Shown here one piece after another: positions 1-64,000 of a stretch of 64,000 nt of DNA; position 1 is the stretch's first letter; each line of letters starts with the position of its first letter. Below the pieces are notes generated by a model that saw nothing but the letters and a program-made list of their open reading frames with translations, did not search any database and was not told the DNA's origin. A program made the translations under genes and the position numbers. The stretch is from Myxococcota bacterium (GTDB lineage Bacteria; Myxococcota_A; UBA9160; UBA6930), in the NCBI GenBank assembly GCA_965223415.1, contig OZ245002.1, positions 320,001 to 384,000 of the forward strand, written 5' to 3'.

Positions 1-990
1 GCCGAGCGCCCCCATCCGTGCGAGGACGAGGTCCCGGCGCCCCTGTGCCCGCTCCGGATGCCGGGCGGGCGCATAACGACTCGGGCCGCGGATGAGCGCG
101 GCCAGCAGGGCCGACTCGGCCACGTCGAGGTCCCCCGCCGGCTTGCGGAAGTGGTGGCGCGCGCCAGCGCCGACGCCGTGCACGGCCACACCGCCGCGCT
201 GCCCCAGGTACACCTCGTTCAGGTAGGTCTCGAGGATCCGGGCCTTCGCGTGGCGGCGCTCGAGGCGCAGGGCCATGGCCGCCTCCCGGAGCTTGCGTGA
301 GAACCGTCGCTCGCGGCTCAGGAAGCGGTTCTTCACCAGCTGCTGGGTGACGGTGCTGCCGCCCTCGACGATCCGGCCGGCACGCAGGTTCGCGACGAGC
401 GCGCCGCCGATGCGCACCGGGTCGAGGCCCCGGTGGCGGAAGAAGCGGTGATCCTCGATGGCGAGGACCGCGTCCACCAGGTGGGGCGGCAGGTCATGGA
501 GCCGGAGGGGCTCGCGATCGACGCGGGGCGCGCCCGCGAGCTGACCCAGCAGGGCCGGCTCGAGCCGCAGGGTGTCGAGGCGGCCGTCGCGGGTTTCCAT
601 CTCGGCGATGCGGCCGTCCGGGCTCAGCCGCAGCTCGACCGGCACGGCGCGGCCCCGTTGGCCGGGAACCAGGCGGCCCGGAAACGGGCGCCAGCCGATC
701 GCCCAGCGGCCCTCCCGCCGGGCAAAGGTGCCCGGGGCGACGGCCCGGGCGACTGCGCCCGGGACGGCTCCCGCCCCGACCGGCGCCGGCACCTCCCGGT
801 AGCCGGCAGCGCGCAGGTAGCCCGCCAGGTCGAGGACGTCCGGCCCGTCACCGAGGCGGAGCACCAGGGGCCGGCTCAGCAGCCGGGCGGGAACCTCGAG
901 ACGCGAGGCGTCGAGGTGCGCACCGCGGGCCAGGCCGGCACCGGTCCACAGGCCGGCGGCGCCGCCGAAGAGCAAGCCGAGGCTCAGCAT
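1..990 (-). CDS. mrcB: Class A penicillin-binding protein (PBP1B-like), N-terminal part; truncated at the window edge
   Basis: Not in the ORF track; translated by hand from ATG 990. It has an N-terminal TM (MLSLGLLFGGAAGLW), a UB2H-like region and GT51 motifs EDHRFFRHRG, GGSTVTQQLVKN, RKLREA and ILETYLNEVYLG. Confidence 0.85.
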   Translation of the reverse strand, partial: MLSLGLLFGGAAGLWTGAGLARGAHLDASRLEVPARLLSRPLVLRLGDGPDVLDLAGYLRAAGYREVPAPVGAGAVPGAVARAVAPGTFARREGRWAIGWRPFPGRLVPGQRGRAVPVELRLSPDGRIAEMETRDGRLDTLRLEPALLGQLAGAPRVDREPLRLHDLPPHLVDAVLAIEDHRFFRHRGLDPVRIGGALVANLRAGRIVEGGSTVTQQLVKNRFLSRERRFSRKLREAAMALRLERRHAKARILETYLNEVYLGQRGGVAVHGVGAGARHHFRKPAGDLDVAESALLAALIRGPSRYAPARHPERAQGRRDLVLARMGALG

Positions 991-1176
991 CAGGATCCGC
1001 GGGATCGTGGGATCCTCCCGGCCCTGAGACGCGGCTTCCGCCGCCTGGATTCACCCCTCTCGTGGCTCGGCCCGCGGCCCCGGCGCCCTGGGGCGGGCGC
1101 CCCGAAGCGCCGAAACCCTCAATGATCACGGGAGGTTTCCTTCCCGTCGGAATGCTGATAGGGTGGGCCGTCCGGT

Positions 1177-3444
1177 ATGGCTCATCCCCCCCAACGTCGG
1201 TTCGGTGTCTTCGCCCTGGGTCTGCTCGCATTGGCGGTGGGTGCCGCCAACTGCAGCCCGGTGCTGCCTGCCCTCGTCGCCAGCTTCCCGGCCGGCGGCG
1301 CAACCGTGGCCCGCACCGCCTGGCCGGTGCTCGACTTCGCTGGGACGGTCGACGGGAGCTCGCTCTCGCGGATCCGGCTGTCCTGCCAGGGCAGCACGGT
1401 CCCGGCCACCCGCGCGAAGCTCGATGCCGATACCGTCGTGGTTCAGCCCTCGGCCGTGATGCCGGCCGGAGCGGCCTGCCAGCTCGTGCTCGGCACCGGC
1501 GGCGGTGCCACCACCGTCGACTTCTTCACCGCCTCGGCGGGCCCGGCCTTCTCGGCGGTCCACGACCGGCGCGACCCGGACAAGCCCCTCCCCTTCCCGG
1601 ACGACTTCATGACCGTGTCCGATCCCTCCACGGCCACAGGGCTGCGGCCGGATCTCCTGCTGCCGAACCCGGGCGGCACCGCCGCGGGGCTGCTCACCAG
1701 CCTGGGCGGGGTCGCCGAGACCGAGAGCGACGGCTGGAGCCCCATTGGCCATCTGGCCGTGCAGCTCTCGGGCGCGCCGGACCCGGCCAGCCTCCCGACG
1801 GATCGGGACGCCTCGATGGACCCGCTGGGTACGGTGGCCCTGCTCGACCTCACGCCCGGAAGCCCGAGCTTCGGCGCCCGCATTCCCTTCCAGCTGATCC
1901 CGCGCTCCGACACGTTGCCGGGTGAGCCCCTCGTCCACGCCCTCGTCCTCTCGCCGGGCATCGCCCTCGATCCCCTCGGCGTCTACGGGCTCGTGGTGAC
2001 GGACCGGGTCCTCGACGGCGCTGGGGAGCCCCTGGCCCGCTCGTCCTTCGGCGCTGCCGTCGCCGGGCCGTTCGTCCCCGGGGAGGACCCGGAGATCACG
2101 GAGGCGCGCACCCTCGCCGAAGACGTGCTGGGCGTCGCCGAGACCCTCTCCCCGGTTCCGATCCTTCGCGACGACGTGGTGCTCGCCATCCGCCTGACCA
2201 TCCGCAGCACCGATGCCTTCGTCGACGACCCGCTGGCGATGCGCCAGGAGGTGCTCGCCACGGCGCCGAACGTCGTCGTCACCAGCGTGCAGACCAGCGG
2301 CGACCCGAACGTCGCGGCCTTCGTGTTCGGAACCTTCGACGCGCCGAGCTGGCTCGACCCGCTCTACCTCCAGCGCGACGCCCAGGGCGTGCCCATGGCC
2401 TCGGGAACCCAGAGCATCCCCTTCATCCTGGCCCTGCCGACGAGCGCGGCCACCAGCGGCCTCGCCCCGGTCGTGATGTACCAGCACGGCAACCCGGGCG
2501 ACGCCGAGTCCGAGGTTCCCGGCGCCGCCGCCAGCTTCCTCGCCGCCGACGGCTTCGCGGTCGCGGGCTTCACGGATCCCATCAACCGGAGCTTCCCGAC
2601 GATCGACCAGCAGCAGACGGTGATCTTCGCCAACACCGTGCTGAACGGGAAGGCGCCGGAGTTCTACCTCGCGACCTACGCGGAGCAGATGGCCTTCGTC
2701 ACTGCCCTGCAGGCGATGGCGACCCTCGACGTGCTGCCCGTGGGAGCGCCGGACGGAACCCCCGACCTCGACCCGAGCACCCTCGTGTACGAGGGCATCA
2801 GCTACGGCTCCACCCACGCCCAGGCCTTCCTGGCCTACGAGCCCGACATCGCCGCCGCGGCGCTGGTGGCGGGCGCCGTCCGCCTGGGCGAGCTGCTCGA
2901 GCACCAGGATCGCACGACGCCGACCGGCGGGCCGCCGTTCCTGACCGTCTCGCTCCCGAGCCTGCTCACCGGTGTGCGCGCGCCGGACATGTGGATGGCC
3001 CTGCAGCTCTTCGCCGTCTCCTACGACCCCCAGGATCCCCACAACCACGCCCGCTTCCTCTACCAGTCGCCGGTCTCGGTGGGCGGCACCACCCAGAAGG
3101 CCTCCCTGCTGGTGGTCGAGGGGATCGAGGACAGCTTCACCGCGAACAACTCCACCCGCTCCCTGGCCCGGCAGCTCGGCGGCATCCCCCAGCTGGCGAC
3201 GGCGGTGGTGCGGGTGGCGGACCTGCCCGAGCAGGCCGGGCCGATCCAGGCGAACGTGGATGCGACCACGACGGCGGCCATGGTCCAGTACGCGCCGGAC
3301 GGCCTGGGCACACCACCGCCGTCACCGGGCTGTGTCGGCCAGACCGAGGGCCACTTCTGCGCCCAGAGTGCCCAGGAGGCCCGCGATCAGCGGGCGGCCT
3401 TCTATCAGAGCGCGCTGGTGGGCGTTCCGGTGATCGACGACTAG
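1177..3444 (+). CDS. Secreted/lipoprotein alpha/beta-hydrolase (extracellular lipase-like) with N-terminal Ig-like domain
   Basis: Signal peptide ending AANC, an Ig-like N-terminus, YQHGNPG, a GISYG (GxSxG) nucleophile elbow, and candidate catalytic Asp (GIED) and His (EGHFC). Confidence 0.7.
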   Translation: MAHPPQRRFGVFALGLLALAVGAANCSPVLPALVASFPAGGATVARTAWPVLDFAGTVDGSSLSRIRLSCQGSTVPATRAKLDADTVVVQPSAVMPAGAACQLVLGTGGGATTVDFFTASAGPAFSAVHDRRDPDKPLPFPDDFMTVSDPSTATGLRPDLLLPNPGGTAAGLLTSLGGVAETESDGWSPIGHLAVQLSGAPDPASLPTDRDASMDPLGTVALLDLTPGSPSFGARIPFQLIPRSDTLPGEPLVHALVLSPGIALDPLGVYGLVVTDRVLDGAGEPLARSSFGAAVAGPFVPGEDPEITEARTLAEDVLGVAETLSPVPILRDDVVLAIRLTIRSTDAFVDDPLAMRQEVLATAPNVVVTSVQTSGDPNVAAFVFGTFDAPSWLDPLYLQRDAQGVPMASGTQSIPFILALPTSAATSGLAPVVMYQHGNPGDAESEVPGAAASFLAADGFAVAGFTDPINRSFPTIDQQQTVIFANTVLNGKAPEFYLATYAEQMAFVTALQAMATLDVLPVGAPDGTPDLDPSTLVYEGISYGSTHAQAFLAYEPDIAAAALVAGAVRLGELLEHQDRTTPTGGPPFLTVSLPSLLTGVRAPDMWMALQLFAVSYDPQDPHNHARFLYQSPVSVGGTTQKASLLVVEGIEDSFTANNSTRSLARQLGGIPQLATAVVRVADLPEQAGPIQANVDATTTAAMVQYAPDGLGTPPPSPGCVGQTEGHFCAQSAQEARDQRAAFYQSALVGVPVIDD

Positions 3445-3521
3445 AGCCGGTCTCAGAAATGTGAAACGCGTACCGGCCTTCCTCGGAGAGACGGGCGCGC
3501 TGGATATCTCTGGGACGAGCG

Positions 3522-4397
3522 CTAGGCGTCGTCCTCGCGTTCGTGTTCGGATTCGTCGGCGCCGCCGGCCTCCTCGGCGTCGTCGGCGTCGTGAGCCTCC
3601 AGGAAGGCCTCGAGGGACGCGAGCAGGTTCTGGGTGTCGTCCTGGAACGACGAGAACAGCTCGTGCAGCCGCTGGGCGAAGACCAGGAAGGGCGCCGAGA
3701 CGTCCGCATCGGCGGCGTCCGCGGAGACGGCTTGCGCGGGCTCCGCCCCCGCCGCGTCCTGCGTGGGCTCCGCGGCGGGCGCGGCCGCGGCCGCCTCCGG
3801 CAAGGGCTCCGTCGGCGCGGCAGCGGGCCTCGCGACCGGCGCGGTGGCCCCGGTCGACCCGCTCGGTGCCCCGCCGGTTCTCGCGCCCAGGAAGGCCAGC
3901 CGCGCGGAGATCATGTCCGCCAGGCCGCGACCCAGGTGATCGGCGAGCCGGTGGAGCACGTCGGGCGCGGCAGCGACCAGCTCCCCCACGTCGGCCTCTC
4001 CGTTGCGGGCTGCCGCGTGGAGCTCCCCGCGGAAGGCCCGCAGCTCCTGACGCTCGGCGCGATGCAGGTCCGCCAGGCCGGATTGGAGCCGACCGCGGAT
4101 GCTGAGCTGGAGCCCGCGTGCGCCGATCCGGTGGGCGTGGCCTCGGCCGTGTCCGCGGCGCAGCTCGACCCGGCCGGCGGCCTCGCGGGAACGCAGCTCT
4201 TCGCCTGCGGGCCGCTCGGCGGCGAGCTCCGCGCGACGCTGGGGCCGGCGCGCTGCGCGGACCGCGTCCTCCGACGGTCGCTCCGTCTGCAGGCCGCGAC
4301 GGATTCCGTCGCGGACGCGCTCCTGGATGCCTCGGACGTTGCGCGTCGGGGTCGACGCAGGGGCATGGCCGTGGTGGCCGTGGGCTTCGATTCGCAT
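3522..4397 (-). CDS. Hypothetical Ala/Arg/Glu-rich helical protein
   Basis: ATG with GGAGG RBS; fills the gap between neighbours; no recognisable motif. Confidence 0.55.
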   Translation of the reverse strand: MRIEAHGHHGHAPASTPTRNVRGIQERVRDGIRRGLQTERPSEDAVRAARRPQRRAELAAERPAGEELRSREAAGRVELRRGHGRGHAHRIGARGLQLSIRGRLQSGLADLHRAERQELRAFRGELHAAARNGEADVGELVAAAPDVLHRLADHLGRGLADMISARLAFLGARTGGAPSGSTGATAPVARPAAAPTEPLPEAAAAAPAAEPTQDAAGAEPAQAVSADAADADVSAPFLVFAQRLHELFSSFQDDTQNLLASLEAFLEAHDADDAEEAGGADESEHEREDDA

Positions 4398-4664
4398 GGG
4401 GGGTGCCTCCGAGCCTTCCTCTCGGCCGACCGGCGCCGGTCCCTCACCGGCGAACCCCGGAGCCCGTGGCTGGATCGAATGCCCCGAGGGCCGGATCCCT
4501 CAGCCGCGGGCCTCCTCCGCCTCGGGCGGCGGTGCCCCTTCGGGCGGTGACGGCGTCGAGCCGGGCGCAGCAGGACGGCCCTCGAACTCCTCCACGGTCA
4601 TGAAGTAGACGCCGGCGCTGTCCTCGTCGCGGATGCGCTCCTTGGCCGGACGCCCCATCGGGCG

Positions 4665-5309
4665 CTACTGGGAGAGCCCTTCGAGGAACGCGTCGGCCTC
4701 GCGGATGGCGGCGTTCATCTCCGCCACGAGCACACGGACGTCGCTCTCGATCTGCGCGGCATCGCCCTCCAGGGAGGCAATCGCCGAGGCGTTCAGGTTG
4801 TGCTTCAGGAAGAGGACGTGGTCGCGGAACGCGGTGAGCACGGGCTCCATGCGGCCTTCCGCCTTTCGCATGGCGGCGATCAGACGCGCGTAGCGGCGCT
4901 GCGTCTGCTTCAGCTGATCGCCGCTGCGCCGGCGCAGGTCGGCCCGGGAGATCTCCGCCAGCTCCCCCTCCCACTCCTCGAAGAGATCCTCGGCGACGGT
5001 TTCGATCGAGGCGATGCGCTCGCCGACGGCCACCGCCTTGGCCTCGCTCGCCTCGAAGGCGGCGCTGAGCTCGTGGTAGCGATCCTCGAGCTCACCGCCC
5101 TCGAAGCCCGTCAGGGCCTGGAAGCGTTCGAGTGCGTCCTGGAACTGGGCCTGGGCCTCCTGCTGCTCCTCCCGCCCGTCCTCGACCCGGGATGCGAGGA
5201 TGTGTCGCTTCTCGCGCCCGAACCCCTCCATGACGTCGTAGTAGACGCTGCGGCAGGCGGGCAGCAGAGCAACGAGGACGAGGCCGAGGATCATCGAGCG
5301 AGTCGCCAT
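4665..5309 (-). CDS. DUF2959-family lipoprotein
   Basis: Lipobox LPAC, followed by YYDVMEGFGREKRHILASRV...Q...QF and VLFLKHNLNA.AIASL, which are typical of the family. Confidence 0.8.
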   Translation of the reverse strand: MATRSMILGLVLVALLPACRSVYYDVMEGFGREKRHILASRVEDGREEQQEAQAQFQDALERFQALTGFEGGELEDRYHELSAAFEASEAKAVAVGERIASIETVAEDLFEEWEGELAEISRADLRRRSGDQLKQTQRRYARLIAAMRKAEGRMEPVLTAFRDHVLFLKHNLNASAIASLEGDAAQIESDVRVLVAEMNAAIREADAFLEGLSQ

Positions 5310-5337
5310 GGCCCCCGCAGCCTAGCGGGCCGCGGCT

Positions 5338-6843
5338 CTAGGTGGGCTCGAACCGCAGACGATCCCCGTCGGGGTGGACCCGGCCCCGGCTTCCCACCTT
5401 CTCCCGGCTCACGAAGAGATCGAGGACGCCCGGATCCGCGGGCAGCTGCGCCAGGAAGCGCTCGCCGGCGTCGCTGGTTCCGACGACCACGCCCCGGGCG
5501 AGAGCGCCCTCGCGATCGTAGAGCACCGTGTAGGCGTCGACGTTGGCGGCGCCCGAGGCGTCGTCTCGCACGTCCAGGGGCTTCGGTCCCACCTGGACCG
5601 GGGCCTCGACCGGCGCACCGACCGGCTGGGTGGGCGGGCGCGTGGACCATACGCAGCCGGCGTGCTTGGTGAGGTACCAGCCGTTGCCGGTGGTCAAGCC
5701 GAGGCTTCCGTCGCCGTCACGCAAGCGGGCGGCCATCGCGGCGACGCCGTGCATCGCGTAGTTGCTGCCCGGTCCGCCGTGGTAGGGGAGCCCGCCGGTC
5801 ACGGTGAGGCCCCGCGCGTCGTCCTCGGCCACGCCGTAGGCTTCACAGGCCATCTCCACGGCCACCGGGAAGCAGCTGTAGAAGTCGATCGCGTCCAGGG
5901 CGCCGGGCTCGACCCGGGCCCGGGCCAGCACGCGCCGGGCACACTCCTCGAGGGCCGGAGAGCGCCCGAGGGCCGCACGCTGGCTCACGTACCACGCGCG
6001 TTCCTCGGTGTGCGCACCGCCCCTCCAATAGAGCAAGCGGTCCTCGGGGATGCCCCGCGCCCGCGCCGCGGCGGCCGAGCACAGGATCACCGCGGCACCC
6101 TGATCCGTGTCGAGTACCGCGTTCAGGTACTTCGGGTAGGGGTGCGCGATCATGCGGTTGGCGGGCGTCACGGTCACCAGCTCTTCCGCCGAGCGCTCGA
6201 CGGGGAACCAGGCGTAGGGGTTGCCGGCGGCGACGCGGGTGAAGGGTGCCATCAGCTCGCCCAGGGCGCGCAGGTGCGTCTGGGGGCTGCGGCCCCGGCG
6301 CGCGCGGGTCGCGGTCTCGAGGAGCGGATAGAAGGAGATCGGCTGATCGAGGCCGTACCGGGCCTCCCGCTCGTCGTGGCCCATGCGAAAGGTGCCGATG
6401 CGGTCGGGCTCGTCGCCGCTGCCGCTCCGGGCGAGCCAGGGCAGGCCGCGACCCTCGCGCTCGGCGAGGCGCAGGGTCCGCATCGGGTTCAGTCCGGCGA
6501 GCAGGGCGACCTGGCTGCGGCCGGCGGCGATCCGCTCGGCCGCGGCGTTCACCAGCAGGATCGCCGCTTCGCCGCCGTTGGCGGTCTCGAGAAAGCTGCG
6601 GGCCCTCGCGCCCAGCCGTTCGGCCAGAGCGCGAGGGCCGTTCCGCGGTCGCCATCCCGCGACGGGCACGAGCCCCACCGTGTCCACGGCATCGAGGAGC
6701 TTGTCATCGGCCCGGGCATCCCTGGCGGCCCCACGGGCCACGCCCTCGAGCACCGAGAGGGGCTCGAGGACATCGTCCAGGGACGCATTGCGCTGGATCC
6801 ACTGAGCCGCGCCGACCAGGACCGGCAAGCGCTCGTCGTTCAC
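5338..6843 (-). CDS. Acetyl-CoA acetyltransferase (thiolase-like) family protein
   Basis: Start moved to GTG 6843 (VNDERLPVLVG). Motifs NRMIAHPYPKYLNA, DQGAAVIL, DFYSCFPVAV, TVTGGLPYHGGPGSNY, GNGWYLTKH. Confidence 0.85.
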   Translation of the reverse strand: MNDERLPVLVGAAQWIQRNASLDDVLEPLSVLEGVARGAARDARADDKLLDAVDTVGLVPVAGWRPRNGPRALAERLGARARSFLETANGGEAAILLVNAAAERIAAGRSQVALLAGLNPMRTLRLAEREGRGLPWLARSGSGDEPDRIGTFRMGHDEREARYGLDQPISFYPLLETATRARRGRSPQTHLRALGELMAPFTRVAAGNPYAWFPVERSAEELVTVTPANRMIAHPYPKYLNAVLDTDQGAAVILCSAAAARARGIPEDRLLYWRGGAHTEERAWYVSQRAALGRSPALEECARRVLARARVEPGALDAIDFYSCFPVAVEMACEAYGVAEDDARGLTVTGGLPYHGGPGSNYAMHGVAAMAARLRDGDGSLGLTTGNGWYLTKHAGCVWSTRPPTQPVGAPVEAPVQVGPKPLDVRDDASGAANVDAYTVLYDREGALARGVVVGTSDAGERFLAQLPADPGVLDLFVSREKVGSRGRVHPDGDRLRFEPT

Positions 6844-7070
6844 GGGTGGCCTCCGCTCGAGGGGAGGCCGCGGGGCCCCCCTCCCCGCCTCCGGAGAGAG
6901 CAAGCGCCATGCCGCGGGGGCGCAGCGCTGGCGCCGGGAGGCCCGGCGAGACGAAGCACGGGGCCCAACCCGCCCCCCGGCCTGCGGCACCTCGCCCCAG
7001 CCAGGCGGCGGAGAGCGAGCCTCGATCCGCCCTGCGTGGTACGGAACATGCGAAACGGCACACCGGGAGG

Positions 7071-8297
7071 ATGACACGCATGGATGGTCTTCGTCTGATC
7101 GACCCCGCGGCCTACGCGAGCTCCGGCTATCCCCACGAGGAATGGGCAGCACTTCGTCGGAAGCCCCTCCAGTTCTTCGATCCGCCGGGCTGGCAGAGCT
7201 TCTGGGCGGTGACCCGCCACGCGGACATCGTGGAGGTCTCGAAGCAGCCGGACCGCTTCCTGAACGCGCCCGGCATGACCCTGGTCCGCGACGACATCGA
7301 CCGGGGAAGCTTCATGGAGATGCGGACCATCATCAACATGGATCCGCCTGACCATCGCAAGTTCCGCAAGGTGGCGAGCCCGTGGTTCACGCCTCGGGCC
7401 CTCGAGCGGCTCGACGGGCTGGTCGAGAAGACCGCTCGAGAGATCGTGGACGGCCTCGGCGCCGAGGGCGAGTGCGACTTCATCACCGAGGTGGCCTCGA
7501 TCCACCCGCTCAAGATCATCGCGCGCATTCTGGGCGTGCCGGAGGAGGACGAGCCCTTCATCCTGCGCGTCACGAACGAGCTGTTCGGCGCCGAGGATCC
7601 GGAGTTCCGTCGCGGCGAAGACCGGGAGGCGAACATCCGCGAGCTCGGCGCCGAGTTCTTCGAGTACTTCACCAAGGTGCTCGAGGCGCGGCGCAAGGAG
7701 CCCTCGGACGACCTGGTGAGCATCATCGCCAACGCCCAGGTGGACGGCGCGCCCATGGGGGTGGTCGAGACCATGGGCTACTGCCTGATCACCTTCACCG
7801 CCGGACACGAGACCACCCGAGGCGCCATCGGAGGCGGAATGCGGGCGCTGATCGAGCGCCCGGAGCAGCGCGCGCACTGGGCGAGGGAGCCCGAGCTGAC
7901 GCCGCTCGCGATCGACGAGATCATCCGCTTCGTCACGCCGGTCAACACCATGGTGCGTACGGCGACCGAGGACTACGAGCTCGGCGGGGCGACGGTCTCG
8001 GCGGGTGACCGGCTGGTCCTCTTCTACGCCTCGGCCAATCGGGACGATGCGGTGTTCGACGCGCCGGACGAGCTCCGGCTCGACCGGCATCCGAACCCGC
8101 ACCTGGCCTTCGGGATCGGCGAGCACTTCTGCCTCGGCGCCCACCTGGCCCGCAAGACCAGCGGCTCGCTCTTCCGGGAGCTGGTGCCGCGGCTCCGGGA
8201 GATCGAGCCCCTGGCCGAGCCCCAGCGGACCGCCTCGAACCTGGTGCCGGGCATCAAGCACCTGCCCATCCGCTACGCCATCGCGCCGGGAGCCTGA
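7071..8297 (+). CDS. Cytochrome P450
   Basis: Start at ATG 7071 (or 7080). MDPPDHRKFR, I-helix AGHETT, ExxR (EIIR), heme ligand motif FGIGEHFCLG. Confidence 0.95.
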   Translation: MTRMDGLRLIDPAAYASSGYPHEEWAALRRKPLQFFDPPGWQSFWAVTRHADIVEVSKQPDRFLNAPGMTLVRDDIDRGSFMEMRTIINMDPPDHRKFRKVASPWFTPRALERLDGLVEKTAREIVDGLGAEGECDFITEVASIHPLKIIARILGVPEEDEPFILRVTNELFGAEDPEFRRGEDREANIRELGAEFFEYFTKVLEARRKEPSDDLVSIIANAQVDGAPMGVVETMGYCLITFTAGHETTRGAIGGGMRALIERPEQRAHWAREPELTPLAIDEIIRFVTPVNTMVRTATEDYELGGATVSAGDRLVLFYASANRDDAVFDAPDELRLDRHPNPHLAFGIGEHFCLGAHLARKTSGSLFRELVPRLREIEPLAEPQRTASNLVPGIKHLPIRYAIAPGA

Positions 8298-8331
8298 CCT
8301 TCCGCAACCTCCTTCCTCCGGGCGGGTTGGA

Positions 8332-8363
8332 GATGCAGGCTGGGAACCATCCCGGCCTGCATC
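8332..8363. terminator. Intergenic hairpin (14-bp stem, 4-nt loop): terminator of the P450 gene or a regulatory site
   Basis: GATGCAGGCTGGGA-acca-TCCCGGCCTGCATC, with one G-U position; no U-tract. Confidence 0.4.
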
Positions 8364-8381
8364 CCGATGGAAGGAGACGTC

Positions 8382-8864
8382 ATGCGCACGCTGCGCCCTG
8401 CCCTGGTTTCCCTGTTCCTGGTCCTCGTGGCCGCGCCCGGCCTCGCCCAGTCGACGACGGAGGTCGAGATCGATCGATCGCCGGACGAGCTGGCCCGCGT
8501 GCTCGTCGACCCGGTCGATCCGAACGATCCGGACGCGGTGGACAGCGCCCTGGTCTTCACCAGCCAGGGGGGGCCCGCCGCGGTCCGCTGCACGGCCCGA
8601 GACGGCCACGGCGATGCGATCGGCAGCCCCGTGATCGTGGCCGTCCCCGCCGGCGGCCTGCGCTGGATCCGCGCGTCGGATCTCTCGAACGGCGCCGACT
8701 TCATCGGCGGCGCCCACTGCACGAGCCTGGGCCCGGTCATCGGCTCGGGCTTCGTCGTGGGCCCGCGGGGCGCGACCGACCTGCGCGTGCGCGAGCATCG
8801 CAAGAGCGGCCGGGGCAAGCGCTACGTCGACCACCTGCGCTTCCCGGTCGTCGCCAGCGACTGA
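8382..8864 (+). CDS. Secreted hypothetical protein (paralog of 42940..43443)
   Basis: AAGGAG RBS before ATG 8382; signal peptide ending GLA-Q; two conserved Cys. Confidence 0.75.
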   Translation: MRTLRPALVSLFLVLVAAPGLAQSTTEVEIDRSPDELARVLVDPVDPNDPDAVDSALVFTSQGGPAAVRCTARDGHGDAIGSPVIVAVPAGGLRWIRASDLSNGADFIGGAHCTSLGPVIGSGFVVGPRGATDLRVREHRKSGRGKRYVDHLRFPVVASD

Positions 8865-9033
8865 AGCCCTTCGAGGCGCGGATCGGCGCCCCACCCGCCG
8901 ACCCGCGCCTCTCGGGCGATGCCACTTCCCCCCAAAATGCCCCTGACTCACGTTCAGGGAAATCTGCCTACCCTCCCTTGAGCGCCTCCTCGAACATGGC
9001 GACCATCACGGCTCGCCACGAGGAGACGCAATC

Positions 9034-9480
9034 ATGGGTTTGTTCGATTTCGTGAAGGAAGCCGGCGAGGGGCTGATGGATCAGCTCGGCAAGGGCTTCA
9101 AGGACGATTCGGCGGCGGTCCAGAAGAAGGTCGAGGATCTCGATCTCGGCCTCGAAGGGCTCCGGATCGAGGTGGACGGCGAGAAGGCCGTCGTGAAGGG
9201 GAAGGCCGCCGACCAGGGGGCCAAGGAGAAGGCGGTCATCGCCGTGGGCAACACGCCCGGTATCGCCCAGGTGGACGACCAGGTGGAGGTCGACGCTCCG
9301 GCGGCGGAATCCCAGTACTACAAGGTCGTGAGCGGTGACTCGCTCTCGAAGATCGCCAAGGAGTTCTACGGGGACGCCATGAAGTACCCGGTGATCTTCG
9401 AGGCCAACCAACCCATGCTGAAGGACCCGGACAAGATCTACCCGGGCCAGGTCCTGCGCATTCCGCCGCTCGAGGGCTAG
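9034..9480 (+). CDS. BON+LysM protein (Kbp/YgaU-like)
   Basis: MGLFDFVKEAGE N-terminus, a BON domain, and LysM YKVVSGDSLSKIAKEFYG...IFEAN..MLKDPDKIYPGQVLRIP. Confidence 0.92.
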   Translation: MGLFDFVKEAGEGLMDQLGKGFKDDSAAVQKKVEDLDLGLEGLRIEVDGEKAVVKGKAADQGAKEKAVIAVGNTPGIAQVDDQVEVDAPAAESQYYKVVSGDSLSKIAKEFYGDAMKYPVIFEANQPMLKDPDKIYPGQVLRIPPLEG

Positions 9481-9492
9481 AGGAGACCCCCC

Positions 9493-9933
9493 ATGAAGCT
9501 CTGGACGCTCTGCATCCTGGTGTTCGCGCTCGCCATGCCCCTCGGTTGCGGCCGCGACGAAGCGAAGAACATGGCCGACGAGGCCGCGGCTACGGCGGGC
9601 GACGCCATGGACGCGGCCCAGGACGCCGCCGCCGGCGCGGCCGAAGCCGCCGGCGACGCGGCGGCCGCCGCGGGCGAGGCCGCCGGCAACGCCGCAGCCG
9701 CCGCGGGCGAGGCCGCGGACACGATGGCCCAGGAGGCCCAGGACGCGGTGGCCGGCGCCGCCGAGGCGGTCGGCGAAGCGGCGGGCGATGACGCGGTCGC
9801 CGCCTGCCGGGCGCTCGCGGACGCGGGCAACTGGGGCGAGGCCCTCGAGGTGTGCCAGAAGGCCCACGAGCTCCTGCCGGACGATCTCGCCATCGAGCAC
9901 GCACTGCAGCAGGCCCAGGCCGCCGCCGAATAG
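9493..9933 (+). CDS. Ala-rich lipoprotein with C-terminal TPR-like helix pair
   Basis: Lipobox PLGC; imperfect Ala-rich repeats (AGDAA/AGEAA); AGGAG RBS. Confidence 0.75.
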   Translation: MKLWTLCILVFALAMPLGCGRDEAKNMADEAAATAGDAMDAAQDAAAGAAEAAGDAAAAAGEAAGNAAAAAGEAADTMAQEAQDAVAGAAEAVGEAAGDDAVAACRALADAGNWGEALEVCQKAHELLPDDLAIEHALQQAQAAAE

Positions 9934-9944
9934 CACCGCTTGAT

Positions 9945-9980
9945 CTCCGCCGGCCGGCTCGCGAGACTCGGCCGGCGGAG
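9945..9980 (+). terminator. GC-rich hairpin after the lipoprotein gene
   Basis: CTCCGCCGGCCG-N12-CGGCCGGCGGAG, a perfect 12-bp stem; no U-tract. Confidence 0.45.
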
Positions 9981-9985
9981 CACCG

Positions 9986-10567
<582 letters not shown>

Positions 10568-11571
10568 GCTCCCAGGTCGCACCCGTGAGCCCCAGGGCCT
10601 CCCGCGCCCGGTCGAGAGCGACCGGGCCGGAGCGGTCGGTGCCCGGGTGGGTCTCGAGACCAGCGCAGGGGTCGACCTCCCCGGCTTCGTCTTCGTCGCC
10701 CGCCGGCGGCACGAGGCCGGCCCCGAGCTCGGCGGCCAGGTGGTCGGCGATGCACACGACGCCGGCGAGGGGATGGGGGTAGCCCTCGATCTCGACGCGA
10801 TGATGGGCGCCGAGCACCCAGGGGAGCTCGGCCGGCAGGTCCCACAGCTTCGCCATCAGGGCGCCGGCCTCGCCGTGGGCCCCGTGGATCGCCGGCCAGA
10901 GCACCGAGAGATCCGGCGGCTTCTTGCGGCGCGGCGCCTCGCCCAGGGCGAGCAGGATGCCGGCGATGCCGACGTCGTGGAGCAGGCCGCAGAGGAAGGC
11001 GAACTCGGCCTCCACCGCGCTGCTGTACTTGCAGACCACCCGGCACAAGTGGGCGGTCGCCTGGCTGTGCTGCTTGAGCCGCGCCATGGGCGCTTCATAG
11101 GCGTCGCAGCGGAAGACGCGCAGGTTCATGGCCACCTGGAGCACGACGTCTCGCACGGTGAGGAGGCCGAGACGCATGAGCGCCCCCGAGAGGCTCTCGA
11201 TCTTCGCCGCGCCCGCGTAGGCCGGCGAGCTCGCCACCCGCAGAACCCGGGCGGCCAGCATCTCGTCGTTCTCGAGCAGCTCGACGACCTTGTCGATCTC
11301 CACGTCCGGGCTCTGGGAGAGGGAGAGCACCTGCTGGGCGGTCGACGGCAGCTCCGGCGGGCTGAAATCCGGTGCGCGGAAGGTAGCGAGCATCCGCTCC
11401 CGCAAGGCCTCCTCGTCCAGGAGGACGTCGTCGTCCACGTCGATGGACGCCTCGCCCCGCCCGTAGCCTTCCTCGTGCTTCGACTTGCCGCGCCGCTTCA
11501 TCGCGCCTCCCGTCGCAGCTCCATCGGCCGACGGGCGACGCTTCCACTGGGGCGAAAGCCCGAGTGTCGGC

Positions 11572-12186
11572 TCAGCCGCCCGCCTTCCGGGCCCGCTCCA
11601 TCGAGGGCCGGGCCTGACAGGCGGTGAACCAGCGCGCGACGTTGGCGTAGGGCGACAGGTCGTAGCCCACCATGCCCGAGAGCATGACGGCGCCCGCCAC
11701 GTTCAGGTCGGCGATGGTGAAGGCGCCGCCCAGCACGTGCTCGCGGCCCTCGAGGTGGGCATCCAGCACCTTGAGCGGCCGGGGCAGGGTCTTCTCCGCG
11801 GTCGCCACCCGCTCCGCCTGCCGCTGCTCCTCGGGCAGCATGAGTTTGTGGACGAGGATGTCCATGAAGGAGGGCTCGAGCTCGGTGAGCCCCCAGATCG
11901 ACCACTGCCAGGTGCGGGCCTCGTCGGCCGGATCCGTCGGGTAGAGGTCTCCGCCGTAGGTCTTCGCCAGGTAGAGGTTGATCGCCATCGACTCGAAGAG
12001 CGTGACGTCGCCGTCTACCAGCGCCGGGACGCGTCCGTTGGGGTTGATCGCCAGGTACTCGGGCTTCTTCGAGTCGCCGGCGAAGCTGGTGGGCACCAGC
12101 TCGTAGTCGATGCCGACCTCCTCGATGGCCCAGATCGAACGCAGGGCGCGGGAATTGACGACGCCGTAGAGGCGGGGCTTGCTCAT
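11572..12186 (-). CDS. Glutathione S-transferase family protein
   Basis: [35 protein letters not shown]. Confidence 0.93.
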
Positions 12187-12211
12187 GCAGGGACTCCTTC
12201 GGGCGCTAGAG

Positions 12212-12973
12212 CTAGAGCGAGACCAGGCCGCCGTCGATCGCGATCTCGGCGCCGTTCAGCAGGCGGGACTCGTCGGAAGCGAGGAAGAGCACGAGGTTCG
12301 CGACGTCCTCGGGCTGGCCGATCGCGCCTTCCATCGACATCTTCCCGAGCACGCCGAGGGTGGCGGGACCAGCGCCTTCCGCGAATCCGGCGAGCCCCTG
12401 GGTCATCGGCGTGTCGATGCCGCCGGGGTGGATCGAGTTGCAGCGCACGGGCAGCTCGAGCTGCATGCAGTGGGCGGCGACGGTCTTGGTCAGCAGGCGC
12501 ACACCACCCTTGCTGGCGCTGTAGGCCGCGAAGGGCGGCGTGCCGACGAGCCCCGCCGCCGACGAGAGGTTGACGATCGAGCCGCCCCGCTCGCGCATCA
12601 CGCGCAGCCCGTGCTTGCAGCCGAGGAAGACGCCGTCCAGGTTGACGGCCATGACCCGGCGCCACTCCTCGAGGGTGGTGTCCTCGACCGAGCGGACCAC
12701 GACGATGCCCGCGTTGTTCACCAGCACGTCGAGCCGGCCGAACCCGCCCAGGGTGTCGTCGACGACGCGTTCCCAGTCCGCCTCGTCCCGGACGTCGTGG
12801 CGCTGGAAGCGGGCCCGCTCGCCGAGCTCCTTGGCGGCGGCCTCGCCCGCCGCGGCGTCCAGGTCCGTGCACACGACCCGCGCGCCCTCTTGCGCCAGGC
12901 GGGCCGCCGTGGCCTTGCCCAGGCCGGAGGCGGCGCCGGTGACGAGAGCGACCTTGTCGGCGAGGCGTCCCAT
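12212..12973 (-). CDS. Short-chain dehydrogenase/reductase (hydroxysteroid dehydrogenase-like)
   Basis: TGAASGLG, NNAG, YSASK, NSIHPG. Start could also be 12985. Confidence 0.92.
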   Translation of the reverse strand: MGRLADKVALVTGAASGLGKATAARLAQEGARVVCTDLDAAAGEAAAKELGERARFQRHDVRDEADWERVVDDTLGGFGRLDVLVNNAGIVVVRSVEDTTLEEWRRVMAVNLDGVFLGCKHGLRVMRERGGSIVNLSSAAGLVGTPPFAAYSASKGGVRLLTKTVAAHCMQLELPVRCNSIHPGGIDTPMTQGLAGFAEGAGPATLGVLGKMSMEGAIGQPEDVANLVLFLASDESRLLNGAEIAIDGGLVSL

Positions 12974-12996
12974 GGCGGGCAGCATACCGCGGAGGA

Positions 12997-13671
12997 TCAG
13001 GAGCGGGTGGCGAGGTAGATCACGTGGCGTCGGCCACCCCGCCCCGGGCGCTCGTGACGCGGTGCGAAGCCGGCATCGCGGAGGCGCCGCTCGAAGGCCG
13101 GATCGGGATCTTCGGCCCAGATCGCCAGGAGGCCGCCCTCGGACAGGGCCGCCCGGGTCGTCGCCAGGGCGGCCTCACCGAAGTGGGGATCGCGCCGGGA
13201 GCGGCCGCCCGGAGCCGGCCCTTCGTAGAGATCGAGGACGACCGCGTCGAAAGGCGGAATGCGCCCTTCGGCGGCGTCGCGAATCGCCGCGGCGACGTCG
13301 CCGATCCGCACGGACACGCGCGGATCGTCCATCGCCTCGCCGTTCAGCTGGGCCAGGGGCCCGCGGCACCAGGCGACCATCGCCTCGTGGAGCTCCGCCA
13401 CGACGACCCGCGCGTCGTCGGCAAGCGCGTCGAGGATGGCGCGCAGGGTGCAGGCCATGCCGAGGCCACCGATCAGGACGCCCGGCCGGCGGCGCCCGGC
13501 GATGGCCGACGCCGCCCGCTCGCCGAGCGCCAGCTCCGAGCGGTTCGCTCGCGAGTTCATCAGCACCCGGCCGTCGACGGTGATCAGGAAGTCGTCGGGG
13601 CCGCGGCGGCGGAGCTCGAGCACACCGTCGGCGGTGGTCGCCTGCTGGAGGGTCTCCCAGGCGCGGCTCAC
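12997..13671 (-). CDS. Spermidine synthase-like SAM-binding protein
   Basis: VLMNS, VLIGGLGMACTL, FDAVVLDLYEGP. Confidence 0.8.
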   Translation of the reverse strand: MSRAWETLQQATTADGVLELRRRGPDDFLITVDGRVLMNSRANRSELALGERAASAIAGRRRPGVLIGGLGMACTLRAILDALADDARVVVAELHEAMVAWCRGPLAQLNGEAMDDPRVSVRIGDVAAAIRDAAEGRIPPFDAVVLDLYEGPAPGGRSRRDPHFGEAALATTRAALSEGGLLAIWAEDPDPAFERRLRDAGFAPRHERPGRGGRRHVIYLATRS

Positions 13672-13686
13672 GAAGGCGGACCGGGC

Positions 13687-14613
13687 TCAGCCGAGCCGCC
13701 CCTCGAGGAACCGGATCATGCGGTCGATGGCCGGCCGGGCCAGGGGCAGGAACTCCATCTGGGCGTAGCCGTGGGGCATGCCCTCGTCCTCGAAGTACTC
13801 GTGGTCGACGCCGGCGGCCTGGAGCTCCGCCCGGAGAGCGCGGGCCTGGGCCACGAGCGGGTCGGCCGTTCCGCACACCACGTGGGTGGGCGGGAGCTTG
13901 GCGGCCGCGTGGATCGGACTCACCCGGGGATCGCGAAGCAGGGCTTCGCCGCGCTCCTTGCCGAGATAGGAGCCCACCATCATCTCGATGAGCTGCTCGC
14001 CGAAGCCGTCGGGCAGGGTCGCAGCCATGGCCGCCATTTCCGGCGGAGGCTCCGCGTTCATCGTCGCGAAGTCGAAGACGCCGTAGATCAGCAGCGCCGC
14101 ACCGAGCTTCGGACCCGCGGGATCGTCGGCCAGGGTCGCCGCCACGGCGGCCGAGAGGTTGCCGCCCGCCGAGTCGCCGCCGACGGCCAGGCGCGAGGAA
14201 TCCCCGCCGTAGCTCTCCGCCTCCTTCGCCGCCCAGCGAACGGCTTCGAGGCAGTCCTCGAAAGGCGTCGGGAAGGGATGCTCCGGCGCCATGCGGTAGT
14301 CGACATTGACGACGAGGTGGCCGGCCTCGGCGAAGCGATGGGCCAGCTTCTTGTGGGTCGAGGGGCTGCCGCAGACCCAACCGCCCCCGTGCAGGTAGAC
14401 GAGGACCGGGTGCGGTCCCTCGCCCTTCGGCACGATGACGTCGGCGGAGAAGGCGCCGATCGGCACGGCGGCGTGGAAGGCGCCAACCTCGGGGAGATCG
14501 GCGTTCATGAAGCCGGCGAAGCCGTCGAGCAGGCGGCGCATGTCCTCCACCGTCTCCGGCGGCTTCGCCTGGAAGAGCTGGGTGAGGACGTCGGCGGGAA
14601 TCGGGTCGGACAT
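13687..14613 (-). CDS. HSL-family alpha/beta hydrolase (esterase/lipase)
   Basis: HGGGW, DYRMAPEHPFP, GDSAGG, DPL, HGY. Confidence 0.93.
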   Translation of the reverse strand: MSDPIPADVLTQLFQAKPPETVEDMRRLLDGFAGFMNADLPEVGAFHAAVPIGAFSADVIVPKGEGPHPVLVYLHGGGWVCGSPSTHKKLAHRFAEAGHLVVNVDYRMAPEHPFPTPFEDCLEAVRWAAKEAESYGGDSSRLAVGGDSAGGNLSAAVAATLADDPAGPKLGAALLIYGVFDFATMNAEPPPEMAAMAATLPDGFGEQLIEMMVGSYLGKERGEALLRDPRVSPIHAAAKLPPTHVVCGTADPLVAQARALRAELQAAGVDHEYFEDEGMPHGYAQMEFLPLARPAIDRMIRFLEGRLG

Positions 14614-14686
14614 GCGGGCCTCCGTTCGGTGGAGGCGAGAGGGTAGCGTCGCTTGCGAGCGAGGTGGCGTTCGTTATCAGCACTCC

Positions 14687-15544
14687 ATGGACGAGACTCT
14701 CGCCGACCTGCTGACCCTGCTCGATCTCGAGCGCATCGAGCTGAACCTGTTCCGGGGCCTCTCGCCCCAGACCGGCTGGCAGCGGGTCTTCGGAGGGCAG
14801 GTGCTGGGCCAGGCCCTGGTGGCGGCACTGCGCACCGTCGAGGATCGCAGCGTCCACAGCTTCCACGGCTACTTCCTGCGGCCGGGCGACCCGAAGGTGC
14901 CGATCCTCTACGACGTGGACCGCATCCGGGACGGGAACAGCTTCACCACGCGGCGCGTGGTGGCGGTGCAGCACAGCCGAGCCATCTTCAACATGGCGGC
15001 TTCTTTCCAGGTGACCGAGGGAGGCTTCGACCACCAGGACGCGATGCCCGACGTGCCCGGTCCGGAAGGGCTCGCCAGCGAGGGCGAGCTGCGCGAGCGC
15101 ATCGCCCACCGGATCCCCGCCAGCTGGCGGGACACCTTCACCCGCCCGAAGCCCATCGAGGTGCGACCCGTCGACCCGGTCGACGAGTTCGAGCCCGAGA
15201 AGGCGCCGGCGCACCAGAGCATCTGGTTCCGCACCGTCGCTCCGATGCCCGAGGATCCGGCGCTCCACCAGTGCGTGCTGGCCTACGCCTCGGACATGAA
15301 CCTGCTCGACACCTGCCTGCGCCCCCATGCGGTGCCGTGGACCAACCCGAAGTTCCAGTCCGCCAGCCTCGACCACGCCATGTGGTTCCACCGCTCCTTC
15401 CGCACCGACGACTGGCTCCTCTACCGGACCGACAGCCCCAGCGCCTCCGGCGCCCGCGGCTTCAACCGCGGCAACATCTTCACCCGCGACGGCCGCCTCG
15501 TCGCCTCCTGCACCCAGGAAGGCCTGATCCGAATGCGCGATTGA
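14687..15544 (+). CDS. tesB: Acyl-CoA thioesterase II
   Basis: Start moved to ATG 14687. VFGGQVLGQAL, VHSFHGYFLRPG, RDGNSFTTRRV, LAYASD, ASLDHAMWFH, QEGLIR. Confidence 0.95.
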   Translation: MDETLADLLTLLDLERIELNLFRGLSPQTGWQRVFGGQVLGQALVAALRTVEDRSVHSFHGYFLRPGDPKVPILYDVDRIRDGNSFTTRRVVAVQHSRAIFNMAASFQVTEGGFDHQDAMPDVPGPEGLASEGELRERIAHRIPASWRDTFTRPKPIEVRPVDPVDEFEPEKAPAHQSIWFRTVAPMPEDPALHQCVLAYASDMNLLDTCLRPHAVPWTNPKFQSASLDHAMWFHRSFRTDDWLLYRTDSPSASGARGFNRGNIFTRDGRLVASCTQEGLIRMRD

Positions 15545-15565
15545 GAAGCGGGGCCAGGGTCGAGA

Positions 15566-16897
15566 TCAACGCTGGCCCCGTTTCTTCACATCCTCGATGG
15601 CTTGCTCGAGGACGGTGGCCATCTCGTCGACGTGGGCTCCGGTGAGAGTGAAGGGCGGGCCGAAGCAGGCGACGTCGCGGGCCGGGTCGCTGCCGCCCGG
15701 GTAGAAGAAGACGCCGCGGGCGAGGCCGGCGGCCACCACCTTGCCGATGAAGCGGTTCTCCGCGGGGAAGGGCTCGAGGCTCTCGCGGTCCTTCACCAGC
15801 TCGACGGCGCGCATCAGGCCGAGGCCGCGGGTGTGGGCGACGTGGGGATGGCCCTCGAGGTGGGCCAGGCGCTTGCCGAGCTCCTCGCCGAGGCTGGCGG
15901 CGCGCTCGACCAGCCGCTCCCGGTCGAGGATCTCGAGCACCTTCTCCGCCACCGCGCAGGCCATGGGATGGGCGCTGTAGGTGAAGAACGTGAGCTCGTC
16001 ACCGGCCTCGGCGATGGGCGCCACGACCGCCTCCTTCGCGAAGACGGCACCGATCGGGGCATAGCCGCCGGCGAGCCCCTTCCCTCCGACGAGCACGTCG
16101 GGCACCACGTCCCAGTGGTCGACGGCGAAGCGCCGGCCCGTGCGACCGAAGCCGCACATCACCTCGTCGGCGATCAGCAGGATGCCGTAGTGATCGCAGA
16201 TCTCCCGCAGCCGCGGCCAGTAGTCCGCCGGCGGCACGACCGCACCCAGGGTGGAGCCGCCGACCGGCTCGGCGATGAAGGCCGCCACCGTCTCCGGCCC
16301 TTCCCTCTCGATCACCTCCGCCAAGCCGTCGGCACCGTGCTGGGGGCCGACCACGTCGTCGCAAAGCCCGGGCCTGCGAAGCGGATACCACGCCGGGATC
16401 TTCGGATGGTCCACGAACAAGGGGGCGAAGCCCTCGCGCCGCTTCTCGTGCCCGCCGACGCCGAGGGTCGCGAGGGTGGTGCCATGATAAGCGCGGTGTC
16501 GCCCGATCACCTTCCAGCGCTCCGGCTGCCCCGCGGACACGAAGTGCTGCCGCGCCAGACGCAGCGCCGAGTCCACCGCTTCGCTACCGCCGCTCGTGAA
16601 GACGCAGCGGGTGATGCCCGGCGGCAGCCAGTCCCGCTTCAGGCGCTCCACCAGGGCGACCCGCTCCTCGGTGGCGAAGGGCGGCACCACGTAGGTGGTG
16701 CGGGCCACGGTCTCGGCCGCCGCCTCGGCGATCTCCCGGCGGCCGTGCCCCACGTTGGCGATGATCGCGCCGCCTCCTGCGTCGAGGACCCGCCGGCCGC
16801 CGGCCATCACCCAGTGCACGCCCTCGGTGCGCTCGATCACGGCCGCGCCACGGCCGGCTCCCAGGAACGGATAGTGGGCGACGCGCTCTGCATCCAT
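15566..16897 (-). CDS. Class III PLP-dependent aminotransferase
   Basis: SGGSEAVD, AYHGTT, FIAEPV, LIADEVMCGFGRTG, PLP-binding Lys in GKGLAGGY. Confidence 0.93.
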   Translation of the reverse strand: MDAERVAHYPFLGAGRGAAVIERTEGVHWVMAGGRRVLDAGGGAIIANVGHGRREIAEAAAETVARTTYVVPPFATEERVALVERLKRDWLPPGITRCVFTSGGSEAVDSALRLARQHFVSAGQPERWKVIGRHRAYHGTTLATLGVGGHEKRREGFAPLFVDHPKIPAWYPLRRPGLCDDVVGPQHGADGLAEVIEREGPETVAAFIAEPVGGSTLGAVVPPADYWPRLREICDHYGILLIADEVMCGFGRTGRRFAVDHWDVVPDVLVGGKGLAGGYAPIGAVFAKEAVVAPIAEAGDELTFFTYSAHPMACAVAEKVLEILDRERLVERAASLGEELGKRLAHLEGHPHVAHTRGLGLMRAVELVKDRESLEPFPAENRFIGKVVAAGLARGVFFYPGGSDPARDVACFGPPFTLTGAHVDEMATVLEQAIEDVKKRGQR

Positions 16898-16955
16898 CCC
16901 CCAAGGATGGACCGGAACGCGCAGGACCGCGAGCCGCAGGCGCTAGGCTCGCCCC

Positions 16956-17402
16956 ATGCGCACCCCCCGTCTCCCGACCGCGGTTCCCCTGTTGCTCGTG
17001 CTGGGCTGCGGCCCGATCGGCCCGCTCCCCGGCGGTGCGCTCTCCGGGACCCCGACACCCGCGCCGCCGGACTGGCACTTCACCGACGCCGTCGAGACGG
17101 TGCAGATCGAGACCCGCCCGGGCGACCCCTACTCGGTGAACGTCTGGGGGATCGCCCACGAGAGGGCCTTCTTCGTTGCGGCGGGGGGCGGTGCCGAATC
17201 GACCTGGGTGACCCACCTGGAGGCCGATCCCCGCCTGCGGCTCCGGGTCGAGGGCCGGCTGTTCGAGCTGCACGCGGTGCGCGTGGACGAGGCCGCGACC
17301 CGTGCCGCCGTGCTCCAGGCGCTGACCGACAAGTACGACTTCCAGCCGGACCCGGCCGACGCAGCGAGCGCCCTGCTCTACCGGCTCGATCCGCGGCCGT
17401 GA
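16956..17402 (+). CDS. Lipoprotein with split-barrel (DUF2255/PNPOx-like) domain
   Basis: Lipobox VLGC; PYSVNVW...W...LEADPRLRLRVEG pattern. Confidence 0.6.
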   Translation: MRTPRLPTAVPLLLVLGCGPIGPLPGGALSGTPTPAPPDWHFTDAVETVQIETRPGDPYSVNVWGIAHERAFFVAAGGGAESTWVTHLEADPRLRLRVEGRLFELHAVRVDEAATRAAVLQALTDKYDFQPDPADAASALLYRLDPRP

Positions 17403-17407
17403 GCCGC

Positions 17408-17434
17408 GCGGCGCCCGGCCCGGCCGGGCGCCGC
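17408..17434. terminator. Hairpin between convergent genes
   Basis: GCGGCGCCCGGC-ccg-GCCGGGCGCCGC, a 12-bp stem between the stops at 17402 and 17442. Confidence 0.45.
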
Positions 17435-17441
17435 CGATCCC

Positions 17442-20400
17442 TCACGCGCCGCCGGCGCGGCTGCGCTCCTCCTCGGGCATCGGCACCACGACCGGCGCGA
17501 GCCGCCGCCCTTCGTCGTCGGCGGCTCGTCCCGGGAGGCCGCCGGCGACCCCGCCGCCCCGCAGCCCCGCCAGGTCCTGCAGGATGAGGTAGCTGCAAGG
17601 CAGCACGAAGAGCGAAATGGCCGTCGCGAAGATCACGCCGAATCCGAGGGACGCCGCCATCGGGATGAGGAACTGGGCTCCCATGCTCCGCTCGAGCAGG
17701 AGCGGCGAGAGGCCCGCGAAGGTCGTGACCGAGGTCAGCACGATCGGCCGGAAGCGGGCGACCCCGGCGGCGCGCACCGCCTCCTCCAGCTCCATTCCCG
17801 CGGCGCGCCGGCCGTTGATGTAGTGAACGAGCACCAGGCTCGAATTCACCACGACGCCGGACAGGGCGACGACGCCGAACACGGACATCATGCTGAACTG
17901 CAGGCCCAGCAGCAGATGGCCCGCGATCGCGCCGACCAGGCCGAAGGGGATCACGGACATGATGATGAGCGGCTGGGCGTAGGAGCGAAGCGGCACCGCG
18001 AGCAGTGCGTAGATCAGGATCAGCGCGAACCCGAAGTTCTTGAGGAGCGCGATCAGCGTCTTCTGCTGCTCGCGCTGCTCGCCCTCGAACGAATAGGAGA
18101 GGCCCGGGTTCGCCGCGACGAGCTGGGGCAGGAACTCGTCCTGGAGGCCGCGGCGGATCTGGTTGGCGTTGGCCTTCTTCGCGTCCACCTCGGCCACCAC
18201 GTCGATCACCCGCTGGCGGTCGGCCCGCTTGATGGTCGCGTAGCCGCGGCCGCGGTCCGCCTCGGCGACCGCGTAGAAGGGCACCTCGCCTCCCTCTGGC
18301 GTGCGAATGCGGAGCTCGTCCAGGTCGCCCAGCGAACGGCGCTCGTCCCGCGGGTAGCGGACCATCACCTTCACGTCGTCGCGACCGCGCTGGATGCGCT
18401 GGGCCTCCTCGCCGTAGAAGGCCTGACGAACCTGGCGCGCCAGGTCCCGCAGCGAGAGCCCGAGTGCTTCAGCGGAGGGAAGGATCTTGAGCTTCAGCTC
18501 TTCCTTGCCGTCGCGCCAGGAGTCGCTGATGTCGTAGACGCCCGACGTTCCGGCGAGGCGCGCCTTCACCGCGTCTCCCGCCCGGCGCAGCTGCTCCACG
18601 TCCGCCGACTTCAGCTCGACGAAGATGGGCGCCCCCGCGTTCAGGTAGTCGGCGCTGAAGGAGAGCTCCTCGGCGCCGGGGATCGGCGCGGTCGCCTCCC
18701 GCCAGCGGTCGCGCACCCACTTGGCGGAGAAGCCGACGGGTCGGTCGTCGCCCCCGACCAGCTCGACCACGACGCCGCCCAGGTGGGTGCCCCCCGGACC
18801 GCCCGGACGTGGCGGCCCGCCGCCGGTCACCGGGTGCTCGCCGATCGCCGCCAGGCGGTGCTTGATCAGGGAACGGCCGTCGGGGGTGCGGAACTCGCCG
18901 TCGAGCTGCTCCTGCATGCGCAGCGCACTGTCCTCGAGCTGCTGGACGGCCCGGCGGGTGACATCGGCCGGCGTGCCCAGCGGAAGGGTCACGCTGGCGC
19001 TCACGTAGTCGCTCTCGATCGCGGGGAAGAAGGCGAAGGAGAGCCAGCCGCTCGCCATGGCACCGAAGGTGAGCATCAGCAGTGCGACGGCGGCGGACAC
19101 GGCGGCGTAGCGCCACTCGAGCGCCTTCGCGAGCGCCGGGCGGTAGCCCCGGTTCGCCAGCCGGGTGAGGCTTCCGGCGAGGAAGCCCTGGAGCCGCTTC
19201 CAGCGGGCCTGGATCGAGCCCTGCGGCGGCGCCTGCTTCTCCTTGATCGCCGCGTGGTGGCCCAGGTGCGCGGGAAGGATCAGCTGGGACTCGATCAGCG
19301 AGAACACGAGGCACAGGCCGACCACCTTGGCGATGGCGCCGAAGAAGTCCCGCATGAAGCCCGGCGAGAGCGCCATCGGCACGAACGCACAGATCGTGGT
19401 CAGCACGCCGAAGATCACCGGCACCGAGACCTCCTGGGTTCCGCTGATCGCGGCGCGCAACGGCGCCTCGGCGCGCTCCTGGTGGGTGTGGACGTTCTCG
19501 CCGACGACGATCGCGTCGTCGACCAGCAGGCCGAGCACGAGGATGAAGGCGAAGAGCGTGAGCACGTCGATCGAGAGGCTGGCCGTCGGGAAGAGCGCGA
19601 GGGCGCCCAGGAACGAGATGGGGATGCCGAGCGCGACCCAGAGGGCCAGGCGCAGGCGCAGGAAGAGGGCCAGCACGGTGAACACGAGGAAGAAGCCGGT
19701 GAGGCCGTTGTTCACCAGGATGCCGAGCCGGTCCCGCAGGTAGTTCGCCTGGTTCTGCCAGACGGTGAGGCGGAGGCCCTCGGGAAGCCGGGCCTCGGAC
19801 GCGGCCACGTAGCCGAGAACGGTGCTCGCCAGCTCGAGCACGCGCTGGTCGCCGACCCGGTAGACCCGGATCATCACCGAAGGCTCGCCGTTGAAGCGCG
19901 CGCTGCGCTCGTCCTCGACGAAGCCGTCCACCACCTGCGCCACCTCGCCGAGCAGGAGGCGGGTCCCGTCCGGGCGGGTCAGCAGGACGAGGCGCTGGAA
20001 ATCCTCGCCCCGGTAGGCCTGGCCCTTGGCGCGCAGCAGGATCTCGCCGCTACCGGTGCGGATCGAGCCTCCGGGCAGGTCGAGGGAGGAGCGCCGCACT
20101 GCCGCCACCACCTGGTCGAAGGTCAGCCCGTGGCGGCGCAGGGCGTGCTCGGGAACCTCGATCGAGAGCTCGTAGTCCCGCGCGCCCGAGAGCTCCACCT
20201 GGGTCACGCCGGGGAGCGCCGCGATCTCGTCGCGAATGTGCTCGCCCCACACGCGGAGGGCGCGCTCGCTGGCTTCGCCGGAAACGACGAGCTGCATCAC
20301 GTTGCGCCGCATGGAGAAGTGGTTGATGACCGGCTTCTCCGTCTCGGCGGGGAAGGTGCTGATGCCGTCGACCGCGTTCTTGATCTCGGCCAGGGCCCGG

Positions 20401-20708
20401 TCGACCGGATAGCCGTCGAGCAGCTCGGCGGTCACCCCGCAGGCACCCTCGGCCGCGCTCGAGGTGATGCGCTCCACGCCCTCGATGCCGTGGATCTCCT
20501 CCTCGATGCGGATGCAGACGCCCTCTTCCACTTCCTCCGGCGCCGCCCCCAGGTAGGGCACGGCCACCTGGATGATCTCGATGTTGATGTCCGGGAAGGT
20601 CTTCTGCTGGATCACGGGGATGGCGGCCAGGCCGCCGGCCACGCACAGGACCATCACGAGGTTGGCGGCGACCGCGTTCTCCGCGAACCATGCGATGATG
20701 CGGCTCAC
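17442..20708 (-). CDS. RND efflux transporter permease (AcrB/AcrD/AcrF family)
   Basis: 1088 aa; GLLVDDAIVVGEN, GVVVNSS, RFRPIVLTSVTT; typical RND two-repeat topology. Confidence 0.95.
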   Translation of the reverse strand: MSRIIAWFAENAVAANLVMVLCVAGGLAAIPVIQQKTFPDINIEIIQVAVPYLGAAPEEVEEGVCIRIEEEIHGIEGVERITSSAAEGACGVTAELLDGYPVDRALAEIKNAVDGISTFPAETEKPVINHFSMRRNVMQLVVSGEASERALRVWGEHIRDEIAALPGVTQVELSGARDYELSIEVPEHALRRHGLTFDQVVAAVRRSSLDLPGGSIRTGSGEILLRAKGQAYRGEDFQRLVLLTRPDGTRLLLGEVAQVVDGFVEDERSARFNGEPSVMIRVYRVGDQRVLELASTVLGYVAASEARLPEGLRLTVWQNQANYLRDRLGILVNNGLTGFFLVFTVLALFLRLRLALWVALGIPISFLGALALFPTASLSIDVLTLFAFILVLGLLVDDAIVVGENVHTHQERAEAPLRAAISGTQEVSVPVIFGVLTTICAFVPMALSPGFMRDFFGAIAKVVGLCLVFSLIESQLILPAHLGHHAAIKEKQAPPQGSIQARWKRLQGFLAGSLTRLANRGYRPALAKALEWRYAAVSAAVALLMLTFGAMASGWLSFAFFPAIESDYVSASVTLPLGTPADVTRRAVQQLEDSALRMQEQLDGEFRTPDGRSLIKHRLAAIGEHPVTGGGPPRPGGPGGTHLGGVVVELVGGDDRPVGFSAKWVRDRWREATAPIPGAEELSFSADYLNAGAPIFVELKSADVEQLRRAGDAVKARLAGTSGVYDISDSWRDGKEELKLKILPSAEALGLSLRDLARQVRQAFYGEEAQRIQRGRDDVKVMVRYPRDERRSLGDLDELRIRTPEGGEVPFYAVAEADRGRGYATIKRADRQRVIDVVAEVDAKKANANQIRRGLQDEFLPQLVAANPGLSYSFEGEQREQQKTLIALLKNFGFALILIYALLAVPLRSYAQPLIIMSVIPFGLVGAIAGHLLLGLQFSMMSVFGVVALSGVVVNSSLVLVHYINGRRAAGMELEEAVRAAGVARFRPIVLTSVTTFAGLSPLLLERSMGAQFLIPMAASLGFGVIFATAISLFVLPCSYLILQDLAGLRGGGVAGGLPGRAADDEGRRLAPVVVPMPEEERSRAGGA

Positions 20709-20742
20709 GGTCGGCCCCCAGCGCCGGCGCGCAGACCGCGGT

Positions 20743-21960
20743 TCACAGCCCGGCCCTCTCGGTGCCGGCGCCGGCCGGATCGCGGGCGACGCGCACCTTC
20801 ATGCCGTCGATGGCGCCGGGCAGCGGCGTCACACAGACGGTCTCGCCGGCCTCGAGGCCGGCGCCGATCACGACCTGGTCGCGCTCGAGCCGGAGCACGT
20901 CGACCGGGCGAACCTGGAGCGTGCCCTCGCCGTCGAGCACGAGCACGGCGCGATCCTCGTGGAGGGCGCCACGGGGCAGGACGAAGGCGTCGGGCACCTC
21001 GCGCCCGGCGATCTCTGCCCGGACGAAGAGGCCCACGGCCAGGGGCGGCCGCTCGGCCCGGGCGCCGGCCGCGTAGGGATCCTCCACCCGCGCCACGAGG
21101 GTGACCATGCGGCTCTTCGGATCGATCTCCCCCTCGGTGCGCACGATGCGCCCCCGCCACTCGTGGGCCCGCCCGGCGAACTCGGCCGAGAGCTTCACCG
21201 CCGGCCCCTCCTCGCCCGGTGCGCCGCCCGGCTCGCCGTTGGGCCGCGGCCGATACGTGAGGGGCAGGTCGAGGTAGCGCAGCTCGCGGTCGGGCACGGG
21301 CAGCCGGACCTCGGCCCAGTCCACCGCGTAGAGCTTGGCGATCGGCGTCCCCCGGCTCACGAACTGACCGACGTCGACCGCCTCGCTGCGCACGCGGCCG
21401 GCGTAGGACGCGTGGATCTCGGTGCGCGCCAGGTCCCGCTCCGCATTCTCGAGACGCACCCGCGCCTCGCGGAGGGTGGCCTCGGCGACCCGGTAGGCGT
21501 TCTCGGCGTCATCGATTCGCGCCTCGCTGGTGACGCCCTGCTCCTGGAGCCGACGTTGCCGGTCGCGTTCCTTGTGCGCGCGGGCCTCCTCGCTGCGAGC
21601 CCGAGCACGGGCGGCGCGAGCGCTCTCGACGGCCGCCCGGAAGTCCGCCGGGTCGAGCCGGACCAGCACCTCTCCCTGTTCGAAGAACCCCCCGGAGACG
21701 AGCGAGGGCGAGACCCACACCACCTCGCCCGCGACCTGCGGAATCAGATCGCTCTCGGTGCGAGGCACGACGGTGCCCTGGGCGCGCACGACGAAGCCGA
21801 AGGGCTCGGGCTTCGCGGTGACGACGTGGACGAGGGGCGCCAGCACCTCGGGCACCTGGGGCTCCGGGTCGTCCCGGGTGGCCAGCTGCAGGACGACCCC
21901 GAGCGCACCGAGGCCGAGGATGCCGACGGGGAGGAGCTTCTTCTTCGTGGCGGTGTTCAT
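20743..21960 (-). CDS. RND periplasmic adaptor subunit (membrane fusion protein)
   Basis: Start ATG 21960 overlaps the TetR stop. N-terminal TM, lipoyl half-motifs (PQVAGEV, ASYAGRV), coiled-coil hairpin. Confidence 0.92.
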   Translation of the reverse strand: MNTATKKKLLPVGILGLGALGVVLQLATRDDPEPQVPEVLAPLVHVVTAKPEPFGFVVRAQGTVVPRTESDLIPQVAGEVVWVSPSLVSGGFFEQGEVLVRLDPADFRAAVESARAARARARSEEARAHKERDRQRRLQEQGVTSEARIDDAENAYRVAEATLREARVRLENAERDLARTEIHASYAGRVRSEAVDVGQFVSRGTPIAKLYAVDWAEVRLPVPDRELRYLDLPLTYRPRPNGEPGGAPGEEGPAVKLSAEFAGRAHEWRGRIVRTEGEIDPKSRMVTLVARVEDPYAAGARAERPPLAVGLFVRAEIAGREVPDAFVLPRGALHEDRAVLVLDGEGTLQVRPVDVLRLERDQVVIGAGLEAGETVCVTPLPGAIDGMKVRVARDPAGAGTERAGL

Positions 21961-22643
21961 GACGAGCCCTCGCGCGCCGCGGCCGCAACGCCGCCGGCGG
22001 CGTAGCGGACGATCGTCGCCTGCAGGGCCTCGGCATCCGACGTCGAGAGCGGACCCACCTGCCCGTTCAGGGTGTGCACCAGCACGCCGACGCAGAGCTG
22101 GAGCAGCATGCGCGCCCGCTCGGGCTCGACCTCGGGCAGCGCCCGGACCAGGGCCGCGCAGAAGCGCTCGTTCACGGGACCGAAGAGCTCGCCCCGCAAC
22201 GCGGCGACGATCTCCGGCGGATCGATCCAGAGCCGCGTGACCACGTGTCGCAGCCAATCCCGATCGCGGTCCGAGACCTGGGCCGCCCGCTCGAAGGCGG
22301 GGCGGACGAAGGCGTCGAGCACCTGCTCGGCGGTCGGCGAGCCGGGCCGCGCATCGAGGGCATCGAGGAGCTCGAGCCTGCGGCGGTTGATGGGCTCGAC
22401 CCTCCGGCGCAGGGTGGCGCCGAGCAGCTCCAGCTTCGAGCCGAAGTGGTAGTTGGCGGCGGAGACGGCGGCGCCGGCGGCCTGGGTCACCGCCCGCATC
22501 GAGGTGCCCTCGAAGCCCCGCTCGGCGAACAGGCGCTCGGCGGCGTCCAGGAGCCGCTCCTTGGTGTCCGCGGCCCCGGCGGGCGGCCAATCGGAGCCCC
22601 GCTCGGAGGCGGAAGGGGCATTCGGGGCGGCGGATTCGCGCAC
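21957..22643 (-). CDS. TetR/AcrR family regulator (PsrA-like)
   Basis: GTG 22643 with GAGG RBS; TKERLLDAAERLFAERGFEGTSMRAVT..AG..VSAANYHFGSK. Confidence 0.9.
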   Translation of the reverse strand: MRESAAPNAPSASERGSDWPPAGAADTKERLLDAAERLFAERGFEGTSMRAVTQAAGAAVSAANYHFGSKLELLGATLRRRVEPINRRRLELLDALDARPGSPTAEQVLDAFVRPAFERAAQVSDRDRDWLRHVVTRLWIDPPEIVAALRGELFGPVNERFCAALVRALPEVEPERARMLLQLCVGVLVHTLNGQVGPLSTSDAEALQATIVRYAAGGVAAAAREGSS

Positions 22644-22683
22644 GTCTGACCTCGGTGGGAGAAGCGTTCGGACGTGGGCGCGC

Positions 22684-22712
22684 TCGAACAGTCGTTCCAA
22701 ACATACGTTCGA
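22684..22712. promoter_or_regulatory. Two overlapping PsrA-type TetR operator boxes
   Basis: TCGAAC-AGTC-GTTCCA and CCAAAC-ATAC-GTTCGA, 41-69 nt upstream of the TetR start; they resemble the (G/C)AAAC-N4-GTTT(G/C) PsrA box. Confidence 0.6.
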
Positions 22713-22788
22713 AACCCGATGGCGTCAACGGCGCCCATCCGAGGCCAAGAGTGCCCATCCGAGTCGGACGCGACCGGCTCCTCCCGAC

Positions 22789-23139
22789 TCAGCCGTGGAC
22801 CCAGACCGAGACCACGGCCAGGCCCCCGACGAGGCAGCCGAAGAATGCGAGCGCTCCCCCGCCCGCCCCCACGAGGCAGGGCGGCAGCACCCACTCCAGG
22901 TCGCCGGCGGGCAGCAGGCGGTGGTGGGCGAAGGGCTGGACCCACCAGCGCCGGGGCAGCCGTCCGGCCCGGAGCAGACAGGTCCGCAGCCGGACGTGGT
23001 AGACGAACGCGGCCGGCACCCCGATCGCCAGCCCCAGGACCGCGCAGAGCCCGGCCACCTGGATCAGCACGGTCCAGGGCACCCAGGCGAACGCCGCCAG
23101 AGCCCCGAGCAGGAGTGCGACGACGACGACCTCGAGCAC
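22789..23139 (-). CDS. Small hypothetical membrane protein
   Basis: Three hydrophobic segments; fills the gap between genes. Confidence 0.6.
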   Translation of the reverse strand: MLEVVVVALLLGALAAFAWVPWTVLIQVAGLCAVLGLAIGVPAAFVYHVRLRTCLLRAGRLPRRWWVQPFAHHRLLPAGDLEWVLPPCLVGAGGGALAFFGCLVGGLAVVSVWVHG

Positions 23140-23252
23140 ACCCTCTGGATCGGCGGCGCTACGCGGGGACTGAAGCCGGGGCCCTGCGGAGCGCCGGGGC
23201 CACCAGCGGGGACGCTTCTGTCATACTGCCTCCGCGCCAGGAGCCTCACTGC

Positions 23253-24218
23253 ATGTCCGCCCCTCCGGAATCCCGCGGCTCCTTCGCCGGCGCCTGGCTG
23301 CGTCGCCTGGGCCCGTGGGTGCTGGCCGCGGCCATCCTCTACTGGATCTTCTCGCTGGTGCCGGTGGACAAGGCCTGGACCGCCGCTGCCGGCGCCGATC
23401 TGCGGCTCTTCGTGCCCGCCACCCTGGCGGCGGTGACCTACTGGTTCCTGCTCGAGTCCCGGGCCTTCGCGTACCTGTTCAGCCGCTTCAATGCTCCCTT
23501 GCCCTGGGGAGAGGCGCGGTCCCTGCGCGGCATGACCTATCTGCTCACGCCGATCAACTGGAACCTGGGCAATGCTGCGATGATCGTGCACCTTCGCGTC
23601 ACCAAGGGCGTGAGCGCCCTGGCGGCGACCAGCTCCCTGTTCTTCTACGCGAGCCTCGACACCGTGGTTCTGGCCAGCCTGGTGTTTGCCGGAGCCGTTG
23701 CCCTGCCCGCGACGCCGACCACGGAATCGATGATGCGGATCGCCGGCACCGTCGTCGCCACCCAGGTCCTCTTCCTGGCCGTCCTGGTCTCCGGGCGGCC
23801 CGCCTGGCGACCGCTCGCGTGGCTGCGGGAGCGGCGCATCTTCGCGAGCTTCACACGGGCACGGCCGCGGGACCTCGGCGTGCTGGCCTCGATCCGCAGT
23901 GCCTACTTCGCGGGCTTCATCGTCTTCTTCTGGCTCGGCGCCCGCGCCTTCCAGATCGACCTGCCCTTCGCCTTCGCTGCCGCCGTGACGCCCCTCGTGA
24001 TGGTGGCGGGCGCACTGCCGATCACGCCGGCGGGCCTGGGCACCCAGCAGGCGGCCATGCTCTTCTTCTTCGAAGCCTACGGGGACCAAGGCGCCGTGCT
24101 CGCCTTCGGCCTGGCCTTTCCCGCGGCGCTGATCCTCGCGCGCCTGCCCATCGGCTTCCTGTACGCGCGGGAGCTCGCGTCCTTCCGCCGGTTGATCGCA
24201 GGCAATGACGCGTCGTAG
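23253..24218 (+). CDS. Lysylphosphatidylglycerol synthase TM / flippase-like membrane protein
   Basis: Start moved to ATG 23253 (AGGAG RBS); about 8 TM helices; LPITPAGLGTQQ signature. Confidence 0.8.
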   Translation: MSAPPESRGSFAGAWLRRLGPWVLAAAILYWIFSLVPVDKAWTAAAGADLRLFVPATLAAVTYWFLLESRAFAYLFSRFNAPLPWGEARSLRGMTYLLTPINWNLGNAAMIVHLRVTKGVSALAATSSLFFYASLDTVVLASLVFAGAVALPATPTTESMMRIAGTVVATQVLFLAVLVSGRPAWRPLAWLRERRIFASFTRARPRDLGVLASIRSAYFAGFIVFFWLGARAFQIDLPFAFAAAVTPLVMVAGALPITPAGLGTQQAAMLFFFEAYGDQGAVLAFGLAFPAALILARLPIGFLYARELASFRRLIAGNDAS

Positions 24219-24252
24219 CCGGGAAGAGAGGTCGCCCTCCGCCCAACGCCCC

Positions 24253-25773
24253 CTAGCCCATGCTTCGAATCGGCTGGAACCCAACCAGGGCGTCGCGATC
24301 TCCGCCGCTGCCGAGCCCGTGGCCCGGCAACACCTGATCGAATCGGCCCAGGTCGTCGTGGAGCGCCATGTAGTTCAGCACCACCGCCTCGGCCAGCAGG
24401 TCGACGTTGCTCGCGACGCGGGTCGCGCTCGTCTCGACCGAGCCGTTCGGGCGGTAGTAGCCGATCTGCTGGCGAGTCGGATCGGTGATCTGCGGGCGCC
24501 CGTTCGGGTCGTACACGAGCATGAACGTGGAGGCGGTCGACGAGTTGTCACCCCGCCAGCCGAACTTGCCGCGGCCGTCGCCGGAGTTGTCGATCTCGCC
24601 GTCGCCGTCCACGCTCCCGTCGCTGAACACGTAGAGCACCAGCGGCTGGGCGCGTCGGGCCGCGTACTCGAGCATCGCGCCCATCTGGACGCCGGCCTCG
24701 AAGTCGCGCACCTCGCCGGTGGCCCGGGTGCCGTCGTGGTAGTCGTAGCCTCCCGACTCGATCGTGGCGCAGCCGGCGAAGCCGTTCACCGTCAGCTTCA
24801 TGGCCGCAGCGGCCTTCCGGTTCTTCGAGGAGTTCAGCTCGTTATCGGTGAAGATGCTGTTGCCGGCACCCACGATGTCCACGTCCTGGGTCGGATCGAG
24901 GAGGTTCGGGTCTCCGTAGCGGCTCACCAGATCGGCGCTCTGGGTGTAGGCGCAGGAGATCAGGTCCTTCACCACCTGGTCCTCGGTCATCGTCTGCACG
25001 CGAAGGTTCGAGAGGCTCTCGATCGTGCCCATCACCGAAGCCGCGGCCTCCTCGTCGAGCAGGTCGACGAGCTTACCGGTGTCGACCAGGCCGCGGGCGT
25101 CGTCCTCGTCGGAGACCTTCGTCGGCCGCTTCGCCGGGTCGTACATCGACATCGGAGACTGGGAGCGGCCCCCGGAGTCGGAGCTCCGGGAGCCGATGAG
25201 GGTAACGAGGTCGCCGTCGGCTCCGGCCTTGTTGATGCCGAACATTGGATTGTGGGGATTGTTCCCCGTGTCGTTGTCCGAGCGCGCTGCGAAGACGACG
25301 CCGTTGACGTTGGCCCGGGTGGCCGCGGAGGTCTTCGACTGGATGCCGCGCAGGAACGGACTGTCCACGTGGAACAGCAGGCCGAGCTCGTTGTTCACCT
25401 GGGCCGGATCCGTCGGAAACATGCTCGAGGGAAGCCCCTGCTTCTCGTAGCCCTCCGGATCGAGGGGATCGAGCTGGCCGCCGGGCCCGCCAACGATCAC
25501 GTTCGAGCCGCTGGTGTTGGCGCCACCGCCCAGGTCCATGGTGATGAACGGGATCAGCCCGGCGCCGCCGGCGGCGATTCCGCACTCCGCCGCCGCCTGG
25601 GCAGCGGCCGGGCCGCTGCCCAGCAGGCCCAGCAGGCTCGGCGCCGCCGCGAAGGCGGCCCCGGCGATCAGACCCTGGCCGAGGAAGTCCCGGCGGGTCA
25701 CCAGCTTGTGGTCCGGCGGCCGCTGCAGCTCTCGGGCGCTCGTCTCGCCCCGGCGTGCCGTGGATTCGCTCAT
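24253..25773 (-). CDS. Tat-exported DUF1501-like protein
   Basis: Twin-arginine motif TRRDFLG plus hydrophobic stretch and AQA; DLGGGAN; GGYDYHDG, compared with the GGWDTH-type motif of DUF1501. Confidence 0.7.
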   Translation of the reverse strand: MSESTARRGETSARELQRPPDHKLVTRRDFLGQGLIAGAAFAAAPSLLGLLGSGPAAAQAAAECGIAAGGAGLIPFITMDLGGGANTSGSNVIVGGPGGQLDPLDPEGYEKQGLPSSMFPTDPAQVNNELGLLFHVDSPFLRGIQSKTSAATRANVNGVVFAARSDNDTGNNPHNPMFGINKAGADGDLVTLIGSRSSDSGGRSQSPMSMYDPAKRPTKVSDEDDARGLVDTGKLVDLLDEEAAASVMGTIESLSNLRVQTMTEDQVVKDLISCAYTQSADLVSRYGDPNLLDPTQDVDIVGAGNSIFTDNELNSSKNRKAAAAMKLTVNGFAGCATIESGGYDYHDGTRATGEVRDFEAGVQMGAMLEYAARRAQPLVLYVFSDGSVDGDGEIDNSGDGRGKFGWRGDNSSTASTFMLVYDPNGRPQITDPTRQQIGYYRPNGSVETSATRVASNVDLLAEAVVLNYMALHDDLGRFDQVLPGHGLGSGGDRDALVGFQPIRSMG

Positions 25774-25819
25774 GTTCCCATCTCCCGTCCCCTCGAGGTT
25801 TCGCTTCGGTTCTCCGTGC

Positions 25820-28800
25820 CTAGTGGAAGAGCACCGGTCCGCTGCTGATCACCGCCGTACAGGCCGCCTTGACCACGCTCTGGGTGTGCTCCCGGTCGCA
25901 GGCAGCCGGGCTCGTGCACTCCGTCGTCAGGTCGTCGATGAGCTGCACCAGGTGGGGTCGCGTCTGTGCGGTGTCCGGCTGGTCGGCCAGCCCGGTGCCG
26001 TAGAAGCGCTCCACCAGCCGATCCGCGATCAGCTGCTTGGCGCTCGGGTCCTGGAAGGCCGTGAACGTGTCGGCGCCGAACCTGAACCCGGTGCCGAACA
26101 GGTTCTCCCGGAGCGTCCTGCTCTCGACCATCCGGTCGCAGTATTCGATGCCCAGCTTGAAGGCACCGACCTGGTGCGCCGACACGAAGCCGCGGAGATC
26201 GTTGCTCCCCGGCAGCTGCTGGGTGAGGCCCTCGAAGGTGCGCTCCACGCTGCCGGTGTCCTTCGGAACGCCCGTCAGCACCGACATGGTGTCGTTGATC
26301 TGGTCGAAGTTCCGCAGGCCCGTCTCCGGACTCACCTCGGTCGTGAAGCCGCCGGGCACCACCGGTGCGTCGTTGTCGATCACGACGTCGGTGTTGTCCC
26401 CGAGGACCTCGAAGGCGATCGAGAAGACGTCGTTCGCCGGACCCTGATCCTTCGCGATCACCGAACCCAGGCTCGAGAGCGCCTGCGGCGACTGGCTCGC
26501 GACCGTGTCGATGGAGCGGAACGCCTGTCCCGCCACCGGCACCTGGCCGTTCACCATGATGCGGAGGTTCCGGATCGCGATCCCCGCACCCGTCGGGCCC
26601 ACGTAGGTGGGATGGCTGAACAGGTAGCTGAAGGGATCGTAGTCGCTGACCGTCATCTCGATCACACTGCCGGCCTGGCCCGTCCACTGGGAGACGTCGA
26701 AGCGCAGCAGGAACCGCTCCTCGAAGCCTGCCAGGGCGTGGCTCAGGATCTCCGCCGGCGTGAGGGCCCGCTCGTGGATGGCGGCGAAGTACACCTTGCC
26801 CTTCCACAGGCGGTTGTTCGTGAGCTCGTTGCCGATCGCGAACCGGTAGCTCGGGTTCCAGTTGTCGAGCGTGCCGCCGCCGTTGCGGTCGACATCGTCG
26901 GTCCACACGCCGTTCACGTAGACCCGGCGACCGTTGGTCTGGTCGAAGGTCATCACGACGTGCTGGAGCTCGGTCGCGAGATCCCGATCGTCGTCGTCCG
27001 TGTAGAGCGTCGGCGTACCATTACTGCTGATGCCCGATGCCCGGCTGCGGTTGCGCGCCGCGTACTGGTAGTTCTGCTGCCCGAGCATGAAGTTCCGGTT
27101 GTAGGGATCCACCGAGTAGGTGAGGATCCGCGCCGGACCTCGCTGGTCGATCTTCTCGGGGAAGACCCACGCTTCGATCGAGTACTCCTGGGTCCCGGTC
27201 GTCGGGTCTGCCAGCTCGTCGTAGAGCTTGCGGCTCAGCATCTGGCTGGCAACCGCCCGCCCGCTCTTGATCTCGATGCCGCCACCACCGAGCCAGTCGA
27301 CACCAGCCAGGCTGAGGTCGAGGGCGGGCATCACGCCACTGGTGTCGCGGGCGATGTTGCCGGTGCCTTCCTTGAACTCCCAGCGCGCGATCACCGCGTC
27401 GTCGTAGCGGAGGTTGCCGCCCCCCTCGACGCCGTCGGCCATCGTCTGCTGGCCGCTGGTGACGCTCTGCTGTCCGCCGCCGTTGCCGGTGTTGCCCACC
27501 AGCACGGCCCACATGGCGATGGCCGCCCGCATGGTCTCGGCGTCGTCGGCACAGTCACCCCAGCAGAAGTGGCCGTCTGCCAGGCGCTGGACCAGCCGCG
27601 AGGCATAGGGCTGGGTGAGGTTCACCTTCTGGGTGAGGTAGGTCGCGCGATAGGCGCTGGTCGGGTCCGGATGGGCGATGTCCGGCCGCCCGATCCCCGT
27701 GCTGCCGTCGTGGCAGCTCGCGCAGTACTGCGTGTTGAGGGGGTGCACGGTCTGGCTGAAGGCGTCGATCATGGCCTGCTCGACCGGATCCACACCACCC
27801 CCGGAGCCGCCGCCGGTGTTCCCACCACCCGTGTTGCCGCCGCCGGCGTTCCCACCGCCCGTGTTGCCGCTGCCGGAGCCGCTGCCGGAACCGGAGCCGC
27901 CTCCGGTTCCGCCGTTGCCGCCCACGGCTCCGCCGTTGCCACCGCTGGCCGTCGGGCCCGGGGGCGGGAAGCTCACCGGGTCCGGGCAGAGCTGTCGCAT
28001 GCCGCGCTTGCCCTTGCGCTTCCTCTGCACCGGGATCGGGTCCGAGAACTGGTTGGCCGCCGCGAGGCGCACGAAGCAGGGAACCGCCGCCGGCCGGATG
28101 TCGGTCCAGCTGAAGCGGCCCGAGGCGTCGGCGGTCACGGTCTGCAGCAGGGCGTCCGTTTCGGCGTCGCGGATCTCGACGTCCTGATTGGCGAGCGCAT
28201 GGTCGCCGACGACCATCAGGTCGTGGCGCTTTCGCTTCATCCGCTTGAGCACCGCCGAGCCCTGCAGGAGGGTCGGACTGCCGTTGCCGCACTGGAGCAC
28301 CGAATTGGTCACCGGGGTGCGCAGGCCGAGGTTGGCTCCGCTCCGCACCTGCACCTCACAGGGTGCCTGGATCGGCAGGAGGCACTCGCGAATGACCCGG
28401 CGCCGCTTCTTCCCGCGGCGTCGCTTGATCGTGCGGCACTGGCCGGTCGTGAAGGTGCCGTCTGCGGCCGCGATGACGGTGCCGACCACGAGCCCCGTGT
28501 CGGCGTCGATGATCTCGACGGTCGAGCCCGCCGAGGCACCGGCTCCGGTCACGACGAGTTGGCCCTTCCAGGTGTCCCACCAGGTCGCGTCGGAGATCCC
28601 GAAGCCGCTGGCAACTCCCTGGATCGCGATCTTCACGGTCTCCTGGTCCGACATCGCCGGGATGCCGTCGTCGGTGACGGTGAAGGTGACGACCACGCTG
28701 CCCGTGTTCGTGGCACCCGGCGTCCAGCTGAACATCGAGGTGCCGTCACCGTTGTCGGTGAAGCTCGCGCCCGCCGGAACGCCGGAGGCCGTGAAGCCGA

Positions 28801-30934
28801 GGCCGTTGCCGTCCACGTCCGTGGCCAATACCGAGAAGCTCAGGGTCTGACCGGGCAAGACCGTGCGGTCGCCGACCATCACGATCGTGGGCGCGTTGTT
28901 CACCAGACCGACGGCGACGGTCACCGTCTCCGAGGCGGTCTGGACGGGGCTGCCGGCATCGGTGGCCGTGATGGTCATCGTGTGACTTCCGACGTCCGCC
29001 GCACCCGGGGTCCAGCTGAAGTTGCCCGTGCCGTCCCCATTGTCCACGAAGCTCGAGCCAGCCGGGGCGCCGCTCACCGCGCAGGAGACGGCGTCGCCGT
29101 CGGGATCGGTGGCGCTCACCTGGAAGGCGACCAGCTGGTTCGTGTTGGCCGCGTGATTGCCGATCGGAGCCACCGTCGGCGGGCGGTTCACGTCGCCCAC
29201 CGTGATCGTCAGGGTCTCCTGATCCTGGGCGACGGGAGCGCCGTCGTCGGTGGCCGAGATCGTGATGGCGTAGTTCCCGGCCTCGCCGAAGCCCGGGGTC
29301 CAGGCCAGGGTGCCGGTGCCGTCGCCGTTGTCCTGGAGCGCGGCGCCCAGCGGGGCGTTGGCGAGCTGGAGGACGAGCCCGTTTCCGTCCGGATCGGTGG
29401 CGCTCACCGCGAACTGCAGGAGCTCGCCCTCGTTCACCGAACGGTCTCCGATGGCCGCGAGCACCGGCGGACGGTTGACGTCGCCCACGGTGATCGTGAT
29501 GGATTCGGTGGCGTTCAGGACCGGCGTTCCGCCGTCCATCGCGGTGAAGCTCACCACGTGGTTGCCGCTCTGGGCGAAACCCGGCGTCCAGGCGAAGCTT
29601 CCGGTGCCGTTGCCCGCGTCCGTGAAGGTCGCGCCCTGGGGCAGCCCGGAGGCCTGGAGCGTCAGCGCGTCGCCGTCCGGATCGCTCGCCATCACGGTGA
29701 GCTGGAGGGCGACGCCCTCGTTCACCGTCTGGTTGCCGATCGGCGTGAGGAGCGGCGCCCGATTCACGTCGCCCACCGAGATCGTGATGGTCTCGGAAGC
29801 GGTGGCCGGCGGTGCGCCGTCGTCGGTGGCGCTGAAGGTCACGTCGAAGTTGCCCGTCTGGCCGAAGCCCGGCGTCCAGCTGAAGCTGGCGGTGCCGTCG
29901 CCGTTGTCGGCGAAGGCGGCGCCGGAAGCCAGATTCGCAGCAGCGAGGCTCAGGCCGTCGCCGTCCGGATCGCTCGCCGAGATGGTCAGGGCCAGCGTGT
30001 CGCCTTCGTTCACGCCCTGGTTGCCGATGGGCACGAGCGCCGGCGGGCGGTTCACGTCGCCCACGGTGATCGTGATCGACTCCGCGTCCGAAAGCGGGGG
30101 AGTGCCGTTGTCCGCGGCAGTGAAGTTGACGGAGAAGCTGCCGGCCTGGTCGAAGGCGGGCGTCCACGAGAAGGCCGCAGTGCCGTTGCCGGCATCGTTG
30201 AAGCTGGCGCCCGTCGGGAGGTTGCCGGCGGTCAGCGTGAGCGGGTCACCGTCCGGGTCGCTGGCAGAGAGGGTGAGGGAGAGCGTGCCGCCCTCGTTCA
30301 CGCTCTGGTTGCCGATCGGAGCCAGGACCGGTGCCTGGTTCGCGTTGAAGATCGTGATCGACACGGTCTCCATGGCGGTGCCGGAGCCATCGCTCACACT
30401 GAAGGTGACGCTGTAGATGTTCGCTTGTCCCACGGCGGGGGTCCAGGCGAAGGAGCCCGTGCCGTCGCCGTTGTCGGTGAAGCTCGCGCCGCTCGGAAGC
30501 GGCGTGGCGGTGAGACTGAGGGTGTCGCCGGCATCCGGATCCGTCGCCGTGACCGTGAAGGCCAGGGCCTGGCCCTCGGTGCCCATCTTGGCGCCGATGG
30601 CGGCCAGCACCGGCGGCTGGTTGGCGGCGGGACAGAAGAAGCCGTAGTTGCCCGCATCCCAGGCTGCGGATTCGGCGGCTCGCGCGTTGCCGGAGTTCGG
30701 CAGCACGGCGGGGAAGCTGCTGTCGTGGCACAGGGTGCACTCGACGAAGAACACGGCGGGGTCGATGAGGTCCGCGTACGGGGTGCCGCGGCCCTGACCG
30801 GAGCAGAAGGCGTCCACGGTGGGGCCGAAATCGGAGGAAGCCTGCGCGCCGTCGGCAGTGCCGAAGGACAAGGCCAGGGCCAGGCCCAGCAGGGCCGTGC
30901 CGATGCGGCGGCGGAGGAAGGGGAAGCGCGTCAT
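25820..30934 (-). CDS. Large exported protein: heme c - 7 Ig/cadherin-like repeats - two basic domains - Gly linker - heme c - LamG - C-terminal domain
   Basis: Start ATG 30934 (GAGG RBS); signal peptide; CTLCH and CASCH; LamG motifs YSIEAWV, LQHVVMTFD, YVNG, AIHERALT. Confidence 0.85.
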   Translation of the reverse strand: MTRFPFLRRRIGTALLGLALALSFGTADGAQASSDFGPTVDAFCSGQGRGTPYADLIDPAVFFVECTLCHDSSFPAVLPNSGNARAAESAAWDAGNYGFFCPAANQPPVLAAIGAKMGTEGQALAFTVTATDPDAGDTLSLTATPLPSGASFTDNGDGTGSFAWTPAVGQANIYSVTFSVSDGSGTAMETVSITIFNANQAPVLAPIGNQSVNEGGTLSLTLSASDPDGDPLTLTAGNLPTGASFNDAGNGTAAFSWTPAFDQAGSFSVNFTAADNGTPPLSDAESITITVGDVNRPPALVPIGNQGVNEGDTLALTISASDPDGDGLSLAAANLASGAAFADNGDGTASFSWTPGFGQTGNFDVTFSATDDGAPPATASETITISVGDVNRAPLLTPIGNQTVNEGVALQLTVMASDPDGDALTLQASGLPQGATFTDAGNGTGSFAWTPGFAQSGNHVVSFTAMDGGTPVLNATESITITVGDVNRPPVLAAIGDRSVNEGELLQFAVSATDPDGNGLVLQLANAPLGAALQDNGDGTGTLAWTPGFGEAGNYAITISATDDGAPVAQDQETLTITVGDVNRPPTVAPIGNHAANTNQLVAFQVSATDPDGDAVSCAVSGAPAGSSFVDNGDGTGNFSWTPGAADVGSHTMTITATDAGSPVQTASETVTVAVGLVNNAPTIVMVGDRTVLPGQTLSFSVLATDVDGNGLGFTASGVPAGASFTDNGDGTSMFSWTPGATNTGSVVVTFTVTDDGIPAMSDQETVKIAIQGVASGFGISDATWWDTWKGQLVVTGAGASAGSTVEIIDADTGLVVGTVIAAADGTFTTGQCRTIKRRRGKKRRRVIRECLLPIQAPCEVQVRSGANLGLRTPVTNSVLQCGNGSPTLLQGSAVLKRMKRKRHDLMVVGDHALANQDVEIRDAETDALLQTVTADASGRFSWTDIRPAAVPCFVRLAAANQFSDPIPVQRKRKGKRGMRQLCPDPVSFPPPGPTASGGNGGAVGGNGGTGGGSGSGSGSGSGNTGGGNAGGGNTGGGNTGGGSGGGVDPVEQAMIDAFSQTVHPLNTQYCASCHDGSTGIGRPDIAHPDPTSAYRATYLTQKVNLTQPYASRLVQRLADGHFCWGDCADDAETMRAAIAMWAVLVGNTGNGGGQQSVTSGQQTMADGVEGGGNLRYDDAVIARWEFKEGTGNIARDTSGVMPALDLSLAGVDWLGGGGIEIKSGRAVASQMLSRKLYDELADPTTGTQEYSIEAWVFPEKIDQRGPARILTYSVDPYNRNFMLGQQNYQYAARNRSRASGISSNGTPTLYTDDDDRDLATELQHVVMTFDQTNGRRVYVNGVWTDDVDRNGGGTLDNWNPSYRFAIGNELTNNRLWKGKVYFAAIHERALTPAEILSHALAGFEERFLLRFDVSQWTGQAGSVIEMTVSDYDPFSYLFSHPTYVGPTGAGIAIRNLRIMVNGQVPVAGQAFRSIDTVASQSPQALSSLGSVIAKDQGPANDVFSIAFEVLGDNTDVVIDNDAPVVPGGFTTEVSPETGLRNFDQINDTMSVLTGVPKDTGSVERTFEGLTQQLPGSNDLRGFVSAHQVGAFKLGIEYCDRMVESRTLRENLFGTGFRFGADTFTAFQDPSAKQLIADRLVERFYGTGLADQPDTAQTRPHLVQLIDDLTTECTSPAACDREHTQSVVKAACTAVISSGPVLFH
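28620..30626 (-). repeat. Seven tandem ~96-aa (~288-nt) Ig/cadherin-like coding repeats
   Basis: Units of the form N(R/Q)xP.L..IG...V.EG..L...ATDPDG...P.GA.F.DNGDGT..F.WTP...V.F...D.G...ET..I.VG, counted seven times; boundaries approximate. Confidence 0.9.
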
Positions 30935-30995
30935 GTGGGACCTCGTGTGGTCGAGGGTTCGCGTCGGAGGCTTGCAGCGGGCTCGGCTGGGTCGA

Positions 30996-32198
30996 TCAAT
31001 CACCCATGCACCAGGTGGCGACCTCGGCGAAAACGCGCCTCATGCTGCGACCGCCCGTCTCGAAGACGTCGGCGATGCGCTCCACCTCGTCCCGATCCTC
31101 TTGCGAGCTCACGGGACGGAGGCAGAGTTGGCTGAAGACCTTCTCCACCTGGCAGACGGCGAACTGCCGACTGCCGGCCAGCTCCTGGCCGAGACTCTTG
31201 GGTCCCCTCCCCTCTCCCGTACCGGCTCCCCATCCGACCGCGGCGTTCGGTCCGTGACGCCAGTAGTTCGTCCAGCTGTCGTCCGGCGTGACGTAGCCGA
31301 ACGGGAAGCTGCTGGCGTTGACGAAGTACTTGGCCTGCACCTCGCCCGGCGTGTAGACGACCCGCCCCGCGTCGGCGTCCCACTCGAAGTAGGCGAATGC
31401 CTGGGCGAGCGGATCCATGCCGGTGTGACAGCCGGAGCAGTTGTTCAGGAAGACAGAGCTGTCGCCGCCGGGCGAGCGCGAGATGTCCTGGCGGATGCGG
31501 TCCGTCGGACGGGTCGTGTCCTTCAGGCCCTCGAGATCCGTGCACAGGAAGTTCATCGCAGCGAAGCGGAGCATTCGTCGGTTGGTGCCGGCCCGGAAGA
31601 AGGCCTCGCCGGCGGCGCGGGTGGTCATCACGCCGGCGGTCGCCGAGCTCGGCAGCTGGGAGCCGGGAAGGCCTGACTGGGACACCGCCATCAGCACGCC
31701 GGGATTCGACAGGTCGGCGCCGGAACCCTCGAGGGCTTCGTAGTGGCGGTTGTCGTCGTGGGCGTAGGGAACCTCGACGACGCCAGGGGACCCGATGTAG
31801 ACCATGTCCGCGGAGAGCACCCGGTCGAAGGGCACCTCGTCCCGGATCATCCCGATCGCCGTGGCGGAGTAGTCGTTGAGCGGCGCGAAGACCGTCTGCG
31901 CCTCGTTCGTCCAGGGCGTGACGAAGTTCTTCAGCGTCGAGGAGTAGAAGAGCGGATTCTCCATCGCGCGATAGGCGGCCTGTGCGGGCTGGCCCGCCTG
32001 GATGGCGTCCTGCATCTCCTGGAGAACGTCGTCCGCCGGAGGCACGCCCGCGAGGCGGTCGTGCATGCGCCGCGCCTGGTCGCGGGCTCCCGCCCAGGAT
32101 GCCGGGGAAGTGAACAACAGACATGCTCCCGCCAACAGCAGGACCACGGCTCGCCCTCCCCAGCGACGCCCCGGTTGGAAGAAATCCGGCTTGACCAT
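30996..32198 (-). CDS. Exported monoheme c-type protein (uncharacterised)
   Basis: Start moved to ATG 32198 (GGAG RBS); signal peptide ending SWA; ARRMHDRLAGVPP; a single CSGCH followed by MDPL. Confidence 0.8.
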   Translation of the reverse strand: MVKPDFFQPGRRWGGRAVVLLLAGACLLFTSPASWAGARDQARRMHDRLAGVPPADDVLQEMQDAIQAGQPAQAAYRAMENPLFYSSTLKNFVTPWTNEAQTVFAPLNDYSATAIGMIRDEVPFDRVLSADMVYIGSPGVVEVPYAHDDNRHYEALEGSGADLSNPGVLMAVSQSGLPGSQLPSSATAGVMTTRAAGEAFFRAGTNRRMLRFAAMNFLCTDLEGLKDTTRPTDRIRQDISRSPGGDSSVFLNNCSGCHTGMDPLAQAFAYFEWDADAGRVVYTPGEVQAKYFVNASSFPFGYVTPDDSWTNYWRHGPNAAVGWGAGTGEGRGPKSLGQELAGSRQFAVCQVEKVFSQLCLRPVSSQEDRDEVERIADVFETGGRSMRRVFAEVATWCMGD

Positions 32199-32398
32199 GG
32201 TGTCTCCCGCGAACCCGACGAAAACATGAAGCTCGTCTTCAGGGACGCAGTGATCCCATCGACCACGCCTTCGAGGCCGCTGGTGAGCCAACTCACGGCG
32301 ACTGGCCGGACGCAACGCGGCAGACAAGCCGCAGGTGTCAGGCAGGCGAGGGCCGCAGGCGTGGGCCGCGGCGGGAGATGCCACGCGGCCGGAATTCG

Positions 32399-32412
32399 GT
32401 GACGTCCGACAC
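32399..32412. promoter_or_regulatory. GTGACGTCCGACAC motif (CRP/FNR-like GTGA-N6-ACAC)
   Basis: 13/14 identical to 33414..33427; lies in the 229-nt gap upstream of 32198. Confidence 0.45.
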
Positions 32413-32427
32413 GTCCCGGATTCGCGC

Positions 32428-33300
32428 CTACTTCCAGCTGGTGGTGTTGTGGCAGATCTCGCAGATGTCCGGTGACGGGATGTGCCCCGGGTGCTTCCCC
32501 GTAGCCAGGACGCCATTGTGGCAGGTGAAGCACCCGCTCGTGATACCGGTGTGATCCATGACGCCGCGTCGGAAGTCCACCGTGTCGTGGCAGGCCTCAC
32601 AGCGGTTGTGGGTCGGGATGTGGTTCCGGTCCTTGCCCGGCGCCCTTCGACCGTCATGGCAGCTGGTACAGCCGTTCTTGATTCCGGTGTGGTTCATCCG
32701 CGCGCTGGCGAAGCGCACCACGTCGTGGCAGTCCTCGCAGCGATTCGACGTGGGCAGGTGGTCGCGGGTCTTGCCTGTTGTGCGGGACCCGTTGTGACAG
32801 CTGAAGCAGGCGCCGGTGATGCCCACGTGGTCGAAGCGGGCCCGCCGCCAGGTGAAGGTGGTGTGGCAGTCCTCGCAGCGATTCGACGTGGGCAGGTGGG
32901 CGGCGTACTTGCCCTCGGCCCAGGCCCCGTTGTGGCAGGCGCCGCAGGGATCCGTCACGTCCATGTGATCGAAGCGGGCGTGGCTCCAGGTGGCCGTCGT
33001 GTGGCAGTCGTCGCAGCGATCCGAGCTCGGCACGTGGTTCGCCGGCTTGCGGGTCCAGCCGGAGAGCCCCGCCCCACCGTGGCACGCGACGCAGGCGTCC
33101 GGCGTCGCGCCGAACTCGCCGCCCGGGTGGCAGCTCTCGCAGGCCGCCCGGGCGTGTCCCCCGGTCAGGGGGAAGCCCGTCGTCCAGTGGTCGAAGTCCT
33201 CGTAGTCCACCGGTTGGGTCGCGGCCGGTGCCGCCAGGAGCAGGACGAGCGCCAGCGCCCCGAGGGCCCGATGCGGTCCTGTGCGCCCGGTCGCAGTCAT
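32428..33300 (-). CDS. 11-heme c-type cytochrome
   Basis: Signal peptide; 11 CxxCH counted; ~46-aa two-heme repeat (F/M)(D/N)H....CxxCH(N/D)G...GK...H.P(T/S)...CxxCH. Confidence 0.93.
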   Translation of the reverse strand: MTATGRTGPHRALGALALVLLLAAPAATQPVDYEDFDHWTTGFPLTGGHARAACESCHPGGEFGATPDACVACHGGAGLSGWTRKPANHVPSSDRCDDCHTTATWSHARFDHMDVTDPCGACHNGAWAEGKYAAHLPTSNRCEDCHTTFTWRRARFDHVGITGACFSCHNGSRTTGKTRDHLPTSNRCEDCHDVVRFASARMNHTGIKNGCTSCHDGRRAPGKDRNHIPTHNRCEACHDTVDFRRGVMDHTGITSGCFTCHNGVLATGKHPGHIPSPDICEICHNTTSWK

Positions 33301-33413
33301 GTCCGTCCTTCCGATCCCGTCCGCGCCCTGGGGCGGCGGGGCCCCGGCACGAACCGGCAGCTACCCGGCCCGGGGCCTCAATTCTCCTACTCGTCCGATC
33401 GATGGAAGAACTT

Positions 33414-33427
33414 GTGACGTCTGACAC
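33414..33427. promoter_or_regulatory. GTGACGTCTGACAC motif within TGTGA-N6-ACACA (CRP-like box)
   Basis: One mismatch from TGTGA-N6-TCACA; lies between the divergent cytochrome and porin genes. Confidence 0.45.
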
Positions 33428-33449
33428 ACCGGCCCGAGCCGGCCCGTCG

Positions 33450-36095
33450 ATGGACACCACGGGTGAGACCCGTGGCGTCGAGGAGTGCCCGTTGCTGGCT
33501 GCACACAGGAGAGGAGGCGATGGCCGGCCCTGGCGCACGGGTGTGCGGGCCGTGGCGCTGCTCCTCCTCCTCGCGCCGCTGGCCGCCGACGCCCAGACGG
33601 CTCGGGGGCGCCTGCTCCGGGGCCTGGAGTTCGCTTCGGGCGGCCGCGAGATCCACGTCCGCATGGGCGTCCCGGTGCGCTACGTGCGGCACGCCCCGGC
33701 CGGCGCCAGCGATCGGTTCGAGGTCGAGCTGACACCCCTCGCCCAGGATCGGGTCGACCTGCTGTCCGAGCGCGGCGACGAGGCCCTGCGGGCGCCCGCC
33801 GCCGCCGGCAGCCCGCTGCGGGAGGTGCGCTACCAGGGCGGACGACGGCGCGAAGCCCGCTTGGAGCTGCGCTTCACCGAGACCGTGCGCATCGACGTCC
33901 GGCAGGGCTCGGACCTGCGCAGCCTCGTGGTGACCGTGGAGAAGCGTCGCCCTCGGCGAAAGCCGGCTCCGAGCCCGGAGCCCGCACCGGTCCCGGCCCC
34001 CGTCGCGCCGGAGCCCGAACCGCCCGCGATGACAGCGACACCGGACGCGCCGGACGCACTCCGCCATCCCTACGCGATCCAGCTCCACGCCGGCCCCGCG
34101 GCGGAACCCCTGCCCGACGTTCCCGACGGTCTGTTCAGCGCGGGCCTACAGCTCTACGAGGTGCCCCTCGAACGCGATGGCGAGGCCTGGCGTCGCCTTC
34201 GGGTGGGCTTCTTTGCCGACGAGGCCGAGGCCCAGGCAATGCGAGACCGCGTCGCCACCACCTTCCACGATGCGTGGGTCGTCCGCGCGACCCCCGAGGA
34301 GAGGGGAGCGGCTCCGCGAGCGAAGACCCACGCGGAGCGGGCGACGCCGCGAGCGGACGGCGTCGGCGACCGGCAAGCGGCTCCGCGTGCGGCCGCGCCG
34401 GAGACCCGCGAAGCCGCGGCACGAGAAGACACGGCCGAGATCCTGCCCGCCCCGTCGCCACCGGTTCCCGCGGCTCCGCTCCCGGCCGAGGACGCGGAGC
34501 TCGTGGCCCGCCTGCTGGGGGAGGGCCACGACGCGCTGGCCGCCGGCGAGCAGGAGCGTGCGGTCCAGCTCTTCACCAAGGTGCTCGCCTTCCCCGAGAA
34601 CCCTTCCACCCCCGAAGCCCTCGAGTGGCTCGGCCTCGCCCGCGAGCGCAAGGGCCAGCTCGCCCACGCCCAGGCCGAGTACCAGGCCTATCTGGAGCGG
34701 TATCCGGAGGGCGAAGGCGCCGTCCGTGTGCGGCAGCGCCTCGACGCGTTGCTCACCGCCCGTTCCGAGCCCACGCCGGCACTCCGCCCGGCGGCCACGA
34801 CCCGGCGCGCCAGCGACTTCGACGTCTTCGGCAGCGTCGCCACCGCCTACCGCCGCGACGAGCGAGAGGCCCGCGGCCTTGGCGACTTCCTCGTGGACTC
34901 GGCGTTCTTCAGCGACGTCTTCGTCGGGAGCCGCTGGCAGAGCGAGCGTTGGGACGTGCGCGGCGAGATGTCCGGAACCCACCTCTACGACTTCATCGAC
35001 GACGACACGGACTGGCGGGCGAACACCCTCTTCCTCGAAGCCCTCGGCCGCGGCCAGCCCTGGGGCTTCGGGGTGGGGCGGCTGCCGGGCAACCGGGCCG
35101 GGGTGATCGGCCGCATGGACGGCGTGCGCCTGAGCTACGAGCTGCAGCCCGGCTGGCGCCTTGGCAGCGTCGCAGGCTTCCCGGTCGACCCCTTCCTGCA
35201 GTCGACCCCGGACACGGATCGCCAGCTCTTCGGGCTGAGCCTGGAGACCCTCGAGCTCGTGGAGGGCGTGGACGTCGAGCTCTTCGCCATCCAGCAATGG
35301 GCGGAAGGCCTCACCGATCGAAGCGCGGTCGGCGCGGAGCTTCGCTATGCGGCGGAGGGGCGCTTCCTCGCCGGCCTGTTCGACTACGACCTCCACTTCG
35401 GCGCCCTGAATACGGCCTTCTTGATCGGGAACCTGCAGCTGCGCCCGGACACGGACCTGAACGTCCTCCTCGATTGGCGGCGCCTGCCCACCCTGGAGAC
35501 GCGCAACGCGCTGCTCGGGCAGCCCGACGACTCCCTCGACGACCTGAGGGATCGGCTGGGCGTGGGCGATCTCGAGTCCCTGGCCGAGGACCGCACGGCC
35601 CGCTCGCGGTCGGCCAGCCTCGGACTCACCCACCGACTCAACGAGCGCTTCCAGGTGTCCGGCGACCTCACGCTCTCGGACCTCTCGGGCACGCCGGCCT
35701 CCGGGGGCATCGAGGCCTTCGAGGGCACCGGTCGGCAGCTCTCGAGCTACCTCCAGGTGACCGGTACCGAACTCCTGCTGGCGGGCGACGTGGGCACCCT
35801 CGGCCTTCGCTGGGTGGACGCCCGGGAGATCGACGTGGTCGGCCTGCTGTGGAGCTGGCGATCGCCCCTGTGGCGACGCTTCCGCCTGAACCCGCTCCTC
35901 GATCTCGAGTGGCGGAGCCCGGACCGGGGCGGGCGCGTGTTCACCGTGCGCCCCGGGCTGCGGGTGGACATGACCCTGGGCCGGCTGACCCTCGACGCGG
36001 AGGGTCACTACATCTGGTCCGACGGCGCGCGCTTCCCGGGCGTCGAGGACGAGCAGGGCTACACGCTGCTGCTCGGCGTCCGATACGACTACTGA
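33450..36095 (+). CDS. Outer-membrane beta-barrel (porin-like) fused to periplasmic SPOR and TPR domains
   Basis: Start uncertain (33402, 33450 or 33543). Signal peptide ALLLLLAPLAADA; SPOR-like YAIQL...WRRLRVGFF...DAWV; TPR ALEWLGLARERKGQ..A..EYQAYLERYP; amphipathic strands ending LGVRYDY. Confidence 0.8.
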   Translation: MDTTGETRGVEECPLLAAHRRGGDGRPWRTGVRAVALLLLLAPLAADAQTARGRLLRGLEFASGGREIHVRMGVPVRYVRHAPAGASDRFEVELTPLAQDRVDLLSERGDEALRAPAAAGSPLREVRYQGGRRREARLELRFTETVRIDVRQGSDLRSLVVTVEKRRPRRKPAPSPEPAPVPAPVAPEPEPPAMTATPDAPDALRHPYAIQLHAGPAAEPLPDVPDGLFSAGLQLYEVPLERDGEAWRRLRVGFFADEAEAQAMRDRVATTFHDAWVVRATPEERGAAPRAKTHAERATPRADGVGDRQAAPRAAAPETREAAAREDTAEILPAPSPPVPAAPLPAEDAELVARLLGEGHDALAAGEQERAVQLFTKVLAFPENPSTPEALEWLGLARERKGQLAHAQAEYQAYLERYPEGEGAVRVRQRLDALLTARSEPTPALRPAATTRRASDFDVFGSVATAYRRDEREARGLGDFLVDSAFFSDVFVGSRWQSERWDVRGEMSGTHLYDFIDDDTDWRANTLFLEALGRGQPWGFGVGRLPGNRAGVIGRMDGVRLSYELQPGWRLGSVAGFPVDPFLQSTPDTDRQLFGLSLETLELVEGVDVELFAIQQWAEGLTDRSAVGAELRYAAEGRFLAGLFDYDLHFGALNTAFLIGNLQLRPDTDLNVLLDWRRLPTLETRNALLGQPDDSLDDLRDRLGVGDLESLAEDRTARSRSASLGLTHRLNERFQVSGDLTLSDLSGTPASGGIEAFEGTGRQLSSYLQVTGTELLLAGDVGTLGLRWVDAREIDVVGLLWSWRSPLWRRFRLNPLLDLEWRSPDRGGRVFTVRPGLRVDMTLGRLTLDAEGHYIWSDGARFPGVEDEQGYTLLLGVRYDY

Positions 36096-36166
36096 AGACC
36101 TCCTACGCAGGGGTTTGCGTGATCGCGCTCACCTCTTCGTGGGCAGGATCCCGCGATGGAGCACCC

Positions 36167-37501
36167 GTGAGCAGCTTCGAGGCAGCTTGGCTCCCGCCGG
36201 TGGCGCTCTACGGCGTCCCCCTCCTGTTGGGGTTGTCCCTCTATTTCCGCGGGCGCAGACGGAAGGAGCGCCGGGCCCTCCATGACCTGCGCCGGAGCCG
36301 AGACATCGGTCTCGACGAGCCGGTGTCCATGCATCCGGTCATCAACGGCAACCGCTGTATGGGTTGCGGCGTCTGCGTGGACGCCTGCCCCCACGGCGAC
36401 GTCCTCGGGGTGATCGGCGGTCAGGCGGAGCTCGTCAACCCGACGGAGTGCATCGGTCACGGCGCTTGCACGGCGTCGTGCCCCACGGACGCGATCCGTC
36501 TCGTCGTCGGGAGCGAGCGGCGCGGCGTCAACGTCCCCGTGCTCGGCCCGGACTTCCAGACCAACGTGCCGGGCGTCTTCGTCGCCGGCGAGCTCGGCGG
36601 GATGGGCCTGATCCGCAACGCGATCGAGCAGGGACGCCAGGCGGTGGAGTCGATCGCGAAGCTGCCGGGGGTGGGCAGCGACGATGACCTGCTCGACACG
36701 GTGATCGTCGGCGCCGGCCCGGCGGGCTTCGGCGCTTCGCTCACAGCGCTCCAGACGGGCCTGCGCTTCGTCACCCTCGAGCAGGAGAAGCTCGGCGGCT
36801 CCCTCGTCCACCATCCGCGGGGCAAGATCATCGTGACCCACCCGGTCGAGGTGCCGCTGGTCGGCGCCGTGGACATGCGCGAGACCCACAAGGAGGAGCT
36901 CCTCTCCTTCTGGGAGCGCGTGCGACGGGAGAAGGGCCTTCGCGTCCGCGAGAACGAGCGGGTCGAGGCGGTCGCCCGGCGCTCGGACGGGACCTTCGAG
37001 GTGCAGACGACGCGCGCGACCTACGAGACCCGCAGCGTGCTCCTCGCCGTGGGCCGGCGCGGCACGCCCCGCAAGCTCGAAGTGCCGGGCGAGGAGACGA
37101 GCAAGGTCGTGTACTCGCTCTCGGACCCGCGCCAGTACAGCGGGAAGAAGGTGATCGTGGTCGGCGGTGGCGACAGCGCGCTCGAGGCGGCGGCTTCCCT
37201 CGCGAAGGAGAAGGGCACGCAGGTGATCCTGGTCCATCGCGGCGAAGGCTTCCCGCGGAGCTGCGCCCGCAGCCGCGAGCTGGTGGAGGAGGCGGCCTGC
37301 GCTCATGGCCTCGAGGTCTGGCTGCACAGCCAGGTCCGCGAGATCCGGCCCGACGCGGTGGTCGTCTCGACCGGGGACGGAACCCGGGAGGTCCCGAACG
37401 ACGCGGTGTTGGTGTGCGCCGGCGGCATCCTGCCGAACGACTTCCTGCTCAAGATCGGCGTCGAGATCGAGACCAAATTCGGGACCCCGGTGAACGCATG
37501 A
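36167..37501 (+). CDS. Membrane-anchored 2x[4Fe-4S] ferredoxin / FAD-NAD(P)H oxidoreductase (TrxB/FNR-like)
   Basis: GTG 36167 with GGAG RBS; TM followed by RGRRRKERR; CMGCGVCVDACP and CIGHGACTASCP; VGAGPAG; VVGGGDSA. Confidence 0.88.
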   Translation: MSSFEAAWLPPVALYGVPLLLGLSLYFRGRRRKERRALHDLRRSRDIGLDEPVSMHPVINGNRCMGCGVCVDACPHGDVLGVIGGQAELVNPTECIGHGACTASCPTDAIRLVVGSERRGVNVPVLGPDFQTNVPGVFVAGELGGMGLIRNAIEQGRQAVESIAKLPGVGSDDDLLDTVIVGAGPAGFGASLTALQTGLRFVTLEQEKLGGSLVHHPRGKIIVTHPVEVPLVGAVDMRETHKEELLSFWERVRREKGLRVRENERVEAVARRSDGTFEVQTTRATYETRSVLLAVGRRGTPRKLEVPGEETSKVVYSLSDPRQYSGKKVIVVGGGDSALEAAASLAKEKGTQVILVHRGEGFPRSCARSRELVEEAACAHGLEVWLHSQVREIRPDAVVVSTGDGTREVPNDAVLVCAGGILPNDFLLKIGVEIETKFGTPVNA

Positions 37502-39477
37502 AGCGGATCGGTTGGACGCTCGCCCTGTGGCTGGCGGGCGCGGCCCTGCTGCCCGCGCCGAGCCTGGCCGCCTCGATCGAAGACGTGCAGATGGCGATCC
37601 GCACCCGGGACTTCGCCCTCGCGGCCCGCCTGTGCGACGAACTGGCCCGAGCCGGCGTGCCCGAAGCCCAGTACCAGATGGGCGTGCTGCTTCGCTCGGG
37701 GCGCGGAGTGGAGAAGGACCTGGCCAAGGCGCGCCATTGGCTCGGGCGTGCCGCCCTGGCTGGCCACGCCCCCGCCCAGTACCAGCTCGCCCAGCTCTAT
37801 CGCAACGGCTGGGGCGGGCCGGCGGATCCCGATCGCGCCCGGGCCTGGCTCTCGGCGGCGGCAGCCCTCGGTCACGAGCCGGCCGCGCGGGCCCTGGAGG
37901 CGGCGGAGGCCGCCGGCGGCGTGACGAGCGCGCGGGATGCGGGCCCCGAGGAGGACGCCAACGAGCGTCTGGAGCGGGCCCTGCGGAGCCGGGACGTGAC
38001 CGCGGCCCGCGCCGCCCTCGGCGCCGGCGCCGACCCGAACGGGGCCGATGCGACCGGTGCGCCGCTCCTCCACCTGGCGGTCGGCCTGGACGCGCCGGCG
38101 GTGGCGGAGCTGTTGCTGGCGGCCGGAGCGCGGGTCGACGCGGTCGGGCGGGACGACGAGACCGCCCTGCACCTCGCTGTACGCACGGGAGGCGACGCGG
38201 TGCTTCCCCTCCTGCTCGCCGCGGGCGCCCCTCCGGACGCGAAGGACGCCCTGGGCGCGACGCCCCTGCACCTGGCGGCCCGGCGCGGGAGCCGCTCGGC
38301 GACGACGCAGCTGCTAGGCGCAGGCGCCTCGGCGGACGCGCGAGACGAAGCCGGCCGGAGCCCCCTCGACCTCGCCCGGGCGGCGGACCACGGAGCCGCG
38401 GCCGCGACGCTGCTTGCGGCCGGCGCCTCGGAGAGGACGCGACCGGCACCGGCACGCCGATCGGCGCGCTGGATCGCCGAGCAGCCGGCTCCCGAGGCGG
38501 GCTGGACGCCGCTGATGGCGGCGGCCTGGCGCGGCGAGGACGCGTTGGTGGAATCCCTGGTGCGTGCGGGAGCAGCCGTCAACGAGCGGGGCCCGGACGC
38601 GCACACCGCGCTCACCCGGGCCGCATGGGCCGGGGCCGAGGCGACGGTCGCACGGCTCCTCGCCGCCGGAGCCGACCCGAAGGCGCGCACCGAGGCCGCG
38701 GACCGCGGCGCCCTCTCCTGGGCGGCCGCCGAGGGCCACGACGGCGTGGTGGCGCGATTGCTCGTCGCGGGCCTGCCGCCGGACGAGACCGACCAGGCCG
38801 GGCGGACGCCCCTCGCCTGGGCCGCCCACGGCGGCCACGGAGAGGTGGTCCGCCGCTTGCTCGCGGCCGGGGCCGACCCCAGCCACGCGGACGCCGAAGG
38901 CCTGACACCGCTCGCCCTCGCCCTTCAGGCGGAGAGCGGACCTGCCAGTGCAGCCCTCCTCGAAGCCGGCGTGCGCCCGGACGCCGAGGCACTGTGCCGC
39001 GCGGCCTCGCGAAGCGACGGGGGCGCCTTCGGCGTGCTGCTGCGCCACGGCGGCGATCCGAACCTGACCTGCCCCGACGGCCTCTCCGTCCTGGCCGTGG
39101 CGGCGACCGGCGGCGATCCGGCCCGGGTCGAGGCACTCCTCGACGATGGCGCCGACCTCACCGCCGCCACCCGGAACGGCGACACGGCGTTGATCCTGGC
39201 CGCCGGCCGTGGGCAGCGTGAGATCGTCCGCCTGCTCGCGGAGCGCGGCGCCGACCTCGACCACCGGGGCCACCGCCGCCACACCGCACTGATGCGGGCC
39301 GCGGAAGCCGGACACGTCGAGGTCGTCCGCGACCTCCTCGAAGCCGGCGCCGGCCTGCGCACCCGCAATGCCAACGGGGACACCGCCTTGGCCCTCGCCC
39401 GCCGCGGCGGCCACGACGCCGTCGCGACCCTCCTCGCCCAGCCCCCCGCCGACGCAAGCTGGCTCGACCGCCTCTAG
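37498..39477 (+). CDS. Exported Sel1-like repeat + ankyrin repeat protein
   Basis: ATGA overlap with the upstream stop; signal peptide; Sel1 repeats (AQYQMG.L...G.GVEKD); many G.TPL/TAL..AA..G ankyrin units. Confidence 0.9.
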   Translation: MKRIGWTLALWLAGAALLPAPSLAASIEDVQMAIRTRDFALAARLCDELARAGVPEAQYQMGVLLRSGRGVEKDLAKARHWLGRAALAGHAPAQYQLAQLYRNGWGGPADPDRARAWLSAAAALGHEPAARALEAAEAAGGVTSARDAGPEEDANERLERALRSRDVTAARAALGAGADPNGADATGAPLLHLAVGLDAPAVAELLLAAGARVDAVGRDDETALHLAVRTGGDAVLPLLLAAGAPPDAKDALGATPLHLAARRGSRSATTQLLGAGASADARDEAGRSPLDLARAADHGAAAATLLAAGASERTRPAPARRSARWIAEQPAPEAGWTPLMAAAWRGEDALVESLVRAGAAVNERGPDAHTALTRAAWAGAEATVARLLAAGADPKARTEAADRGALSWAAAEGHDGVVARLLVAGLPPDETDQAGRTPLAWAAHGGHGEVVRRLLAAGADPSHADAEGLTPLALALQAESGPASAALLEAGVRPDAEALCRAASRSDGGAFGVLLRHGGDPNLTCPDGLSVLAVAATGGDPARVEALLDDGADLTAATRNGDTALILAAGRGQREIVRLLAERGADLDHRGHRRHTALMRAAEAGHVEVVRDLLEAGAGLRTRNANGDTALALARRGGHDAVATLLAQPPADASWLDRL

Positions 39478-39488
39478 TCGAGAAACGG

Positions 39489-41045
39489 TCAGCGGTCGAG
39501 GTGGACCTGGGTCCAGTCCTCTTCGTTGTGGCAGCGGGCGCAGTCGCGGCCGAAAGCGCCGCGGTGGATGTCGTCGGCGAAGTGGCAGCTGACGCAGTCG
39601 TGGGCCAGCTCGATGGTCTCGGGGGCCGGGGCGACGTGACAGGTCGTGCAGTCGACGCCGTCGTGGGCGCCGTGGAGGGCGAAGTCGGTCGCGTCGTGGT
39701 CGAAGCGCCAGACGGGCCAGCCGTTCGGGTTGTGGCACAGGGCGCAGGCCTCGGTGAGACGCTGCTCGTGGGTGTCGTCGGGGCGGTGGCAGGCGACGCA
39801 GTCGGTCTCGGCGTCGGCGTAGGCGTGGGTCGCGTGGCAGGCCTCGCAAGCGGCGGTGGCGTGGAGGCCCAGCAGCGGGAAGGCCGTGAGATCGTGGTCG
39901 AAGCCCACGGTCTGCGTCCAGGAGCGCTCGTCGTGGCAGGCAGCGCAGTCCTCCCCCTGCTGGCCCCGGTGCACGTCGTCGCTGGCGTGACAGGACTGGC
40001 AGTCCCGCCCCACCTCCTCGTCCAGCGCACCGGGATGACAGCTCTCGCAGCGCACGTCCGCGTGCTTGCCGAGGAGAGGCCAGTCCGTGTCGCGATCGTG
40101 GTCGAAGCCGATCTTCGCCCAACTCCCCGTGTCGTGACACGCCTGGCAATCCTCCCCGTTGCGCCCGACGTGGACATCGTCGGCGCGATGGCAGGAGACA
40201 CAGTCCTTCGGTGCCGGGTCATCGTAGAGGTGCCCCTCGTGGCAGGCGCCGCAGGCCACGCCGGCGTGCTTGCCCGTGAGCCGGTACTCCGTGTCCCGGT
40301 CGTGGTCGAAGAGGATCGTCTTCCAGTCGAGGGCGTCGTGGCAGTCGCCGCAGCGCGGCCCGAAGCTCGCCGTGTGCACGTCGTCGCTGACGTGACAGGA
40401 GGCGCAGTCGGTGGGCGTGTCCTCGTAGCGCTCGTCCGCGTGACAGAGGCGGCAGGCGGTGTCGGCGTGGGCGCCCTCCAGCGGGAAGTCGGTCGTGTCG
40501 TGGTCGAACTCGGCCTTCTTCCAGCGGACGTCGTCGTGACAGTCGCCGCAATCCTCACCGAGCCCGCCGCGGTGGACGTCGTCGTCCCGGTGACAATCGA
40601 TGCACTGGCTGCTCGCCTCCCGATGCTTCTCGCCTTCGGCGTGACAATCGCCGCAGGGCACGGACACGTGGGCACCATGAAGGGGGTAGTCGGTGAGCTC
40701 GTGGTCGAAGACCGCCGGGTTCAAGCCCACCACGTCGGCATCGCGGCCCTCGTGATCGGTGTGGCAGTCGCGGCATGGGGTCGCCGCCAGCCCCGGGGCG
40801 AGGCCGTGGAAGCCCTCGCCCGCCGTCAGGTCCTCGCCCACCTCCTCGTGACACTCGAGGCACAGCGCGTCCTCGGCGGAGCGGTCGAAGGGCCGGTGGC
40901 AGCTCGTGCACTCCTCCTCCACGTCCGCGTGGCCCTCGATCACCGGACCCGGCATGAGCAGGGTCTCCGGATCGACGGCGTGCAGGGTCGCCGGTCGACC
41001 GAAGAGCATCACCAGACCCGAGAGGACGAGAAGCGCGTGGCGCAT
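39489..41045 (-). CDS. 21-heme periplasmic c-type cytochrome
   Basis: Start ATG 41045 (TGATG overlap); signal peptide; 21 CxxCH counted, as 3 plus six three-heme repeats (FDH..T.FPL.G.H...CxxCH...CxxCH..DD.H...CxxCH). Confidence 0.95.
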   Translation of the reverse strand: MRHALLVLSGLVMLFGRPATLHAVDPETLLMPGPVIEGHADVEEECTSCHRPFDRSAEDALCLECHEEVGEDLTAGEGFHGLAPGLAATPCRDCHTDHEGRDADVVGLNPAVFDHELTDYPLHGAHVSVPCGDCHAEGEKHREASSQCIDCHRDDDVHRGGLGEDCGDCHDDVRWKKAEFDHDTTDFPLEGAHADTACRLCHADERYEDTPTDCASCHVSDDVHTASFGPRCGDCHDALDWKTILFDHDRDTEYRLTGKHAGVACGACHEGHLYDDPAPKDCVSCHRADDVHVGRNGEDCQACHDTGSWAKIGFDHDRDTDWPLLGKHADVRCESCHPGALDEEVGRDCQSCHASDDVHRGQQGEDCAACHDERSWTQTVGFDHDLTAFPLLGLHATAACEACHATHAYADAETDCVACHRPDDTHEQRLTEACALCHNPNGWPVWRFDHDATDFALHGAHDGVDCTTCHVAPAPETIELAHDCVSCHFADDIHRGAFGRDCARCHNEEDWTQVHLDR

Positions 41046-41938
41046 CAGAAGAGGTGCACCGCCACCACGTGGACCGTGGCCGCGGCGAACAGCAGGACCG
41101 CCAGGGGTAGATGGATCGCGTGCCACAGGGCGAAGAGCCGCTCCCAGGCGCTGAACTGGGCGACGCGAACCGCCGCGTTCAGGTATTCGAGGAGGGCGCT
41201 CTCGAGGAAGGCCATGTCGGCGCGTCCGCTCGCCCGCAGCCCGCGCACACAGCGTCGATGCAGGGCGCGACTGCGGGGGCCTACCGTGAAGAAGCGCAGG
41301 AGGGACCCGATCAGCCCCGGCGCCCGATCGAGGGCCCAGCGCTCGTGGGTTTCCAGGACCGGAACGAGCTCCGGCAGCAGGTCGGCGACGCGCTCGACCG
41401 CGCCGAAGCCCTCTTCGCGATCCGTCTCGAGCTCCGCCAGCGCGCGCCGCTCGCCGAACAGTCCGCGGTGGATGCGTGCGTAGAGGAAGCGGCCCACGTA
41501 GCCGCTCGCCGCCACCAGCAGCATGGAGAGCAGCGCGACGCTGCTGTTGAACGAGCCGAGCTGGAAGTTCGAGTGGAACAGGATCGCCGTGGGCCCGACG
41601 ATCCCGAGCACCATGTGGGTGCGGAACCAGGAGGCCAGGCCCCGGGCGCCGCCAGCGGCCCGCCGCCGCTTGCGCACCGAGTAGCCGAGTAGCGCCACCA
41701 GGCAGGTCAGGCCGACGATGCCCAGCGCGTAGCCCGCTCCCCGCTCCGGCGTCAGGTACATCTCATCGCGAACCGACCAGCCCAGGGCGAGGAGTCCGCC
41801 GCAGACCAGCGAGACCAGCCCGATCGTGAGCTCGCGGCGCGGCGCGGCGTGCAGGCGCTCTCGCGCTGCGCGGATCGCGGCATCCTGGTTCGCCCGGGCA
41901 TCCGCCTCGCGCGTCGCGTCGTCGGGAGCGGCCGTCAT
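41045..41938 (-). CDS. Inner-membrane cytochrome b / ferric-reductase-like protein
   Basis: About 5 hydrophobic segments; two His-X13-His pairs (HMVLGIVGPTAILFH and HLPLAVLLFAAATVH). Confidence 0.75.
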   Translation of the reverse strand: MTAAPDDATREADARANQDAAIRAARERLHAAPRRELTIGLVSLVCGGLLALGWSVRDEMYLTPERGAGYALGIVGLTCLVALLGYSVRKRRRAAGGARGLASWFRTHMVLGIVGPTAILFHSNFQLGSFNSSVALLSMLLVAASGYVGRFLYARIHRGLFGERRALAELETDREEGFGAVERVADLLPELVPVLETHERWALDRAPGLIGSLLRFFTVGPRSRALHRRCVRGLRASGRADMAFLESALLEYLNAAVRVAQFSAWERLFALWHAIHLPLAVLLFAAATVHVVAVHLF

Positions 41939-42035
41939 CGGAGTCTCTCGTCGGCAGCGGCGTCACACGCCGTCACCCCTGCATCGGCGATCCCGGGTCG
42001 CGGGTTGACCCGCGGGTCGCCCGGAGGCGGAAGAG

Positions 42036-42404
42036 CTACACGCCGTCCTCCCGCGGGTCGTACTCGACCCGCAGGACCTCGAGCTCTCCCGTGCGCCCGT
42101 CCGTCACGAAGAGGATGCGACCCTGGCCGACGTACCTCCACTCGGTGCGACGCTCGTCACTACCGAGGTAGAAAGGAACGAAGGCCCAGAAGGTCGGATA
42201 GCGGCGATGGGAGGTGGGCCGGCCGAGGGCCGTCCGCACCTCGGCCGTGCCCATGCCCTGCTCCACCAACGCGAAGGGATGGCCGTGAGGGGGCGCGGTA
42301 TAGGCCGGCTCCCGCTGACGCAGCTCGTCGGCGGCGCGCGGCGTGGGATGGGGTGCACAGCCGACGGCCAGGCTCGCGAGGATCAGCAGGGCCCACGCCT
42401 TCAC
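42036..42404 (-). CDS. Small lipoprotein (SmpA/BamE-like fold possible)
   Basis: Lipobox AVGC; GMGTAEVRTALGRP...EWRY pattern. Confidence 0.65.
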   Translation of the reverse strand: MKAWALLILASLAVGCAPHPTPRAADELRQREPAYTAPPHGHPFALVEQGMGTAEVRTALGRPTSHRRYPTFWAFVPFYLGSDERRTEWRYVGQGRILFVTDGRTGELEVLRVEYDPREDGV

Positions 42405-42730
42405 TGGGTGCGCCGCTCCAGGATCTCGTAGAAGCCACCCTCGAGGGCGCCGAACAGCTCCGGCACCTGGGGGTGGCCGATCGGCTCACCGCTGGGATCG
42501 GGCTCCAGGTTCTGCTCGGAGACGTAGGCCACGTAGGTGGCCTGATCGTTCTCGGCGAGCAGGTGGTAGTAGGGCTGGTCCTTGCGCGGGCGCACCTTCT
42601 CGGGGATCGAGAGCCACCACTCCTCGGTGTGATCGAAGACGGGATCGATGTCGAACACGACACCGCGGAACGAGTAGATGCGATGGCGCACCACCTGGCC
42701 GATTCCGTAGCGCGCGACCCGCTGCTCCAC
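42401..42730 (-). CDS. hspQ: Heat shock protein HspQ (YccV-like)
   Basis: Start moved to GTG 42730; YGIGQVVRHR...FRGVVFDIDP.F, QPYYHLL, AYVSEQNL. Confidence 0.9.
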   Translation of the reverse strand: MEQRVARYGIGQVVRHRIYSFRGVVFDIDPVFDHTEEWWLSIPEKVRPRKDQPYYHLLAENDQATYVAYVSEQNLEPDPSGEPIGHPQVPELFGALEGGFYEILERRTQ

Positions 42731-42860
42731 GTTGCGAGCGTAGCGGGAGCCCGGTCTGGGAGCCGGCAGGAAGGCCCCCGCGAGACGCAACTCCCGTCGC
42801 AACTCCCCGTGCGGGTAGGGGGATCCGGGAAACATGCCGGCGGGGCGAGAATGTGATGGA

Positions 42861-42911
42861 CGTGGGAAAAGTTCCCACGATATGATCCGATGAGTGGGAA
42901 ACATTCCCTCG
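42861..42911. promoter_or_regulatory. Two palindromic operators CGTGGGAA-N3-TTCCCACG, spaced 32 bp apart
   Basis: 42861-42879 CGTGGGAA-AAG-TTCCCACG (perfect) and 42893-42911 AGTGGGAA-ACA-TTCCCTCG, just upstream of 42940. Confidence 0.7.
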
Positions 42912-42939
42912 TTTCTTCCATCGCTCACAGGAGATCCCC

Positions 42940-43443
42940 ATGACCTTCCGACCCATCCGGCTCGCCCTCCGAGGCGTGCTCGCCGCCGGGGCCCTGGCCC
43001 TGGCTCCGGCCGCCTGGGCCCAGACCGCGCTGACGACCGCCGAGGCCCCCCCGGTGGAGATCGACCGGGGCGCCCTCGACTTCCACCAGGTGGCCCCGAA
43101 ACCCACCGACCCCCCCCTCGTCTACGAGACGGCCCTCGTACTCACGAACACCGGCAACGTCGGCCACCGCGTGATCTGCAAGGCCTTCGACGACGACGGC
43201 CAGGCCGTCGGCCGCGCCGCGACCTTCGTGCCCGCCCTGGGCCTGCGCTACCTGCTCGCCTCGGACTTCACGGGTGGTGCGCCCCTGCTCGGCCAGGTGC
43301 AGTGCGCCACCCGGACCTCCATCACCGGCTCCGCCTTCCTGCTGGGCGGCGGCGCGGGCATCACCGAGGTTCCGGTGTCCCAGACCCGCTCGCGGCGCAA
43401 GCACGCGACCCGCATCCAGTTCCCCGTGGTGTTCACCCAGTAG
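42940..43443 (+). CDS. Secreted hypothetical protein (paralog of 8382..8864)
   Basis: AGGAG RBS; signal peptide ending AWA-Q; shares motifs with the 8382 protein. Confidence 0.8.
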   Translation: MTFRPIRLALRGVLAAGALALAPAAWAQTALTTAEAPPVEIDRGALDFHQVAPKPTDPPLVYETALVLTNTGNVGHRVICKAFDDDGQAVGRAATFVPALGLRYLLASDFTGGAPLLGQVQCATRTSITGSAFLLGGGAGITEVPVSQTRSRRKHATRIQFPVVFTQ

Positions 43444-43505
43444 TCGCCAGGGTTCGGGGCCCGGGAGCCACCACGCGACCCTCCCCTCCTCCCGGGTCCC
43501 GCTCT

Positions 43506-43542
43506 CGCGAGCCGCCGGCGTCGAGCACGCCGGCGGCTCGCG
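43506..43542. terminator. Bidirectional terminator-like hairpin
   Basis: CGCGAGCCGCCGGCGT-cgagc-ACGCCGGCGGCTCGCG, a perfect 16-bp stem between convergent genes. Confidence 0.6.
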
Positions 43543-43585
43543 GCCTACTCCGAGCAGTCCCTTCGGTCATCGACCCGGGCCCCGC

Positions 43586-44797
43586 CTAACGAACCGGCAC
43601 CGCCTTCACGTCCCCCGGCACCGGCCGGATCCGATCCGCCCCGGGCGTCTTCGGCCGGCGATTCGGAGCGGGCGCCGGGCGCGGGCTCGGAGCGGGCGCG
43701 GGCTTCGGTGCCGCCCGCCCTGGTGCCAGCGACGGGGGCTCCGAACGGCCCTGCGGCGGGGCGACCACACCCCCGGGCTGGATCGCCGGCGGCACCGGCG
43801 GCGGCTTGGGGGGGGACGGCAGGCGGATGGTCTCGACGGCGACGACCGCGCCATGGTGAAGCCCCTGGACGAGGACGCGGGTGTCCGCCGCCAACGCGGC
43901 TGCCGGAGCGGCATCGGGTGCGAGGGCCAGGGCGAAGGAGCCGACCCGCAGGTCCCCTTCGGGCCCTCGTCGGACGAAGCCTTCCACGGACACCCGGGCC
44001 AGACCGGCGCGCCGCGCCAGCTCCGCGGGATCCGGGAGCTCGATCCGCGGCCGCCGCAGGGGGCGCCGCTCGACCCGACTCGCGAAGACCACGCCGTCCC
44101 CGCCGACCAGGCCGCTCACTTCGACGACGTGACCCACCTCCAGGGCGGCGACCTCGACGGGAAGGCCGCTCCGGCCGTCGACGACGAGGGCGTCGTCCAG
44201 GAGCGCGATGCTCCGGCCGTCCACCTGGAGCAGCGCGCCGCCGGCCCGGATCGCCTCGATCGGTCCGGCGGCCGCGAGGATCACGTCGACGCGGGTGGCG
44301 TGGAGGGCGCCGTCGCGCTCCCGTGCCTCGAGCCACAGCACCTGCCCGACGCGCAGGACGTCCGTGGAGGCCGAGGCCCCGTGCAGGGCCACCGGCGTCG
44401 CCGGGTCGAGGATCACCTCGTGGCCGTTCACGCACAGGCTGCCGAAGCCGGTCAGGGTGCCGAACAGCCCGGTCCCTCCCGGGCCCTCCCGTGTGGCGGA
44501 GGCGCCGGTTCCGCCGAGGCCGTCACGCTCGCGGCCGGTACCGCCGATCCCGTCCTCCGGGTCCCCGCGGCCGGTGCCGCCGATCCCATCCTCCGGGTCC
44601 CCGCGGCCGGTGCCGCCGATCCCATCCTCCGGATCGCCCCGGCCCGTGCCGCCGATGTCGTCGGAGGTGAGCGCCAGGAGCTCGCCGCCGGGCGCTTCGC
44701 AGGCCGCGGACGCGGAGTCGGGCGCCAGGGCCAGCAGCAGCCCGAATGCGGCCGGCGCGAGCCGACGGACGACGCCGAGAGCCATCTCAATCCTCAT
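43586..44797 (-). CDS. DUF5666-domain exported protein with GIGGTG repeats
   Basis: Signal peptide; GIGGTG repeats; GTLTGFGSLCVNG; L.VG..V.V.G OB-like units; Pro-rich tail; overlaps the DUF6502 stop. Confidence 0.8.
   Translation of the reverse strand: MRIEMALGVVRRLAPAAFGLLLALAPDSASAACEAPGGELLALTSDDIGGTGRGDPEDGIGGTGRGDPEDGIGGTGRGDPEDGIGGTGRERDGLGGTGASATREGPGGTGLFGTLTGFGSLCVNGHEVILDPATPVALHGASASTDVLRVGQVLWLEARERDGALHATRVDVILAAAGPIEAIRAGGALLQVDGRSIALLDDALVVDGRSGLPVEVAALEVGHVVEVSGLVGGDGVVFASRVERRPLRRPRIELPDPAELARRAGLARVSVEGFVRRGPEGDLRVGSFALALAPDAAPAAALAADTRVLVQGLHHGAVVAVETIRLPSPPKPPPVPPAIQPGGVVAPPQGRSEPPSLAPGRAAPKPAPAPSPRPAPAPNRRPKTPGADRIRPVPGDVKAVPVR
44531..44656 (-). repeat. 36-bp tandem repeat, ~3.5 copies (encodes DPEDGIGGTGRG)
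   Basis: Units start at 44531, 44567, 44603 and 44639 (partial); near-identical and contiguous. Confidence 0.9.
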
Positions 44798-45623
44798 CGG
44801 AGCCGCCCTCGTCGGCGCCGAAGAAGTAGAAGCCCAGGGTGATTCGCCGGCGGCCCCCGCCCGCCTTCCCGTCGCGGCGCTTCAGGGCTCGAGCCCGCCG
44901 GTTCACCCGTTGCAGCGCCTCCATCCCCGCTTCCTCGGACAGCCCGAGCAGCTCGTCGGCGGAGCGCTCCGAGAGCCCGCCGTAGTAGACGGCGCGATCC
45001 GGCATGAGCGGGCGCTCGCCCCGCAGGTTGTGGGCGGCCGCCGCCAGGTGGTCGCGGGTGTTGCGCCCGAAGAAGAACGCCTGCTCGTCGAAGTCGTCGC
45101 TGGGAACGAAGGCGTCGGTCTGCAGATGGACGCGATCCTCCTCGTCCAGACGCGCCACGCCGAGCCGCAACCATTCGTCGAGCACCGCGCGGGGACGGAT
45201 GTCCGTGCTGACGGACGCGACCAGGGCGTCGAAGCTGCCGCTGGCGCCGCGGCGCGGCAGGGGGATGGGCCGGCCGTCCCCGTCGAGGTAGGCCTCCTCG
45301 CTGGTCCAACGAACCGCGATCGCGGCGCCGAGCGGCGCGTGCCGGGCGTGGGGCTCCTTCGGGTCCCCGCCCTCCTCCCGCAGCCGCCGCACGTCCTTGC
45401 GGTGGACGCCGGTCAGCAGGCTCACCCGGGCGTCGGTCTGGGCGCGTCCCTCGAGGGGCAGCTCGTCCCGGGCCACCTCCACGTAGACCTCCTTCAGCAG
45501 GCGGCTCAGGAGCGGGAACGGCACCTGGTGGTCGAGCAGCAGCCGCACCAGGGGCCGGAGCAGCAGGCGCAGGGCGGCCAGCACCGCAGGGCGCGGACCA
45601 GGCTGGGGTACGTCGCCGGGCAT
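44787..45623 (-). CDS. DUF6502-family protein (putative DNA-binding regulator)
   Basis: Start moved to ATG 45623. LLRPLVRLLL, HTH-like ARVSLLTGVHRKDVRRL, SFDALVASVSTDIRPRAVLDEW.RLG, HLAAAAHNL, RAVYY..LS. Confidence 0.85.
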   Translation of the reverse strand: MPGDVPQPGPRPAVLAALRLLLRPLVRLLLDHQVPFPLLSRLLKEVYVEVARDELPLEGRAQTDARVSLLTGVHRKDVRRLREEGGDPKEPHARHAPLGAAIAVRWTSEEAYLDGDGRPIPLPRRGASGSFDALVASVSTDIRPRAVLDEWLRLGVARLDEEDRVHLQTDAFVPSDDFDEQAFFFGRNTRDHLAAAAHNLRGERPLMPDRAVYYGGLSERSADELLGLSEEAGMEALQRVNRRARALKRRDGKAGGGRRRITLGFYFFGADEGGSDED

Positions 45624-45626
45624 AGG

Positions 45627-45645
45627 CGTGGGAAAATTTACCACA
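45627..45645. promoter_or_regulatory. Third copy of the palindrome (CGTGGGAA-AAT-TTACCACA) at the DUF6502 start
   Basis: Separated from ATG 45623 by 3 nt; on the minus strand it contains TGTGGTAAATT, an extended -10-like element. Confidence 0.65.
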
Positions 45646-45697
45646 TGGAGGAGTGCCCCGGGGGGTGCTCCAGGTGACGCCCGGCCGGGGCCGAGGG

Positions 45698-47938
45698 TCA
45701 GGCCCGGGGCCGAACCAGCAGGGCGAACAGGCCCGTCGCGGCCAGCAGGGGAGCCGTCCAGCCGGCCGCCGCCGGAGAGAGCTGGCCCCCCTGGCCGAGG
45801 GAGGCCGCGACGTCGCCCGCCAGGAGGTAGGAGACGCCGATCACGGCGCACAGCACCAGGTTGCGCGCGGCGGACGGCGGGCGTCGCGAGCGCACCGCGA
45901 CCAGCAGGGCGATGGCCGGGAGCAGCAGGCAGGCCACGGGCCCGGCCAGCTTGCGATGCCACTCGATGCGCAGGGGCAACGCCGGATACCCACTGGCCTG
46001 GGCGGCGTGGATCTCCACGGCGAGGCTGTGGGCGGAGTGGTGCATCGGGTCGATCTCCGCGCGGCGAGCCTCGCCGAGCGCATAACGACCAGGCGGCTCG
46101 ACGCGCTGGAGCCCCCGCTCGGAGATCAGCACCGCCTCGGCCCCGACCAGCTCCCACTCGCCTCCGCCGACGTGACGCGCCTCCCTCGCGTGGATCCGCG
46201 CCGAGGGCAGCCCCGAAGGCCCTACCTCGTACACCACCAGGTCCGGGATTCGCCCCCCGGCGAGGCCGGCGCGGGAGGCGCGCACGAGCTGCCCCTCCAT
46301 GCGATACCAGGCCTCCGTCCCGCCGCCTTCGGCGCGGTCCTTGATGCGCTCCACCTTGATGCGATCGGCCCAGGCGTTGGTGCGGGTGACGAGGGCGTCG
46401 TTGAGCCAGAAGTCGAGTGGAACGATCACGGCGGAGAGGACCAGGACCGGAAGCAGGGCGCGTCCCAGGCGGATGCCGCAGGTCTGCATCGCGAGCAGCT
46501 CCCCACGCACGGTGAGGAGACTCACCGTGAGTGCGCTTCCCGCCAGCAGGCCCATCGGCACCACCCGGGAGGCGAGGAGCGGCGTGCGAGCGGCGTAGAA
46601 GTGGAAGATCTCCCCGACATCGGCGCGGTGTCGCGCGAACCACTCGAGACGTTCGAGCACGTCGATCAGGAAGTAGGCGACGAAGAGTGCGCCGAAGGAG
46701 AGCACCGCCGCGCTCGCGTACACGCCGAGCACGTAGCGGTCGAGCACGTAGCGCACCCCGACCGGCCGCTTCATGGCGTCGGCGCTCGAAGGCGCCGTCC
46801 GATCGGGCTCCTCGTCGAAGGGATCTCGCGCGAGCCGGGCCAGCAGCAGCGCGAGCAGCAGCAGGACCACCCCGGGCGGCGTCCACACCGCCAGCGCCAC
46901 CGGGTTGGAGGGATCGCGGAGCATCGCGTCGGCGAGCTGCACGAGGCCGTAGTAGCCAGCGGTGAGGAAGAGGCCGGCGGCCGCACCGCCCGATCGGGTG
47001 AAGCGACGGCTCGCCAGGGCGAGGGGCGCGGCGAGCACCCCGAGCAGGAGTGCCGCCATGGGATGGGCGAAGCGCCGGTGCAGCTCGGCCTGGACACGCC
47101 GCGGGTCGGGACCCCCGACGGTCGGCTCGAAGCGGGCCAGCGCCCCGGTGGAGAGGGCCGCCAGCTCGTCGCCCGGCGCCTCCTCCTCCGAGAGGTGGAG
47201 ACGCGTCTCGAACTCGTCCACCTCCACGTGCTGGCCGCCGCCGGCCGGCGAGCCGAGCAGCGAGGCGTCCTCGAGGCGCAGCACGAGCTCACCGCGTGCG
47301 GCGGTCTCGACCTGGCCCCGCTCCCCGAACACCGCCTCCGCGATGTCCGGCATCCACAGGAGCACCCCGCGCAGGTCCGTGCCGTCCGCCGAGACCTCCC
47401 GGGCCAGGAGCTGGCGCTCGCCGAACTCGACGACGCTGCCGGCGCTGATCAGCGCCCCGGGCTGCTCGCGCTGAATGCGATCGAAGGTCGCCTCCAGCGC
47501 GGCCCGCGACAGCGGCGCCGCCCACAGGGCCAGCACGGCCGATAGCGCCCAGCCGACGACGGCGACCCCCAGGACCGGGACCACGAGCTGGATCCGCGCC
47601 AGCCCGAGGGACTCCATCGCCAGGACCTCCCGGTCGGCCTTCAGACGTCCCAGCGCCACGAGCACCCCGATCATGACGGCGAAGGGCAGAGTCTGCGCAA
47701 GGACCGGCACGATCTCGAGGCCCGCGATGCGGGCCACGGCCCCCACTCCGAGGCCGCGGTTCACGATCCAGTCGGCGTAGGCGAGAAGACTCTTGGTCAG
47801 GAACGCGACCGAGAGGCCCGCCAGCGCCACGCCCGCCGGAATCGCCACCTCGCGCCGGACCGCCCGGCGCAGGATCCTGCCGAGCCCGGCCTCGCCGGGC
47901 CTGCCGCGACGCGGCTCGATCTGTAGCCCCGCTGCCAC
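45698..47938 (-). CDS. Fused LptF-LptG family permease
   Basis: Two tandem YjgP/YjgQ units (RL.ADREVLAMESLG...HRRFAHP; LDRYV...RGELLAMQTCG...HRKLAGP) in one frame; start uncertain. Confidence 0.88.
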   Translation of the reverse strand: MAAGLQIEPRRGRPGEAGLGRILRRAVRREVAIPAGVALAGLSVAFLTKSLLAYADWIVNRGLGVGAVARIAGLEIVPVLAQTLPFAVMIGVLVALGRLKADREVLAMESLGLARIQLVVPVLGVAVVGWALSAVLALWAAPLSRAALEATFDRIQREQPGALISAGSVVEFGERQLLAREVSADGTDLRGVLLWMPDIAEAVFGERGQVETAARGELVLRLEDASLLGSPAGGGQHVEVDEFETRLHLSEEEAPGDELAALSTGALARFEPTVGGPDPRRVQAELHRRFAHPMAALLLGVLAAPLALASRRFTRSGGAAAGLFLTAGYYGLVQLADAMLRDPSNPVALAVWTPPGVVLLLLALLLARLARDPFDEEPDRTAPSSADAMKRPVGVRYVLDRYVLGVYASAAVLSFGALFVAYFLIDVLERLEWFARHRADVGEIFHFYAARTPLLASRVVPMGLLAGSALTVSLLTVRGELLAMQTCGIRLGRALLPVLVLSAVIVPLDFWLNDALVTRTNAWADRIKVERIKDRAEGGGTEAWYRMEGQLVRASRAGLAGGRIPDLVVYEVGPSGLPSARIHAREARHVGGGEWELVGAEAVLISERGLQRVEPPGRYALGEARRAEIDPMHHSAHSLAVEIHAAQASGYPALPLRIEWHRKLAGPVACLLLPAIALLVAVRSRRPPSAARNLVLCAVIGVSYLLAGDVAASLGQGGQLSPAAAGWTAPLLAATGLFALLVRPRA

Positions 47939-48024
47939 GTCCGCTATGGTGCCGGCGGCCGGGGCGGGGCGAGACCCTGCCTGCGCGGCCCGCACGGATG
48001 GAAAGAGGGAGGGGAAGCGCGCCC

Positions 48025-48810
48025 GTGAAGGCGATCCTGTTGAGCGCCGGCCAGGGGCGCCGGCTCGCGCGCGCCACCGACGGCGCTCCCAAGTGCCTCG
48101 TGCGGATCCATGGAGGTCGCTCCCTCCTCGAGCTGCAGCTGCGCGCCCTCGCCCGCTGCGGGATCGAGCGGGCCGTCGTGATGGTCGGCTACGGCGCCGA
48201 GCGCGTCGAGTCGGAGCTCTCGCGGGTGGTGGTGCCGGGGCTCAGCGTCGCCACCGAGTACAACCCCTTTTCCGCAACCTCCGACAACCTGGTCACCGCC
48301 TGGCTGGCCCGGGCCGCGATGGACGAGGACTTCCTGCTCCTGAACGGCGACACCCTGTTCGAGGACGGCGTGCTCCAGCGCCTGCTCGCGAGCGCCCGGG
48401 CGCCGGTCTCCCTCGCGACCGCCCGCAAGCCCAGCTACGACGACGACGACATGAAGATCGTCCTCGCGCCGGACGGCAGGCTCCGGGCCATCGGCAAGGT
48501 GCTGCCGGGCCTCAACCCGGACGGCGAAGCCATCGGCATGACCCTCTTCCAGGGCGAGGGCGTCGACGGCTTCCGTCGGGTGCTCGACGAAATCGTGCGG
48601 GCGCCGGAAGCCGGTCGGGCCTGGTACACGTCGGCCCTCGACGGCCTGGCCGGCCGGCTGCGCGTCGAGCCCGTTCCGATCGGCAGCCGTTGGTGGGCGG
48701 AGGTCGACACGGTGAGCGACCTGCGGGCGGTCCGCGATGCCTTCCACCGGCTTGGTGACGACGCCCGACCCGAAGAGACGCCGCAGCGCGCCGCCGCCAG
48801 CTACGCCTAG
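48025..48810 (+). CDS. Phosphocholine cytidylyltransferase-family (LicC-like) nucleotidyltransferase
   Basis: VKAILLSAGQGRRL, PKCL, LLNGD, YDDDDMK, WAEVDTVSDL. Confidence 0.88.
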   Translation: MKAILLSAGQGRRLARATDGAPKCLVRIHGGRSLLELQLRALARCGIERAVVMVGYGAERVESELSRVVVPGLSVATEYNPFSATSDNLVTAWLARAAMDEDFLLLNGDTLFEDGVLQRLLASARAPVSLATARKPSYDDDDMKIVLAPDGRLRAIGKVLPGLNPDGEAIGMTLFQGEGVDGFRRVLDEIVRAPEAGRAWYTSALDGLAGRLRVEPVPIGSRWWAEVDTVSDLRAVRDAFHRLGDDARPEETPQRAAASYA

Positions 48811-48812
48811 CA

Positions 48813-49988
48813 TCACGAGGGGCCTCCCCCCGCCTCGGACAGCATGGCGAGCCACTTGTCGACGACGGGCGCCACGGCGAAGTCGCGCGCACGACGGCGC
48901 AGGGCTTCCCGGTCCACCGGCTCGTCCAGGGCCGCGTCGATCGCCCGGGCCAGGGCCTCGGGATCGGCGACCGGCACCAGCTGCCCGAGGCGACCGCCGC
49001 GGAGGATCTCCCGCGGTCCGCTGGGGCAATCGGTGCTGACGATGGGGCAGCCGCAGGCCAGGGCCTGGATCAGGACGCCGGGGAGCCCCTCGTAGGCCGA
49101 GGACAGCACGAGCAGGCGCGCGCGCGCCATCCAGGCGAAAGGGTTGTCGCTGTAGCCGGCCAGCTCCAGATCGGCCTCCACGCCCAGGTCTCTCGCCAGC
49201 GTCTCGAGCGCCCGACGCTCGCGCCCCTCGCCGAGCACCACCAGGCGCGCAACGCGCTGCCGTCGCAGCCGGGCGAAGGCCCGGAGGAGGGTCGGGAAGT
49301 CCTTCTGCGCTGCCAGCCGACCCACCGCCAGCAGGACCGGTGGCTCGCCGGGGGCCAGCCACGGATGGGAGAGGGGCTTCGCCGCCGCCGCCTCCACCCC
49401 AGCGAGGCGCAGGGGATTGGGAAGCACGCGGATGCGCTCCCGCGGCAGGTCCGCCACCCGGGCCAGATCGTCGGCCACCCCCTCCGAGACGGCGACGATC
49501 GCGTCAGCGGAGGGATAGGCGGCGCGCACCCACGGGGCGAGCAGCGGGCGGCGCCGGAACGGGAAGCCCGCGTTGCGGACGGCCCGGGAGAGGTGGGTCC
49601 GCTGGCTCACCACGACGGGAATCGGCTGCCGCGCCAGCCGCCGCGCCGCCAGCAGCGAGAGGTTGACGTAGTGGGAAGCGGCGATCGCGGCCCGCGGGCG
49701 AACGCGCCGGAGGTAGCGGGCGAGCGCCGGCGTGCTGGCCAGGGTGCGGCGCCTCTTGCGAGCTCGCACCCACGGCAGCCGCGCCAGCCCGGCGTCGAGC
49801 TCCACCACCCGGATCGGCGGCGGAACCTGCTCGCGGAAGGGCCCGCGAGCGTGGGGCACCACCAGGTCGACGGGGACGCCCCGCTCGGCGATTCCGCCGG
49901 CCAGCGTGAGCATGGTCCGCTGCACGCCGCCCAGGCCCAGGCCCGTCAGCACGATCGCCAGCGGTGCCGGATCGCCTAACGAAGCCAC
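48813..49988 (-). CDS. GT4 family glycosyltransferase
   Basis: GGVQR, AVSEGVADDL, VGRLAAQKDF, EGLPGVLIQALACG.PIVSTDCPSGPREIL. Confidence 0.92.
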   Translation of the reverse strand: MASLGDPAPLAIVLTGLGLGGVQRTMLTLAGGIAERGVPVDLVVPHARGPFREQVPPPIRVVELDAGLARLPWVRARKRRRTLASTPALARYLRRVRPRAAIAASHYVNLSLLAARRLARQPIPVVVSQRTHLSRAVRNAGFPFRRRPLLAPWVRAAYPSADAIVAVSEGVADDLARVADLPRERIRVLPNPLRLAGVEAAAAKPLSHPWLAPGEPPVLLAVGRLAAQKDFPTLLRAFARLRRQRVARLVVLGEGRERRALETLARDLGVEADLELAGYSDNPFAWMARARLLVLSSAYEGLPGVLIQALACGCPIVSTDCPSGPREILRGGRLGQLVPVADPEALARAIDAALDEPVDREALRRRARDFAVAPVVDKWLAMLSEAGGGPS

Positions 49989-50650
49989 CGGCGCGCCTCG
50001 ACCACCACGATGAAAACCCGTCGCATCTCGCCTTCGGAACAGGCCAGGGGCCGCACACCGTGCCAGGAGTTCCCGCGGCGCGCGAAGAGCAGGCTCTGGT
50101 TGCCGACGCAGGGGACGGACTCTTCGCGAACGAAGTCCTCGAAGGCGGGGCTGGAGCGGTGGGAGAAACGCCCGCCATCGTCCAGGATACGCGTCTCACC
50201 GCCCCAGGCCGGGTCCCAGCGCTCCGGATCGTTGAAGTAGAAGAGATGGGAGCCGAGCTTCCGGCGCGCGTCGCAGTGGGGCGATACAGAGCGCCCCCGC
50301 GGCGTGTAGTGCCAGTGATAGAGGAGGCGGACGCGGCGGCGGCCGAAGCGCGCGGCCAGGAAGCGCCGGTAGTCCGCTCCCTCGAGCTCCTCGACCAGGC
50401 GGTGCCAGAGCGGGTGCACCGGAAGGTCGGGTCGATAGTCGAGGACGTAGCGATCGTGGGAGGCCTGACCGAAGCGGCGCTTCTTCCCGAACACCGCCTC
50501 GAGCTGCAACGGCTCCGGGAGATGCGCCGCCAGCTCCTGCCACGCCTCCGGACGCAGCGCGGGGCCGGCCTGCCACGGATAGGGGCGGCGCCGCCGGAAG
50601 CTCTTGGCATCCGTCGCGTCGAGGGCCTCCAGATCGAGGAGCGACGTCAC
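49976..50650 (-). CDS. 2OG-Fe(II) oxygenase family protein
   Basis: Start GTG 50650; HxD (PHCD), WGGET, distal His (SWHGV), C-terminal Arg. Confidence 0.75.
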   Translation of the reverse strand: MTSLLDLEALDATDAKSFRRRRPYPWQAGPALRPEAWQELAAHLPEPLQLEAVFGKKRRFGQASHDRYVLDYRPDLPVHPLWHRLVEELEGADYRRFLAARFGRRRVRLLYHWHYTPRGRSVSPHCDARRKLGSHLFYFNDPERWDPAWGGETRILDDGGRFSHRSSPAFEDFVREESVPCVGNQSLLFARRGNSWHGVRPLACSEGEMRRVFIVVVEARRWLR

Positions 50651-52938
50651 GACTCCTCCACGCCCATCAGCGTGCGGAGCCGCGCGGCGACGGCACCGGC
50701 CTCCCGGTGGGGGGTCGCCGGGCCGAGCCGGGGAGGCTCGCCCAGCATCTGCACGCGACCGGCGGCGACCAGCTCGGCGTGGAGGCCCTCCAGGTTGCGG
50801 GTGGGGCGCAGCAGCCCGGCGTCGATCCACCGGGCCAGGTGGCGCGCGAGACCCTGCTGGGGCCGCACGGTGCCGCGATCGTTGGGCCGCTCAGCCACAG
50901 CCCGGGCGAGCAGCCGATCGACGAGACGCCCGCCGAGGCCCCGACCCCGACCAGTCCCCGGAAGCGGCGCCACCAGCACCGGCCGATCCGTGGCACAGGC
51001 CTCCGCCAGCATCGACTCGCTCTCCCCGGTGACCACCAGCAGGTCGCAGTGGGCGAGGAGGCCCAGGTAGGGTGTCTCCGGTCCCGCGGGTCGCCAGGGG
51101 AAGAAGTGGGCATCGGCACCGAGGGCTCGCTCGAGGGCGTGGGTCGCGGGGCCTCCGGTGCGCGGGCTGGTCGTCACCCAGAGGCGGCCTCCGAGCTCCT
51201 TCGCCAGGTCCAAGACGTGGGCCGCGAGGCCGCGCGCCTCCTCGGCACCCAGGCGGTAGCGCGGCGTCTCGCCGCCGACGAGGACACCGATGCGCGGGCC
51301 CACCGGGTCGCCTTCGAAGGTGTCCTTCCAGCGATCCGCGGCCCGCCCGAGCTCCCCATCGCTCACCCGCGAGAGCGGCAGCAACGTCTCGACGCGACGG
51401 GGGTGGGGCCAGAGGCGGGCGTGGCGCGGGGTCACGACGAGATCGAACAGGCCGGCGGCGGCACCGCCCTTGCGCCCCAGGTGGACGACGCGCGTGCGGC
51501 CCTGGGCCCGCTCGCGCACCCACAAGCCGACCGGTGCGGCGCGGCGCCCGGCGGAGATGACCAGGTCCGGCCAGGGCGCCTGGAGCTTCGCCCGCTGGTC
51601 CCGGGACAGGCCCAGGAGCGACGCGCCCCGCAGCCGCGGGTGGAGGTTCCCGAGCCGGCCGAAGTGGAGACGGTGGGTCCGGTAGCTCCAGCCCAGCGCC
51701 TCGGCGAGGCCGACGGCCTGGGTCTCGTTGCCGGCCCGGTCGTCGACGATCACCCAGGTGCGCGGCGTGCCGCGACCGAGGAATCGCCCGCCCTCCACGT
51801 GGCGCACGCGACCCGTGGGCTCGTGGACGAACAGCTCCCAGTGCACGCCGCGGTGGGTGCGAGCGATGCGTTCGAAGCGGTCGACGAAGCGCGCCGTCGC
51901 GTCACCGGGCGTGGCGGCGACGAACACGAAGCGGCCCGCCGCGTCGAACAGGCGCCGCAGCGCCCAGCCCTGATCGGTCTCGGGCAGGGCTTCGAGCCCA
52001 GCGGGCACGAGGATGCCGTCGGCGCTCCGGGCCTCCGATGCGAACAGCCAGTCGAGGAGGTCCGCCCCCTCCAGCTCGAGCACCTCGTCGCCGGGGGTGA
52101 GGCGCGAGAGCATGCGCAGCATCTGTCGGTCCGCCGCAGGCGCCGCGGGAAGGGAGGGCCGGCCGCGCAGGTGACCCATCGCCTCGCTCGGCTGCTCCGC
52201 CGAGAACGCCTCGAAGCCCGCATCGTCGGCCCGGCGTTCCCTCTCCTTCCAGAGATCGGCGCCGGGCCCTTCGCGGTAGGCGAAGCGCTCGGGAAAGGGC
52301 CGCCACGGCTGGGTGTGCAGCGTCGTGTAGTGGACGACCCGAGCGCCCCCGTTCAGCAGCTCGGCGTCCCGTGCGTTCCACTCAGGAGGCAGCGGGCCGC
52401 GAAGGCCCGCCACGGCGGCGGCTCGCGCCACCAGCTCCTTCTTCGGCAGCCGGCTGGCGTCGTCCAGGCTCCACACGTCCGCCATCCGCGCGCAATCGAG
52501 CAGCATGACCGAGGTCTCCCGATCCGAGAGGGCCAGGAAGCCGTGACCCTCCAGATCGCGATCGAAGAGCTCCGCCGGATCGCACAGGTAGAGCTGGTCC
52601 ACGTCGTTGTAGATGGCCCGGCCGGCAGCGCCGGCGAAGCTGGGAATCGCGAAACGGTAGTTCGTGAACCCGGTGGTCCAATCCCGGCGGTCGAAGCCGC
52701 GCAGCGCCTCCATGCGGAAGACCTCGTAGCGGCGCGCCCGATCGCGGTGCTCGGCGACGGAGGCCAGGAACACCCGCTCCGCCCGCCACTGGGCCGGCTC
52801 GGTCCCGAGGAAGATGCGCACGGGAGGCGCTTCCGTCTCGCCCTCGGCGGGGAACACCACGCGCTCGGGCCCGTCCCGCAGGCCCGGCCCCGGCGCAGCG
52901 CCGCGGAGGGGGAGGAAGCGGGAGAGCCTCCGACTCAT
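50647..52938 (-). CDS. Fusion: GT-A glycosyltransferase + degenerate methyltransferase-like segment + ELM1/GtrOC1-family domain
   Basis: Start ATG 52938. FTNYRFAIP...IYNDVD (DxD)...HYT...QPW, then GNETQAVGLAEALG, PWPDLVISAGR, TTSPRT, PYLGLLA.CD.LVVTGESESMLAEACAT. Confidence 0.8.
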   Translation of the reverse strand: MSRRLSRFLPLRGAAPGPGLRDGPERVVFPAEGETEAPPVRIFLGTEPAQWRAERVFLASVAEHRDRARRYEVFRMEALRGFDRRDWTTGFTNYRFAIPSFAGAAGRAIYNDVDQLYLCDPAELFDRDLEGHGFLALSDRETSVMLLDCARMADVWSLDDASRLPKKELVARAAAVAGLRGPLPPEWNARDAELLNGGARVVHYTTLHTQPWRPFPERFAYREGPGADLWKERERRADDAGFEAFSAEQPSEAMGHLRGRPSLPAAPAADRQMLRMLSRLTPGDEVLELEGADLLDWLFASEARSADGILVPAGLEALPETDQGWALRRLFDAAGRFVFVAATPGDATARFVDRFERIARTHRGVHWELFVHEPTGRVRHVEGGRFLGRGTPRTWVIVDDRAGNETQAVGLAEALGWSYRTHRLHFGRLGNLHPRLRGASLLGLSRDQRAKLQAPWPDLVISAGRRAAPVGLWVRERAQGRTRVVHLGRKGGAAAGLFDLVVTPRHARLWPHPRRVETLLPLSRVSDGELGRAADRWKDTFEGDPVGPRIGVLVGGETPRYRLGAEEARGLAAHVLDLAKELGGRLWVTTSPRTGGPATHALERALGADAHFFPWRPAGPETPYLGLLAHCDLLVVTGESESMLAEACATDRPVLVAPLPGTGRGRGLGGRLVDRLLARAVAERPNDRGTVRPQQGLARHLARWIDAGLLRPTRNLEGLHAELVAAGRVQMLGEPPRLGPATPHREAGAVAARLRTLMGVEES

Positions 52939-54626
52939 CGGACCCGCTTCAAGGCGCCGTTCTCGATGCGGAACACGCGATCGGCGCGCTCGGCGAAGGC
53001 CTGCCGGTGGGTGATGGCAAGGATCGTCATTTCGCCGCGCATGCGGACGACGGACTCCACGATCGCCTCCTCGGTCTCCGGATCGAGCGAGGCGGTGGCC
53101 TCGTCGAGGATCAGGAAGCGCGGCTCCCGCACGATCGCCCGTGCGATGGCGATGCGCTGCCGCTGCCCCCCCGAGAGCAGCGCGCCGCGCTCGCCGACCC
53201 GCGCCTCGAGGCCGCCCTCCATTCGAAGGACGAACTCCCGCGCACCGGCGCGCTCGAGCGCCCGCCACACCCCCGCCTCGGACAGATCCGGATCACCGAG
53301 GGTCACGTTCACCCGCACGCTCTCGTTGAGGAGCGAGAGCTCCTGGGGCACGTAGCCGACCATGCGGCGCCAGGCGCGCAGGTCGAGGGCATCCAGGTCC
53401 TCGCCGTCGATGCGCACGCTGCCGCGGCGGGGCGGGACCAGGCCGATCAGGAGATCCGCGAGACTCGTCTTGCCGGCGCCCGACGGGCCGACCAGCGTCG
53501 TCAACCCGCCGGCGGGAATCTCCAGGCTCGCACCCGCGAGCACCGGCTCGGGCCCATAGGCCAGGAACACGTCGTCCACCTCGATGCCCTTCTCGAGACT
53601 CGGAAGCTCGCCGCCGTGGGGACGCTCCGGCTCGGCCAGCGCCTCGTCGATGGTCTCGCGCAGCGACCAGTAGGCGCTCTCCCGGGCCGCCATCGACTGA
53701 ATCTCCTTCTGGGCCTTGCCGATGGCGCCGAGGGTGCGGCCGAACAAGAGGGCGAGCATCAGGAGCGAGGAAAGCGCCATGCCCCAGCCGGTGATCGCGG
53801 CGAAGAGCCCTCCGGCCAGGCCGGCGACGATGACGGGCTCCTGGAGCGCCTTCAGCCCCTCCTTGCTCAGCACCTCGCCGCGCAGGGCGCGGTCGAGCTG
53901 ACGGGCCTCCCGCGCGAGCAGCGGGCCGAGTAGCGCCTCCCGCGCCATCGCCCGCAAGGGCTTCACCGCGTGGAGGGCGTCGGCCAGGTGACCGACCGAG
54001 GTCTTGAGCAGCTCCGTCTGCCGGTTGCCGGCCCGCCGGGAGGCGCGCACCAGCCAGGCGAGGGCCCAGCTGCTCACGCCACCGAGGGCGACCGCTCCGA
54101 GGGTCGCCTTCCAGGACAGGAGGAAGGCGATGCCCGTGTAGAGCGCCGCCTGGAGCACGGCCGCCACCACCAGGGAGCCGTGCAGGAAGGCCTGGGAGGC
54201 GCGCTCGGCCTCGGTGGTGAACGCGTTGGCGATCGTTCCCACGGGCCTTCGGGTGAAGTAGCTCCAGCGCGCGCCGAGCAGCGCGCGCACCAGCGAGAGG
54301 CGCAGCTCCGTCGCCACCGCCGAGACCGCGTAGCCGACCTCGCGGTTCGCGAGCAGGACGAGGGCCGCCTTGGCGAACATCCCGCCCACCACCACCGCGA
54401 GCAGCGCGCCGAGGGTCGGCTCGAGGCCGATGCCTTCGAGGGCGCCGCGCACCTGATCCGCGAGCGGGGAGGGCTTCGCATCGGCCCCGGCGGGCGCGGC
54501 GAGCTCCAGCAGCGGAAGCAGCGTCGACATGCCGACGCCCTCGGCCAGGCTGGCCAGCAGCAGACAGGCGAGGGTCGCGGCGCTGCGGCGGGGGTGGGCG
54601 CGGGCGAAGGCGAGCAGGATGCGCAC
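52935..54626 (-). CDS. ABC transporter permease/ATPase (MsbA/PglK-like flippase)
   Basis: N-terminal TMD; Walker A GPSGAGKT; LSGGQRQR; ILDEATASLD; ITH. Confidence 0.93.
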   Translation of the reverse strand: MRILLAFARAHPRRSAATLACLLLASLAEGVGMSTLLPLLELAAPAGADAKPSPLADQVRGALEGIGLEPTLGALLAVVVGGMFAKAALVLLANREVGYAVSAVATELRLSLVRALLGARWSYFTRRPVGTIANAFTTEAERASQAFLHGSLVVAAVLQAALYTGIAFLLSWKATLGAVALGGVSSWALAWLVRASRRAGNRQTELLKTSVGHLADALHAVKPLRAMAREALLGPLLAREARQLDRALRGEVLSKEGLKALQEPVIVAGLAGGLFAAITGWGMALSSLLMLALLFGRTLGAIGKAQKEIQSMAARESAYWSLRETIDEALAEPERPHGGELPSLEKGIEVDDVFLAYGPEPVLAGASLEIPAGGLTTLVGPSGAGKTSLADLLIGLVPPRRGSVRIDGEDLDALDLRAWRRMVGYVPQELSLLNESVRVNVTLGDPDLSEAGVWRALERAGAREFVLRMEGGLEARVGERGALLSGGQRQRIAIARAIVREPRFLILDEATASLDPETEEAIVESVVRMRGEMTILAITHRQAFAERADRVFRIENGALKRVR

Positions 54627-54630
54627 GGCG

Positions 54631-55881
54631 TCAGGCCGCCCGTAGCGCGCGCGCGACCTGGGCCAGACGCACGCCGTGGAAGAGGAGCGTCGCCGCCTGC
54701 CAGGCCACGACGGCGAGGAAGGCGGGCCCGGCCAGGCCGACGAGCAGTCCGACGGTGAAGAGCGGCACGTTGATGTTGCGCCGCGAGATGAAGGTGCGCA
54801 TGCGCACGTCGATGGGCGCCCAGGCGTGGATCGATCGTCCGCCGGTCAGCCGGGTGAAGACCTCGGTGACGAGGCGGTCCGCTACGTAGAAGCCCGTCAT
54901 CCACCAGGCGGCCGTGAGCCAGGCGCCGCCTCCGAGACCCGCCGCCCAGGCCAGGTACCAGAGCGGCGGATGCACCACGTCGAGCCCGTGGTCGAGCACG
55001 TGGCCGAGCTTCGACGCCCGGTGGGTGAGGCGCGCGAGCTTGCCGTCCACCGAATCGAGGACGCTCATGGTGTAGGCGAGGACGAGCCCCGGCAGCCAGG
55101 CGGCGCTGGCAAAGAGCGGGATCGCGGCGAAGGTGATGACGACGTTGAAGCCGGACACCCAGTTCGGGTGCACGCGATGCCGCGCGAGCGGTCGCAGCAG
55201 GCGCCACACGAGCGGCGGGTAGACGTGCTTCGTGAAGAAGTCCGTCGATCCCTTGTAGTTCGCCTCGAAGAGGAAGCGCTCGCTGCGATCGCGCTCGACG
55301 TCGCCGGCGATGCGGAAGACCCAGGGCGTCAGGTGGCGGCGCAGCTTCGGCAGATAGGACGGGGCGCGTTCCGCAGGCTCCGGGAGGAGGCTGCCGCTCA
55401 GGGTCCAGGCTCGGGCGAGCTCGTCGAGGTCCCGCGCCTCCGGTGCATCCGGCGGAGCGCCTTCGAGCCGCAGCAGCGCCGAGGGCTGCCCGCAGCCCGG
55501 TGTCGGCGCCGAGCCGCGCACGACATGGGGGCCGCGCAGCGAAGCCAGATGGGCGAGCAGGCGCGGGTCGACGATCGCGTCGGCCTCGAGCACGAGGAGC
55601 GCCGGCACGCGGGCGGCGACCTCGGCGGCCCGCTTCGCGAGCGGGCCCTCGCCGGGGCGGCGCGTGACGTGCAGGCCGTCCAGGTCCCGGGGCAGCGGCA
55701 GGGCCGCGCCGGCGCGCTCGTGGACCTCCACCCGCGCGCCGGCGAGGCCCGCGTCGAGCAGGGCCCGGAGCGCGTGCTCGAGCAGCGACATCCCGAACAG
55801 ACGTCGGCCGCTGGTGGCGCGGGTGGCTTCCACGAGGACGTCGACGCCGCTGCCGTCGGCGTCGGTCCCCTCGGGTATCAT
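54631..55881 (-). CDS. CDP-alcohol phosphatidyltransferase family protein with N-terminal soluble domain
   Basis: DSVDGKLAR...GHVLDHGLD signature; HPNWVS. Confidence 0.9.
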   Translation of the reverse strand: MIPEGTDADGSGVDVLVEATRATSGRRLFGMSLLEHALRALLDAGLAGARVEVHERAGAALPLPRDLDGLHVTRRPGEGPLAKRAAEVAARVPALLVLEADAIVDPRLLAHLASLRGPHVVRGSAPTPGCGQPSALLRLEGAPPDAPEARDLDELARAWTLSGSLLPEPAERAPSYLPKLRRHLTPWVFRIAGDVERDRSERFLFEANYKGSTDFFTKHVYPPLVWRLLRPLARHRVHPNWVSGFNVVITFAAIPLFASAAWLPGLVLAYTMSVLDSVDGKLARLTHRASKLGHVLDHGLDVVHPPLWYLAWAAGLGGGAWLTAAWWMTGFYVADRLVTEVFTRLTGGRSIHAWAPIDVRMRTFISRRNINVPLFTVGLLVGLAGPAFLAVVAWQAATLLFHGVRLAQVARALRAA

Positions 55882-55890
55882 CGGCGCAGG

Positions 55891-56730
55891 ATGCTAGCGA
55901 ACCGGGATGAAATCTCGCGGAAGGAGGGGCGGGACGCTGGCGTGCTGGCCTTCCTGCTGGCCGGGCGGCGGCGCGGTGGCGACGCCCTGGCCGAGGCCGC
56001 CGGGGTGAGCCACAAGGCGCGCATCCCGGTCGCCGGCGTGGCGATGGGCGTGCGCGTGCTACGGGCCCTCGGCGCCTCGGAGCGGGTGAGCGAGACCTGG
56101 CTGTGCATCGACGATCCGGAGCTCGGCCACCACGACGAGGTGGCGTCGGCTCGGGACCGGGGAGAGCTGCGCATCCATCCGCCCGCGCCTTCGCCCAGCG
56201 AGAGCGTCGGGAGCCTGCTCGCGCAGCTCCCCTCGCCGCGGCCGGTCCTCGTCACCACCGCCGATCACCCGCTGCTGGACGCGGCGATGATCGATCACTT
56301 CCTGGCCGACGCCTCCGGCCGCGACGCGGACGTCGTGGTGGGCGTCGTCCCCGAGACGACGGTGCGCGCCCGCTACCCGGACGTGCGACGCACCTTCGTG
56401 TCGCTGGCCGGCGAGCGCATCACCGGCGCGAACCTGTTCCTGCTGCGAACCCCCCGGGCCGCGCAGGCGGTGGCGTTCTGGCGGGAGATGGACGCCCACC
56501 GCAAGCAGCCCTGGCGCCTGGCCGCCCGGGTCGGACCCGCCGCCCTGGCCCGGCTCGCCCTCGGCCGCCTCGACCTCGACGGGGCCGTCGCCCGCATCGC
56601 CCGCCGCGCCGGCGTGCGTGCCGAAGCCGTCCGCCTCCCCTTTCCCGAGTGCGCCCTCGACGTCGATCTCCCCGAGCACCTCACCCTCGCCGAGCAGATC
56701 CTCCAGAGGCAACAGGCGAGACGTTCCTGA
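55891..56730 (+). CDS. MobA/NTP-transferase-fold nucleotidyltransferase
   Basis: LLAGRR...HKARIPVAG, VTTADHPLL, GANLF, RKQPWRL, DVDLPEHL; start could also be GTG 55942. Confidence 0.82.
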   Translation: MLANRDEISRKEGRDAGVLAFLLAGRRRGGDALAEAAGVSHKARIPVAGVAMGVRVLRALGASERVSETWLCIDDPELGHHDEVASARDRGELRIHPPAPSPSESVGSLLAQLPSPRPVLVTTADHPLLDAAMIDHFLADASGRDADVVVGVVPETTVRARYPDVRRTFVSLAGERITGANLFLLRTPRAAQAVAFWREMDAHRKQPWRLAARVGPAALARLALGRLDLDGAVARIARRAGVRAEAVRLPFPECALDVDLPEHLTLAEQILQRQQARRS

Positions 56731-56750
56731 ACGCAACGCCCGGGTCGCGT

Positions 56751-57623
56751 TCAGGGCAGCCCAAAGGGCTCGCCCTCTTCGAAGCGAGTGCGGGAGGGGT
56801 CGAGAACACGGGCGCGGCAGGCCCAGCCACCTTCGGGGCGGGGCTCGAGCAGGTGGTAGCGGGCGCGCCGATCGGAGCCCTTGTGGCCGAGGGCGGAGGC
56901 CGAGGGCACGCCGACGACGGGGATCGGCCCGCTCGGACCGGGCAGCTGGGTGGTGACGAAGCGGTGGACGTGCCCGTGGACGACGAGCTCCGCACCGGCC
57001 CGGGAGAGCAGCGCGACGAGCTCTGCCGCGTCGTCCAGCCCGCGGCGGCGGCGGATGCCGGCGGTCCATGGGGGGTGGTGGATCAGGACGATCCTCCGCA
57101 GACCTGCGCGCTCGAGGCCCCGCAGGCAGCGCTCGAGCTGCAGCCTTCCGACCGGCCCGACCCGACCCGTCGCCAGGCCCGGGGCGGTGGGCCGCGCCGA
57201 GTGCACACCGACGAGCGCCACTCCGTCCTGCACGCGCACCGGCGGCGTCGACGCGGGATCGCCCGCGAGGAACGGCCCGAAGGCGCTCCCCATGGCGCGC
57301 CGAGAATCCCCGGCGTAGACGTCGTGGTTCCCCGGCACGAGGAAGACCCGCTCCGGCCCCCCGAGTCGCTCGAGCCAGCCCCGGCCCGCGTCGAGCTCGC
57401 CGGGCAGGCCCTGGTTCGTCACGTCGCCGGTCACGAGCACGCGGTCGGGCGCCGTCCGCTCGAGGTCCCCCAGCAACGCCTCGAGCACCTCGGGCCGATG
57501 CTCGCCCCGCCGCCGGGCGAGCCAGGCCAGCGCTCCGAGCAGGCGCTTCGTCGTCACCTCGGACGGCCGGCGCCAGCGGGGCGGCGTCACGTGGAGATCC
57601 GAGAGATGGGCGAGGAGCGGCAC
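56751..57623 (-). CDS. Metallophosphoesterase (CpdA-like)
   Basis: HLSDLH, TGDVT, PGNHD, HHPP, HGHVH. Confidence 0.93.
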   Translation of the reverse strand: MPLLAHLSDLHVTPPRWRRPSEVTTKRLLGALAWLARRRGEHRPEVLEALLGDLERTAPDRVLVTGDVTNQGLPGELDAGRGWLERLGGPERVFLVPGNHDVYAGDSRRAMGSAFGPFLAGDPASTPPVRVQDGVALVGVHSARPTAPGLATGRVGPVGRLQLERCLRGLERAGLRRIVLIHHPPWTAGIRRRRGLDDAAELVALLSRAGAELVVHGHVHRFVTTQLPGPSGPIPVVGVPSASALGHKGSDRRARYHLLEPRPEGGWACRARVLDPSRTRFEEGEPFGLP

Positions 57624-57717
57624 GCTGGGCGCAGGATCGGCGCCCCTTCATCCCGTCGCCAGGGTCGTATGGTACCGTCCTGGCCTGGTCCAGAGGCGTT
57701 CGGAGGGGGATCGGCGC

Positions 57718-58908
57718 GTGCCCGAGGCCCAGAGTGGGGCTCTTCAGCCCCAGCACAGCGGTGCGCCCGGCGTCTGGGTAACGCCGCCGCGGGAGGCCAC
57801 CCGGCTGTTCGGCGCCTCGCCGACGGAGCGCCTGCGCCGGGCCCTGGCGGGCAGCCCGGCGTTCTCGAGCGACGGCGAGCCGCCGCCGCCCGAGCGCGCC
57901 CGCCGCTGGCTGGTGCTGCGCGGCGACTTCGTCTTCGACGGACGCCTGATCGAGGCCCTCGGCAAGACCCGGGATGTGGTGCTGCTCGCCCGCCCCGAGG
58001 ACGGGAGCGTCCCGGTCGCCGCCCACGTGCGCGGCGGCCAGCTTCAGCAGGCCGCGGCCTGGGTGCGGGACGGCAAGCCCCCCCTGGCCGACGGCATCGC
58101 CCTCGCCCGCCCCGAAGACCTGGTGCATCCCTACGACTCCCGGCTCCGCAAGCGCCAGCCGGCCATCCTGGCGCGGGTGACGGCGGAGACCGCGCCGGCC
58201 CTCGAGGCCACCCTCTTCGACGCCGCCTACAAGGGCGTGACCGACTGGGTCACCCGCACCCTGTGGCCCGTCCCGGCGTTGCGACTGACCCGGACCCTGG
58301 CGAACCGGGGCGTGACACCGAACGCGGTCACCCTGGCGAGCTGGCTGCTCGTGCTGGGGGCCCTGGCCGCCTTCACCGGCGGAGCGTTCGGCGCGGGCCT
58401 CCTGGCCGCGTGGGCGATGACCTTCCTCGACACGGTCGACGGCAAGCTCGCCCGCGTCACCCTCACGTCGAGCCGCCTCGGCCACGTGCTGGACCACGGC
58501 CTCGACCTGGTCCATCCGCCCTTCTGGTGGTGGGCCTTCGGCACCGCCGCGGCGGCCCTCCCGGATGCGCTGGCCGGCGCTTGGCTTCCCCTGGCGACCT
58601 GGACCTGCGTCGTCGGCTACGTCGTGGGCCGCGCCCTGGAAGGCGCCTTCCTGGCAGGCTTCGGCTTCGAGATCCACTCCTACCGTCCCGTCGACTCCTG
58701 GTTCCGCCGCTTCACGGCCCGCCGCAATCCCAACCTCGTGCTGCTGAGCGCCGCCACCCTGGTCGGGCGTCCCGAGCTGGGCATCCTCGCGGTCGCCGGG
58801 TGGACGGTGGCGTCGATCGGATTCCACGCGCTGCGCCTGGCCGCTGCGGGCCTGTGCCGGCTGCGGGGCGAGGCGGTCGTGCCCTGGGAGGAAGCGGCGT
58901 GGGCGTGA
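57718..58908 (+). CDS. CDP-alcohol phosphatidyltransferase family protein (paralog of 54631..55881)
   Basis: YKGVTD, TPNAVT, DTVDGKLAR...GHVLDHGLDLVHPP. Confidence 0.9.
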   Translation: MPEAQSGALQPQHSGAPGVWVTPPREATRLFGASPTERLRRALAGSPAFSSDGEPPPPERARRWLVLRGDFVFDGRLIEALGKTRDVVLLARPEDGSVPVAAHVRGGQLQQAAAWVRDGKPPLADGIALARPEDLVHPYDSRLRKRQPAILARVTAETAPALEATLFDAAYKGVTDWVTRTLWPVPALRLTRTLANRGVTPNAVTLASWLLVLGALAAFTGGAFGAGLLAAWAMTFLDTVDGKLARVTLTSSRLGHVLDHGLDLVHPPFWWWAFGTAAAALPDALAGAWLPLATWTCVVGYVVGRALEGAFLAGFGFEIHSYRPVDSWFRRFTARRNPNLVLLSAATLVGRPELGILAVAGWTVASIGFHALRLAAAGLCRLRGEAVVPWEEAAWA

Positions 58909-59969
58909 TCACCCGCGCGCTCGTGCTGGCCGCGCTGGGGGCGGCCCTGTCGGTTGTGCCGTCGCTGGCCGCGGAGAACCTGGCCGCCGCGCGCCTTCTC
59001 CGGAGCGAGCTGGGCTCGGAGTTCTGGAACCTGACGGCCCGCTTCGAGAGCGGTGAGCACCTGATGGTCGAGGTCTGCGTCACGAACGTCGGGCTCGGCG
59101 ACGGTAACGCGGCGGTCATCGGGCACCTCGTCGAGGCCGACGGCACGGTCCACGCCTTCGACGGCGCCAAGGCGGCCGGCGAGTGGTCCCTCTCGGACGA
59201 TCGGCTCCAGCTCGTGTTGGGCAAGCTCGAGCTCGATCAGCGGGGGCCCGTGCACCGGCTGCGCCTGCTCAAGGAACGGATGGGGATCGACCTCGCCTTC
59301 CGGGCCACCGGCGAGCACGTGCGCCTGGCGGGGGCGGAAGACAAGCGCGGCTTCGAGCTGCTGGGCGTGGAGAGCGAAGTCGCCGGCCGCATCTGGACCG
59401 AGAACGGCGGCGAGCGCTCCGTGCGTGGGCGACTCCTGCGCACGCACCGCTGGGCGGAGGGGCTCGAGTCCTCCTTCGTGCTGCGCCGCATCGAGCTCTT
59501 CACCCTGGACGGCGAGACCGGCGTCTACCTGGTGGAGGCCCTCGACCCCTCCGGCGGGACCCAGAGCTGGCTGCGCATCCAACGGGGCGAGGAGGCGCTC
59601 AGCGCCGTGCCGGTCACGACGCGGGTGGTCTGGGCCGAAGACGCGGGGCCGCCGGGCTTTCCGCTCCCCCAGGCCGTCGAGATCGAGGGCGAGGGCGTTC
59701 GCGGACGCTTCCTGCTGGCGAACGACCTGGTGCGCTACGACCCGCTCCGGGACCTGCCCGCCGCGGTACGCTGGGGCCTCGCCCCCTTCATCCGCTGGCG
59801 CACGGCGTGGAGTGCGGGCTCCTTCGAGCTGCAGCTGGGCGCGGACGCCGGGGGGCCCCTCCAGCTCCGCGGACGCGGAATGTCCAACGTGACCTACTTC
59901 AACGCGGTGTCGGAGGCGCAGAGCGTCGCCTCACCGCCCGCCGAGGTGACATGCGGATCGGAGTGCTGA
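58905..59969 (+). CDS. Exported beta-rich hypothetical protein (possible AttH/CrtC/Svf1 lipocalin-like fold)
   Basis: GTGA overlap with the upstream stop; signal peptide ending SLA-A; beta-strand-rich; EFW motif near the N-terminus. Confidence 0.6.
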   Translation: MITRALVLAALGAALSVVPSLAAENLAAARLLRSELGSEFWNLTARFESGEHLMVEVCVTNVGLGDGNAAVIGHLVEADGTVHAFDGAKAAGEWSLSDDRLQLVLGKLELDQRGPVHRLRLLKERMGIDLAFRATGEHVRLAGAEDKRGFELLGVESEVAGRIWTENGGERSVRGRLLRTHRWAEGLESSFVLRRIELFTLDGETGVYLVEALDPSGGTQSWLRIQRGEEALSAVPVTTRVVWAEDAGPPGFPLPQAVEIEGEGVRGRFLLANDLVRYDPLRDLPAAVRWGLAPFIRWRTAWSAGSFELQLGADAGGPLQLRGRGMSNVTYFNAVSEAQSVASPPAEVTCGSEC

Positions 59970-60898
59970 CGAACCTGAGCGCCGGGGGACGTCACCGGGC
60001 GGCCCACGCGGTGCTCGCGGAAGCCGACCGCCACGCTTCGGTGATCCAGCGCGAGACCGCCGGCAGCCAGATGGTGCCGGACGCGGTGGCGGAGTTCGCG
60101 GACCGGGGCGTCGACGTCCTCGTGGTCAACGGAGGCGACGGCACCCTCCAGCGGGCGTTGACCGAGGTGCTCGGGCACACACCTGGCTGGCGCCCGAAGA
60201 TCGCGCCGCTGCGGAGCGGGCGGACGAACATGGCAGCCCTCGACGTCGGGGCCGGTCGCACCCCCGCAGCGGGCCTCCGCAGTCTGGTGGACGACGCTCA
60301 GCAGGGACGCATCGCCGAGCGGGTCGTGCGGCGGCCGGTGCTGTGCATGGAGCTGGTCGGGGAGGAGCCGCCCCACTACGGGATGTTCTTCGGGGCCGGC
60401 GTCATCTGTCGCGCCATCCAGCTCACCCACCAGGCCTTTCCGAAGGGCAAGGCCCAGGGCGTGTTCGGCTCGTCCCTGGTCACCGGCACGCTACTGGCCC
60501 AGCTGCTCTCGGGGCGTCGGGCGGGAGTCCTCGCGCCGGACAAGGTGCAGCTGACCCTCGACGAGCAGCCCGCCGGCGCCGACGCCTACACCCTGGTGAT
60601 CGCCACGACCCTCGAGCGCCTGTTCCTGCGCATGCGTCCCTTCTGGGGGACGGGGCCGGGACCCGTGCGTCTGACGACGATGACCGCGGGCGTCCGCGGG
60701 CTCGGGCGCGCCCTGCCGCGCATCCTGCGGGGCAGGGCGCCGGCCGGGCCGGCGGAAGGCCTCGAGAGCCGCAACGCCCGGGAGGGCCGGTTCCGACTCG
60801 ACTGCGACGTGTCCCTGGACGGCGAGCTCTTCGGGCCCCGCGAGACACGGGTCGTGCGGCTATCGGCGCCGGAACAGATCGAGTTCCTGCGGGTGTGA
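59951..60898 (+). CDS. Diacylglycerol/sphingosine/ceramide kinase family protein
   Basis: Start ATG 59951; LTNLSAG, NGGDGT, GRTNM.A.D.G, LDGE. Confidence 0.88.
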   Translation: MRIGVLTNLSAGGRHRAAHAVLAEADRHASVIQRETAGSQMVPDAVAEFADRGVDVLVVNGGDGTLQRALTEVLGHTPGWRPKIAPLRSGRTNMAALDVGAGRTPAAGLRSLVDDAQQGRIAERVVRRPVLCMELVGEEPPHYGMFFGAGVICRAIQLTHQAFPKGKAQGVFGSSLVTGTLLAQLLSGRRAGVLAPDKVQLTLDEQPAGADAYTLVIATTLERLFLRMRPFWGTGPGPVRLTTMTAGVRGLGRALPRILRGRAPAGPAEGLESRNAREGRFRLDCDVSLDGELFGPRETRVVRLSAPEQIEFLRV

Positions 60899-61794
60899 CG
60901 ACCGCCCTCGCCGAGCGCGTGTCCGAGGAGCTGGCGGGGCCGGCTCCGGAGGAGGCCCGCGTCCTGGCCGAGGCCCTGGCGCGACGCTTCGGCGCCGCGA
61001 CCGCGGCGGTGCTCTTCTACGGGTCGTGCCTGCGGCGGAGCAGCGGCGAAGGCGTGCTCGACTTCTACGTCCTCGTGAGCGACTACCGCCGGGCCTATCC
61101 GTCGCGCTGGCTCGCCCTGCTCAATCGCACGCTCCCCCCTAACGTCTTCAACGTCGAGTGCGAGCACGTTGGAGACACGGTTCGGGCGAAGGTCGCGGTG
61201 CTGTCCGTGGATCACTTCGAGAGCGCGGTTTCACCGCGGTGGGTCGAGGCGCGGGTGTGGGCGCGCTTCGCGCAGCCGGCGCGGCTCCTGTACGCGCGCG
61301 ACGAGGAGACGCGAAGGGCCGTCGTCCGCGACGTGGCCGCGGCGGTGCGGACCTTCGTCGGGCATCTCCCGGCCTGGCTGCCGGATCCGCCGCTGACCGC
61401 CGACCGCTTCTGGCCGGCGGCCTTCGCCGAGACGTATCGGGCGGAGCTGCGAAGCGAACGCCCGGAGACCATCCGGGCGCTCTACGACGCCGCGCCGGCC
61501 CGCTACGCCGAGATGCTGGAGCTGGCGCGCAAGGAGCCGGACGCAGCCCACGATCCGACCGCGGACGAGGTCCGGCGCCGCTGGCGTCGGTGCCGGATCA
61601 CCGGCAAGGCCTGGTCGACCCTGGGCCTCCTGAAGTGCGTCTTCACCTTCGACGACTGGGCCGGCTACGCCCTGTGGAAGCTCGAGCGCCACCGGGGCCG
61701 CCCGATCCCGATCAGCGACCGCCAGCGCCGCCACCCCCTGCTGTTCGGGTGGCCCATCCTCTGGCACCTCCTCCGCACCCGCACCCTCCGCTGA
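60895..61794 (+). CDS. Pol-beta-type nucleotidyltransferase-fold protein (Tam41-like)
   Basis: GTGA overlap; AVLFYGSCLR...LDFYVLV, AK.AV, ARFAQP, YALWKLERH. Confidence 0.7.
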   Translation: MTTALAERVSEELAGPAPEEARVLAEALARRFGAATAAVLFYGSCLRRSSGEGVLDFYVLVSDYRRAYPSRWLALLNRTLPPNVFNVECEHVGDTVRAKVAVLSVDHFESAVSPRWVEARVWARFAQPARLLYARDEETRRAVVRDVAAAVRTFVGHLPAWLPDPPLTADRFWPAAFAETYRAELRSERPETIRALYDAAPARYAEMLELARKEPDAAHDPTADEVRRRWRRCRITGKAWSTLGLLKCVFTFDDWAGYALWKLERHRGRPIPISDRQRRHPLLFGWPILWHLLRTRTLR

Positions 61795-61810
61795 ACCCGA
61801 CAGGGGACGT

Positions 61811-62842
61811 TCAGGAGGCGAACAGGCTGGCCAGGGCGGGGGCCAGGCCGCGGACCTCGGCGGCGCGGTAGGGGGAGGTCTGGGGGAGCTCGCGGCACAG
61901 GGCGCGGTGGACGTGGCCGAGGCTGTGGTAGGGGAGCGTCGGGGCGAAGTGGTGGAGCGCGTGGTAGCGCAGACCGACCGGAGCCAGGAGCGCCATCACC
62001 GGCGCGGGGTGCACGAGGTTCACGGTGTCGAGCAGCTCGCCGATGCGGTCCTGGGGCTCGCCGCCGCTCCGGTAGCGGTGGGCGGCCAGCGTGCGCACGT
62101 GGTTGAGCCACAGGATGGCAGCGGTGACCGCGTACCACTGGACGAGCGCGATGCCCGGGAGCGCGCCGGAGGCGAAGCTGGCGATCGCCGCCACTACCAC
62201 CACGCTGCAGCCGAGCTCGCCGATCCACCAACGCCGGCGTTGGCGCCCGAGCGGCGACCGACGACGATACGCCGCGTTGATCACCAGGGTCGAGAGGCGC
62301 TCCACCAGGAAGCGACGCAACGGCGGGACGAGCCAGGAGAGGGGGCCCAGGAGGCCCCAGCGCAGCACGAGCGCCGCCGGCACCAGCACCAGGCCGAGGG
62401 AGCTCGCCACGAGCCGCAGCGCACTCCAGTCCGCCAGCGTCTCGTACTCCGGGTCCCCGGCGGTGCCGTACACGCCCTTGCGATGGTGGTCGCCGTGGGA
62501 GCCGAAGTAGAGCAGGCTCGGAGCCAGCAGGGGAAAGCCCACCAGCAGGTGCCAGGCCGCCTCGAAGCCCGGCAGGGCCCCGCGCTTGAGGTGGGCGAGC
62601 TCGTGGATGAAGAGGACGGCCCGGTAGAGGCCGAGCACCGCGCAGGTGCCAGCCGCCAGCGCGCCGATCGAGAACGGCGGCAGCCCCAGCGCCAGGAAGA
62701 ACCCGCCCCACCCCACCGCGACCGAGAGCAGCAGGTCGGCCCAGTAGAAGCCGGGCCGCGGCAGGAAGGCGTCGCGATGGGCGCGGCGCAGCGCACCGAT
62801 CGAGAGCGCGGGATCGGGCACCGGAGTGGGTGACGTGGGCAC
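61811..62842 (-). CDS. Membrane fatty acid desaturase family protein
   Basis: His boxes HELAH, HGDHH and HALHH. Confidence 0.9.
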   Translation of the reverse strand: MPTSPTPVPDPALSIGALRRAHRDAFLPRPGFYWADLLLSVAVGWGGFFLALGLPPFSIGALAAGTCAVLGLYRAVLFIHELAHLKRGALPGFEAAWHLLVGFPLLAPSLLYFGSHGDHHRKGVYGTAGDPEYETLADWSALRLVASSLGLVLVPAALVLRWGLLGPLSWLVPPLRRFLVERLSTLVINAAYRRRSPLGRQRRRWWIGELGCSVVVVAAIASFASGALPGIALVQWYAVTAAILWLNHVRTLAAHRYRSGGEPQDRIGELLDTVNLVHPAPVMALLAPVGLRYHALHHFAPTLPYHSLGHVHRALCRELPQTSPYRAAEVRGLAPALASLFAS

Positions 62843-62896
62843 GAAGAGCTCCTGGACGGCCGCAGCATAGGAACTTTCCCCGGGCGGATCCGCCCG

Positions 62897-63652
62897 TCAG
62901 CCCCGCATGTACCAGCCACCGCTCACGTTCAGCACCTCGCCGGTGACGAAGCTCGACTGCTCCGACACCAGGAAGGCGACCGCGTTGGCCACGTCCTCCG
63001 GCTCGCCGAGGCGGCGCATCGGAGTCCGCTCGACCTCTCCGTCGAAGCTGCTCTCGTACTTCTTGACGAACTTCGAGCGGATGATGCCCGGGGCCACCGC
63101 GTTGCAGCGCACGCCGTGGGGCCCCGCCTCGAGGGCGATGCTCCGGGTGAGCGAGTGGAGGGCGGCCTTGGCCGCCGCGTAGGGGCCCTCCCGGGCGTTG
63201 CCGATGAATGCCGCCACCGAGGTCACGTTCACGATGGATCCGAAGCCCCGCTCCATCATCCCCGGCAGCACCCGCCGGATCAGCCGGAAGCATCCGTTCA
63301 GGTCCGCCTCCATCACCGTGTCCCAGTCGTCGAAAGCGTACTCGCTCACCGGCACCAGCACGTTCAGGGCGGCGTTGTTCACCAGCACGTCCACGGGACC
63401 GAGCTCGGCGGTCACCTGCTCGAGGGCCGCGTCGATGCTCTCCCGGCTGCCGACGTCGAGGAGGTAGCCGCCGACCCGGGGGCCGTGGACGTCGGCGAGC
63501 GCCGCGACCACGTCCTTCGTCCGCCGCTCGTGGACGTCGGTGACGGCGACGCTCGCGCCCTCCCGGAGCAGCCGGCGCGCGATCGCCTGGCCGGCGCCGT
63601 CCCCCGCTGCGCCGGTCACCAGCGCCACGCGACCCTCGAGCTCGCCGCTCAA
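62897..63652 (-). CDS. Short-chain dehydrogenase/reductase
   Basis: TGAAGDGAG, NNAA, YAAAK, NAVAPG. Confidence 0.92.
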   Translation of the reverse strand: MSGELEGRVALVTGAAGDGAGQAIARRLLREGASVAVTDVHERRTKDVVAALADVHGPRVGGYLLDVGSRESIDAALEQVTAELGPVDVLVNNAALNVLVPVSEYAFDDWDTVMEADLNGCFRLIRRVLPGMMERGFGSIVNVTSVAAFIGNAREGPYAAAKAALHSLTRSIALEAGPHGVRCNAVAPGIIRSKFVKKYESSFDGEVERTPMRRLGEPEDVANAVAFLVSEQSSFVTGEVLNVSGGWYMRG

Positions 63653-64000
63653 GCGGGCCGCACCAGGCCCAGGGCGTTGTCGCGCATGATGCGACGCACG
63701 TCCTCCGCCGGCATGCGCTCGATCTCCTCGGCGAACTGTCGGGGCTCCGCCAGCCCCTCGGCGTGGGGGAAGTCGGAGCCGAACACGATCTGGGAGGTGC
63801 CCACGGCCCGGGCCAGCTCGTAGATGTCCTCTTCGTGGTAGGGCGCGACGAAGACGTGCCGGCGCAGGATCGCGCTGGGCTTCTCGGTGATGCGCCCGCC
63901 GGGCCAGGGCCCGTTGCGCCCCATGCCCCCCATCTTGTCCATCACCTGCATCAGGTAGGGCACGAAGAGCGAGCCGTTCTCCACGCTCACGACCCGCACG
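63649..64000 (-). CDS. Amidohydrolase family protein, C-terminal part; truncated at the window edge
   Basis: SVENG, FGSDFPHAEG, IMRDNA. Confidence 0.85.
   Translation of the reverse strand, partial: VRVVSVENGSLFVPYLMQVMDKMGGMGRNGPWPGGRITEKPSAILRRHVFVAPYHEEDIYELARAVGTSQIVFGSDFPHAEGLAEPRQFAEEIERMPAEDVRRIMRDNALGLVRPA

Follow-up and report, generated by a model that had tools for sequence, protein, structure and literature searches.

A PCC3-type porin-cytochrome locus in a Myxococcota bacterium, with a linked Fe-S flavoprotein, as a predicted NAD(P)H-fed wire between inner membrane and cell surface

To our knowledge, porin-cytochrome clusters of the putative PCC3 type have been put to no experimental test to date, and they are cited as a candidate iron oxidase and as a marker gene. 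The type was proposed from gene content and habitats as a four-gene unit that would deliver electrons to quinones during Fe(II) oxidation (He et al. 2017, PMC5566968). Its inner-membrane protein (IMP) has about 300 amino acids and five transmembrane (TM) helices, with WX3HX13H on TM3 and TM5 and SGXXG on TM4; its periplasmic cytochrome has a median of 21 haems at 22-39 aa per haem; a second multihaem cytochrome is predicted to be extracellular, and a porin is part of the cluster. The hosts named in the same paper include Bradyrhizobium (Agromonas) oligotrophicum S58 and Mn(II)-oxidising Erythrobacter. In the Gallionellaceae, the second cytochrome carries 10-35 haems (PMC9900912). The expression "PCC3 architecture" is also found in another sense, for Geobacter-type conduits (PMC13013709).

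Here, we describe a locus of six genes in a window of 64,000 nucleotides from a Myxococcota bacterium. The genes encode an 11-haem cytochrome c (A), an outer-membrane protein (B), an Fe-S flavoprotein (C), an exported Sel1/ankyrin protein (D), a 21-haem cytochrome c (E) and an inner-membrane protein (F). They were placed using a GC3 frame plot and the list of open reading frames, and haems were counted as CXXCH motifs over six frames; all six are real genes. They do not form one operon, but three transcription units on both strands: F-E on the minus strand converges with B-C-D on the plus strand across a gap of 12 bp, and A, again on the minus strand, diverges from B, such that B-C-D is a single operon lying between E and A. 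A preliminary description of this DNA had reported 11 and 21 haems and two translationally coupled gene pairs, and a rereading agrees on both counts, with 11 CXXCH in the minus-strand frame 32428-33300 and 21 in the minus-strand frame 39489-41126, an ATGA at 37498-37501 (plus strand) that is both the stop of C and the start of D, and a TGATG running from 41047 to 41043 (minus strand) at the stop of F and the start of E. A scan of 31900-42300 returned no promoter-like site, and two terminator-like sites, both inside B and no more than in shuffled sequence.

The inner-membrane protein F (41045..41938, minus strand, 297 aa) agrees with the published IMP in length, in its five TM helices and in its motifs, WX3HX13H lying on TM3 and TM5 and SGXXG on TM4. 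These motifs (W104x3H108x13H122, S145G146xxG149 and W272x3H276x13H290) are invariant in 27 sequences, and the helices of an AF2 model (pLDDT 86.8) fit five TM passages, with the helical insert between TM4 and TM5 predicted to be cytoplasmic. F is presumed to be a transmembrane wire with two haems b. Since its family includes the IMP of B. oligotrophicum S58, the locus is homologous to one in a named PCC3 organism; identity there is 37% for F (E-value 1e-49) and 44% for E, and the neighbouring genes encode 18- and 91-haem cytochromes, the open frame with 91 CXXCH lying next to the F and E homologues.

The periplasmic partner is E (39489..41045, minus strand), whose signal peptide starts at ATG 41045 and suggests a periplasmic location for what would be the PCC3 periplasmic cytochrome. 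Its 21 CXXCH motifs, at about 25 aa per haem, are arranged in seven tri-haem c7-like units, with the triplets about 300 nt apart, and Pfam Cytochrome_C7 matches it in 6 stretches (5.6e-30). As in the published type, its sequence is of low complexity, and the haem density agrees as well. We compared the locus with 80 related loci kept around F homologues, a set to which Sideroxydans and Leptothrix do not belong. Homologues of E were found in 79 of these, with 21 as the commonest haem count (about 52 of the 80), and in most loci a second multihaem gene with 9 to 91 haems follows. Here, this second gene would be A (32428..33300, minus strand, 290 aa), which has a hydrophobic leader at its N-terminus, a CXXCH spacing of mostly 23 aa (about 26 aa per haem) and matches to Cytochrome_C7 (7.6e-17) and Paired_CXXCH_1. 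With its leader peptide and 11 haems, a number inside the Gallionellaceae range (PMC9900912), A is a candidate for the outer cytochrome, which would be exposed at the surface.

The B protein (33450..36095, plus strand, 881 aa from ATG 33450, with an alternative start at GTG 33543) consists of a signal peptide, a SPOR-like and TPR periplasmic part with weak Pfam matches (SPOR at 21.3 bits against a cut-off of 21, and TPR_16), and a C-terminal barrel ending in GVRYDY. An AF2 model of residues 340-881 contains 22 strands and 5 helices at a pLDDT of 90.2, and Foldseek against the PDB gave 464 matches at E<=1e-3, the top matches listed being outer-membrane barrels with TM scores of 0.3-0.4. The earlier assignment as a beta-barrel is thus strengthened, and from the model B is likely the porin of the cluster. 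Homologues of B are present in 58 of the 80 loci, most commonly after the cytochromes on the same strand (27 or more loci); in the other 22, many of them at contig ends, none was found within 10 kb. The core of A, B, E and F is therefore supported as a member of the putative PCC3 type, to which the preliminary description had likened it: F has the published IMP motifs, E the modal 21 haems, and B is a barrel.

The locus differs from the published unit of four genes (PMC5566968) in its rearranged gene order and in two further genes that recur in related loci. One of them, D (37498..39477, plus strand, 659 aa), has a signal peptide and matches to Ank_2 (6.8e-66) and Sel1 (3.8e-18), with ankyrin repeats filling most of the remainder. 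It is presumed to be a periplasmic scaffold, and its homologues occur in 66 of the 80 loci, the other 14, again many at contig ends, having none within 10 kb.

The other is the flavoprotein C (36167..37501, plus strand, 444 aa), with a GTG start after GGAG and an alternative start at 36119. An N-terminal TM helix is followed by a basic stretch, a 2x[Fe-S] ferredoxin domain with the motifs CxxCxxCxxxCP and CxxHxxCxxxCP, and an FAD and NAD(P)H domain; a cytoplasmic location is predicted for the catalytic part. Pfam finds Pyr_redox_3 (1.3e-41) and the Fer4 dicluster Fer4_10, and NCBIfam finds YpdA at 1.6e-45, under the family cut-off; neither TIGR04018 (155 against 340 bits) nor TIGR01292 (90 against 343) reaches the cut-off for the thioredoxin reductase/YpdA families. 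The nearest solved relatives include ferredoxin-NADP reductases (FNR), with about 265 residues aligned to 7a76, 7a7b and 3ab1 (FNR) at E-values from 2e-25 to 5e-20. While C aligns with thioredoxin-reductase-type FNR and YpdA/Bdr in its FAD and NAD(P)H Rossmann domains, its fold is circularly permuted, the GD-motif segment (156-190) standing before the first GxGxxG and not at the protein end, where its counterpart lies in 7a76. C furthermore differs from these enzymes by its TM helix, its ferredoxin domain with an invariant CxxHxxCxxxCP, and the lack of the redox-active CXXC. No conserved cysteine was found outside the Fe-S motifs in 34 sequences, which sets C apart from the disulfide reductases.

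Is C a regular companion of the PCC3 genes? In 71 of the 80 loci, F has a C homologue (48-78% identity) no more than 10 kb away. Seven of the other nine have less than 3.9 kb upstream of F, and a whole-genome search recovered a full-length orthologue (E<=1e-197) in eight of these nine genomes, such that C is present in 79 of 80. In two loci with full flanks (L045 and L078), it is encoded elsewhere in the genome and not adjacent to F. All six families co-occur in Myxococcota, Alpha- and Gammaproteobacteria, Binatia, Planctomycetales and others. In 17 of the 80 loci, B, C and D keep a co-linear order, and the arrangement of the window, with three units on two strands, recurs in only five, such that content is conserved and order is not. 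The expectation that the genes would be found together in other genomes was thus borne out, and the idea of a dedicated NAD(P)H input gained evidence beyond co-occurrence, namely gene fusions. Among 201 genomes of the phylum of the window, 16 contain F-like and C-like modules joined in one protein, in both orders (17 verified single frames, 13 F-C and 4 C-F). All 17 carry two WX3HX13H, CxxHxxCxxxC and GxGPxG and adjoin a multihaem cytochrome gene; weaker C-like matches without CxxHxxCxxxC (L105, L106, L117, L118) were left out as a different subfamily. One fusion (L091) matches C at 3e-103 and F at 1e-09, and the best 150 representative clusters matched by it include 51 fusions, of which 47 are C-F and four F-C. 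Both orders are possible since F is predicted to be N-in/C-out and C to have one helix with the positive side after it. The sequence record thus argues strongly for a link between the flavoprotein and the PCC3 system, for which we found no paper. Locus tags flanking both PCC3 clusters of Sideroxydans ES-1 were not found in the literature or in one supplement of PMC8788666.

We consider it probable, with room for doubt, that the functional unit of this PCC3-type system comprises six genes and not four, with a path from NAD(P)H through C, F, E and B to A. C would be anchored at the cytoplasmic face by its one TM helix, accept the hydride of NAD(P)H at its FAD and pass single electrons on through its two Fe-S clusters. 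The electrons would then cross the inner membrane in F via two bis-His haems b, with H108/H276 as ligands on the cytoplasmic and H122/H290 on the periplasmic side. The 21-haem E would span the periplasm and enter or meet the 22-strand barrel of B, and at the surface A would pass them to an external acceptor, for example Fe(III)/Mn(IV) minerals, humics or possibly O2, while D may serve as a scaffold or assembly factor in the periplasm. As a whole, the six proteins are predicted to form a 32-haem wire linking the inner membrane with the cell surface, which may act as a valve or a respiration-like sink for surplus reducing power. Outward flow that bypasses the quinone pool appears most likely, since electron export would run with both the membrane potential and the redox drop from NAD(P)H.

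The helix of C, the five helices of F and a cytoplasmic dehydrogenase would together have the layout of an NADPH oxidase or ferric reductase (NOX/FRE, PF01794). Likewise shared are the two His-X13-His pairs, located on helices three and five and presumed to bind two stacked haems b, and the predicted cytoplasmic FAD and NAD(P)H dehydrogenase, and the fused forms have six helices in total. However, F has no match in Pfam (E<=0.01) or NCBIfam, including the ferric-reductase profile PF01794, and its model has none in the PDB by Foldseek at E<=1e-3. A wide search with VIA-align gave generic helical-bundle scores only, those for the designed two-haem bundle 7ah0 (Z 10.2), E. coli CybB 5oc0 (Z 8.9) and Dcytb (Z 8.4) all lying within the noise range of helical proteins. 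Moreover, C has a permuted thioredoxin-reductase fold with a 2x[Fe-S] ferredoxin and is not of the FNR type, the acceptor here would be a multihaem chain and not O2 or Fe(III) chelates, and the modules are separate proteins in the window. A NOX or cytochrome-b fold for F is therefore meant as an analogy of how it may work, not as family membership. Separately, one protein of 631 aa (P0121) continues a B-like TPR/barrel start with F. It was seen once, probably reflects faulty gene calling or assembly, and is not a C-F fusion.

The model published for PCC3, in which extracellular Fe(II) or Mn(II) would supply electrons that flow inward through F to the quinone pool and C and D would be accessory or regulatory and off the main current, we regard as unlikely for this locus. 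It draws on the gene content and habitats from which it was proposed (PMC5566968), on the frequency of PCC3 in iron-oxidising Gallionellaceae (PMC9900912), and on a preprint in which the IMP of PCC3 copy 2 of Sideroxydans CL21 rose with iron-oxidising activity. However, both PCC3 clusters of Sideroxydans ES-1 were down-regulated on Fe(II) (PMC8788666). Nor does an off-path C sit well with F-like and C-like modules fused in both orders in many lineages, or with C orthologues in nearly every F genome, and F has no known quinone site. Furthermore, iron oxidation is not known from the organism of the window or from most hosts among the 80 loci.

Somewhat less probable still is that the same path ends on O2, as in a NOX-like oxidase, and releases extracellular superoxide for Mn(II) oxidation, iron acquisition or signalling instead of respiring minerals. 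Extracellular superoxide production is widespread in heterotrophic bacteria, which counts for this reading, as do the predicted NADPH oxidase layout of C and F, a neighbouring ESM Atlas cluster automatically named "ferric reductase like" (score 0.95, taken only as a lead) and the Mn(II)-oxidising Erythrobacter among PCC3 hosts (PMC5566968). However, 32 to more than 100 haems and a barrel would be a costly way to reduce O2, which NOX enzymes do at the membrane, and we found no paper that joins extracellular superoxide, NADH, multiheme and outer membrane.

Slightly more doubtful again is electron uptake, in which low-potential donors such as cathodes, Fe(0), reduced minerals or partner cells would feed the chain inward and C would reduce NAD(P)+ directly. 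Thioredoxin-reductase-type ferredoxin-NADP reductases are in principle reversible, and the hosts of PCC3 include autotrophs and symbionts with a need for NAD(P)H (PMC5566968 and the titles of the 80 loci). However, import to NAD(P)+ would oppose both the membrane potential and the redox drop, being uphill for donors like Fe(II), and the hosts here are mostly heterotroph-like. That B-C-D is an unrelated envelope operon inserted by chance between two cytochrome operons, as three units on opposite strands and the SPOR/TPR parts of B, typical of envelope proteins, might suggest, is very improbable and is contradicted by the recurrence of the same six families across phyla and by the commonest layout, with B after the cytochromes on one strand.

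The better-known conduits resemble the locus in outline. Mtr is fed from quinol by CymA. As in MtrCAB, MtoAB and PioAB, the order would be periplasmic multihaem cytochrome, barrel, surface cytochrome. However, A and E score 51.8 and 24.2 bits with TIGR03508 (DmsE/MtrA) against a cut-off of 192.2 and do not belong to that family; B has no MtrB_PioB match in Pfam, its barrel is predicted to have 22 strands, and no MtrB is among the top Foldseek matches listed. The seven tri-haem units of E recall the c7-type polymers of Geobacter, but with TIGR04257 (nanowire_3heme) E scores 32.8 bits, below the cut-off of 40, and the genomic context is another one.

Should the IMP prove to be the haem-carrying half of an NAD(P)H oxidoreductase, extracellular electron transfer without quinones could be tested directly on C and F, both small, or on a naturally fused protein. 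A widespread and very haem-rich conduit would then need another direction and role than those proposed for it, in hosts that include Myxococcota, methanotrophs, sulfur oxidisers, symbionts and rhizobia. Tentatively, and with a little less than even confidence, we extend this to the whole PCC3 family, the Gallionellaceae copies included, which would then be the output cable of a NOX-type enzyme and not an Fe(II) oxidase. In that case, an NAD(P)H:FAD:Fe-S:di-haem-b oxidoreductase, either split or fused, would pass reducing power from the cytoplasm directly to the surface, past the quinones. Extracellular electron transfer would thereby gain a new class of entry point at the inner membrane, and the enzyme would be a candidate for the missing NAD(P)H-dependent origin of the reductant or superoxide that bacteria produce outside the cell.

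An outward path without proton pumping would by itself conserve no energy. The host may be a lipid-degrading heterotroph, as the preliminary description had it, on the strength of a handful of esterase, thioesterase, thiolase-like and desaturase genes within the window. The host has a high GC content of about 72%, and the nearest related loci are labelled Myxococcota or Deltaproteobacteria.

At a G+C content of about 72%, the window abounds in spurious long open reading frames, and its genes were therefore placed by means of a codon-position GC plot together with the ORF list. In a six-frame count of CXXCH motifs, two minus-strand ORFs stand out, 32428-33300 with 11 and 39489-41126 with 21; the plus strand has no such motif, and the rest of the window just three. 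The count bears out the 11-haem and 21-haem genes of the preliminary description. These two cytochromes, A (32428-33300, minus strand) and E (39489-41045, minus strand), both have c7/paired-CXXCH domains in Pfam and NCBIfam. On the plus strand lie B (33450-36095), with weak SPOR and TPR matches, C (36167-37501), with a 4Fe-4S dicluster domain and Pyr_redox_3, and D (37498-39477), with Sel1 and ankyrin repeats; F (41045-41938, minus strand) has no family assigned by either database. The genes form three units and not a single operon, namely F-E, B-C-D and A: B-C-D and E are convergent, their stops lying 12 bp apart, and A diverges from B. Both translational couplings proposed earlier can be read in the DNA: ATGA at 37498-37501 joins C and D, and TGATG, running from 41047 to 41043 on the minus strand, joins F and E.

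The core of the cluster is a member of PCC3, the putative four-gene porin-cytochrome type of He et al. 2017 (PMC5566968), which as a four-gene set is already published. In that source, the PCC3 inner-membrane protein has about 300 aa and five helices, with SGXXG on the fourth helix and WX3HX13H on the third and fifth. F carries exactly these motifs, and they are invariant across an alignment of 27 homologues. The window cluster departs from PCC3 in co-directional gene order only, and comparison with NCBIfam profiles did not place its cytochromes in MtrAB. A search of species genomes with the F alignment found 229 relatives, from which 80 loci were kept. One of these comes from Bradyrhizobium (Agromonas) oligotrophicum S58, which He et al. 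2017 (PMC5566968) list among PCC3 hosts, and has an 18-haem gene and an open frame of 91 CXXCH. E homologues are present in 79 of the 80 loci. Their commonest CXXCH count is 21 (a positional rule gives 43 such loci, and in 9 more the open frame of a 21-CXXCH homologue extends further upstream), followed by 18 haems in 12-13 loci and 23-24 in 7. Particular to the window are the host lineage, the B-C-D operon between the cytochrome units F-E and A, and the short candidate outer cytochrome with 11 haems.

The assignment of B as a beta-barrel is upheld by an AF2 model of residues 340-881 (28 sequences, pLDDT 90.2), in which five TPR-like helices lead into a run of 22 beta strands that contains one helical insert. 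With this model, Foldseek found 464 PDB chains at E<=1e-3; the top matches among those listed, at TM 0.3-0.4, are barrels of the outer membrane (porins, AlgE, ushers), so that B is a barrel without a close solved relative. The model of F (27 sequences, pLDDT 86.8) has five membrane-length helices, with a three-helix insert between the fourth and the fifth, and comparison with PDB structures found no solved relative of this fold. Since positive residues come after TM2 and TM4, the N-terminus and the insert of F would be cytoplasmic and its C-terminus outside. This topology would put H108 and H276 on the inner side of the membrane, and H122 and H290 on the outer side.

The flavoprotein C has YpdA and thioredoxin reductase as its nearest families, but scores far below the cut-offs of both. 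In an alignment of 34 sequences (mean column identity 60%), its invariant residues include C90, C96, C100, C121, H124, C127 and C131, and C93 is nearly invariant. The two Fe-S motifs read CxxCxxCxxxCP and CxxHxxCxxxCP, and the histidine of the second, invariant in all 34 sequences, suggests that one cluster is His-ligated. The segment VPGxFxAGELGGMGLIRNAxxQG precedes the first GxGPxG in C, whereas the matching segment in solved YpdA-type enzymes is the protein end. This correspondence, based on a sub-threshold second alignment to 7a76 and on matches to glutathione reductase and to the C-termini of GltD, supports, but does not prove, a circular permutation. The flavin part has no conserved cysteine in the 34 sequences, which makes disulfide chemistry unlikely. 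Invariant R384 and R390 come after the second Rossmann motif, at a position whose counterpart in E. coli thioredoxin reductase binds the NADPH phosphate.

The best-supported reading of the system is a split NOX-like enzyme, made up of C and F, that feeds a trans-envelope haem chain. Electrons would pass from C and F to E, and then through or at B to A; the localisation of A, the cofactors, the acceptor and the direction of flow are predicted. We favour outward flow, because NAD(P)H is a strong reductant, because electron export would run along the membrane potential, and because import from Fe(II) to NAD(P)+ would have to oppose both; in addition, the transcript data given in PMC8788666 show both PCC3 clusters of the type organism, Sideroxydans ES-1, down-regulated on Fe(II). 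The foremost alternative is an inward conduit that would oxidise Fe(II) or Mn(II) and deliver electrons to quinones, in keeping with the proposal of PCC3 for Fe(II) oxidisers. PCC3 proteins are listed in low abundance in ES-1 proteomes (PMC11429942), and a 2025 preprint (10.1101/2025.02.27.639646) speaks of PCC3 as still functionally unverified. Further rivals are electron uptake by the system, which would run against the direction that the membrane potential favours, and superoxide production by a NOX-like path.

Adjacency of the window genes by chance, finally, would have to recur across phyla, since a tblastn search of the 80 F loci with the six window proteins found homologues of C in 71, D in 66 and B in 58, so that the expected co-occurrence in other genomes holds. 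The hosts of these loci are Myxococcota, Alpha- and Gammaproteobacteria, Binatia, Planctomycetales and others. Seven of the nine loci without C have less than 3.9 kb of sequence upstream of F, and eight of these nine genomes carry a full-length C orthologue elsewhere (E<=1e-197, whole-genome search with a 34-sequence C profile), the ninth being an incomplete 2.2-Mb bin; C is therefore present in 79 of 80 F-bearing genomes. In the commonest layout (55 of 80 loci), C, and D with it, is divergent and upstream of F, and in 27 of those 55 B comes downstream of the cytochromes, in the same orientation as F. A co-linear B-C-D block is found in 17 of the 80, five times as in the window and 12 times upstream of F. 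On these grounds, C and the ankyrin protein D belong to the system. The words ankyrin, Sel1, flavoprotein, FAD and pyridine nucleotide have no occurrence in the main text of He et al. 2017, and in the open-access main texts searched we found neither a tie of PCC3 to a flavoprotein or ankyrin protein nor the combination of multiheme, ankyrin, porin and oxidoreductase in an extracellular electron context.

A search of 201 genomes sampled from the window's phylum with the F profile gave 7 strong and 29 weak matches, and 35 of the 36 genomes with an F-like match have a C-type match spanning the ferredoxin domain; the remaining one, G117, has a partial C-like match 1.8 kb from the F-like gene. Many of the weak matches sit in open frames of 660-800 aa. 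Among the F-match frames, and the C matches from genomes without an F match, 13 single open frames were found that each encode an F-like module followed by a C-like one (L087, L089, L090, L091, L096, L097, L098, L102, L103, L104, L107, L108 and L109). The F-like module of the fused frames has two WX3HX13H motifs, and the C-like module of the F-C frames is marked by an additional helix, a basic segment, CxxHxxCxxxC and GxGPxG. The reverse order, C-F, occurs in four frames (L119-L122), each followed by a 20-haem cytochrome gene. The predicted topologies agree with both orders: F would end outside, and the single helix of C would return the chain inside, while in C-F frames the cytoplasmic end of C would lead into the cytoplasmic start of F. 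The L091 fusion, a frame of 739 aa, matches C with 44% identity (3e-103) and F with 28% identity (1e-09), and a search with it against 1.84 billion representative proteins found 656 at E<=1e-30. By motif count, the best 150 of these comprise 47 C-F fusions, 4 F-C fusions, 57 stand-alone C proteins and 36 in which C is joined to another part, often a TPR region. Their source names are generic, e.g. 'NAD(P)-binding domain-containing protein' (Archangium, Myxococcaceae bins), which also explains why two stand-alone F homologues are called 'pyridine nucleotide-disulfide oxidoreductase'. The Archangium type of C-F protein is represented by one of 750 aa.

In the fused F-C forms, the first Fe-S motif reads CMGSGAC, with serine in place of the second cysteine; together with the invariant histidine of the second motif, this suggests that a His-ligated or 3Fe cluster sits at the exit of the ferredoxin domain. 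Many proteins in the fusion search have about 950-1380 aa, with the C-type part at the N-terminus; of the four scanned, P0148, P0165 and P0170 show a C-terminal extension containing TPR in place of a separate Sel1/ankyrin gene, and P0154 does not. P0252 has FHA domains at its N-terminus. P0121, a metagenomic singleton of 631 aa in which a B-like TPR/barrel start runs into a whole F, is probably a gene-call or assembly artefact. The locus L124 (G155:C51:9000-19000) has three multihaem genes, with 23, 13 and 11 CXXCH, and downstream of them a stand-alone C-type gene; the 10 kb examined contain no ORF with two WX3HX13H motifs; this locus is possibly a variant with a different membrane partner.

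With respect to the surroundings of the cluster, genes for a thiolase-like protein, an SDR, an esterase/lipase (Abhydrolase_3), an acyl-CoA thioesterase II and a fatty-acid desaturase (5338-7311, 12212-15544, 61811-62896) underlie the lipid-degrading heterotroph proposed in the preliminary description, for which they are no more than suggestive. To the right of the cluster, on the minus strand, genes for an LptF/LptG-type fused permease, a GT4 glycosyltransferase, an ELM1-like protein and an ABC exporter (45698-47995, 48813-53292, 52935-54845) are those of outer-membrane and envelope biogenesis. After A, on the same strand (25820-32150, minus), come G (30996-32150; about 384 aa), which has a leader, a single CSGCH and a weak match to DUF1585/PSD2, and H (25820-31003; 1727 aa), which carries seven cadherin-like/He_PIG repeats, a LamG domain and two CXXCH. 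They may be a further surface component. Homologues of G and H also come after A at L003 and L004, and in a Thioalkalispiraceae bin (L078) the pair is found upstream of F, in the usual place of C and D.
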